Shown in pieces: positions 1 through 55,904 of a stretch of DNA of 55,904 nucleotides; the stretch's first letter is position 1; every line of letters begins with the position of its first letter. This DNA is from Eledone cirrhosa. Taxonomy: Eukaryota. The translations under genes were made by a program, and so were the position numbers. The notes below the pieces were generated by a model. The model did no database searches. It was not told the origin of the DNA and was given only the letters and a program-made list of their open reading frames with translations. The stretch is taken from the NCBI GenBank assembly GCA_964016885.1, contig CAXHJY010001654.1, forward strand, positions 1 to 55,904. The letters are read 5' to 3'.

Positions 1-801
1 CCTCTGTTATGGCTTGGAGGACTATAATGAACAAGAGCGGGCTGAGGACCGAACCCTGATGTACTCCTACTTGTATCTGGAATTCCTCACTAAACTCCAT
101 TCCTACCCTGACTTTACTGGGAGTACCTCTGTACAAAGTTTGCACTGTCCTCACAAGCCATTCCTCAGCACCTAGCTTCCTTAGGGACCACCAGATGACA
201 GATCGGGGTACCCTATCAAAGGCCTTCTCTAGGTCAACAAAGGCTAAGTATAGTGGCTTATTCTTCTCTAAGAACCTCTCTTGCATTTGTCTCACCAAGA
301 AGAGGGCATCTGTTGTACTCTTCCCAGGCACAAAACCAAACTGCATTTCATCTAGTTTGACCCTTTCTCTAATTAGTTGTGCTAAAATCCTTTCTGCCAC
401 TTTCATAACCTGATCTATCAGTTTTATACCCCTATAATTGCTCCTCTCCAAAGCATCCCCTTTACCTTTGTAGCAATTTATGAGAATACTGCTGCACCAG
501 TCTTTGGGTATGACACCACCATATATAGCCTGATTGATGATGCGTGCAACCAGTTTAGTGCCTACGTCCCCTGATGCCTTCAGCATCTCAGCAACTATTC
601 CCGATGGTCCGGCCGCCTTACCATTTTTCATTTCCCTAATCGCCTCTTGGACCCTATATTCGTCAATCTCAATAGCTGGTCCCTCTGTCGGATCTACCAA
701 GGGTAATTTCTCTCTCTCCCATTCGTTCTCCACATTCATCAGTCTCTCATAATGACATTTCCAGGCCTCCTTTTTCTGGTCATTCGTGACACTAAGTACA
801 C

Positions 802-806
<5 letters not shown>
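1..806 (-). mobile_element. 5'-truncated RTE-type LINE, reverse transcriptase coding fragment running off the window edge
   Basis: Minus strand reads ...[19 protein letters not shown]...[13 protein letters not shown]...[13 protein letters not shown]...[14 protein letters not shown]...[13 protein letters not shown], paralogous to 39205-41594. The 5' end abuts the TA array at 807. Confidence 0.93.
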
Positions 807-1920
<1,114 letters not shown>

Positions 1921-2047
1921 ATTATAAAACATGAGAAGAAAGAGGAATACTGCGTGGTTGCACATGAGTTACATATTATAAAATTAGTCCCTCGTCACTG
2001 ATTTGCCAACCATCATTGGTATTTCATCGCATTAAAAATATATATTA

Positions 2048-2242
2048 TACCAACATTTTTGGTACCCTTGAAATATATATAATAGAATAAATATGGTTTT
2101 ATAAATATAGTTTCCATTTATTTAATATCAATTGTATATATATATCATTTTTCATTTCATTTTACGTCCCGTTTTTCCCTGCTTGCAATATATATACACA
2201 ATTGATATTAAATAAATGGAAACTATATTTATAAAACCATAT
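2048..2242. repeat. Inverted repeat of about 55 bp per arm, preceded by a hammerhead 3'-half remnant; probable Penelope-like pLTR remnant
   Basis: atatggttttataaatatagtttccatttatttaatatcaattg at ~2091-2133 is inverted at ~2199-2242. Upstream is TACCAA..TTGGTA..GAAA-TATATA-TA then AATAAA. An orphan SINE/LINE tail (2145-2188, minus) lies between the arms. Confidence 0.6.
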
Positions 2243-2249
2243 ATATATA

Positions 2250-2388
2250 TAACGAAGGAAGTGTGGTAAGGAACCAGATGGACCATAGCACACCAGAGTA
2301 CTCAATACTTAGGGTAGTAGAGTAGGTAATAGGAAAAGGTTTAACCACGACGGCAGAGCTCAACTGTCGGGGTTAAACATTTTCCTAT
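2250..2388. repeat. Unclassified short repeat family carrying GTACTCAATAC and ending in a fold-back hairpin
   Basis: Related to 4806-4856 and 7722-7861 (aacaaag..gtgtggtaag...ttttcctat). The motif also occurs at ~10672 and, reversed, at ~55305. Confidence 0.7.
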
Positions 2389-2410
2389 ATATATATATAT
2401 GTATGTATGT

Positions 2411-2780
2411 ACGGAAGAACTTAGAGTCAACGGCCATCCAAAAGTATGTAAATATGTATATACACATGTACGCAGTTAAACCACTGGGCGTAAAGGACCC
2501 CTAGCCTTTATCAAGGCATTCTTCTAGAAGGCAACTCAGGAAACTGGGATAACTCCGATATAAAACCTGCGGCTCAGTAGTTACCGATGATGTTGATCTT
2601 CTCTTCTTTTCGAATTATAGCTACTGTCGCTCAGAGAGTGGGATTGGCTCAGTGCACAGTCTTTCCTCACTTTAAAAAAATATCCTCACGCACAGGCATT
2701 GCACGATAGAATTAATTAATAATTATTAATAATGGTATATAGTGCAATGGCCATACTCGATAACGAGGGGGCAGCCATCA
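2411..2780 (+). mobile_element. Non-autonomous bipartite RTE derivative (5'UTR plus 3' terminus of the LINE at 19434-23616)
   Basis: 2471-2732 matches the reverse complement of ~23319-23576. 2742-2780 (gtgcaatggccatactcgataacgagggggcagccatca) is identical to the LINE 3' end at 19434-19472. Confidence 0.92.
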
Positions 2781-2794
2781 TATATATATATGTA

Positions 2795-2831
<37 letters not shown>

Positions 2832-2832
<1 letters not shown>

Positions 2833-3258
2833 TCATCATCAGCGTTTTACGTCCGTTCTTCCATGCTAGCATGGGTTAGATGGGTTGTCCTCTTGTGGGT
2901 AGTGTCCGGTAGGCTGACTTTGTCTTGCTCATACGGGAACTGATTCTGGCTTGATTTCTACAGCTGGATGCCCTTCCTAACACCAACCTCATTTACAGTG
3001 AGTGCCAGGTGCTTTTTTTTCCGTTGTGCCTACACGTCCACTATTAATGTGGGCTGGGTGTTTTTTTGCCGTGGCACCTCCACGACCACTTTGCAGTGGA
3101 ATGATAGGGACCCCAATCCTATCATCTCATTTCTACAGCTGAGAAAACTGGAGCAATGTGAAATAAAGTGTCTTGGTCAAGGAAACAACATATCACCTGG
3201 TCTGAGAATTGAACTCACAACCTTTTGATTGCAAGCCCAATGCTCTAACCACTAAGCC

Positions 3259-3260
<2 letters not shown>
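2832..3260 (-). mobile_element. tRNA-derived CORE-type SINE with RTE-derived tail
   Basis: A box TGGCTTAGTGG, B box GAGTTCAATTC, CORE-like CTTGACCAAGACACTT...CTCAGCTGTAGAAATGAG, tail ending CCATGCTAGCATGG...GATGATGAT. Confidence 0.9.
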
Positions 3261-3330
<70 letters not shown>

Positions 3331-3601
3331 TACATATACATAGATATACATATATATATAAATAATATATATACATATATATAGATATACATATATATAT
3401 ATATAATATATATACATATATATAGATATAGATATACATATATATATATACACATATACATATATACACATTTACATATACATATATATACATATACATA
3501 TATACACATATACATATACATATATACACATATACATATATATATATACACATATACATATATATATATACACATATACATATATATATATACACATATA
3601 C

Positions 3602-3634
<33 letters not shown>

Positions 3635-3691
3635 CATATACATATATATATATATACACATATATATATATATACATATATATATATACAT
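3261..3691. repeat. (TA)n/(TACA)n microsatellite
   Basis: Direct reading. Confidence 0.98.
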
Positions 3692-3731
3692 ATAATATAA
3701 GATCAAAAGATGGTTAAAGGAGTTCAATATA

Positions 3732-3798
3732 TTTTATTATGCGCATTTCAAAAACAAACATCATCAAACAATAATATTTGTGTTTTCATCAGATAAAA
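3732..3798 (-). ncRNA. Minimal type I hammerhead ribozyme (mirror copy)
   Basis: Reverse complement of 3926-3992. Confidence 0.8.
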
Positions 3799-3925
3799 CA
3801 GGAGAACATGATATGAAGGCTAAAAAAAACACTTGTTGATAGTGCAGTTTTAAATCAACATATGTTGATTTAAAACTGCACTATCAACAAGTGTTTTTTT
3901 TTAGCCTTCATATCATGTTCTCCTG

Positions 3926-3992
3926 TTTTATCTGATGAAAACACAAATATTATTGTTTGATGATGTTTGTTTTTGAAATGCGCATAATAAAA
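3926..3992 (+). ncRNA. Minimal type I hammerhead ribozyme
   Basis: Stem I TTTTAT/ATAAAA; core CTGATGA; stem II ACAAATATTATT-gttt-GATGATGTTTGT; GAAA; palindromic stem III ATGCGCAT; AUA triplet (cut after 3986); AATAAA overlaps. Confidence 0.82.
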
Positions 3993-4117
3993 TATATTGA
4001 ACTCCTTTAACCATCTTTTGATCTTATATTATGCATACTCCAGTCCCACAAACTGTAGAGTGCTTCTTATCCGATATCTGCATTGCTTTATTGTACTACA
4101 ATAAAACTCACCTCCTA

Positions 4118-4118
4118 C

Positions 4119-4149
<31 letters not shown>

Positions 4150-4302
4150 CATATATATATACATATATATATATATACATATATATATATACATATATAC
4201 ATATATATATATATACATATATATATATACATATATATATACATATATACATATATATATATATATACATATATACATATATATATATATATACATATAT
4301 AC

Positions 4303-4334
<32 letters not shown>

Positions 4335-4345
4335 GTATATATATA
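4118..4345. repeat. (TA)n/(TACA)n microsatellite
   Basis: Direct reading. Confidence 0.97.
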
Positions 4346-4627
4346 TTTTCTTTTTTTTTTTCCTTTTTTTATATATATTTCTTCCTCTATTCACCCATCT
4401 ATTTATTCATTTAAATATTTAGATATGTAATTTTTTATTTTTTATTTTTCTTATTTTTTTCTTGCATCTCCTCTTCTTTACCCCCTCTCTTATGTCCTTT
4501 TCTTCTTTAAGTTTATCATATTATTTGTGGTATATAAATGTTGAGATTTGATGAAATAAATCATTGCCAATACAGGAATATTGAAATATCAAGCCCGTAG
4601 AGGTATGTCATATATCAAATCATATAT

Positions 4628-4691
4628 TTTATCTGACGAGGACGTACTGGAAAAAAAAACAATACAGTACCTTCGAAATATATATAATAAA
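4628..4691 (+). ncRNA. Minimal type I hammerhead ribozyme
   Basis: TTTAT-CTGACGA-GGACGTACTG...CAGTACCTTC-GAAA-TATATA-TA-ATAAA; palindromic stem III, AUA triplet, AATAAA at 4686-4691. Confidence 0.8.
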
Positions 4692-4868
4692 GCATATATT
4701 TTGATTATGTGAATATCTTCATTTGTTAATATTTTGAATAATATATATATATATATATGTATCATCATCATCATCGTTTAACGTCCATCTATATATGTAT
4801 ATATATAACAAAGAAAGTGTGGTAAGGAACCAGGTGGTCCTGACTCTTTTCCTATGTGTGTATATATA

Positions 4869-5272
4869 TTGACAATTCGTAACTGGAACATTACAACTGT
4901 CACAAGAGGAAGAACTAATGGAAGAGACCAGATGCTACTGGCTAGATATAGTTAGGGTTTCCTCAAAGTTCTGTGGCTCTGGTTCTATAGATTTGGATGG
5001 AGGATAGAAACTTCAATATTCAGGTGTGGTGCACAGGCAGGAGTTGGGATATTCACAATTCCCCGGCTGTCAGAATGCGTTATGGACTGGATCCCATTGG
5101 GAAGGAAGATTGGCTCCTTGTAACTTAGGTTGACACAATGGTCTGTGTGGATGGTGCAAGTTTATGCACCAAACGGAGAGCCCAAATACAAATCCTTGCT
5201 TGATGAAGTCACTGCAGCGTTAGATGTAGTTAAGGCTGAGTCATATATCCTAATGGGAGACTTCAATGCACT
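4869..5272 (+). pseudogene. Degenerate RTE-type apurinic endonuclease fragment
   Basis: WNITTV..., AGVGIF, VQVYAPN and ILMGDFNA motifs, with stops and frameshifts. Confidence 0.8.
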
Positions 5273-5489
5273 GACTACCAATAGCTAAAACAGAGTCTAG
5301 TCACCAGGTATACCTAGTAAGAGGAAAAGCAGAAAAGAAGTTTGGACATGTTCTCCATCATGAAAATCAGAGGTGTTAAGTATTCCGGATTGTGAGACTG
5401 TGCTCAAGAAAATTATGATGTGGCTGGAAAAAAGTGTCTCTAAAACGATAGTGGAGCACTGGCTCTGACTAATGCTGAAAAGAAAGAGG

Positions 5490-5980
5490 TATAGAAGTCT
5501 TATTATAAGACACTGATGAATGAAAAGAATAAATGGGGGAGCAAGGAACTAACCCATGTAAACCCAACTGAAGAACCAGCCATTAAAGATGATGGCAGTA
5601 TGATAGATAAAGCAATTAAAGATATCCAAGTAGAGAAAGCAAGTGAACCATCTAGCATCTAGTTGCCAAGACACAAAGTAGGGTATGAGGTAGTCCGATG
5701 AGCTTGCAAACTACTATACTGGTAAGGCAGATAGACACAAAGTAGGGTATGAGGTAGTCCGATGAGCTTGCAAACTACTATACTGGTAAGGCAGATACAC
5801 TCAAAAGAAGTAACCACTGTGGCATCAAGTTGATGGACCAGGTCATGAAAGTAAATGAAAGGGTTATAGCACAACTAATTAGGGACAAAATCTAGTTAAA
5901 TGAGATGCAGTTCAGCTTTATGCCAAGTTGGAGTACAACCAATTCCCTCTGTCTGGTGAGATAGCTACAGAAGTACTTAT
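5490..5980 (+). pseudogene. Highly degenerate RTE reverse transcriptase fragment containing a 64-bp tandem duplication
   Basis: [22 protein letters not shown]..., NEMQFSF. Identical units at 5669-5732 and 5733-5796. Confidence 0.75.
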
Positions 5981-6087
5981 GTAAATGTATTTAGCTAATT
6001 AAATAAACAGAATCCTTGAATAAATATTACTTACTATACAATGTATAGGAAATTATGTTAATCAAGGTAATAAATTTAATAATGGTT

Positions 6088-6300
6088 TCTGGTTTAGACA
6101 CAAGGCCAACCATTTTTGGGAAGAGAGTCAATTAAATCAACCCTAGTGCGGGACTGGTACTTTATTTTATCAACTCCATAAGGATGAAAGGCAAAGCTAA
6201 CCTCAGCGGGATTTGAACTCAGAAAGCAAAGGGACATAAGTATGATGCAGAGCAGGGTGGGTGTCCAACACTCTACCAATACTGCCAATCAACCGCTCTC
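6088..6300 (-). mobile_element. Old tRNA-derived SINE, second family
   Basis: B box GAGTTCAAATCCC followed by CTTTGCCTTTCATCCTTATGGAGTTGATAAAATAAAGTACCAG; a partial second copy lies at ~6325-6392. Confidence 0.75.
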
Positions 6301-6391
6301 ATTAAATAAATTTAATAATAATAGTTTCTGATTTAGGCCAACAATTTTTGGTGAAGGAAGTAGATTAAATCGACCCAGTGATAGGGCTGGT

Positions 6392-6621
6392 GCCATACAA
6401 AAAGCACTCAGTCCACCTTGGTGTGGTAGTACCAAAGGCATGATAAAATACTCCCAGTACACACCATGAAATCGTTGGTGTTAGGAAGAACATCCAGACA
6501 TAGAAACCAAGCCAAAACAGAGCATACGACCAGGATGTGGTCACATGACCAGTCTGGCCTCAACATGCAGCAACTTGTCTAACACATGGAAAATCGATGT
6601 TAGATGGTGATGATGATGATA
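6392..6621 (+). mobile_element. Degenerate RTE/SINE 3' tail
   Basis: gttggtgttaggaagaacatccag...catggaaaatcgatgttagatggtgatgatgatgat. Confidence 0.75.
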
Positions 6622-6671
6622 CACACACACACGTTTTTTTTTTCCTATTTCATTTTTTATTTCTCATTCTA

Positions 6672-6707
6672 TCTTCTGATGAAGGACTAATGTCCTAAAC
6701 ATTAAGA
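6672..6707 (+). ncRNA. Degenerate minimal hammerhead ribozyme, probably inactive
   Basis: TCTT-CTGATGA-AGGAC-TAAT-GTCC-TAAA-CATT-AAGA; GAAA is altered to TAAA. Confidence 0.55.
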
Positions 6708-7172
6708 CTCTTTTCCTATTATTTCAAGTGTTAAACTAATATATTTCTTCATTTTATTGTGTTGTTTGCTTTATTATTTCTGCTTACTTTTTACACACGC
6801 ATTATATTTATATATTTCTACAACCATTTCAATACAGTTATAATGGTACTTGTATTTGCAGAACAACTGGAAATTATTAGTTAACAATTAACTACACTAT
6901 ACACATTACCTACAACTTGCATATCCTCAGGATATGTACACAGCTCACAAAAACAAGATGGTGTAAGACAGAAAAATGGAGAGACACAAAATAACAACAA
7001 AGGTAGTCACTAAGGAGGTCACAAAATGTGTGACGAAAGAGCTTTGACAAACAACTAAACAACCATCCAGTTATTTAAACTAACAGACTGGGAGTTTTTT
7101 GTAATAAATTGAAGTAAAAACCAACAGGTGCATGAGCTTTTATTGGCAGTATAAACCTCCCAAAGTATAACA

Positions 7173-7205
<33 letters not shown>

Positions 7206-7598
7206 TGAAGTGGCATGTTTGTGTTGGGGTGAAATTAATTTGCTATTTGGAGTTATTTACAAGACTGCGTGTGTGTGTGTGCGTGCTAGGGTTTATAGAC
7301 TGATGCTTGTATATGATATTTTAAGGATTATATGCAATTAATCCGATTTGATTAATCATATAAAGACAAGTGTGAGACATTATCCAGTAATTAACACACA
7401 ATTAGCTCTCAATCAAGCAAGGATTAAATATATATCTTCATCGTCACTGTGATCAATTAATGTCTGTTCTTCTATGTTAGCATGGGTTGACTGGGCTGTC
7501 AAAGACCAAGTCTTTTAATCACATCTCAAAATACATTCTGGTTTGGGTATTTTATCATGGCATTAGCATTACCACTTTACAGAGCGTGTACTAAGTGC

Positions 7599-7653
<55 letters not shown>

Positions 7654-7721
7654 GTATGTACATGCATGTAAAAGTAATGACAAAACAATATATTACACAC
7701 ACACACACACGCACGCATATA

Positions 7722-7861
7722 TAACAAAGAGGGTGTGGTAAGATAACGCACCAAAGTACTCAATACTTAGGGTAGTAGAGTGGGTAATAGCTGAGCTCTG
7801 GCCGTTTTGTCAACTAGATCCGAACTGAGTTCAGCCAAAGGAGTCCTGACTCTTTTCCTAT
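7722..7861. repeat. GTACTCAATAC-family repeat with hairpins
   Basis: Shares the 2250-2330 segment; hairpins GCTGAGCTC/GAGTTCAGC and AAAGGAGTC/GACTCTTTT. Confidence 0.7.
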
Positions 7862-7871
7862 ATATATATAC

Positions 7872-9934
7872 GGGTCAGGCGTGGACTCCATAAGCCATAG
7901 TGAAGGCAACCCATCTAAGAGTGTAGACACTGTGAATAAAAACTGATATAGGGTGGAGAAGACTTGAGTCCAGTGAGACAATCTCTCTAGTGCTGGTGGC
8001 ACAAATAATGCATCCAGTCCATGCTGTAAAGTGGTTGATGATAGGAAATGCATCCAGCCAGAAAAATACCCTGCCAAAATTATGGAAAGCACAACACATA
8101 AGATTCACACTAATTGTATAGGCAAAAACTCCTCAACCGTCATCAAGCAATCACACAATATGTTTCCCTTTCAGGTACAAAGAACTGCTACACAAGGAAA
8201 CAACTGTCAAGTTACACATCTCAGGAGTGCCCCCTCTCAATCTTGACCCCATGAAATACAAATCAGTTGAAATTGTGGAGCTGTTAGAGAGGAAAGAAGT
8301 GGATGTATGCAGTGAGATGAGGTAGGTGGTGTAAGCATTCTTCTAGCTGAGAAATGGATAGATAAGGTGATAGAGGCAGTTAAACTAAGTGACAGAATTA
8401 TCATACTTAGAATAGCTTCAGGAATTAGAATAGTGACAATTACATCTACCTATGAACTACAGATAGGTCTGAGTAAAGAATAAAAGGGCCTGTTCTAAGA
8501 GGAACTTTTACAGACAACCTCAGTTACTGATGAAAGAGACCTCATCATTTTGGCAGGCAACTTCAATGGACATGTTAGACAATGCCAGGGTGGATTCACT
8601 AGAGTTCATGGCAGCTATGGTTATGGCTGAAGAAATGAAGAGGGAGTGAGGCTCTTGGAAATCTGTGATGTAACACAAATTTCAAGAAACCAGCCAGCCA
8701 GCAATCTGATCACATACCAATCAAGCAAAAACACAAGCCAGATTGGTTTCTTACTTGTAAAATGAGATAGACAGACAGTAATAAATGCTAAGGCTTTCCC
8801 TGGGGAAGAACGTACAACCCAACACAAGTTAGTTATTAGTGACATCAGGATAAACACAAGACAGAATGGAACAAGATACACAGGAAAATATAAAGACGGA
8901 AGGTTTGGAAGCAAAATGATTTTTCTGTTAATTATAGATTTAGGAAGACCCTATGGAATGCATTTGAAGAAAAGAGAGATGAGTTACATTCATATATCAT
9001 AGAAGACAACTGGAAATGTTTAGATGACAACCATTTGTGAACTACTGATGAGACATGTGACTGAAACAAAGTGTCAGCCAGACTAAGGGTGACTTGGTGG
9101 AACAGCACAGTGGTTAGAGCAATTAAAGTCAAGAGACAGGAGTGGAAAGACTGGAAAATGGAAGGAACAGAGACCAGTACCCGGTGGCTAAGAAAGAAGC
9201 GATGCAACAAGTATACATAGATCAGAAAGAGGCTAAAAGAAGGTTTGCCGATGTCTTGCAAAGTGAGGATCAGAAACCTGAGTTGTCCCATATTGCAAGG
9301 CAGTGTATCAGTATGAATTAGGATCTTGTTGAGGAAAAGTGTATTTGAAATTACACTGGTGCACTTAGCACCAATGATGCTCAAAAAAAAAAAGAGGCCT
9401 GGAAATGTTACAATGAGAGGCTGATGAAAGAGAGGAAGAGGGACTGCCTCCAACTGACTTAACAGAGGGACCAGCTATTGAAATTGACAGTTATAGGATC
9501 AAAGATGCAATCAAGGAGATGAAGAATGGTAAAGCTGCAAGATTGTCAGAGATAGTTGCTGAGATGCTGAAAGCACCAGGAAAAGTAGGAGCCGAACTAC
9601 TAACCCGTATAGTCAATCACTGGCACAGCAGGACAATCATAAATTACTACAAGGGTAAAGATGTTGCTCTAGAAAGGAGCAACTACAGGGGAATAAAACT
9701 AATGGACCAAATTACAAAAGTGAGAAAGAAAGATAGAGGAAGAATCGATCAAAGTACTCAACTGGTATGTTTTTATTCGCCTCATTAGGGAAAGAGTCAG
9801 ATTAGAAAAGATGCAGTTCAGTTTTGTGCTACTAAGACTCACAGAGGAAATAACAAAGGAACATGGCAGTGGAAAGAATCCATCCAACCTATGCGAGCAT
9901 GGAAAAACAGACGTAAAACGATGATGATGATGAT
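7872..9934 (+). pseudogene. Old degenerate RTE LINE (5'UTR, APE, partial RT, tail)
   Basis: Remnants [38 protein letters not shown] and [11 protein letters not shown]; many stops; (GAT)n tail at ~9920. Confidence 0.85.
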
Positions 9935-9959
9935 ACATGTATATCTATATGTACATACA

Positions 9960-10550
9960 TATGATGGCCACAATTCAACATGGCTTTTTCAGACGTGGAA
10001 ACGATTGGGGGGGGGGGGGGGCTTCTTGCAGTAGGCATTACAGTGCCACTTTGGTCTACTTTCATATGGCATTTCAGTCCATTAACGGAGATATTCTTGG
10101 CAGGATTCTTATGAAAGTGGCTTTAAAGATGACTTCTAATGTCGGCCTTACTTAGACATATCCGACTACATTCTTTACATGCCAAGATACCCTGCCAAGA
10201 TACTCAGGCAAACTGACCTCAAGGCCCTTATGAGCACACCACTTCAACTGTTCATGCTCAACAGTTTCTTTCAAATTCTCCCTGCCCATAGAGCGAGGTT
10301 CTCCCAGCCATTCTCTGATATTTTCATCTTCCCTGGTGTGCTTTTAATGCAATCCTTGTACTCCAATTTCGGTTTGTGTGCTGGCCATTTACCTTCAACT
10401 AGCTCACCATACAGGAACTGCCTAGGGATGTGATCATCATCCATTCCCACTACATGACCACTCCATCTTAACCGATGTTGAAATACGAGAGAGATTATAC
10501 TGGTAGACCGACTGCATTCAAGGAGTTCAGTGTAACTCATGTACATTTTC
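9960..10550 (-). pseudogene. Degenerate 3' fragment of an RTE/BovB-like LINE
   Basis: QHRLRWSGHVVGMDDDHIPRQFLYGELVEGKWPAHKPKLEYKD, paralogous to the C-terminus of 19688-23233. Confidence 0.85.
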
Positions 10551-10802
10551 CTGTTGCATGGTCAGGTCATCAGTGACTAAACTGGCAACATACATATACA
10601 TACATATATATATATGTGTGTGTGTGTATGTCTTGATCCCAAATTAATCGGAGTTAACTAGTGTAAATAAGGTACTCAATACATATGTAGTGTGATGATA
10701 TAGAAAAGGCTTCTATATAACTTGAACTGTATCATTTATATGAAATCATCAGGAATGTTCATTCCTGGTGATTTCATACGAATGAATGAATATATATATA
10801 TA

Positions 10803-11940
10803 TACTAGCTCATTCCATTGCACAGATGGTTCTATAGAAATAGTGGACAGCTTCCGTTACATGGGTGACAAAATCAGCAGTGGAGGAGGGTGCTCTGAAA
10901 GTACAGTAGCTAGAGTCAGAATGGGATGGAAAAAGTTCAGAGAGCTTATACCACTATTGGCCGCTAAAGGGTTCTCTCTAAAAATGAAAGGCAGGCTGTA
11001 TGATTCCTGCATACGAACAGCAATGTTACATGGCAGTGAGACCTGGGCATTGTGTGCAGAGGATATACGCAGACTGGAGAGAAACGAAGCTTGCATGCTC
11101 CGCTGGAATTGTAATAGTAATATACGTGAACGGCAAAGCATAAACGAACTAAGGGAGAAATTAGGAATAAGAGGGATCAGATGTTGTTTACTCGAGAGAA
11201 GACTACGTTGGTACGGTCACGTGATGCGCATGAAAGACGACAGCTGTATAAAAAAGTGCAGGGCGATAAAAATAGACGGTAGCCACGGAGTAGGCAGACC
11301 CAGAAAAATCTGGGACGACTTGATAAATTCCGACCTCACACACTTACACCTCTCCAAGACAATGTCACTGGACCGAGATCTTTGGCGCTACACAGTTATA
11401 CAGAAGACCCGCCTTGCCTACAAAGCGAAACCTACAGTCAGTAGGCACCTCTAACAAAATACACCCCCATCCCACTACCCCCACCCCATCCACACCACCC
11501 CCTTAAATGTGAAGTTATGTTGGTACCACAACATCCAGTCCGAAACAAATGAGGTCGTGTAGGTGTCACGACAAAAAAAACCACAGTCCACGCTGTAATG
11601 TGGCCGTGTAGGTAACATGGTAAAAACCTCCCAGTACACACTGTAAACGTGGTTGGTGTTGGGAAGGGCACCCAGCCGTAGAAAACCCGCCAGACGTGTG
11701 GGTGTCACGACAAAAAAACACACAGTCCATGCTGTAATGTGGCCGTGTGGGTAACAAGGTAAAAACCTCCCAGTCCACACTGTAAACGTGGTTGGTGTTA
11801 GGAAGGGCATCCAACCGTAGAAAACCCGCCAGACAGTCCTATACGAGCAGGACAGCCAATCTTGCCTCAAGTGGGAAAACTCCCGTCCAAACCCATGCAA
11901 GCATGGAAGATGGACGTTAAACGATGATGATGATGATGAT
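10803..11940 (+). mobile_element. 5'-truncated RTE LINE (PHD lineage): 3' ORF end plus 3'UTR with an internal duplication
   Basis: [10 protein letters not shown]...[11 protein letters not shown]...GRPRK, stop at 11454. The 3'UTR module is duplicated (~11557-11695 and ~11696-11834). (GAT)n tail. Confidence 0.93.
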
Positions 11941-11945
11941 ATATA

Positions 11946-12518
11946 AAGTGCTGGGCGATCAAAATTGATGGTAGTTACAGAGTAGGTAGACCCAGAAAAA
12001 CCTGGGACGATTTGAGAAATTCCGACCTTACACACTTGCACCTCTCTAAGACAATGTCACTGGACAGAGATCTTTGGCGCTACGCAATAATACAGAAGAC
12101 CCGCCTTGCCTAAGTACAAAGTGAAACCTACAGTCAGTAGGCACCTCTTAACTAAATATACACTCCAATCCACTACCCCTACTCTATCCTCCCACTCTCA
12201 CTAACCTCACTCACTCTCCCACTCTCACTCTCCCTTTCTCTGTAAAGTTGGTACCACAACATCCAGTCCAAATAAATGAGATAATGAGATCGAGATCGTG
12301 TAGGTGTCACGACAATAAAAACACACAGTCCACGCTGTAATGTGGTCATGTAGGCAAGACGGTACAAAGTTCCCAGTTCCACACTGTAAATGTGGTTGGT
12401 GTTAGGAAGGGCATCCAGCCATAGAAAACCTGCCAGATAGTCCTATATGAGTGAGACAACTCCCGTCTAACCCATGCTAGCGTGGAAGATGGACGTTAAA
12501 CAAAGATGATGATGATGA
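11946..12518 (+). mobile_element. Second tandem 3' fragment of the same RTE lineage
   Basis: [30 protein letters not shown], 3'UTR, (GAT)n tail. Confidence 0.9.
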
Positions 12519-12521
12519 CAT

Positions 12522-13050
12522 ATCATCATCACCATTTTACGTCCGTTCTTCCACGCTAGCATGGGTTAGACAGGTTGTCTTGTTGTGGGCAGTGTCCGGT
12601 CGGCTGACCTTATCTTGGTCATACAAGAACTGATTCTGGCTTGATTTCTATAGCTGGATGCCCTTCCTAACACCAACCTCATTTACAGTGAGTGCTGGGT
12701 GCTTTTTTTTCCTGGTGCCTACACGTCCACTTTACAGTGTGGGCTGTGTGCTTTTTTGCCGTGGCACCTCCATGACCACTTTGCAGTGGGAGGGTGTGGG
12801 GGCATATTGTCTATATGCTTCAGCTTCGGCTTGTACCCGTGGGGGGTCGGGTATTCTGTATTACTGCGTGACGCCAGAGGTGTAATTGGGTAAGGTTGGC
12901 TTTTATCACCTCATCCCAGGTCTTCTTGGGTCTCCCCACTCCGCGGCTTCCATCAACTTCTAGTGCTCTGCACCTTTTTATGCAGCTGTCATCCTTCATA
13001 CGCATCACATGTCCATACCAACGCAACCACCTCTCCTGCACACAACATTT
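12522..13050 (-). mobile_element. 3' end of the RTE subfamily that donates the CORE-SINE tail
   Basis: [22 protein letters not shown]...GRPKKTWDEVIK; 3'UTR matches 34156-34569 and 52057-52382. Confidence 0.9.
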
Positions 13051-13071
13051 GTATATATATATATATATATA

Positions 13072-13290
13072 TATATAATCAAGGTTTAGCAAATAAGAAA
13101 AAGTTTCAAAATAAATTTAAAAAAATTAACTTTACTCACTATGGTTACCTTTACCGAATCGGTTTCGAGTTTCAAAAATAAATGGACAGTCCTTACGTAA
13201 CCATAGTGAGTAGGTAACCATAGTGAGGAAAGTTAATTTTTTAAAATTTATTTTGAAACTTTTTCTTATTTGCTAAACCTTGATTATATA
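13072..13290. repeat. Inverted repeat of about 77 bp per arm with a hammerhead 3' half in the spacer; Penelope-like remnant
   Basis: tataatcaaggtttagcaaataag...cactatggttacct versus aggtaaccatagtg...aaaccttgattata. The spacer on minus reads GAAACTC-GAAA-CCGATTCGG-TA-AAGG. Confidence 0.8.
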
Positions 13291-13969
13291 TGTTCTGGCT
13301 CGTTAATTTATTAACCTGCCATTGAACCACATTGGCATATGGTTGGACAATACATGTGTCCCTATGCGCTTTGTGCGTGTAGGGATATATACTTTATTAT
13401 ATATATATATATAGTTTGATGAAATTGCAATACCACGAGGTGCTTCATGCAATGTATGGTACTGAAACATCGTGATACTCACTGTCTTACACAATGCTAA
13501 CTGAGGTTTTATCAGTTGAAGAGTATATCTCTATGGAATTTGATAGTGAAGTGGCAAAAATTGAACAAATTCATCAGGTCAATAAACAATAGTTTAATAT
13601 CATCAACGACTTAACGATCATCAAATCATCCATAAAGACATCAAAGATATTGATATATACCACAAATTAATTATGGACATCAACAAAAAATACAGCTAAC
13701 ATTAAGTAATTGATAATCAGGTTAGTCAGAGACCAAAGAAAATGTTGATAATTTCCAAAACTAGCGCCAGTTTCACCAAAACCCAGTGTTAGAAATAATT
13801 AAGTAAAAATGTGTATATTCCAACATACATATACAAACATATACACACACGCATACAAATATATACATAGACATACATATATGCACAAATATACACACAG
13901 ATACATACACTTATATACACAGACACACATGCACACACACGCACACATACATATATATGTATGCAGCCG

Positions 13970-14771
13970 TGGAAAATAGAGAAAAATACATTTTATTTTG
14001 TTTTGTTACAAAAAATATCTTTTCTTAGGCAACAAGGCTACCCATATCTTTATTGTATATAAATGTATTATATATGTCTTTATATACACCTCTATTATGC
14101 TTAAACGCTGTCTTAGTGCTACCACCAATTAAACATAACCTGCAAAGCTGACACTATATATAAATGACCATTTCCAGCTGATGTTTTCTATTTGCTATAT
14201 GCAAATGAGCATTTCTAGCAAGAGATCATCTTTTTCGCCCACTTATTCCTGAGAGCGTCGTGTGGGTAGAGTCCTCAAACACTCCATCCAGCAGATCCTG
14301 TCGGAAGCAACCATCTCCAACTGATATGGCTGGATGCCAAGACCAGCCAAGCTCATAGATGTTATCTTGCTCAGGGTCTACTGCTGCATCTCCTGCCGGC
14401 TGGTTTTACCCATAAAATCTGTCCAGTGATTTTATATTGAGACATTCTAACCACATGCCCATAATATCAAAGCTGTGACCTCTCAATTTGGAGAAGTAGA
14501 GATCATCATGCAAAATTCTATATAGACTATAGTCTATTTCTGAGTAGGTGTCACTTATGAAAGATTAACAAATCTTGAAACAACGCTGTCAGACATTCTC
14601 AGAACATAATGGCAACTATGTGATATATTCAGAGGAAAATAGAGGAACATTTTTTTTTTTCATTTTGTTACGAAAAAATATTTTTCTTTGGCAGTGAGGT
14701 TACCCATATGTTTAATGTACATAAATGAATTATATATGTTTATACATGCTTTCATATACACTCCTATTATA
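13970..14771. repeat. Degenerate direct repeat of about 130 bp (13970-14098 and 14633-14771) flanking an old RTE 3' remnant
   Basis: ggaaaatagag...ttttgttac.aaaaaatat...cccatat.ttta.tgta.ataaatg.attatatatg occurs in both; minus-strand RSQL*YYGHVVRMS at ~14440-14485. Confidence 0.65.
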
Positions 14772-14784
14772 AATACACATATAT

Positions 14785-14809
14785 TTATATATACATAGAC
14801 ATATATACA

Positions 14810-14845
<36 letters not shown>

Positions 14846-15426
14846 CATGCATATATATATATATGTATTTATATACATACATACATATATATATATATAT
14901 TTATATACATACATACATACATATATATATATACATACATGCATATATATATATATATATATATATACGTACATGCATATACATATATATATATATATAC
15001 GTACATGCATATATATATATATATATTTATATACATACATGCATATATATATATATATATTTATATACATACATGCATATATATATATATATATTTATAT
15101 ACATACATGCATATATATATATATATATTTATATACATACATGCATATATATATATATATATTTATATACATACATACATATATATATATATATATTTAT
15201 ATACATACATACATATATATATATATATATTTATATACATACATACATATATATATATTTATATACATACATACATATATATATATATATATTTATATAC
15301 ATACATACATATATATATATACATACATATATATATATATACATACATATATATATATACATACATACATATATATATATATACATACATATATATATAT
15401 ACATATATATATACATACATACATAT

Positions 15427-15459
<33 letters not shown>

Positions 15460-15582
15460 CATACATACATACATACATATATATATATATATACATACAT
15501 ATATATATATACATACATATATATATATATACATACATGCATATATATATATATATATACATACATGCATATATATATATAC

Positions 15583-15621
<39 letters not shown>

Positions 15622-15705
15622 CATACATATATATACATACATACATATATATATATATACATACATATATATATATATACATACATATATATATATACAT
15701 ACATA

Positions 15706-15737
<32 letters not shown>

Positions 15738-15835
15738 CATATATATACATACATACATACATACATATATATATATACATACATATATATATATATACAT
15801 ACATACATATATATATATACATACATACATATATA
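14785..15835. repeat. (TA)n/(TACA)n array with a TATTTATATACATACATG variant
   Basis: Direct reading. Confidence 0.98.
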
Positions 15836-16204
15836 TGGTGGCTGCCAACTCGTTTTCGAGTACGGCCACTACTTTATATCCATGTAGGAGAACCCCTACC
15901 GATGCGCTGAACGAGTGTGACTTTTTAGTCCAGCTAGCGACTTGAAAACTCGGGTACAAACACTACACTTGTGACAATTATTGACACATAGTGCTTTGCC
16001 TTTGGTACCATGTGACGACAAGTGCAGAGAGATCTCCAGATATAAAGCAATGCCTGTGCCGTGAAGCTTTTATAGTGAGCAAAGGCACTGCACAAAGCCA
16101 GTCCCACTCTCTTAACCAAGATGATATTTACCAAAAAGAAGAACAAGTCAACATCATTGGATACCATCAGGGTTGCAGGTGTTATATCAGAGTTTTCCTT
16201 CTCC
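15836..16204 (-). mobile_element. Bipartite non-autonomous RTE element, family B, 5'-truncated
   Basis: Near-identical to the 3' part of 17123-17727; 3' end ctcgaaaacgagttggcagccacca. Confidence 0.9.
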
Positions 16205-16288
16205 GATATATACATACATATATATACATACATACATACATACATATATAGATATACATACATACATATATACATACATACATACATA

Positions 16289-16320
<32 letters not shown>

Positions 16321-16349
16321 CATACATATACATACATACATATACATAC

Positions 16350-16434
<85 letters not shown>

Positions 16435-16451
16435 CACATACATATATATAT

Positions 16452-16502
<51 letters not shown>

Positions 16503-16513
16503 CACATACATAT

Positions 16514-16564
<51 letters not shown>

Positions 16565-16828
16565 CACATACATATATATATATATACATACATATATATA
16601 TATATATACATACATACATATATATATACATACATATATATATATATACATACATATATATATATATATATATACATACATATATATATATATACATACA
16701 TATATATATATATATATACATACATATATATATATATACATACATATATATATATATATATATACATACATAGATATATATACATACATATATATATATA
16801 CATACATATATATATATATACATACATA

Positions 16829-16869
<41 letters not shown>

Positions 16870-16953
16870 ACATATATATATATACATACATACATATATA
16901 TACATACATACATACATATACATACATACATATATATATATATATACATACAT

Positions 16954-16984
<31 letters not shown>

Positions 16985-17122
16985 CATACATACATACATA
17001 TATATATATACATACATACATACATACATATACATACATACATATATATATATATATACATACATACATATATATATATACATACATACATACATATATA
17101 TATATACATACATACATATATA
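16205..17122. repeat. (TA)n/(TACA)n array
   Basis: Direct reading. Confidence 0.98.
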
Positions 17123-17727
17123 TGGTGGCTGCCAACTCGTTTTCGAGTACAGCCACTACTTTATATCCATGTAGGAGAACCCCTACCGATGCGCTGAACG
17201 AATGTGACTTTTCAGTCCGGCCAGCGACTTGAAAACTTTGGTACAAACACTACACTTGTGACAATTATTGACACATAGTGCTGGGCCCATGGTACCATGT
17301 GACGACAAGTGCAGAGAGATCTCCAGATATAAAGCAATGCCTGTGCCGTGAAGTTTTTATAGTGAGCAAAGGCACTGCACAAAGCCAGTCCCACTCTCTT
17401 AACCAAGATGATATTTACCAAAAAGAAGAACAAGTCAACATCATTGGATATCATCAGGGTTGCAGGTGTGATATCAGAGTTTTCCTTCTCCTAGAATTCT
17501 GCCTTGACAAAGGCTAAGGGGTCATCTCTCCCGGTGATTTTGGATGGCCATTGACTCTTAAGAGCTCCTTTGCCCTTTGACAGGTTTTGTTTTTAGTCCT
17601 GCAGGATGTCCAAAGTCACCCTCCTCACCAAGAAACCTTGGTGGGGTTGCCAGTTTAGTCGCCAACGACCCGACCATGGGACAGGTTGTACTGGGATACA
17701 TGTTACCAGTAGCACCAACTGGTGACC
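17123..17727 (-). mobile_element. Bipartite non-autonomous RTE element, family B, full length (about 605 bp)
   Basis: RTE-like 5'UTR related to 23340-23560, joined to the last C2H2-finger codons ([23 protein letters not shown]) and the RTE 3' end. Confidence 0.92.
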
Positions 17728-17789
17728 TATATACATACATATATACATACATATATACATACATACATATATATATATACATACATACA

Positions 17790-18396
17790 TGGTGGCTGCC
17801 AACTCGTTTTCGAGTACGGCCACTACTTTATATCCATGTAGGAGAACCCCTACCGATGCGCTGAACGAGTGTGACTTTTTAGTCCAGCCGGCGACTTGAA
17901 AACTCTGGTACAAACACTACACTTGTGACAATTACTGACACAGTGCTGGGCCCATGGTACCATGTGACGACAAGTGCAGAGAGATCTCCAGATATAAAGC
18001 AATGCCTGTGCCGTGAAGCTTTTATAGTGAGCAAAGGCACTGCACAAAGCCAGTCCCACTCTCTTAACCAAGATGATATTTACCAAAAAGAAGAACAAGT
18101 CAACATCATTGGATACCATCAGGGTTGCAGGTGTTATATCAGAGTTTTCCTTCTCCTAGAATTCTGCCTTGACAAAGGCTAAGGGGTCATCTCTCCCGGT
18201 GATTTTGGATGGCCATTGACTCTTAAGAGCTCCTTTGCCCTTTGACAGGTTTTGTTTTTAGTCCTGCAGGATGTCCAAAGTCACCCTCCTCACCAAGAAA
18301 CCTTGGTGGGGTTGCCAGTTTAGTCGCCAACGACCCGACCATGGGACAGGTTGTACTGGGATACATGTTACCAGTAGCACCAACTGGTGACCTGAC
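17790..18396 (-). mobile_element. Bipartite non-autonomous RTE element, family B, full length
   Basis: Near-identical to 17123-17727; encodes [23 protein letters not shown]. Confidence 0.92.
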
Positions 18397-18857
18397 ATAA
18401 ATACATACATACATATATATATATATACATACATACATACATATATATATACATACATATATATATACATACATACATATATATATACATACATATATAT
18501 ATACATACATACATATATATATACATACATATATACATACATACATATATATATACATACATATATATATACATACATACATATATATATACATACATAC
18601 ATATATATATACATACAAATATATATATATACATACATATATATATACATACATATATATATACATACATATATATATACATACATATATATATACATAC
18701 AAATATATATATATACATACATATATATATATATACATACATATATATATATATATATACATACATACATATATATATACATACATATATATATATATAT
18801 ATACATACATACATATATATATACATACATATATATATATATATATACATACATACA

Positions 18858-18911
<54 letters not shown>

Positions 18912-19064
18912 TATACATACATATATATATATATACATACATATATATATATATACATACATATATATATATACATACATATATATATATATATACATAC
19001 ATATATATATATACATACATATATATATATATACATACATATATATATACATATATATATATAT

Positions 19065-19111
<47 letters not shown>

Positions 19112-19178
19112 CATATATATATACATATATATATATACATATATATATACATACATATATATACATATATATACATAC

Positions 19179-19227
<49 letters not shown>

Positions 19228-19433
19228 CATATATATATATACATACATATATATATATATACATATATATATACATACATATATATATATACATATATAT
19301 ATACATACATATATATATACATACATATATATATACATACATATATATATACATACATATATATATACATACATATATATATACATACATATATATATAC
19401 ATACATATATATATATATACATATATATATACA
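18397..19433. repeat. (TA)n/(TACATACA)n array
   Basis: Direct reading. Confidence 0.98.
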
Positions 19434-19507
19434 TGATGGCTGCCCCCTCGTTATCGAGTATGGCCATTGCACAATAAAAAAAAAAAAATAAATAAAATAA
19501 AAAAAAA

Positions 19508-19562
<55 letters not shown>

Positions 19563-19641
19563 GCAATAATAATAATAACGACAACAACAATAATAATATA
19601 CATATTCATATATATATACACACACACGCACGCACATAAGC

Positions 19642-19679
<38 letters not shown>

Positions 19680-22600
19680 GATAGCAACTAACAGTGCTGC
19701 GATCGAATGTGGCTTTTTAGCCCAGCCAATGATCCAAAATGTCTTGCACAGAGTCGGCAACCAAAACATTTACTGGGAATAGTCGGCTGTGGTTGGAGTT
19801 CGTGTACTTTTGCATGTCGCTTGAGTCCTCCTGCTGATTTACATTCTCTACCACATGTTTGGCAAGCATGATGAGTAGCATCTCCAACAGCAGCCTGGTA
19901 GTCAACCACTGGTCTTACTTTATGACTGCGAAGATGACTTTCGAGTCCAGCTTTGCTTAGGCAGAGTCTCGCACAGACGCTGCATGTCAGAAACATAGGA
20001 GGACCCTCGCCGTCTGGAAGTGCAACAGCAATACCCTTCCTCACGTCCCGCTTTACTTTCTCGTGTGCGATTCGAGATGCCTCAAAGGCAACTTTTCCCT
20101 CATATACAGTCTTTCTCCATTTATTACGATCAGCAGCAATATTTTCCCATGTATCAGCAGAGATGTTAGCGTCTTTCAGAGAGGCCTTCAAGGAATCCTT
20201 ATACCTCTTTTTTGGTTTATGTGGCGGTCGTTTTCCTTTAACCAACTCTCCATAGAAGAGTTGTTTTGGTATTCTAGAATCCTTCATCCTGGCAAGGTGA
20301 CCACTCCAACGGAGTCGCTGCTTAAGCACAAGAGCTTCTATACTGTCACACATAGAGCTTTCCAAAATCTCGACATCACTGATGTGGTCCCTCCAGCGAA
20401 CGCCATGTATCCGTCTGAGACACATCTGATGGAAACGCTCCAATTGCTTAAGGTGGCGTCGATATGTGACCCAGGTCTCGCAGGCATAAAGAAGACAAGA
20501 GAGTACACATGCCCTGTACACCTTTACCTTTGTCCTCCTGCATATGTCTCGCCGACCCCAGAGTCGCCTTTCTAGCTTTCCGAAAGCATCACTTGCTTTC
20601 CTAATCCTAAGTGAGATTTCACTGTCAAGGTTGCCGTATCGATTGACAGTGCTTCCCAGGTAGACAAACTGATCAACCACTCCAAGTCGTTTGCCATACA
20701 CATAGATGTTTGGTTCAGTGTACTGCCTACCAGGTGCAGGTTGGTACATGACGACGGTTTTCTTGAGACTGACAGTCAAACCCAGGGCAGTGCAAGCGTC
20801 AGAAAATACATTCAAAATGTGCTGCATATCACTCTCTGTGTGCGCTACAAGATCGCAATCATCTGCATACAAGAGGTCTCTTATGACTGATGTAAATACT
20901 TTTGTCTTCGCAGCAAAGCGCCTGATGTTAAATATGCTGCCTGAGGTTCGATATCGGATGTAAACACCATGCTCGCAATTCCTGAATGCAATACAGAAAA
21001 CCATTGCAAAGTATATGGCAAACAGGGTCGGTGCTGGAATATCCCCCTGTTTCACTCCATTTTTTACTGAGATAGGCTCCGACATGTTACCTCCGACATT
21101 AACCCAAGCCTTCATGTCGTCATGGAAAGACCTAACTAAAGCAAGGAACTTATCAGGGCAACCAAGTTTCTGGAGAACCTTCCATAATGCATCTCTGTTG
21201 ACAGTATCGAAAGCCTTTGTCAGATCGACAAAAACCTGATACAGATCCAAGCCCTGTTCAATGCACTTCTCCTGGAGCTGTCTAGCTGAGAAGATCATAT
21301 CAGTAGTGCCGCGTCCAACACGAAAACCAGATTGACTTTCAGGAAGGACACAATCTGCAATGTGTGTCAGCAGACGGTCCAGAAGCACCCTACATAAAAC
21401 TTTCCCCACGACAGAAAGCAATGATATACCTCTGTAGTTCCCACAATCATTCCTGTTACCCTTTCCCTTGTACAAGACCACCATTACTGCATCTCTCCAG
21501 TCCTCAGGCACGGATTCATTAGCCCATATCCTTCCAAACAGAGAGTGAAGATGTTGCAGGAGTCTCTCACCACCATATTGTAGGAGCTCAGCATGTATGC
21601 CATCCATACCTGGAGATCTTCCACTGTTCAGCTTCGAAATAGCCACTGCAACCTCCACAAGTGTCGGAGGCTCTGCGAGAGCTACTTTCACAGGACTTTC
21701 CGGAATGAGATTGAGGAAATCTTCACTGACGACAGACGGCTGATTCAAAAGATCATCAAAGTGCTCCCGCCACCTTCGTAGAATTCCCTGTGAGTCACGA
21801 AGAAGTTCTTTGCCATCCCTGCTGCGAATCGGTGTCACCAGAGAAGAAGACGGTCCATAAACCTCACGCAAGAGACTGTACAACAGCTTTGTGTTATTGC
21901 AATCAGACGCAGTTTGTATCTCACCAGCCTTCTCACTCCACCACTGATCCTTCATCTGAGAAAGACTCCGCCTAACACGTGATTTTACATCCCTGAGCTC
22001 CTCATGCAACGTATTCCTCTCCTGTGGTCTTGCCGTCAAGTAGCGTGACAGAGCGCGCCTCTTATCAGCCAACAAGTCATCTATATGCACATCTTTCTCA
22101 TCAAACCAGTCCTGATGTTTTCTCTGCACCAATCCCAGAACACGTCTGCCTACATCATAAACCGACTTTTTAAGGGTCGGCCAATCCTCACCAAGATCTG
22201 CAGCCTGCATCTCTTCTTCCAATGTCCTCTTCACATTTTTATCCTTAAGACGAGCAGCATTCAATCTTTTGGGCAGGGTAACACCAGGAGCCCGGATTTT
22301 ACGTTTGGTGATTAGATTCACTTTTGCGCGTACCAGGCGGTGGTCCGTCCAGCACTCAGCTCCACGAAGAACACGAACACACCGCACATCCTGTCTGTCA
22401 CGCATCCTGACTAGGACGTAGTCCAAAAGATGCCATTCCTTAGATGCAGGATGCATCCATGTGGTCTTGAATTTGTTCTTTTGTTGGAACATGGTGTTGG
22501 TAACACACAGATCCAGCTCCTCACACATCTGCAGCAAGAGCATACCATTGCTGTTACACTTTCCCACCCCATGCCTTCCGATTACATTCCATGTGTTAAA

Positions 22601-23278
22601 ATCCCTACCCACTCTAGCATTAAAGTCACCAAGCACGATGACTTTGTCTGCCTGAGGGATATTTCTTAAAACACCTTTCAAGGCATGGTAAAAGGACAGT
22701 TTTTCTTCATCGACAGAATTCATAGTTGGAGCATACACACTCACCAGGGTAGCATATCTTCCCTTGTCCAGCGGAACTCTCATGGACATAAGACGCTCAC
22801 TAATCCCCACTGGGAATTCTTCCAATTTATTCACCAGTACAGTCTTAACAGCAAATCCTACCCCAGCCTCTCTTCTGGTTCCTTCATCTCTTCCTTTCCA
22901 GAAGAATGTATATTCTCCACAAAATTCCGTAAGATGACCATCTCCAGCTAACCTCGTCTCAGACAAAGCCACGATGTCAAGATCGTAACGTCGAAGCTCC
23001 CTCGCAACAAGAGCGGTCCTTCGTTCAGGACGCTCCAAAGAATCCCTGTCAAGCAGCGTCCGTACGTTCCAGCAGCCAAGACTAAATGCCCTGTTTGGCT
23101 CTATTACAATGGCACGATGACGGGCGGGCCCAGGTTGTGATAACTTGGGGCCCCTGCCCTTATTGCCAATGATCTTTTTTGTTCCAGAACCCAAATTGGC
23201 AATTATCTCGTTTACATTGTTCTGGAACATCATTGAATTGGGGAAAAAAAAAAAAAAAAAAAAAAAAAAGTAATAATA

Positions 23279-23313
<35 letters not shown>

Positions 23314-23614
23314 ACACTATTAATAATTATTAATGCACTCGTGCAATGCCTGTGCGTGACGAATATTTTTAAAGTGAGGAAAGACTGTGCACTGAACCAA
23401 TCCCACTCTCTGAGCGACAGTAGCTATAACCCGAAAAGAAGAAAAGATCAACATCATCGGTAACTACTGAGCCGCAGGTTTTATATCGGAGTTAACCCAG
23501 TTTCCTGAGATGCCTTCTCCTAGAAGAATACCCTGACATGGGCTAGGGGTTCTTCACTCCCAGTGGTTTAACTGCGCGATCGGGCATCCAGCCCGATTAT
23601 TTCTATGTCCCCGC

Positions 23615-23616
<2 letters not shown>
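19434..23616 (-). mobile_element. Apparently intact single-ORF RTE/BovB-like LINE
   Basis: 5'UTR, 1181-aa ORF, 3'UTR with (TG)n and (TAT)n tracts, and terminal hairpin CTCG-ATAA-CGAG. Confidence 0.95.
19688..23233 (-). CDS. RTE LINE ORF: APE endonuclease, reverse transcriptase and three C-terminal C2H2 zinc fingers
   Basis: WNVRTL, LSETR, VYAPT, GDFNAR, TDHRLV (APE); [32 protein letters not shown] (RT); CSVC..H..H, CQTC..H..H, CRLC..H...H. Uninterrupted. Confidence 0.97.
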
Positions 23617-23650
<34 letters not shown>

Positions 23651-23653
<3 letters not shown>

Positions 23654-24095
23654 ACTTATTGACACTTATACGTACGACATACACACACACGCATACATAT
23701 GCGTGCACACAGCAACACTCACACACACAACAAACACACACACACGCTACTCTACTCACTTACACGCACACACACACATATATATATATATATTACCGTC
23801 ATTACTGATACAAGATTACCAGATTATGTCAACTGTTGACTTTCAAGAGTTTGTATAGTTGAAGCCGATCGTATTACAGTCCAGTATTACTATAATTGCT
23901 TTACAGCATAGAGTTATGGCTCTCCACGGAGTCAACAAAAGAGAGTACCAGTGATGCGCTGGCCAGTCGCTGGATCCGTGCCAAAAGCAGAAAAATTATT
24001 ATTAAAGTTGTTCTTAAGGCCAGGTCGCTGGTGATGGTGATGGCGACGGCGGTGGCGGTGGTGGTGGTGGTGGCAGTTGATGTTGTTGTTCTGTT
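23651..24095 (-). other. Upstream leader homologous to 37519-38106
   Basis: Shared blocks ACTTATTGACACT, ATGCGCTGG..CAGTCGCTG..TGCCAA and AGTTGTT.TTAAG.CC..TCGCTGGTGATGGTG, in the same order. Confidence 0.75.
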
Positions 24096-24822
24096 GTGTG
24101 TGTGTGTGTGTGTGTGTGTTTTGTTATTTTGAGTTTTTTTTTTTTTTTTTTCCTTTCTTTTTTTTCTCCTTTTTTTTTTTTTTTTTTTGCATGTATATAT
24201 GTGTGTTAGGACAACACACGCTGTCTCTTCGTGGGGTAAGTTTTTAATTAATTTTTGTATTCTGAAACATCAAAATACAACAATTTGTTGGTTACTGGTC
24301 TCGGGAATGTCACGACAGAAGTTTGTGGAAGTTACACAAATATTTTAGTATATTTTAGCAGAGCAATCCTTATTTATATTTTACATTTACTTACATCTCA
24401 ATATAACATGGCTAGAATTCAAATTTTGCTAAGAGAAGAAAACGGTCAAATGAACTAGATACATCTCACTGTCCACACCACCACAATAACGTCTACACTC
24501 TCTCCCCACCATCACATGTCATTACCATACCATACCCTATCGAGACTAAAGTCATCGACCTGTTGTCAAACTCTCTACTCTCTGATGAATGTATATATAT
24601 ATATGTGTGTGTATGTATATGTGTGTATATACATCACTCAGTCAAACAACCAGATTTCAACCCCAACATCTACAACAACAACAACACCGGCCCTAATGTT
24701 TACAGCAACAACAGCTTCAGAATGAACTGAAATGAACATTTACAACAATTACAACAACAACAACAACAGCGGCATCAAAACATAAAAAAAGGAAGGGAAA
24801 AGAAAAAAGAAAAGGGAAGGGG

Positions 24823-24852
<30 letters not shown>

Positions 24853-24857
<5 letters not shown>

Positions 24858-24882
24858 TATACATACATATATATATACATAC

Positions 24883-24937
<55 letters not shown>

Positions 24938-24938
24938 C

Positions 24939-24969
<31 letters not shown>

Positions 24970-25183
24970 CATACATACATATATATACATACATACATAT
25001 ATATACATACATACATATATATACATACATACATATATATACATACATACATATATATACATACATACATATATATATACATACATACATATATATACAT
25101 ACATACATATATATACATACATACATATATATACATACATACATATATATACATACATACATATATATACATACATACATATA

Positions 25184-25215
<32 letters not shown>

Positions 25216-25430
25216 CATATATATACATACATACATATATATATATACATACATATATACATACATACATATATATATATACATACATATATATATATAC
25301 ATACATATATATATATACATACATATATATATATACATACATATATATATATACATACATATACATACATATATACATACATATACATACATACATACAT
25401 ATACATACATACATATATATACATACATAC

Positions 25431-25479
<49 letters not shown>

Positions 25480-25487
25480 CATACATA

Positions 25488-25519
<32 letters not shown>

Positions 25520-25880
25520 CATATATATATATACATATATATATACATACATATATATATATATATACATACATATATATACATATACATACATACATAC
25601 ATATATACATACATATATACATACATACATATATACATACATACATACATACATACATACATACATACATACATAAATATATATATACATACATGCATAT
25701 ATATATATATATATATATACATACATGTACATGAATATACATACATGTACATGAATATACATACACATACATGAATATATGTACATGCATATACATATAT
25801 ATACATACATGCGTACACACAAACATATATATATATACACACATATACATACATGCGTACACACAAACTTATATATATAT
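24853..25880. repeat. (TA)n/(TACA)n array preceded by an A-rich tract
   Basis: Direct reading. Confidence 0.98.
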
Positions 25881-26149
25881 ACTGTAGAACTTGTGTATGA
25901 CCTGTTTATCCTCCCCCCTCTCTCATTTTTATGTAATGATCTTTTGTTCTTTCCTTATGCCTAACATAATTTATCATTTGCTCTCTCTTACTATGTATTC
26001 TCTTTTATATCTTCCTCTCTTTCTCACTATCTCCCCCATCTTCAGATGATGGTGGTGTTTTTGTTTTATTATTATTATCTACTAGGTCTGGTGGAAGGGG
26101 TTTTTGCCACTGACTTTTATATGTCCCTCGAGACTGATGAGATTGAAGC

Positions 26150-26460
26150 TGTTGATGTTCAGCTTAAATTATTGCAAGTCAGACTCTTGCATGAAAGATA
26201 TGTTTCATAGAAGGAATTCCAGAGGGAAGATGTTCTGGGGAGGAATGACTGAGCATAGTGGTTATTGCAGAGCCTGGGGAGTTGGACACTATATGTGTAA
26301 TGAGAGGGGGAATGCCTGAGTGAAGCGAGTATGAGGTCAGCCAGATCTGAAGAGCAGATACCATGGTAGCAGTTGTAGAAATGTGAGCCAGAAGCTAGAG
26401 CATGTCTGTCAGTGACTTTATGCCAATCAGACAAGTGGCAAGTAATCTAAGATGTATGAA
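26150..26460 (-). pseudogene. Degenerate CR1/L2-group LINE C-terminal remnant
   Basis: FYNCYHGICSSDLA...YSVQLPRLCNNHYAQSFLPRTSSLWNSF (SF.PRT..LWNSL-type motif). Confidence 0.7.
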
Positions 26461-26915
26461 TGTGTAGCAGCACCATCTCAGATGTGGAGGCACTACTCCA
26501 TCGTGGATTTTACCTGAACAGTATCAGTGAAAGCTTATAGAGAGCAGACAATAACAAAGTTAAATCGAATGTTAGTCCAGCTTAGACCATCCTTTCAGAT
26601 AAAATTTAGTTTTTTGTGAATGATTGAAGAAATCCAAGCATATGTTCAAGTAGTTCTTTTTTAAAAAACAGTTGTGTAAGTATATTTCACTTTTCGGTTG
26701 GTTAATGTGGGGTGTGAATTTTTTTGGTACCCTCCATTTTATGGAGGAATCTATCCAATCAGGAGGCATAGCATTAAGTTCACAAGCCATATATGGAACC
26801 TCAAGACGACACGGATTTCTATATAAAATGGACAATACTGGAAAAATCCACACTCTACATTAAGAGATCAAACATTTTTTTAATTGTGTACTGCTGAAAA
26901 CTGGAATATACTTAC

Positions 26916-26994
26916 ACAACTGTTTTCTAAACAGAACTGCTTCAACACATGATTGGATTTCTTCAATCATTGCCCACACAAAACTTAATATTTT
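26916..26994 (-). other. Possible 79-nt host exon, unidentified
   Basis: ctctctcttcag acceptor and gtaagt donor; one open frame, KILSFVWAMIEEIQSCVEAVLFRKQL; no recognised homology. Confidence 0.3.
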
Positions 26995-27599
26995 CTGAAG
27001 AGAGAGTTTTAGCCGGACAATACATATTTCCATATATACATATATATATATATAAATACAACTATATATACATATATATACATTTATATACAAATACCCA
27101 GACCTACAGAAATCAACAGCACTCGCAAAGAAAACCTGGAATTTGAAACAAAATAATGCACACTATAAGTTATCATGGTCAATTTTATGATATGCCTGGA
27201 TGTATCAGAGGGAAAGACAGAATTGTGAACTTTGCTCCTTGGAAGTATTGGAGATTATGACTGAAATATCTATTAAACTCAAGACATGACAGGATTTTTA
27301 ATTGCCAATATAGAACTCTGAAAACCTGCTCAAAATACCATGCATACTAACACACTCCCCTATATTCTCTTCGTCCTCAGGTAGAGAACCTTTCTACAAT
27401 ATCGCTGATTAACTCACATACCTTTATACATGTTTTATAACACTAGCGAAGGTAATACACACATCTCACTTTCATAGTCATCCAAGCACAACTGATAGAT
27501 CACTTGTACTACACTACCCTATAGATAATAGACGCAACAATGTATTACATTAAATAGGTATGCTCTGCACAAACTTTAGATCCTACAGTGCATACATCA

Positions 27600-27704
27600 G
27601 CTCTGTATGAGCAAGACATGGTCACTTGACATGGTATTGCTCACAACAGGATAACTCATCTAACCCATGCCAGCGTGGAAAAAAGGATGTTAAACGGGGA
27701 TGAT
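27600..27704 (+). mobile_element. Orphan RTE/SINE 3' tail
   Basis: tgtatgagcaagacatggtca...taacccatgccagcgtggaaaaaaggatgttaaacggggatgat. Confidence 0.7.
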
Positions 27705-28111
27705 ACACCAACATGTCAACAATCTACCTGCCTGTCCACACCATCAACCAGCCAAATTATAGGTATCAACTACAATATCTCCCAATGACCTTTCCTCCTG
27801 CTTTGTTCTTTCCAATAAATTTTGTATATTGCACTGGCTTCACCTCTTCCTAAATTCAGTCTCTCTCCTATTTTAACAGGCCCACACCTCTTGTCAGTGT
27901 CTGACCAGTTACAAAATATACATCTCTACTTGTCACCACTTCTATTTCTTCTAATGACCTACTAACACAATCTATTGGCTACTTGAAGGTTTGCAAGTAT
28001 GCCTGTGTATTTGTATATTTTAAATTTACTTGTAACTTATCTAGTATATTTGACCATAGATATATCAGTGATGTATCTGTGTACATACATAATTTACTGT
28101 ATAAACCTCAC

Positions 28112-28232
28112 CTCATCCACATCACTTCTGTTTCCTGCCGAATTTCTCCGATGATGAGCAGAATTTAAATATGCAGTGCAAGAAAGTTGATTAAGTAATA
28201 ATTTAGCTTTTGTAGAAGATTGCACAGCTGTA
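28112..28232 (-). other. Possible 121-nt host exon, unidentified
   Basis: tgtttcag acceptor, GAG|gtgagg donor, single open frame TAVQSSTKAKLLL...RSDVDE. Confidence 0.25.
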
Positions 28233-28319
28233 CTGAAACACATGTTACAGAAGCTATTATTTAATAAATGTTTCTTCAAACTTCAACAAGTGTTGCCTAG
28301 TTTCTCCTGATATACATTA

Positions 28320-28548
28320 CTCTTTTATATGGTCCAGCTGACAGGCTTGGGCAATGCTGGGGCAACACCACTGACACTACACTTTCTATAGCCAGTCTTC
28401 GTTGGTATACCATTGAAGCAAAAGGGAGTTTGTTGCTGCTGCCCTTATTTGTGCTTCATCCTGTACTGTGGGATCATCCAGGATGTTCCTTTGTGGAATC
28501 TCTCAGATTTTTTGGCTGGTTAATAAAGAGCAAGGGTACTTTGAAACA
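28320..28548 (-). pseudogene. Degenerate CR1-like LINE 3' end
   Basis: ILDDPTVQDEAQIRAAATNSLLLQW plus gccccagcattgccc; paralogous to 50964-51270. Confidence 0.75.
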
Positions 28549-28582
28549 TATACACATATATTATACACACACACACCCACAA

Positions 28583-28735
28583 AAGTATCGTCTTCCTGTC
28601 TTCCTTCGGTTGCAACGTTTTTTGAAGTATTTACTTCTGCGTTCACAGATTGACTTTTCTAGTTACAGAAGATCCCGCTAAGGGTGAAAGTAGCGATTCT
28701 TTGCTTAAACTTTAATCTGTTATTTTAATAAATAT
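28583..28735 (+). mobile_element. Solo copy of a hammerhead-like pLTR segment (family of 31872-32777)
   Basis: Diverged copy of 32541-32693; hammerhead-like motif at 28661-28711, then AATAAA. Confidence 0.8.
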
Positions 28736-29334
28736 ATATACATATGGATATATATATATACATATATATATGTACATATAGATATATATACATATATATA
28801 TATGTACATATAGATATATATACATATAGATATATATGTACATATAGATATATATACATATAGATATATATGTACATATAGATATATATACATATATATA
28901 TATATGTACATATAGATATATATACATATAGATATATGTACATATAGATATATATACATATATATATATATGTACATATAGATATATATACATATAGATA
29001 TATATACATATATATATATATGTACATATAGATATATATACATATAGATATATATACATATATATATATATATGTACATATATATATATGTACATATATA
29101 TATATATGTACATATATATATATATGTACATATAGATATATATACATATATATATACATATATATATATATGTACATATATATATATATGTACATATAGA
29201 TATATATACATATATATACATATAAATATACATATATATAGATATATATACATATAAATATACATATAAATATACATATATATAGATATATATACATATA
29301 AATATACATATATATAGATATATATACATATATA

Positions 29335-29370
<36 letters not shown>

Positions 29371-29401
29371 CATATATATATATACATATATATATATATA
29401 C

Positions 29402-29438
<37 letters not shown>

Positions 29439-29593
29439 CATATAGATATATATATATACATATAGATATATATACATATATATATATATATATACAAATA
29501 GATATATATACATATAGATATATATATAGATATATATACACATATAGATATATATACATATAGATATATATATAGATATATATACACATATAG

Positions 29594-29648
<55 letters not shown>

Positions 29649-29706
29649 CATACATATAGATATATATACATATATATATATATATACATACATATAGATA
29701 TATATA
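28736..29706. repeat. (TA)n array with TAGA and TGTACA variants
   Basis: Direct reading. Confidence 0.98.
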
Positions 29707-31750
29707 CATCATCAACATCATCATCATCAACGTTTAACGTCCGTGTTCCACGCTTGCATGGGTTTGGACGGGGGTAGTCCCACTTGAGGCAAGAGTGATT
29801 GTCTTGCTCGCATAGGACTGTCTGGCAGGTTTTCTACAGTTGGATGCCCTTCCTAACACCAACCACATTTACAGTGTGGGTCTGGGAGGTTTTTACCGTG
29901 TTGCCTACACGGCCACATTACAGCGTGGACTGTGTGTTTTTTTGTCGTGACACCTACACGATCTCATTTGTTTCGGCCTGGATGGCGCGGCACCAACATA
30001 ACTTTACATAGAACGGGGTGGTGTGGATGGGGTGGGGGTGGTGGCGCGACGGGGTGTATTTTGTTAGAGATGCCTACTGGCAAGGCGGGTCTTCTCTGTT
30101 ACTGAGTACCGCCAAAGGTCTCGGTCCAGTGACATTGTCTTGGAGAGGTGTAAGTGTGTGAGGTCGGAGTTTATCAGCTCATCCCATGTTTTTCTAGGTC
30201 TGCCTATTCCGTGGCTACCGTCTATCTTTATTGCCCTGCACTTTGTTATACAGCTATCGACTTTCATGCGCATCACGTGTCCATACCAACGTAGCCTTCT
30301 CTCGAGTAAACAACATCTGATCCCTCTTATCTCTAATTTTTTCCTTAGTTCGTTTATGCTTTGCCGTTCACGTATATTACTGTTACACATCCAGCGGAGC
30401 ATGCAAGCTTCATTCCTCTCTAGTCTGCGTATATCCTCTGCACACAATGCCCAGGTCTCACTACCATGCAACATTGCTGTTCATATGCAGGCATCGTACA
30501 ACCTGCCTTTCATTTTTAGGGAGAACCCTTTAGCGGCTAATAGTGGTATAAGCTCTCTGAACTTTTTCCAACCAGTTCTGACTCTAGCTACAGTACTTTC
30601 AGAGCACCCTCCCCCACTGCTGATTTTATCGCCCAGGTAACGGAAGCTGTCCACTATTTCTATAGAACCCTCTGCGCAATTGAAAGAGCTAGTATTTTGT
30701 GGGCACTTGCTGCTACTTATTGCACCAGAACACCGGCCACATGTAAAGTCTATGTTCTTAGTTAGCTTACCTGTGATCCCACTACATCTTTTATGCACCC
30801 ATACTTTGCATTTAGAACATAAAATGGAGTTTCTACCTACGCCTTTCCTACATACCGAGCACGACCATTTCCCAGAAGGGACCGCCGCCTTGTTTTCTTT
30901 CCTACAAACTAGAACTTTGGTCTTAGCCAGGTTAATTTTAAGTCCTTTTGACTCTAGGCCGTGCTTCCATGTTTGGAATTTCTTCTCTAGCTCGGCCATT
31001 GATTCCGCTATGAGTGTCAGGTCGTCTGCGTATAGGAGTTCCCATGGGCAGCCTGTCTTGAACTCCTCTGTTATAGCCTGAAGGGCAATAATAAATAGTA
31101 GGGGGCTGAGATGGACGCCAACTTTTACGCTAAACTCTTCACTATATTCGTTGTTAATTCTAACCTTGCTGACTGTTTCTTTATACATGGCTTGTATAGC
31201 CCTCACAAGCCATTCGTCAACGCCTAGTTTTCTAAGAGCCCACCAGATAATGGAGCGGGGGACTCTGTCGAAGGCTTTCTCCAGGTCGACAAAAGCTAAG
31301 TAGAGGGGTTTACCTTTAGCTAGGTACTTCTCCTGTAGTTGTCGTACTATGAAAAGAGCGTCTGTGGTGCTTTTGCCTGACACAAACCCGAACTGCATTT
31401 CATCTAGGTCAATTCTCTCTCTGATTAGTTGCGCTATTACTTTTTCCGTGACCTTCATGACCTGGTCGATTAATTTAATGCCTCTATAGTTACTCCTATC
31501 TAGGGCGTCTCCTTTACCCTTATAACAGTTAACGATGATGCTGCTATGCCAGTCCTTCGGAACAACCCCATTCTGTACGACTTGGCTAACTATGCGGGTG
31601 ACCATGGTGTGTCCCACCGTGCCAGATGCCTTCAGCATCTCAGCAACTATTTCCGAAGGCCCAGCCGCCTTACGCGTCTTCATATCCTTGATTGCCTTAC
31701 TTATTATACTCCCCTCGACTAACACTGCTGGTCCCTCTATCGGGTCGATA
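29707..31750 (-). mobile_element. 5'-truncated, inactivated RTE LINE (PHD lineage)
   Basis: Near-identical to 38815-40890; 12-bp deletion of QGSV at ~31110 and CGA>TGA stop at 30481; (GAT)n tail. Confidence 0.96.
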
Positions 31751-31803
31751 TATACATACATAGATATATATACATATATATATATATACATACATATAGA
31801 TAG

Positions 31804-31871
<68 letters not shown>

Positions 31872-31875
<4 letters not shown>

Positions 31876-32776
31876 TTATTAAAATAACAGATTAAAGTTT
31901 AAGCAAAGAATCGCTGCTTCCACCCTTAACGGGATCTTCTGAAACTAACAAAGTCAATCTGTAAACGCAGAACTGGATATTTCAAAAAACGTTGCAACCG
32001 GAGGAAGACACGTCTCCGAACATTCGTGTATTTATTTGTAGGTATGCGTGTGCGCTTGTTATATACGTATTTATTTACTTATATACGTTTATATGATTAT
32101 TTATTTATTTGTACACAAGCATACACACACACACACATTTATATGTGCGTGGTTTTGTATACCTATGGTAAGGTTTTGCGTATGCTTGTGTATGTACGTA
32201 TCTGTTTGCGTGTATGTATTTATTTGTTTCTTAACTCTGTAGCGGAGATTCATTTGGTCTCCTAGTTAGAATTTTAGTCTACGACTTCTGCTATACCATT
32301 TACGTGGTTTTGTCTTTGCGTGCTATTGTTCTCCACGCTCCACATATGACTTATTATCTTCGTTTTTTCGTTCATTGCCAGAGAACGTCTCTATGCACCA
32401 GCTAAGAGAACATTAGTCTACGACCTCTTTTATACCATAAACGTGGTTCTGTCTTTGCGTGTAATTGTTTTTCACCGCTCCTATTAATGACGTATTATTC
32501 GTTTTTTCACGTTCTTTGCCAGCGATCGTTTCCACGAACCAAAGTATCGTCTTCCTGTCTTCCTCCGGTTGCAACGTTTTTTGAAATATCCAGTTCTGCG
32601 TTTACAGATTGACTTTGTTAGTTTCAGAAGATCCCGTTAAGGGTGAAAGCAGCGATTCTTTGCTTAAACTTTAATCTGTTATTTTAATAAATATTTGCTC
32701 TACGGTTCTTATATATTTGATATATATTTTCCTTATCGAGCCCTCTTTGGATTTTAGTCTTCAATTTTATTATTAC

Positions 32777-32777
<1 letters not shown>
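31872..32777 (+). mobile_element. Non-coding Penelope-like remnant: inverted 5' pLTR piece, internal ~141-bp tandem duplication, 3' pLTR with hammerhead-like motif
   Basis: 31872-32010 is the reverse complement of ~32556-32694; tandem units at ~32262-32402 and ~32403-32543; AATAAA at 32686. Confidence 0.7.
32620..32670 (+). ncRNA. Variant type I hammerhead motif (CAGAAGA core)
   Basis: AGTTT-CAGAAGA-TCCC-GTTAA-GGGT-GAAA-GCA..TGC-TT-AAACT; stems I, II and III all pair. Confidence 0.6.
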
Positions 32778-32824
<47 letters not shown>

Positions 32825-33147
32825 TATATATATATACACATATATATATATACATATATATATATATACATATAGATATATATACACATATAGATATATA
32901 TACACATATAGATATATATACACATATAGATATATATACATATATATATATACATACATATAGATATATACACATACATATAGATATATACACATACATA
33001 TAGATATTTATATATATATATATATACATACATATAGATATTTATACATATATATATACATATAGATATATATATATATACATACATATAGATATTTATA
33101 CATATATATATACATATAGATATTTATACATATATATATACATATAG

Positions 33148-33180
<33 letters not shown>

Positions 33181-33245
33181 GATATATATACATATATATA
33201 CATATAGATATATATAGATATATATATATATATATATACATATAG

Positions 33246-33292
<47 letters not shown>

Positions 33293-33337
33293 CATATAGA
33301 TATATATAGATATATATATATATATATATACATATAG

Positions 33338-33435
<98 letters not shown>
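32778..33435. repeat. (TA)n array with TAGA variant
   Basis: Direct reading. Confidence 0.98.
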
Positions 33436-33436
<1 letters not shown>

Positions 33437-33780
33437 GAGGCACATGGCTTAGTGGTTAGAGCATTGGCCTTGCAATCGAAAGGTTGTGAGTTCAATTCTC
33501 AGACCGGGTGATGTGTTGTTTCCTTGAGCAAGACACTTTATTTCACATTGCTCCAGTTTACTCAGCTGTAGAAATGAGATGATAGGGACTGAGGTCCCTA
33601 TCATTCCACTGCAAAGTGGTCGTGGAGGTGCCACGGCAAAAAAGCACCCAGCACTCACTGTAAATGAGGTTGGTGTTAGGAAGGGCATCCAGCTGTAGAA
33701 ATCAAGCCAGAATCAGTTCCCGTCCCACCCTTGTAAGCAAGGAAAAGGGGACGTAAAATGAAATGATGATGAAATGATGA
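33436..33780 (+). mobile_element. Full-length tRNA-derived CORE-type SINE (tail type 2)
   Basis: A and B boxes; CCTTGAGCAAGACACTT...CAGTTTACTCAGCTGTAGAAATGAGATGATA (CORE-like); 11-bp hairpin ATGATAGGGAC-TGAG-GTCCCTATCAT; RTE-type tail. Confidence 0.92.
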
Positions 33781-33791
33781 TATATACATAT

Positions 33792-34112
33792 GGAGGCACA
33801 TGGCTTAGTGGTTAGAGCATTGGCCTTGCAATCGAAAGGTTGTGAGTTCAATTCTCAGACCGGGTGATGTGTTGTTTCCTTGAGCAAGACACTTTATTTC
33901 ACATTGCTCCAGTTTACTCAGCTGTAGAAATGAGATGATATGGAATGGGGTCCCTATCATTCCACTGTAAAGTGGTCGTGGAGGTGCCACGGCAAAAAAA
34001 GCACCCAGCACTCACTGTAAATGAGCTGTAGAAATCAAGCCAAAATCAGTTCCCGTCCCACCCTTGCAAGCAGGGAAAAAGCGGACGTAAAATGAAATGA
34101 TGATGATGATGA
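33792..34112 (+). mobile_element. Tandem second CORE-type SINE with an internal deletion
   Basis: Head identical to 33436; lacks the gttggtgttaggaagggcatcc block. Confidence 0.92.
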
Positions 34113-34155
34113 TATAGATATGTATGCATATATATATATATATACATATATATAC

Positions 34156-34569
34156 ATAAAAGCCGACCTTACCCAATTACACCTCTCAAAGGCAATGACA
34201 CACGACCGTGACCTCTGGCGTCACGCAGTAATACAGAGTACCCGACCTCCCATGGGTACAAGCTGAAGCATATAGACAATATGCCCCCACACCCCCCCAC
34301 CGCAAGGTGGTCGTGGAGGTGCCACGGCAAAAAAGCACCCAGCCCACACTGTAAAGTGGACGTGTAGGCGCCACGAAAAAGCACCCAGCACTCACTGTAA
34401 ATGAGGTTGGTGTTAGGAAGGGCATCCAGCTGTAGAAATCAAGCCAAATCAGTTCCTGTATGAGCAAGGCATGGTCAGCCGACCAGACACTGCCCACAAC
34501 AGGACAACCCGTCTAACCCATGCTAGCGTGGAAGAACGGACGTAAAACGGTGATGATGATGATGATGAT
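34156..34569 (+). mobile_element. 3' end of the RTE subfamily that is the SINE partner
   Basis: KADLTQLHLSKAMTHDRDLWRHAVIQSTRPPMGTS*, followed by a 3'UTR shared with the CORE-SINE tail. Confidence 0.9.
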
Positions 34570-34595
34570 ATAGATACATATAGATATATATACAT

Positions 34596-34919
34596 TCTAA
34601 GGCGGGTAAAATTCCTGAGATCCATGGACGAGTTCTCTCCAGCGGTCTCTGTCCCTCATTAGCGCTGCCATGTCCTGCGTCTCCAACAGACCAGTGTCTG
34701 TCCTTATGGCATCAACATACGTTAACCTTGGTCTTCCTCTTCTAGTGTGTCCATGGATGGGTGCTACACGAGAATGCTGAGGATGGCTCTGAACATTAAT
34801 CAGTATACACTGAGGATGAAAAACTCAGAGCTGTATGGGAGCATCCCAAAAGTCAGCTCAAAAGTGACACAGAGGAGACTGAGGTTAGCTGGATATGCTC
34901 ACCGACATCCAGAGTTGAC

Positions 34920-34920
<1 letters not shown>
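34596..34920 (-). mobile_element. Short LINE 3' fragment with 5' inversion
   Basis: Minus 34746-34598 reads TRRGRPRLTYVDAIRTDTGL...MRDRDRWRELV...*. Plus 34750-34920 reads MDGCYTRMLRMALN...QRRLRLAGYAHRHPELT. Confidence 0.85.
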
Positions 34921-34974
<54 letters not shown>

Positions 34975-35020
34975 TATAGATATATATACATATAGATATA
35001 TATACATATAGATATATACA

Positions 35021-35720
35021 TGTGAACGGCAGTAATAGTAATATACGTGAACGGCAAAGCATAAATAAACTAAGGGAGAAATTAGGAATAAGAGGGATCA
35101 GATGTTTACTCGAGAGAAGACTACGTTGGTATGGTCACGCGATGCGCATGAAAGACGACAGTTGTATAAAAAAGTGCAGGGCGATAAAAATAGACGGTAG
35201 CCACGGAGTAGGCAGACCCAGAAAAACCTGGGACTTGATAAATTCCGACCTCACACACTTACACCTTTCCAAGACAATGTCACTGGACCGAGATCTTTGG
35301 CGCTACACAGTTATATAGAAGACCCGCCTTGCCTAAGCACAAAGCGAAACCTACAGTCAGTCGGCACCTCTAACAAAAATACACCCCCATCCCACTACCC
35401 CCACCCCATCCACACCACCCCTTTCAATGTAAAGTTATGTTGGTACCACAACATCCAGTCCTAAATAAATGAGGTCATGTAGGTGTCACAACAAAAAAAC
35501 ACACAGTCCACGCTGTAATGTGGCCGTGTAGGTAACACGGTAAAAACCACCCAGTCCACACTGTAAACGTGGTTGGTGTTAGGAAGGGCATCCAGCCGTA
35601 GAAAACCCGCCAGACAGTCCTATTCGAGCAAGACAACCAATCTTGCCTCAAGTGGGAAAATTCCCGTCCAAACCCATGCTAGCGTGGAAGATGGACGTTA
35701 AACGATGATGATGATGTTGA

Positions 35721-35724
<4 letters not shown>
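35021..35724 (+). mobile_element. 5'-truncated RTE LINE 3' end (PHD lineage)
   Basis: Near-identical to 11110-11940. Confidence 0.93.
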
Positions 35725-35783
<59 letters not shown>

Positions 35784-35820
35784 CATATATATATACATAT
35801 AGATATATATACATATATAT

Positions 35821-37490
35821 CATCATTTAATGTCTATCTTCCACACTAGCATGGGTTTAGACGGGAATTGTCCCACGTGAGGCAAGATTGGTTGTCTTGC
35901 AGGTTTTCTACGGCTGGATGCCCTTCCTAACACCAACCACGTTTACAGTGTGGACTGGAGGTTTTTACCGTTTTACCTACACGTCCACATTACAGCGTGG
36001 ACTATGTATTTTTTTTGTCGTGACACCTACACAACCTCATTTATTTAGGACTGGATGTTGTGGAACCAACATAACTTTACAGAGAAAGGGGTGGTGTGGA
36101 TGAGGGTGAGGGTAGGGGTAGTGGGATGGGGGTGTATTTTTGGTTAGAGGTGCCTACAGACAGTAGGTTTCGCTTTGTACTTAGGCACAGTAATACTCTG
36201 TATTACTGTGTAGCGCCAAAGATCTCGGTCCAGTGACATTGTCTTGGAGAGGTGTAAGTGTGTAAGGTCGGAATTTAGCAAATCGTCCCAGGTTTTTCTG
36301 GGTCTGCCTACACCGTAGCTTCCATCTCTGTCTGGTTTGAGCTCTGCTCCAGCCACAAGTTTCATCAGTAGCCTGAAGTAAGTTGTCACATAAGAAATTC
36401 CAGTTATTATCTATGTCATACGTCTCTAAATCGTCTTCTTTTTCGTCATACACATCTTGAAGGGCTTTCCTAAATTTGTATTTTAGTGAAAGGTCTTTTA
36501 GCTTCCAGACCTTTCTTCTCCACACCTTCCTGTATGTCTCATTCCATCTCTTGCTTATTGAGATATCACTAACGACTAACCTATGCTGTGGGGTACATTC
36601 TACCCCAGGGTATGCCTTGGTATTAGACACCATCTGCCTGTCCTGCTGCCTAACTAGTACGAAGTCAATCTGGCTTATGTGCTCGCCTGATTTGTAGGTT
36701 ATTAGGTGGTTGGCAGGTCTCTGGAAGTTAGTGTTGCAAATGGTCAGTGTACTTGCATCACAAAATTCAAGAAGTCTCACTCCTTCTTCATTTGTTGAGC
36801 CGTAACCATGCCCACCATGTACCCCAGTGTAACCATCCTGGAGCTGTCCAACATGACCATTGAAGTCCCCTGCTAGCATAACGATGTTTCTGTCATTGCG
36901 GTTGTTTGTAAAAGTTGCTCGTAAAAGCAGTCTTTCTCTTCTTTGCCTAGGCCTGCTTGGGGAGCATAGGCAGAGATGATTGTCAGTAGTCTCTGCCTAC
37001 AACTAATCTAATCTTAATTATTCGATCACTAACTCGAACTACCTCTATTGTCTTATTGATCCATCTCTCAGTCAGGAAAATACCTACCCCCCCTAACCCA
37101 TTATCCTTACCTACCCAGAAAAGCTTATAGCCAAGATGTTTGCCTACGACTAGTCTCGCAGAGGCACCTCTCCATCTCACCTCTTGCACGCAGCACACAT
37201 CCACATGCCTTCTCTCCAGCATCTCCGCTATTTCAGCAGATCTACCTCAGAGTGCCAACATTAAGTGTTGCAACTTTGAGATGCGACGTCTTCATATTTT
37301 GTTGTTCCTATCTACTTGGTGCTGTGCTGATAAGCGTTTTGGCATTGATACACTGGTTGGATACCCTTCCTAACACCAGTGCCACTTTACAGCATGGACT
37401 GGGTGCTTTTATTTGTGCCACCAGCACTAGAAAGGATGTCTTACTAGACTCAAGGGCCCTCTCTACCCCTCCATTTTACAGCATGGTCAT
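35821..37490 (-). mobile_element. Internally deleted RTE LINE: 5'UTR and APE joined directly to the 3' end
   Basis: VQEVRWRG, GGVGIF, AGDFNGHVG, QHRLVV, then WSRAQTRQR joined at ~36326 to DGSYGVGRPRKTW; RT is missing. Confidence 0.9.
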
Positions 37491-37518
37491 GAAACCCCCC
37501 CCCCCCCAAAAAAAACCC

Positions 37519-38104
37519 ACTTATTGACACTCACGACACACACACAGACACACTCACTCACACACCAACACTCATGCATACAAACTACAAACACACACAC
37601 CAAAATCAAGGCACCAGCAATGCGCTGGGACAGTCGCTGCCCCATGCCAAGAACAGAATAGTTATTTAGTATTCAGTAATGTAGAAACCATTATTAGAAA
37701 CCATTATTATAGTTGTTTTTAAGACCTGATCGCTGGTGATGGTGGTGGTGGTGGTGGTAGTGATGGCGGTGAAGGTGGTGGATGGTATCAGTGATGGTGA
37801 TGGTGGTAGTGGTGGCGGTAAAGGTGGTGGATGGTGTCAGTGATGGTGATGGTGGTGGTGGATGGTGCCAATGATGGTGGTAGTGATGGTGGTAGTGAAG
37901 GTGGTGGATGTTGTCAGTGATAGTGAAGGTGGTGGATGTTGTCAGTGATGGTGATGGTAGTGGATGGTGTCAGCGATGGTGATGGTGGTGGTGGTGGATG
38001 GTCCCAGTGATGGTGGTAGTGGTGGTAGTGGTGGCGGATCGTGTCAGTGATGGAAGTTATTGTTGCTGATGCTGCCATTGTTGTTGTTCATTTCAACAAC
38101 AACG

Positions 38105-38106
<2 letters not shown>
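37519..38106 (-). other. Upstream leader homologous to 23651-24095, with an expanded GGT/GAT minisatellite
   Basis: Shared blocks as listed for 23651-24095; repeated ggtggtggatggtgtcagtgat units at 37735-38052. Confidence 0.75.
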
Positions 38107-38154
<48 letters not shown>

Positions 38155-38506
38155 ATACATATCTACATATATATATATACATATATATATATGTATATGT
38201 ATACATATCTACATATATATATATACATATATACATATCTACATATATACATATATACATATATATATACATATATTTACATATATATATATATATATAT
38301 ACATATATTTACATATATATATATATATATATACATATATTTACATATATATATATATATATATACATATATTTACATATATATATATATATATATATAC
38401 ATATATTTACATATATATATATATATATATACATATATTTACATATATATATATATATATATACATATATTTACATATATATATATATATATATACATAT
38501 ATTTAC

Positions 38507-38537
<31 letters not shown>

Positions 38538-38678
38538 TTTACATATATATATATATATATATACATATATTTACATATATATATATATATATATACATAT
38601 ATATACATACATATATATATATATACATACATATACATACATATATATATATATACATATATATATACATATATATAC

Positions 38679-38711
<33 letters not shown>

Positions 38712-38738
38712 CATATACATGTATATACATACATATAC

Positions 38739-38778
<40 letters not shown>

Positions 38779-38814
38779 ACATACATACATATATACATAC
38801 ATATATATATACAT
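38107..38814. repeat. (TA)n array with TATTTACA variant
   Basis: Direct reading. Confidence 0.98.
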
Positions 38815-41594
38815 CATCATCATCATCATCATCAGCGTTTAACGTCCGTGTTCCACGCTTGCATGGGTTTGGACGGGGGTAGTCCCACTTGAGGCAAGAG
38901 TGATTGTCTTGCTCGCATAGGACTGTCTGGCAGGTTTTCTACAGTTGGATGCCCTTCCTAACACCAACCACATTTACAGTGTGGGTCTGGGAGGTTTTTA
39001 CCGTGTTGCCTACACGGCCACATTACAGCGTGGACTGTGTGTTTTTTTGTCGTGACACCTACACGATCTCATTTGTTTCGGCCTCGATGGCGCGGCACCA
39101 ACATAACTTTACATAGAACGGGGTGGTGTGGATCGGGTGGGGGTGGTGGGACGGGGTGTATTTGTTAGAGATGCCTACTGGCTGGAGTAGGTTTTACTAT
39201 ATATTTAGGTAAGGCGGGTCTTCTCTGTTACTGAGTACCGCCAAAGGTCTCGGTCCAGTGACATTGTCTTGGAGAGGTGTAAGTGTGTGATGTCGGAGTT
39301 TATCAGCTCGTCCCAGGTTTTTCTAGGTCTGCCTATTCCGTGACTACCGTCTATCTTTATTGCCCTGCACTTTGTTATACAGCTATCGACTTTCATGCGC
39401 ATCACGTGTCCATACCAACGTAGCCTTCTCTCGAGTAAACAACATCTGATCCCTCTTATCTCTAATTTATTCCTTAGTTCGTTTATGCTTTGCCGTTCAC
39501 GTATATTACTGTTACACATCCAGCGGAGCATGCAAGCTTCGTTCCTCTCTAGTCTGCGTATATCCTCTGCACACAATGCCCAGGTCTCACTGCCATGCAG
39601 CATTGCTGTTCGTATGCAGGCATCGTACAACCTGCCTTTCATTTTTAGTGAGAACCCTTTAGCAGCTAATAGTGGTATAAGCTCTCTGAACTTTTTCCAA
39701 CCAGTTCTGACTCTAGCTACAGTACTTTCAGAGCACCCTCCCCCACTGCTGATTTTATCGCCCAGGTAACGGAAGCTGTCCACTATTTCTATAGAACCCT
39801 CTGCGCAATTGAAAGAGCTAGTAGTTTGTGGGCACTTGCTGCTACTTATTGCACCAGAGCACCGGCCACATGTAAAATCTATGTTCTTAGTTAGCCTACC
39901 TGTGATCCCACTACATCTTTTATGCACCCATACTTTGCATTTAGGACATAAAATGGAGTTTCTACCTACGCCTTTCCTACACACCGAGCACGACCATTTC
40001 CCAGAAGGGACCGCCGCCTTGTTTTCTTTCCTACAAACTAGTACTTTGGTCTTAGCCAGGTTAATTTTAAGTCCTTTTGACTCTAGGCCGAGCTTCCATG
40101 TTTGGAATTTCTTCTCTAGCTCGGCCATTGATTCCGCTATGAGTGTCAGGTCGTCTGCGTATAGGAGTTCCCATGGGCAGCCTGTCTTGAACTCCTCTGT
40201 TATGGCCTGAAGGGCAATAATAAATAGTAGTGGACTGAGAACAGAGCCCTGATGGACGCCGACTTTTACGCTAAACTCTTCACTATATTCGTTGTTAATT
40301 CTAACCTTGCTGACTGTTTCTTTATACATGGCTTGTATAGCCCTCACAAGCCATTCGTCAACGCCTAGTTTTCTAAGAGCCCACCAGATAATGGAGCGGG
40401 GGACTCTGTCGAAGGCTTTCTCCAAGTCGACAAAAGCTAAGTAGAGGGGTTTACCTTTAGCTAGGTACTTCTCTTGTAGTTGTCGTACTATGAAAAGAGC
40501 GTCTGTGGTACTTTTGCCTGACACAAACCCGAACTGCATTTCATCTAGGTCAATTCTCTCTCTGATTAGTTGCGCTATTACTCTTTCCGTGACCTTCATG
40601 ACCTGGTCGATTAATTTAATGCCTCTATAGTTACTCCTATCTAGGGCGTCTCCTTTACCCTTATAACAGTTAACGATGATGCTGCTATGCCAGTCCTTCG
40701 GAACAACCCCGTTTTGTACGACTTGGTTAACTATGCGGGTGACCATGGTGTGTCCCACCGTGCCAGATGCCTTCAGCATCTCAGCAACTATTTCCGAAGG
40801 CCCAGCCGCCTTACCAGTCTTCATATCCTTGATTGCCTTACTTATTATACTCCCCTCGACTAACACTGCTGGTCCCTCTATTGGGTCGATATGGGGGAGA
40901 CTGCCTTTCTCCCAATTATTCTCCTCATTTAGAAGCCTTTCATAGTGACACTTCCAAGCTACCTTCTTATCAGCGTCGGTGATGGCAAGTGTGCCATCGT
41001 CGTTTAGTACACACTTCTCCCCGACAATATCACGGTTTTCCTTGACGCATTGCCTAGCAATCCTGAACACCTCACGTTTTTGGTCATCGCGTTGTAGAAC
41101 ATGCTTGAACTTTCTTTCCTCAGCTTCCCTTCTTGCTAAGTACACTTGTCTCCTAGCTTCCCTCCTGGCCACTTGATAGTCCTCTCTACTTCCCCCATCC
41201 CGCCATACTTTCCAAGCCTGCTTTTTGGCCTTAATTGACCCCTCCACCTTACTGTTCCACCACCATGTTACTCTCCTCCTGCCTACAGGCCTGCTCCAGC
41301 CACAGACCTCGTCTGTCGCCAACAGCAGGTTTGCTTTCAGAAATTCCCACTCTCCCTCTATATTGTCCGACTCTAAATGTTCTTCCTTACTGTCGAAAGC
41401 ATCAAGTAATATGCTTTGAAATTTATTCCTGGCTGTGGGGTCCTTTAACTTCCATATTTTCCTCCTGAGGATAGTCCTCTTCTGTTGTCGAGTACGTCTC
41501 GTCCTGACTATGAGGTCGCTAATTATCAGTCTATGTTGGGAGGTGCATTCTTCATGGGGGAGGGATTTAGTGTTAACAACAGACACTCTGTCAC
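38815..41594 (-). mobile_element. Young 5'-truncated RTE LINE (PHD lineage) with a candidate 19-bp TSD
   Basis: (GAT)n tail, 3'UTR, open frame 39205-41594; CATACATATATATATACAT at both 38796-38814 and 41595-41613. Confidence 0.96.
39205..41594 (-). CDS. Truncated RTE ORF (end of APE, RT, PHD-type finger); no genuine start codon
   Basis: [62 protein letters not shown]; no internal stops. Confidence 0.9.
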
Positions 41595-49821
<8,227 letters not shown>

Positions 49822-50426
49822 TGGTGGCTGCCAACTCGTTTTCGAGTACGGCCACTACTTTATATCCATGTAGGAGAACCCCTACCGAAGCGCTGCATGA
49901 GTGTGACTTTTTAGTCCAGCCAGCGACTTGAAAACTCTGGTACAAACACTACACTTGTGACAATTATTGACACATAGTGCTGGGCCCATGGTACCATGTG
50001 AGGACAAGTGCAGAGAGATCTCCAGATATAAAGCAATGCCTGTGCCGTGAAGCTTTTATAGTGAGCAAAGGCACTGCACAAAGCCAGTCCCACTCTCTTA
50101 ACCAAGATGATATTTACCAAAAGAAGAACAAGTCAACATCATTGGATACCATCAAGGTTGCAGGTGTTATATCAGAGTTTTCCTTCTCCTAGAATTCTGC
50201 CTTGACAAAGGCTAAGGGGTCATCTCTCCCGGTTGATTTTGGATGGCCATTGACTCTTAAGAGCTCCTTTGCCCTTTGACAGGTTTTGTTTTTAGTCCTG
50301 CAGGATGTCCAAAGTCACCCTCCTCACCAAGAAACCTTGGTGGGGTTGCCAGTTTAGTCGCCAACGACCCGACCATGAGACAGGTTGTACTGGGATACAT
50401 GTTACCAGTAGCACCAACTGGTGACC
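49822..50426 (-). mobile_element. Bipartite non-autonomous RTE element, family B, full length
   Basis: Near-identical to 17123-17727, with the same 5' nucleotide. Confidence 0.92.
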
Positions 50427-50563
50427 TATATACATACATATATATATACATACATATATATATACATACATATATATATAATATATATATACATATATAA
50501 TACATATATATATATATACATATACATATATATACATATATATACATATATATACATTATTAC

Positions 50564-50610
<47 letters not shown>

Positions 50611-50626
50611 CATATTATATATATAC

Positions 50627-50657
<31 letters not shown>

Positions 50658-50658
50658 C

Positions 50659-50711
<53 letters not shown>

Positions 50712-50754
50712 CATATATATACATATATATACATATATACATACATATATATAC

Positions 50755-50789
<35 letters not shown>

Positions 50790-50802
50790 CATATATACAT
50801 AC

Positions 50803-50845
<43 letters not shown>

Positions 50846-50851
50846 CATACG

Positions 50852-50885
<34 letters not shown>

Positions 50886-50901
50886 TATACATATATATAC
50901 G

Positions 50902-50932
<31 letters not shown>

Positions 50933-50963
50933 TATTATATATACATATATATACATATATATA
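50427..50963. repeat. (TA)n/(TACA)n array
   Basis: Direct reading. Confidence 0.98.
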
Positions 50964-51270
50964 TGTAGAATAAGGAGCAGGTATTGTAATAGCCTGGGAT
51001 TCAAGGGCCCTCAACTCTTCAACAAGCTGCCAAGGGATCTGAGAGATTTGCATGACGTGGAGGTGGATGTCTTCAAGAAACATCTCGACACCTTGTTATC
51101 CAGGATCCCGGATGAGCCCACAGTAAGGCACGAGGGAAACCTAATGGCAGCAGCAACAAACTTCCTCTTACACCAGTGGCCAACCTATACAGGCTGGAGA
51201 TAAAATGTGTAGCAACAAGGGCGGTGCCCCAGCATGGCCTCAGCCGTATGGCTGAAACAGGTAAAAGATA
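50964..51270 (+). mobile_element. CR1-like LINE 3' end
   Basis: [20 protein letters not shown]...[16 protein letters not shown]...AATNFL; short 3'UTR with hairpin TCAGCC-GTAT-GGCTGA. Confidence 0.85.
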
Positions 51271-51944
51271 CGTATACATATATATATAAGAATTAAAATA
51301 CTAGAGTGTGTTGGAGTTAAACACCCTCTTCATATTATAGAAATGACAGTAAGGGTATAGCTCAATGTAATTAAACAGAGCCGAAGAATTATGAAAATAT
51401 GTTAAGTTATATGCCAATATATTATAATATTGTTATTATAGTGTTATTGTAATATTTATATTGTTTGTGTAAATTGACCGGAGATTATAAATTATATAAT
51501 TATATAGTATATTATATATTATATGTTTACTTTTACTCATTTCTTTATCATTTTATACTGTAAATAATATATGTATTATATTTTTATTTTTATTTAAACT
51601 CTTAATAAGTGTTAGTTTGTGTTTGTATTGATAGATATGTGTATTGATATATATATATATATATGTATATTGGGCCTTTTAATATTATTATTATTATCAT
51701 TATCAATTATATTATATTATATTATATTATATTATATATAGTACTGTAATTCTCGCTTTATATCACCACTTGTGTTTAGTTTTAGTTTTTGCATTGTACT
51801 ATATTTGTAATATGGTTCAAAATGTTATTCACTTCCTTAGCAATTTTTACTTGATAATTTTCCTATGCTTTAATGTATGTATACTCCATATTCTTCTGAG
51901 TTTTGGGCTTGTATTGGCCGATAGTGCTTCTTATAGCTTTACTT

Positions 51945-51982
51945 GCCCTGATGAGTCCTTAATAGGACGAAACATTGTTGGC
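51945..51982 (+). ncRNA. Minimal type I hammerhead ribozyme
   Basis: GCC-CTGATGA-GTCCT-TAAT-AGGAC-GAAAC-ATT-GTT-GGC; GUU triplet; AATAAA at 51984-51989. Confidence 0.85.
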
Positions 51983-52056
51983 TAATAAAGACTTTTGATG
52001 TATTGAAGGCTTCTTTGGTTTATTTTCATAAATACATATATATATCTATATATATA

Positions 52057-52382
52057 TCATCATCATCATCACTGTTTTACGTCCGTTCTTCCACGCTAGC
52101 ATGGGCTAGACGAGTTGTCCTGTTGTGGGCAGTGTCTGGTCGGCTGACCATGCCTTGCTCATACAGGAACTGATTCTGGCTTGATTTCTACAGCTGGATG
52201 CCCTTCCTAACACCAACCTCATTTACAGTGAGTGCTGGGTGCTTTTTCGTGGCGCCTACACGTCCACTTTACAGTGTGGGCTGGGTGCTTTTTTGCCGTG
52301 GTACCTCCACGACACCCTTGCAGTGGGGTGGGGGGCATATTGTCTATATGCTTCAGCTTGTACCCATGGGAGGTCGGGTACC
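52057..52382 (-). mobile_element. RTE 3'UTR fragment (SINE-partner subfamily)
   Basis: Reverse complement of ~34238-34569. Confidence 0.9.
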
Positions 52383-52385
52383 CTT

Positions 52386-52500
52386 TATATATATATCTAA
52401 AACAGAGAATGTCTGTGTGTGTCTGTCTGTGACTCCCTAAAACTCGAGAACCACCCACCCGATTGTTTTCAAACTTTACACATGTAATACTTATGGACCT
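52386..52500 (+). mobile_element. Helitron-like non-autonomous element, 5' fragment
   Basis: tatatatctaaaacagagaatgtctgtgtgtgtctgtctgtg...aactcgagaac...ccgattgttttcaaactttacaca, a layout typical of non-autonomous Helitron/Helentron 5' ends; no 3' hairpin or CTAG seen. Confidence 0.55.
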
Positions 52501-52582
52501 GTGAGATTACTATATATTACAGACAAGAAGACTATATATTCTAAACTGTTCTCAAGTCCAGCAGTTGCAAGCGGAGGGAGAG

Positions 52583-52626
52583 ACCGTCCTGATGAAGGCC
52601 AGTCAAGCTTGAAATGCATAGACAGT
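52583..52626 (+). ncRNA. Minimal type I hammerhead ribozyme
   Basis: ACCGTC-CTGATGA-AGGC-CAGTCAA-GCTT-GAAA-TGCA-TA-GACAGT; palindromic stem III ATGCAT; AUA triplet. Confidence 0.8.
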
Positions 52627-52785
52627 TGTCCCCCTTGCTTCTGCTGGACACCACCAGATATATATATGTATACATATATATATATATATATATACACATA
52701 TATATATATATATATATATATACTTATATATATATATACATATACATATATATATATACATATACATATACATAAATACATATAC

Positions 52786-52821
<36 letters not shown>

Positions 52822-52934
52822 TAGTATTGGTGCTCTGAAATAGCGATGTATACATGAATGTATGTATAGTATATTTGGCAATATACCGTATGTTTAATTA
52901 AAAACATTTGAAGACCTTGCACTATCATTTTTAA

Positions 52935-53281
52935 AGTAGTGACTATGTCACTTCTGTTTCACGCTCTTGCCGATCCTCGGAGCATCGTACTCCTCGCCAA
53001 AAATTATAGAGGCTGGATTCTTATAGAATTTCAGTAATAATGAGGCACTGACTATACAGAGCAATTGCCGGTCCAGCAAAAATTAAAAATTAGGATTGGT
53101 GCTCTGAAATAGCAATGTATAATCAGTTCCTCATTATTACTGGAATTCTATAAGAATCCAGCCTCTATAATTTTCGGCGAGGAGTACGATGCTCCGAGGA
53201 TCGCCAATAGCATGAAACAGAATCTGTCAGCTTCTCTCCCTTCTTTCGCAAAAAAAAGAAGTGAGTGACATAGTCACTACT
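52935..53281. mobile_element. Kolobok-like MITE (TTAA TSD, AG...CT ends)
   Basis: TTAA|AGTAGTGACTATGTCACT ... AGTGACATAGTCACTACT|TTAA, plus subterminal inverted arms of about 105 bp (52952-53057 and 53117-53222). Confidence 0.8.
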
Positions 53282-53295
53282 TTAAAATCGATAGC

Positions 53296-53845
53296 GACAG
53301 CTGTATAAAAAAGTGCAGGGCGATCAAATGGATGGAAGTTACGGAGTAGGCAGACTCAAAAACACCTGGGACGATTTGATAAATTCTGACCTGACACACT
53401 TGCACCTCTCTAAGACAATGTCACTGGACCGAGATATTTGGCGCTACGCAGAAATACAGAAGCCCCTACTTGACTAAGTACAAAGCGAAACCTACAACAC
53501 GTAGGCACCTCTTAATGAAATATAAACCCCCCATCCCACTACCCCAACTCCCCCACCCCTTTCTCTGTAAAGTTATGTTGGTACCACAACATCCAGTCCT
53601 AAATAAATGAGGTCGTGTAAAAAAAACACACAGTCCATGCTGTAATGTGGCCATGTAGGTAACACGGTAAAAACCTCCCAGTCCACACTGTAAACGTGGT
53701 TGGTGTTAGGAAGTGCATCCAGCCGTAGAAAACCTGCCAGACAGTCCTATACGAGCAAGACAACCAATCTTGGCTCAAGTGGGACAATTCCCATCTAAAC
53801 CCATGCTAGCATGGAAGAAAGACGTTAAACGATGATGCTGATGAT
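53296..53845 (+). mobile_element. RTE LINE 3' end (PHD lineage), degenerate
   Basis: DSCIKKCRAI.., [17 protein letters not shown], 3'UTR and (GAT)n tail. Confidence 0.9.
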
Positions 53846-53927
53846 ATATATATATACATATATATATATAAATGTATACATATATACATATATAAACGTA
53901 TACATATATACATATATATATATACAC

Positions 53928-53985
<58 letters not shown>

Positions 53986-54044
53986 GTATACATATATATA
54001 TAAGTATATATATATATATATATATATATACGTACATAGAAACG

Positions 54045-54086
<42 letters not shown>

Positions 54087-54279
54087 CAGCGATGAATTTG
54101 TTTTGCAAGGTTTTTGATATGAAATCGTGGTGTCGAAACATATATTGTTATAATTGGGGAGGGTCATATTGTTGTAATAATATTGCCAGAGATAATAACA
54201 GAAAACACTCACTGTTGGTTGGTTTTCGCTTCTGCATTTTGTATGAGCTTATACTCAGCACTGTATTTTTGTTTATAAA

Positions 54280-54324
54280 GCTCTGATGATTCCTGCCCCA
54301 TGGTATGGATGAAACATTGTCAGC
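54280..54324 (+). ncRNA. Minimal type I hammerhead ribozyme
   Basis: GCT-CTGATGA-TTCCTGCC-CCAT-GGTATGGAT-GAAAC-ATT-GTC-AGC; canonical GUC triplet (cut after 54321); AATAAA at 54326-54331. Confidence 0.82.
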
Positions 54325-54367
54325 AAATAAAAATTGTATGAGTATCTAGGCGTTCTTTGATTTCTTT

Positions 54368-54369
<2 letters not shown>

Positions 54370-54418
<49 letters not shown>

Positions 54419-54536
54419 ATATGTATACATTCATATATGTATATACATATATAAATGATATAAATGATGATATATATGTATGCATATATGTATATGTGTA
54501 TATATGTATATATATATGTATATATTTATATATGCA

Positions 54537-54581
<45 letters not shown>

Positions 54582-54599
54582 ACATTTATATATGCATAT

Positions 54600-54647
<48 letters not shown>

Positions 54648-54670
54648 TTATATATGTATATATTTATATA
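54370..54670. repeat. (TA)n/(TATG)n array
   Basis: Direct reading. Confidence 0.95.
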
Positions 54671-55028
54671 TGCAATCGAAAGGTTGTGAGTTCAGTTCTC
54701 AGACCGGGTAATGTGTTGTGTCCTTGAGTAAGACACTTTATTTTTTTACATTGCTCCAGTTTACTCAGCTGTAGAAATAAGATGATAGGGACTGGGGTCT
54801 ATATTATTCCACTGCAAAGTGGTCGTGGAGGTGCCACGGCATAAAAGCACCCAGCACTCACTGTAAATGAGGTTGGTGTTAGGAAGGGCATCCAGCTGTA
54901 GAAATATAGCCAGAATCAGTTCCCGTATGAGGAAGACAAGACCAGCCGACTGGACACTGCCCGCAACAGGACAACCCATCAAACCCATGCTAGCATGGAA
55001 GAACAGACGTAAAACGGTGATGATGATG
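54671..55028 (+). mobile_element. 5'-truncated CORE-type SINE (tail type 1)
   Basis: B-box remnant, CORE-like block, tail as in 2832-3000. Confidence 0.9.
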
Positions 55029-55198
55029 TATATATTTACATGTATATATATATATGTGTGTATATATGTATACATTTAAATGTATATGTATATATATGTT
55101 TATATTTATTTATATATATATATGTATACATTTATATGTATGAATATACATATACATTTATATGTATATATATGTATATACATACATTTATATGTATG

Positions 55199-55231
<33 letters not shown>

Positions 55232-55355
55232 GAGAATTAGAACCCTGTAACCATTAAGCTCTAAGTAGAATCTCATCTATATTAAAACTTTTATACTCTG
55301 CAATGTATTGAGTACCTTACTTACTGTGGTTACCTCCGATTCAACCCGGAATAAC

Positions 55356-55409
<54 letters not shown>

Positions 55410-55719
55410 TAAACGGAATAGAAAATGCTGACAAATTGTTCACAGTTGAAAAATGGTTTAATTAGGAATAAAAGAGTATTAGTGATATATATATATATAT
55501 ATGTATATATGTATCCATTTATATGTATGTATATATGTATACATTTATATGTATGTATATATGTCTACATGTATATGTATATTATACATATATATGTATA
55601 TATGTATATGCATATATACATATATATGTATATGCATATATACATATATATGTATATATATACATTTACATATATATATGTATATATACATATATATGTA
55701 TATATGTATACATTTACAT

Positions 55720-55838
55720 ACGTCTAACCCATGCTAGCGTGGAAGAACGGACGTAAAATGGTGATGATGATGATATGTATACATTTACCTTTGCAAGCAG
55801 GGAAGAGCGGACGTAAAATGATGATGATGATGATGATA
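55720..55838 (+). mobile_element. Two orphan 3' tails in tandem (type 1, then type 2)
   Basis: cgtctaacccatgctagcgtggaagaacggacgtaaaatggtgatg, then cctttgcaagcagggaagagcggacgtaaaatgatgatg. Confidence 0.85.
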
Positions 55839-55904
55839 ATATATATATATATATATGTATATATGTATACATTTATATATATGTAGTTAGAGTCAGATCG
55901 GGAT

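Follow-up and report, generated by a model that had tools for sequence, protein, structure and literature searches.

A three-finger RTE-type LINE and its short relatives in Eledone cirrhosa: probable one-orientation insertion into ATGT microsatellites

Results

A LINE lineage associated with ATGT repeats

The stretch of Eledone cirrhosa DNA analyzed here (55,904 nucleotides, hereafter the window) carries an RTE-type LINE and five short non-coding copies that, on balance, are likely to insert by TPRT into ATGT-containing microsatellites in one orientation. The initial annotation had proposed strand-specific targeting of TA arrays. Strand specificity is supported, and it recurs in distant three-finger relatives, but, judged from the sequences, the target looks like ATGT units and less like TA arrays generally. 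We tentatively propose, with less confidence than the insertion preference itself, that the LINE belongs to an undescribed and widespread RTE lineage that may have turned ATGT-specific on gaining two C-terminal C2H2 fingers. Site specificity would then have arisen a third time independently among APE LINEs, R1 and Tx1 being the other two cases, and here through an added finger module and not a reshaped endonuclease.

Anatomy of the LINE and of its protein

The LINE appears autonomous (Table 1). Its 1181-aa ORF is indeed uninterrupted, as the translation from 23233 to 19688 on the minus strand (protein P0001) contains no stop, and a pattern scan recovered the three tandem C2H2 fingers, at aa 1084, 1124, and 1159 (nt 19984-19691). 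Pfam places an Exo_endo_phos match at aa 55-276, and the YADD of the RT is at aa 789-792. Only ~380 nt of UTR lie upstream of the ORF, while the 3' UTR is mostly made of (TG)n, (TAT)n, and T runs. A separate gag-like ORF1 is absent; this layout, one ORF with an N-terminal APE-like endonuclease and an RT, is that of an RTE-clade LINE, as is the short 3' terminus with its hairpin and tandem-repeat tail. The LINE is presumably a member of the RTE clade, an assignment that would rest on domain layout and on a 5' UTR motif that related loci share with RTE-2_OV; the tree described below contains no named RTE reference (BovB, RTE-1).

No HDV-like ribozyme matched at the Rfam gathering score in the window, where the sole match at that score was a tRNA-like SINE head. 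An HDV descriptor search gave no match in the LINE or in element D and non-canonical matches in B3, with none convincing in the LINE, D, or family B; among the relatives, it returned one candidate, in locus L001.

Six elements with a common 3' terminus

The LINE, D, and the four family-B copies do end alike, with GCAGCCA(C/T)C followed by AT in 6/6 elements. Their single polarity was equally borne out: in the 40 nt past the 3' junction, the sense strand of all six carries four to six TG and zero CA. Four of them form the head-to-tail stack described earlier, in the order B1, B2, B3, and LINE, spaced by arrays of 919, 64, and 1035 bp. The stem of the 3' hairpin covaries across eight ends of the three-finger lineage, with eight cells showing a two-sided change versus 0/500 shuffles, for a structure that was drawn from the same sequences.

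The short elements had been taken for derivatives of the LINE. This is correct for D (89.5% and 97.7%), but not for family B: its low similarity to the LINE (in the 5' UTR ~69% across ~230 nt, at the 3' end 86% across 36 nt) and the remnant it retains of the third finger of a sister element rule out a deletion product of the LINE. Both D and family B are bipartite, non-autonomous RTE elements composed of a 5' UTR part and a 3' end, with the ORF deleted, and the type is multi-copy. The B copies are 96-99% alike but start at three different 5' ends, consistent with separate insertions. Altogether, the six copies represent three independent loci in the window, four copies being in one cluster. 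Target-site duplications are hard to read at these copies, both flanks being low-complexity repeat.

Table 1 Features of the window
Feature	Position	Strand	Remarks
D	2413..2778	+	Derived by internal deletion from the subfamily of the LINE itself; sense-polarity ATGT arrays at 2386-2412 and 2779-2829
Polar array 3' of B1	14773..15837	-	120 C : 16 G; 62% tandem ATGT
B1, 5'-truncated family-B copy	15838..16205	-	368 bp; internal junction with the array
Polar array between B2 and B1	16206..17124	-	116 C : 3 G; 59% tandem ATGT
B2, family-B copy	17125..17727	-	Starts a few nt further in than B3 does at its 5' end
Polar array between B3 and B2	17728..17791	-	64 bp
B3, longest bipartite non-autonomous copy	17792..18400	-	5' UTR part, finger-3 remnant, 3' hairpin
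Polar array 3' of LINE, 5' of B3	18401..19435	-	118 C : 1 G on + strand; 50% of spacings tandem ATGT
Terminal stem-loop and GCAGCCATC end	19435..19465	-	3' terminus of LINE
RTE-type LINE	19436..23616	-	5' UTR, single ORF, 3' UTR, terminal hairpin
ORF P0001, intact	19688..23233	-	1181 aa; APE-like endonuclease, RT, three C2H2 fingers
Three C2H2 fingers	19922-19984, 19802-19864, 19691-19759	-	Pattern scan; long linkers
RT core	20648..21451	-	Pfam RVT_1, aa 595-862, E 1.5e-30
Endonuclease domain	22319..23086	-	~aa 50-305; motifs WNVRT, SETR, VYAPT, GDFN, LDY, TDH present
Poly(A)35	23617..23651	+	Poly(T) on LINE sense strand; sole non-ATGT junction of 12
Polar array 3' of B4	41595..49823	-	8.2 kb; 663 C : 6 G; ~2.9-3.0 kb internal triplication
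B4, family-B copy	49824..50426	-	Flanked by the 8.2-kb array and by another of 541 bp with equal polarity

Junction polarity compared with a control family

Sense ATGTATGT was found within ~40 nt of 6/6 3' junctions and 5/6 5' junctions, against a background of 5.1%, and ATGT stands on the sense strand at 11 of the 12 junction flanks. Five of the six copies have an equal repeat on both flanks with fixed polarity, the 5' flank of the LINE being poly(T)35 on the sense strand, with no array. By chance, a junction would meet a TA array whose TG polarity is sense with a probability of 0.16 per site and 0.004 for three loci; for an array with sense ATGTATGT, it is 0.051 per site.

A second LINE family of the window, (GAT)n-tailed and without C2H2 fingers, served as the control. 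Its 3' ends adjoin TA arrays in 11 of 19 cases with no polarity (5:5:1 over the 11 array-adjacent ends), and ATGTATGT was found at 2/19 (Fisher p=1.6e-4 versus the six elements, a value that overstates the difference, as these are only three independent loci in the window). The flanks had been expected to be TA-rich and polarised beyond random; in the window, this is the case for polarity and ATGT, but not for TA adjacency, which is not special by itself because TA arrays make up 34% of the window and the control ends adjoin arrays as well. A homolog search with the control family showed no cephalopod name among the 120 matches listed; the top Atlas cluster is Eukaryota, with Mollusca commonest, and the sequence resembles that of an octopod genome.

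Chance, biased retention of copies, and effects of assembly in so TA-saturated a region are very unlikely to account for the pattern. Such a reading would draw on the array share of the window, on the polarity common to most large arrays (14/19 are C-type on the plus strand, with most elements on the minus strand), and on the four clustered copies; against it, the control family is without polarity, D changes strand together with its arrays, and unrelated metagenome contigs carry the equal motif on the equal strand.

Family B could also be followed in other sequence sets. In run X1, from one holder organism, 18,645 contigs align to B2. Among the matches listed, at least 13 distinct family-B 5' truncation points join a TA-type array and none shows an opposite-polarity joint, in a search that sees only flanks like the 21-nt flanks of the window, leaves copies elsewhere uncounted, and, at 85%, would accept a flank of pure (TA)n on both strands alike. 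C-type interruptions are present in the loose-end consensus of this run at 17534 and 17118. The 5'-truncated copies are joined to the target repeat too, as seen for B1 and for the X1 copies among the matches listed. Seventeen organisms are listed with 0.45-0.94 of the B2 words, with no RNA data set among the holders listed. We do not take this as a sign of horizontal transfer: X4 gave one element contig at a depth of 6.5, and the reads of X23 and X24 gave no element-body depth, these raw reads being from organism J, in other samples than the listed holder X12.

Origin of the arrays

RTE elements are reported to generate microsatellites (PMC2887409). It was suggested that the RT seeds the arrays, and one may ask whether insertion is simply generic at TA/AT, with the RT laying down (ATGT)n that later grows into polar arrays. 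The arrays 3' of B1, B2, and the LINE are within the top four for ATGT richness of the 19 arrays of at least 100 bp, and one metagenome locus, L016, has a short tail followed by unique DNA, both of which would suit this reading. We nevertheless hold it to be improbable. Arrays of the same polarity form the 5' flanks of D, B4, L001, and L002, and truncated X1 copies have arrays there as well; the array at 24853-25855 is equally ATGT-rich with no element in it; and ATGT density shows no steady fall away from the junctions. For the giant arrays, in particular, RT seeding finds no support, given the arrays on 5' flanks, the element-free array, and the kb-scale duplications, with a ~3-kb triplication, inside the 8.2-kb array. 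It is possible that the RT adds a few tail units. RNA editing as a source of the A-to-G polarity was set aside, as the spacing patterns recur in long blocks.

Distant three-finger relatives

Metagenome relatives of P0001 share 47-51% identity with it. (ATGT) repeated at least three times follows the stop in 5/5 three-finger loci versus 0/30 others, a count that left out six loci with tails under 45 nt. L001 and L002 have (ATGT)n at both ends with equal polarity, and no other locus among the 74 has a 5' array; both-flank ATGT is thus seen in two of the three three-finger loci having upstream DNA, the other, L039, having 1074 bp upstream without an array. In L016, ~4 ATGT units and a GT precede the unique flank. 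All 53 three-finger rows fall inside one 60-row clade (SH 100) in a tree made with FastTree only, which does not contain L016. Outside the three-finger clade, ~ten other tail motifs occur, and the single-finger relatives with other short tails mostly continue into unique DNA after a few units, none beginning with an (ATGT)n array.

A comparison of endonuclease residues, in which 22 of 32 clade proteins and 11 of 22 outside proteins were retained, revealed no clade-specific loop, V286 being the only clade-specific residue in that domain. A homolog search of genome contigs added five distant loci (27-31% identity). No relative of P0001 was found in viral contigs, where 10 pattern matches were dismissed as chance, as none has a tblastn hit to P0001.

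Proposed mechanism

In the homing model that we favor, the protein would bind the 3' hairpin of its own or of a passenger RNA, and the endonuclease would nick the (ACAT)n strand, probably at the TpA step; the freed end would then pair with the AU(GU) RNA terminus and prime cDNA synthesis. Because ATGT/ACAT is asymmetric, TG would lie on the sense strand of every copy. Repeated hits on one array would produce the head-to-tail stacks, and the arrays would owe most of their length to slippage and duplication of the DNA at a later stage. We predict that the fingers help to keep the protein on the ATGT repeat. Such a role would account for the persistence of the motif throughout a deep clade, in contrast to the changing tails of single-finger relatives.

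The earlier proposal that the APE and zinc fingers together direct insertion amounts, for the fingers, to a correlation in one clade. In the tree, finger gain and the ATGT association are a single evolutionary event, which counts against the homing model, as do the poly(T) 5' flank of the LINE, the array-free upstream DNA of L039, and the short tail of L016. The predicted properties of the fingers may also speak against their reading of the repeat: of the Pfam C2H2 matches in P0001, which are below curated cut-offs, two are to the zf-C2H2_jaz (dsRNA-binding) and zf-met families; the base-reading positions of the helices are small residues (S, A, G); and the linkers are long and of low pLDDT in the structure prediction.

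The finger helices, which look poor for base reading, would suit a less probable but sizeable alternative, in which ATGT insertion is real and occurs only through pairing of a read-through (AUGU)n RNA end combined with a generic TpA nick, the fingers binding RNA or serving another step. Nicking or priming led by the tail is the published RTE model (PMC6007223), and pairing of the RNA end with a nicked (ACAT)n strand would yield equal polarity; the (GAT)n tail of the control family, which can pair only through the palindromic AT, goes with TA arrays of either orientation. It is harder to reconcile with the unique DNA that mostly follows the short tails of single-finger relatives, none of which starts with an (ATGT)n array, and with BovB, which seldom has a target resembling its tail next to its copies (PMC13295347). 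Pairing alone would also leave the clade-wide retention of ATGT unexplained, against the variety of tail motifs outside. Homing to (ATGT)n would also account for element stacks inside simple-repeat arrays and for the breaks of short-read assemblies there.

Comparison with known systems

In the site-specific LINEs of R1 and Tx1, a gag-like ORF1 of its own precedes the EN/RT ORF, and the LINE has no ORF1 of this type. Microsatellite-specific non-LTR elements include Waldo and Mino of R1, Kibi and Koshi of Tx1, and Dong. Togen, inserted in (TG)n, and some HERO families are further examples (PMC4640811). Like the LINE lineage, these elements insert into simple repeats in a fixed orientation and stack in arrays. 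They belong, as far as described, to RLE clades or to R1/Tx1, whereas the LINE is of RTE type, has C-terminal fingers, and would target a tetranucleotide. Tx1 and R1 are listed as the APE clades with target-specific members (PMC4640811), and another paper gives only these two (PMC13295347). An RTE lineage homing to (ATGT)n would, if confirmed, be a further origin of APE-LINE site specificity beyond them; the literature searched, which lay outside Repbase and most subscription papers, yielded no description of a three-finger RTE or of an RTE specific for ATGT/TATG. The one-finger sister lineages, with other tails and dispersed flanks, offer a natural control, so that the role of RTE repeat tails (priming, targeting, or by-product) becomes testable. 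RTE-1_MD already serves for gene writing by RNA delivery, with random integration (PMC13708176), a field for which a compact single-ORF RTE that targets a microsatellite would be of interest.

The closest described element is RTE-2_OV of Octopus vulgaris (Petrosino et al. 2022, PMC9115989), which is also a single-ORF RTE with an endonuclease, an RT, and a C2H2 finger, and whose microsatellite begins at the ORF end. It is described as encoding 1109 aa with a single C2H2 finger, compared with 1181 aa and three fingers for the LINE. One RTE-2_OV primer matches the 5' UTR motif of related loci in 8/9 loci tested, with 1-5 mismatches. The best matches of four RTE-2_OV primers to the LINE have 3-7 mismatches; together with the differences in length and finger number, this indicates that the LINE is of another family.

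BovB and other RTE LINEs share the single ORF, 3' hairpin, repeat tail, and TA-related nicking (PMC6007223, PMC13295347, PMC2887409). They insert dispersedly, and tail-like flanks are rare (PMC13295347), whereas the LINE lineage has the motif on both flanks and conserved across its clade. Finally, Bov-A, RTESINE1/2, and MAR4_MD (PMC5786205) combine a 5' UTR and a 3' end without an ORF, as do D and family B; family B differs from them, as they are described there, in keeping a finger-3 remnant and in following the ATGT polarity.

An intact three-finger LINE and its short relatives

The window is eukaryotic and rich in AT, and its 37 TA-type arrays total 19,085 bp (34%). The LINE ORF (23233 to 19688, minus strand) translates without a stop into 1181 residues (protein P0001), with fingers starting at aa 1084, 1124, and 1159, confirming the uninterrupted ORF with three C2H2 fingers described in the initial annotation. 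Pfam recognized an endonuclease/exonuclease/phosphatase domain and RVT_1 (E = 1.5e-30), while the C2H2 matches were sub-threshold. P0001 carries YADD and the usual endonuclease motifs, and its closest solved relatives are L1 ORF2p and R2 proteins. AlphaFold2, using a 29-row alignment, predicted the fingers as separate strand-strand-helix units with moderate confidence, joined by linkers of low confidence. Layout and motif, rather than a tree with named references, place the LINE putatively among the RTEs. T26 and (TAT)n runs lie just 5′ of the LINE ATG (23244-23311); the first ~45 nt of the element (23572-23616) differ from D and, by eye, resemble a separate hairpin.

Elements of the finger family and of the control family in the window
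Element	Position	Strand	Common end	Other copies
D	2413-2778	+	GCAGCCA(C/T)C	
B1	15838-16205	-	GCAGCCA(C/T)C	
B2	17125-17727	-	GCAGCCA(C/T)C	
B3	17792-18400	-	GCAGCCA(C/T)C	
LINE	19436-23616	-	GCAGCCA(C/T)C	
B4	49824-50426	-	GCAGCCA(C/T)C	
Control family	39205-41594	-		fragments 1-804, 30064-31747, 10786-11454, and others

The LINE and five short non-autonomous copies share one end, and the 40 sense-strand nucleotides downstream of it contain TG without CA in all six, as had been claimed for a sense-strand TG-type repeat. The proposal that the short copies derive from the LINE stands for D, which matches it at 89.5% over 267 nt of 5′ UTR and 97.7% over the last 44 nt and arose by internal deletion within the LINE's own subfamily. 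It does not stand for family B (B1-B4), whose source is a sister element within the LINE's lineage, because its match to the LINE 5′ UTR is about 69%, its hairpin is a variant, and it carries a third-finger remnant. Since the B copies are 96-99% identical to one another with three different 5′ ends, separate insertions fit better than tandem duplication. D and family B share the bipartite non-autonomous RTE design known from the available part of PMC5786205. Eight 3′ ends, some in the window and some in relatives, show covariation in the stem-loop, the structure having been drawn from these same sequences with one of eight pairs misregistered. Next to a 44-bp mixed array, 10351-10589 holds degraded pieces: minus-strand sequence related to the part of the LINE that follows the RT (61 nt at 74%) and plus-strand sequence related to the 5′ part of family B (40 nt at 82%).

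Sense-strand ATGT marks the junctions

TA adjacency by itself is no more than chance in the window. The control family is a second, abundant LINE family whose RT core is followed by a PHD-like insert/finger and whose tail is (GAT)n. Of its 19 recognizable 3′ ends, 11 adjoin TA arrays, in either orientation, with a TG:CA polarity of 5:5:1 over array-adjacent ends; the family may prefer TA/AT sites. Its copies are sometimes tail-to-tail across one array (35724/35819).

The finger family is distinguished by tandem sense-strand ATGT. This motif occurs at 6/6 3′ and 5/6 5′ junctions, no more than about 40 nt away, compared with a background of 5.1% of position-strands and with 2/19 control family ends (Fisher p = 1.6e-4), figures that overstate the case, the six copies being only three independent loci with some flanks in common. 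Cubing the background for three loci gives 0.051^3, ~1e-4. The exception is the LINE 5′ flank, poly(T)35.

Relatives with and without three fingers

The C-terminal 332 aa of P0001 retrieved 90 proteins, a set enriched for its close relatives, and three C-terminal fingers were present in 49 of 91 (query counted). A metagenome scan of 27 of 64 parts, keeping the best 80 of 486 matches, yielded 74 loci; 41 had a finger and a stop, and six with tails under 45 nt were left out. Among these best matches, at least three ATGT units follow the stop in 5/5 three-finger loci vs 0/30 others, whose tails are CAT, CAA, CATA, CAAG, CAG, ATG, CTA, AT, ATT, or AG repeats, or none. These loci and the window junctions together support the targeting branch of the initial annotation, insertion in a fixed orientation. 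Two loci, L001 and L002 (51% and 48% identical to P0001), have (ATGT)n at both start and end in one polarity. No 5′ array was found in the 1074 bp upstream of L039, and L003 and L016 lack 5′ ends, the L016 tail being short.

A FastTree built from 128 RT regions groups every one of the 53 three-finger rows, P0001 and four ATGT loci among them (L016 was left out by the length filter), in one 60-row clade (SH 100) whose remaining seven rows have 0-2 detected fingers. Clade-diagnostic positions are mostly in fingers 2 and 3, with one in the endonuclease. A possible role for the fingers is reading the ATGT repeat: ATGT is kept through the three-finger clade and tails vary freely outside it. However, finger gain and the ATGT association form a single event, the base-reading positions of the helices hold S/A/G, and a finger family that binds dsRNA is among the weak Pfam matches.

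A descriptor search matched one candidate HDV-like ribozyme in L001 (50-150), which begins at the element's 5′ junction. LINE sequences labelled as bacterial MAG proteins or contigs (P0052, P0101, L075-L079) are probably eukaryotic contamination.

Truncated copies in sequencing runs

In sequencing run X1, 18,645 contigs match B2, and family B is therefore highly repeated in that organism, from which the window itself may come. Comparison with B2 and its 21-nt flanks gave, among the rows listed (28, 80, and 338 rows lie beyond them), 13 distinct 5′ truncation points (17283-17683) joined to array and no opposite-strand joint to array; joints are seen only for flanks resembling those of the window, and pure (TA)n passes on either strand. 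The loose ends at 17534 and 17728 have TA-type sequence, and the C-type interruptions are present in those at 17534 and 17118. At least some truncated family-B copies thus land in arrays. In sixteen other coded organisms (runs X4-X20), 0.45-0.66 of the family-B words are present. The one compared with the element showed a single low-depth contig, which makes transfer less likely than low-level carry-over.

Array growth

The suggestion that RT seeding or expansion helps explain the giant arrays was not borne out, as same-polarity arrays lie on the 5′ side, where a 3′ tail origin is impossible. A polar 1-kb array without a three-finger element (24853-25855) has ATGT at 57% of spacings, vs 50-62% in the element cluster, and is a candidate empty target. 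No steady fall of ATGT density away from junctions was found in the window arrays. The 8.2-kb array at 41595-49823 (663 C vs 6 G on the plus strand) contains a ~2.9-3.0 kb internal triplication. Because a block of 36 identical spacings recurs at 43592 and 49528, and 27 spacings of it at 43620, 46514, and 49556 (at most 8 in shuffles), this array grew at least partly by DNA duplication. At least 85% single polarity was seen in 11 of the 19 large arrays.

Three tRNA-derived SINE-like heads occur at 3202-3259 (minus; Rfam tRNA, 31.6 bits) and about 33437-33500 and 33790-33860 (plus), two of them directly downstream of long TA arrays. By eye, 3700-4115 holds a long near-perfect inverted repeat (about 3700-3865 vs 3865-4030).

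Proposed mechanism and known systems

At every 3′ junction the flank begins AT first, after ...CA(T/C/A)C. From this phase and established TPRT chemistry, we propose that the (ACAT)n strand would be nicked, probably at TpA, that the nicked end would pair with the AU(GU) RNA end, and that cDNA would be primed at the paired nick. Copies would have a fixed polarity because ATGT is asymmetric; the control family, which would pair through AT alone, has none. Whichever the route, insertion into ATGT arrays is quite probable; a protein-assisted route is slightly more likely than not.

The feature is real: the window holds an RTE lineage that likely targets ATGT microsatellites, represented by a single intact ORF and its passengers. 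The literature searched, which excluded Repbase and most subscription journals, yielded no RTE that is ATGT-specific or has three fingers, and a database entry may exist. In the accessible portions of the sources, RTE tails are proposed as guides of nicking or priming (PMC6007223) and as creating microsatellites (PMC2887409), tail-like targets rarely flank BovB copies (PMC13295347), and site-specific APE LINEs are said to occur in Tx1 and R1 only (PMC13295347, PMC4640811). An RTE-BovB expansion is described for cephalopods in part of PMC10294476. Octopus RTE-2_OV is described as combining, like the LINE, C2H2 fingers with a 3′ microsatellite (PMC9115989); it belongs to a different family.

Follow-up and report, generated by a model that had tools for sequence, protein, structure and literature searches.

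The same cassette, with its parts in the same order on the minus strand, lies upstream (in the sense of transcription) of two RTE-type LINEs in the window, that is, the whole 55,904-nucleotide stretch of Eledone cirrhosa DNA analysed here. This confirms the observation of an earlier sequence-only reading, which had offered two explanations: a leader captured by or swapped between retrotransposons, or an unrecognised element that offers LINEs a single fixed insertion site. The former fits best, as the copy of the cassette next to the intact LINE, ZF-RTE (cassette A), is multi-copy, both leader-plus-LINE units are bounded by TA-microsatellite, and no target duplication surrounds the LINE alone. 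On balance, we think it somewhat more likely than not that the cassette is a recruited 5' leader travelling with a young ZF-RTE subfamily, and that template switching linked an older paralogue (cassette B) to a different RTE.

Cassettes A and B are separated by only 14 kb, and no third copy was found in the window. Local alignments were used for the comparison, since global MAFFT misaligned the blocks. Block 1 (A 24043-23998, B 37748-37703) is identical in 40 of 46 columns (87%) and block 2 (A 24000-23947, B 37666-37612) in 43 of 56 (77%), with CAGCG retained three times in both cassettes within these blocks. The core alignment scored 65.6, a value reached by none of 2000 dinucleotide shuffles (mean 15.4, sd 2.6, maximum 31). 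The 13-mer AGTGTCAATAAGT is identical in A (23666-23654) and B (37531-37519), and donor-like GT sites lie downstream of it in both. The putative outer part of leader A borders a TATG/TA array, opening there with T31 and a pyrimidine tract, and its CCG-(TTG)n motifs at 24772 and 24690 match B's tip; CCG.TGTTGTTG occurs three times in the window: one copy marks B's tip and the other two lie close to the outer end of A. About 150-190 nt of A are absent from B; conversely, an insert of 39 nt and an expansion of the CAC tract set B apart. Two parts of the cassette as first described need qualification. The TG spacer is present in both copies (66/95 match), but it is of low complexity; among 126 TG-rich windows, A's TG block scores 61 against the ZF-RTE's own 3'UTR and 53 against B. 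Likewise, a T run stands at both junctions, but its form differs (T35 in A, GGG-T8-G13 in B). The CpG ratio is 0.9 in the A core and 0.42 in the B core, the latter resembling B's decayed coding part (0.35), a resemblance that we counted in favour of the leader reading.

Table 1. Features of the two leader-bearing LINEs, in window positions
Feature	Position	Strand	Basis or relationship
ZF-RTE 3'UTR with TG, TAT and T tracts, continuing into TATG/TA array	19433..19687	-	
ZF-RTE intact single ORF, 1182 aa: APE endonuclease, RT, C-terminal C2H2 fingers	19688..23236	-	
ZF-RTE 5'UTR	23237..23616	-	
5'UTR part common to non-autonomous derivatives	23576-23339	-	
Hairpin-forming LINE 5' tip	23616-23577	-	also covered by contigs of runs X1, X2 and X5
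T35 run, cassette A/LINE junction	23617..23651	-	
Exact 13-mer, inner end of cassette A	23654..23666	-	
Low-complexity TG-rich spacer containing (TA)8	23667..23793	-	
Cassette A non-repetitive core	23799..24021	-	contig cover in runs X1, X2 and X6
Decayed tRNA-SINE-like remnant, antisense to LINE	23880..24012	+	
Shared blocks 2 and 1 of A, three CAGCG copies	23947..24043	-	
CAC tract and putative outer part of leader A	24044..24853	-	
PHD-RTE family 3' end joined to B's 5' part, continuing into (TA)n	35821..36327	-	
G13 run followed by 5'UTR and disrupted endonuclease region of older RTE	36328..37507	-	7872 copy, PHD lineage
Cassette B: CCG-(TTG)n tip at (TA)n, expanded CAC tandem units, blocks (37748-37612), TG spacer, 13-mer (37531-37519), GGG-T8	37508..38107	-	

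The two LINEs had been called unrelated, which is overstated: across 579 aa, the ZF lineage shares 27% identity with the PHD lineage. For the endonuclease remnant of element B, identity is about 30% with ZF-RTE, 46% with the PHD RTE at 41594 and 54% with the 7872 copy. Element A has the RTE-clade layout, i.e. a single ORF with PF03372 and PF00078, no ORF1 and no other long upstream ORF, and from this layout it is probably a member of that clade. The closest protein relatives show 63% identity and come without flanking sequence, and the terminus of the ZF-RTE 3'UTR is shared with a derivative at 2742-2781. The LINE 5' starts do differ from those of the 2411 and 7872 copies, as had been claimed; however, the ZF-type starts are subfamily variants, since both recur in other runs. 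No Rfam ribozyme was matched at the LINE 5' end, a search that divergent self-cleaving folds could escape, and a simple HDV descriptor gave 0 matches in 5 regions. In a protein scan of viral contigs, 0/6 candidates were confirmed. Element B is internally chimeric or deleted, with a join at 36327; it may be a one-off, a point counted against the leader reading.

The core of cassette A appears to contain a decayed tRNA-SINE-like sequence in antisense, newly recognised here from its alignment (23880-24012) to the window SINE at 6290-6050; 0/1000 shuffles aligned as well (nhmmer E 0.04). The B-box part is missing from this remnant and was presumably deleted at the CCACG repeat (23924-23928); eight contigs of run X2 continue from 23928 into B-box-like sequence. 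The remnant may derive from a MetaSINE, a type of element in which the tRNA head is followed by the 66-bp Meta domain.

Comparison with contigs of the species, in which 23604-23798 was skipped as repeat and run shares below 0.2 were excluded, newly identified cassette A as a young multi-copy repeat. The core (23799-24021) is found in many low-divergence contigs of run X2 and in contigs with no difference in X1 and X6; one variant of cassette A is present in 30 run X2 contigs. The summed X2 depth over 23806-24013 was 13,700-36,400, compared with 5-13 for listed single contigs, although summed depths are not a copy number. The rescaled depth of the LINE 5' tip is of the same order as that of the cassette (22,800 in X2; 501 versus 111-415 for the cassette in X1). 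In these data, the link between leader and LINE consists of the two loci together with the summed depths on either side of the junction. A G insertion at 23960, which is B's state, is found in an X5 contig and in 12% of the X2 depth; thus most X2 copies carry A's state. In run X5 the core is a single contig with a depth of 7.7. Cover is interrupted in X5 at 23799-23923 and in X6 at the LINE tip, but such gaps prove nothing. One X6 contig matches 23867-24012 exactly but diverges from the window towards the LINE, and in X2 the window letters at 23890 (in the cassette) and 23539 (in the UTR) each belong to the minority allele; hence the cassette has more than one sequence context, which was counted against a leader.

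Both leader-plus-LINE units were newly found to be bounded by TA-microsatellite. The TA score is 0 at the LINE starts of A and B, and 0.79 (24853) and 1.0 (38107) at the cassette tips. Among the other RTE-type inserts in the window, it is at least 0.5 in 6/8 (background 2.2%), the remaining two having a microsatellite 2-12 nt upstream; these eight are the rows with at least 95% identity of 42 alignment rows, the ZF self row left out, and three of their ends were taken from repeat-mask edges and are therefore biased. Taking the LINE alone as the insert, the flank duplication is at most 2 nt; with the leader included, it is 12 nt (A) and 8 nt (B), in low-complexity arrays. The 12-nt duplication is weak, as 28% of random array cuts reach 12 nt. 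The array upstream of A and that below its 3' end have a 6-mer cosine of 0.99 (joint best of 13), whereas B's two arrays have one of 0.90 (sixth of 13), no special match; the weak duplication and B's unremarkable arrays were both counted against the leader reading. No common right-hand flank follows the two LINE 3' ends, both of which enter TA arrays. The TA bounds, together with the lack of a LINE-alone target duplication and of a shared right half past the 3' ends, disfavour LINE insertion at one fixed site. These data suggest that A's unit spans about 5.4 kb (24853-19433).

Several other identities for the cassette were rejected. It is not coding, as reading frames are not conserved between A and B, and the Pfam matches of a 122-aa frame are all below cut-offs. 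A structured RNA was rejected with folding z-scores of 0.14, -1.52, -0.43 and -1.32 and only chance Rfam matches, and a head-to-tail tandem promoter in the 3'UTR is out, since the 13-mer and the core are missing from both LINE 3' ends. No inverted copy of the 13-mer, as would mark a TIR transposon or Helentron-type element, was found near either cassette at one mismatch. U6 RNA ends in a U run, but in a search for a known small RNA as the 5' part (the test for a U6-type chimera), no Rfam match came near the gathering score and no tRNA was found; internal T4-T5 runs in the cassette weaken a Pol III RNA reading. Exact-pattern scans gave 0 matches in metagenome, viral and prokaryote genome contigs.

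It is also conceivable, but unlikely, that the cassette is a plus-strand polyadenylated RNA or non-autonomous retroposon, multi-copy itself, that starts at the 13-mer, terminates at 24853 or 38107, and either became joined head-to-head to the LINE through twin priming during insertion or integrated at the A run. Segment 23617-24853 does lie between A35 and A31 on that strand, towards its right end it has (CAA)n and a purine-rich tail, and the 13-mer occupies the place expected of a conserved 5' terminus; the purine tract and A31, with the SINE remnant in sense, are as in a polyadenylated RNA and were counted against a leader. Antisense mRNA/L1 chimeras have moreover been attributed to twin priming in a recent preprint (bioRxiv 10.1101/2025.02.02.635956). 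However, B is without an A tail; the right end has no AATAAA nearby, and the sole signal is an ATTAAA at 24001; and the tail differs from the RTE 3' ends of the window. In addition, the position of both copies (2/2) at a LINE 5' end would require a special mechanism, and the similar depths of cassette and LINE tip would be a coincidence.

Quite improbable is a resident repeat, or a duplicated host promoter or first exon, whose T run served as a preferred target for independent RTE insertions. RTE elements are documented to insert downstream of T stretches, at a distance of about 10 nt (PMC6007223; PMC13295347), and the proximity of A and B, their donor-like GT sites and the single X5 core contig agree with such an origin. 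Yet neither T run shows a target duplication, no common sequence follows the LINE 3' ends, 62/62 short frames tested nearby (a subset of 109 listed frames) lack a Pfam match, and B's CpGs have decayed like those of dead transposable element sequence. We give slightly less credence still to a leader exclusive to ZF-RTE, with B a DNA-level accident in which deletion or conversion fused an old copy bearing the leader to a PHD-lineage RTE next to it. The chimerism of B at 36327 and the dense nesting of RTE pieces in the window are in its favour, but the join lies at the same T run as the leader-LINE border of A, and the second LINE's 5'UTR was left nearly complete, which random deletion would seldom do.

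With a recruited leader, the cassette was likely copied as part of the LINE RNA, between the TA-microsatellite and the LINE 5' end. The events may have been that: LINE transcripts came to begin within old genomic sequence that contained a SINE remnant in antisense, the putative leader likely supplying the transcription start site; a leader-bearing ZF-RTE master spread recently, its copies of up to about 5.4 kb inserting into TATG/TA arrays; and an RTE of the other lineage acquired an older paralogue, with the junction at the same T run, probably by a reverse transcriptase template switch that either happened once (B alone) or founded a family. A broader possibility, which we regard as doubtful, is that a candidate leader some 1.2 kb long, derived from an ancient SINE in antisense, is exchanged at a fixed U-run junction by RTE lineages that are only about 27% alike, and that its capture triggered a species-specific ZF-RTE burst; it would then be a promoter cassette common to different LINE families of one invertebrate.

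Mouse L1 has undergone 11 5'UTR replacements, old ones revived among them (PMC3600994), and such replacement was found to be rare outside mammals (PMC5381506). As in mammalian L1 5'UTR and promoter recruitment (mouse A, F, V, Mus, Lx; PMC3600994, PMC5381506), a non-homologous 5' module sits on a LINE lineage, an old module is reused by a younger element, and the leader (here B) contains tandem units. In contrast, L1 exchange takes place among close families of one clade, whereas the single-ORF RTE types here are about 27-30% identical, and the cassette is a putative promoter. The MINE chimeras of Magnaporthe grisea (WEIRD-MGL and WEIRD-Mg-SINE), attributed to template switching, likewise carry one non-coding 5' piece of about 1.1 kb on two different retroelements, the piece in MINE never having been found solo (PMC2104539). 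However, their MGL parts are 5'-truncated with variable junctions, while here the 5'UTR is retained in both LINEs and the junction is at one T run; also, WEIRD is a shown transcript and the cassette a putative one. In L1 5' transduction or promoter co-option (RAP1GDS1-L1PA2) and in U6/L1 chimeras, as described in the same preprint (bioRxiv 10.1101/2025.02.02.635956), foreign sense sequence also lies 5' of a near full-length LINE in one insertion, but here no host gene, snRNA or Rfam family matching the cassette was found. RTE-2_OV of Octopus vulgaris (PMC9115989) is similarly a single-ORF RTE with endonuclease, RT, C2H2 finger and microsatellite 3'UTR. It is a different family, as each of the 4 of its 12 cloning primers tested has 3-5 mismatches at the best window site; its 5'UTR is about 600 nt, and the available part of its description mentions no shared leader.

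The arrangement thus resembles both L1 5'UTR recruitment and the fungal WEIRD-MGL chimeras. If B is a one-off chimera, it would be an ordinary record of template switching, and the work on the leader would give a better 5' boundary for ZF-RTE, a young, intact LINE family. How LINEs gain promoters is an open question, studied almost solely in mammalian L1. If the leader-LINE link is true: it would provide a datable leader capture in an invertebrate RTE element; one leader would have served two deep lineages, being low-copy in one species and amplified in a relative; and leader capture as the cause of a transposition burst would become testable.

The tandem-repeat mask covers 22,310 of the 55,904 bases of the window, and the remainder of this repeat-dense animal DNA consists mainly of RTE-type LINE and SINE pieces. 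Its SINE features suggest an octopus. Element A, the zinc-finger LINE (ZF-RTE), has an intact ORF of 1182 aa with endonuclease, RT and C2H2 fingers. Element B, a decayed LINE, retains an endonuclease remnant with 46% identity to the PHD-finger RTE at 41594 (about 30% to element A); at 36327 its sequence changes to that of the PHD-family 3' end. The two lineages had been called unrelated by the sequence-only reading; at 27% identity over 579 aa they are distant, but not unrelated.

The same ordered cassette had been reported upstream of both LINEs, and this was borne out. The aligned blocks of cassettes A and B, the leaders of the respective elements, agree in 40 of 46 columns (block 1) and 43 of 56 (block 2), a 13-mer and the order of elements are the same in both, and the core alignment score was attained by none of 2000 shuffles. 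The shared cassette is real and exceeds chance adjacency. The TG spacer contributes little to this homology, as the TG block of A fits the ZF-RTE 3'UTR better than cassette B. The LINE 5' starts do differ from those of the related copies at 2411 and 7872; however, these are subfamily variants, since the start of element A is covered by contigs of sequencing runs X1, X2 and X5, and a loose end in run X6 matches the 2411 start.

Shared block 2 appears to be in part an old antisense SINE tail. Positions 23880-24012 (plus strand) align to a tRNA-type SINE at 6290-6050 (0/1000 shuffles; 1/1000 for the wider query 23794-24030 and 5/1000 for cassette B), and eight X2 contigs depart from the window sequence at 23928 into B-box-like sequence resembling that SINE. 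X1 and X5 contigs end at 23924-23928. We infer that the B box was lost from cassette A at a CCACG repeat. No unusual folding, Rfam family or conserved reading frame was found in the cassette.

At least half of the cassette A words were present in 4 of the 24 listed runs, all from organism A and one study; contigs of four listed runs (X1, X2, X5, X6) were aligned to 23312-24090. The summed depth over the cassette A core in X2 was 13,700-36,400, compared to 5-13 for listed single contigs, although summed contig depths do not equal copy number. One core variant occurs in 30 X2 contigs; in this run the core is present in many copies that fall into few variants. Two X1 contigs (depths 101 and 162) show 0 differences to cassette A. 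LINE-tip depth is of the same order as cassette depth (22,800 in X2; 501 vs 111-415 in X1); the leader-LINE junction, passed over as repeat in the contig alignment, is spanned by no listed contig piece. In X5, from a sister species (organism B), a single contig covers the core at depth 7.7, whereas the rescaled depth of the LINE tip is about 1,340. This hints weakly at a recent amplification confined to organism A, as filtering of contigs could lower the X5 depth. A G at 23960, the state of cassette B, is found in the X5 contig and in 12% of X2 depth, so the state of cassette A there is likely derived. A single genomic context is counted against by the divergence of an X6 contig at 23867 and by minority window alleles in X2 at 23890 (8%; 90% in X1) and 23539 (2%). 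Allele shares in X1 and X2 differ strongly (23432, 61% vs 4%; 23506, 41% vs under 1%; 23890, 10% vs 92%), and X1 therefore does not sample the same copies at random; this run might represent RNA or a reduced library.

Coordinates of features in the window
Feature	Position	Strand	Observation
Cassette A core	23799-24021	minus	proposed outer end 24853
Cassette B	37508-38107	minus	
Inner (TA)8	23778-23793		alternative possible start for A; duplication just 4 nt
Canonical GTAAGT donor-like sites, leader A	24236; 24394, 23763	plus; minus	no host exon found nearby
5-bp hairpin, ZF-family 5'UTR	23530-23545	minus	4 copies, too few to judge: one change on both sides, one on a single side
5'-truncated RTE copies	38835-41594; 29731-31751	minus	96% identical to each other; PHD-like finger directly after RT; open frame of 795 aa in the former
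PHD-lineage RTE 5'UTR	37355-37410; 7963-8061		homology over about 57 bp (about 80%) to own family 3'UTR and to SINE tails; terminal-repeat-like layout
8-kb TATG/TA microsatellite array	41595-49822		flanked by two retroelement ends
Two RTE 3' ends, tail-to-tail about TA array	35627-35897		long inverted repeat; yields false miRNA matches
604-bp young non-autonomous derivative of a ZF-RTE relative	17124-17727; 17791-18394; 49823-50426; 15837-16204	minus	97-98% identical; each within TATG/TA array
Bipartite derivative	2401-2781	plus	ZF-RTE 5'UTR joined to ZF-RTE 3' end

Young inserts in the window begin at a TA microsatellite, with a TA score of at least 0.5 in six of eight kept rows (background 2.2%) and a TA microsatellite 2-12 nt away in the other two; 34 of 42 insert-start rows were left out because they were older or partial or, in one case, the ZF row against itself, and three ends are biased by mask edges. 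The RTE insertion signature known from PMC6007223 and PMC13295347 is a target site about 10 nt downstream of a T stretch. TA adjoins the cassette tips of A and B, not their LINE starts. Had the LINE alone inserted, the flank duplication would not exceed 2 nt; including the leader gives 12 nt for A and 8 nt for B (controls 4-9; 28% of random cuts reach 12). The arrays above 24853 and below A share a 6-mer profile (0.99, joint best of 13), and the match of B's two arrays is unremarkable. The low-complexity tip motif of cassette B recurs solely at 24772 and 24690, suggesting that the outer ends are homologous, with internal loss in B.

We slightly favor the notion that the cassette was recruited as a 5' leader and is copied along with the LINE RNA, based on homology, position, the multi-copy core, SINE-like content and the lack of a duplication at the T run joining cassette and LINE. 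The leader would be co-transcribed with the LINE and might act as its promoter, a recent burst of the leader-bearing LINE would have followed, and element B could have arisen by template switching at the U run. Of the two proposals of the sequence-only reading, that of a captured or swapped leader fits best. Element B may instead be the product of a DNA-level accident, which we consider very improbable. It is decidedly unlikely that the cassette is a fixed target, chosen through the RTE preference for T stretches: the T-run duplication is missing and, in the window, no common sequence follows the two LINE 3' ends, which disfavors the suggestion of one fixed insertion site. An antisense polyadenylated element joined head-to-head to the LINE is fairly unlikely as compared with a recruited leader.

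In the 604-bp derivative, a 5'UTR is fused directly to the final zinc-finger codons and the 3' end, and its 5' end is longer and its own. The very deep cover of the bipartite derivative in X1, X2 and X5 points to a large family. Bipartite derivatives and microsatellite tails are described in PMC5786205 and PMC2887409, respectively. The ZF-RTE protein has its closest relative (63%) on a contig of 5,501 bases, a length above that of most matches and close to the 5.4 kb proposed for unit A. RTE-2_OV of Octopus vulgaris (PMC9115989) is a separate family from the ZF-RTE, as each of the 4 cloning primers compared, out of its 12, has 3-5 mismatches to the best site in the window.

A recruited leader would work like L1 5'UTR recruitment (PMC3600994, PMC5381506), with a putative promoter role here, like WEIRD-MGL chimeras (PMC2104539) and like L1 promoter co-option (10.1101/2025.02.02.635956). 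Our literature search listed no paper describing one leader on different RTE lineages of cephalopods, and the cassette may already stand in Repbase, Dfam or a curated octopus consensus. It is doubtful that both lineages carry the leader as a family trait and that it is linked to a burst.
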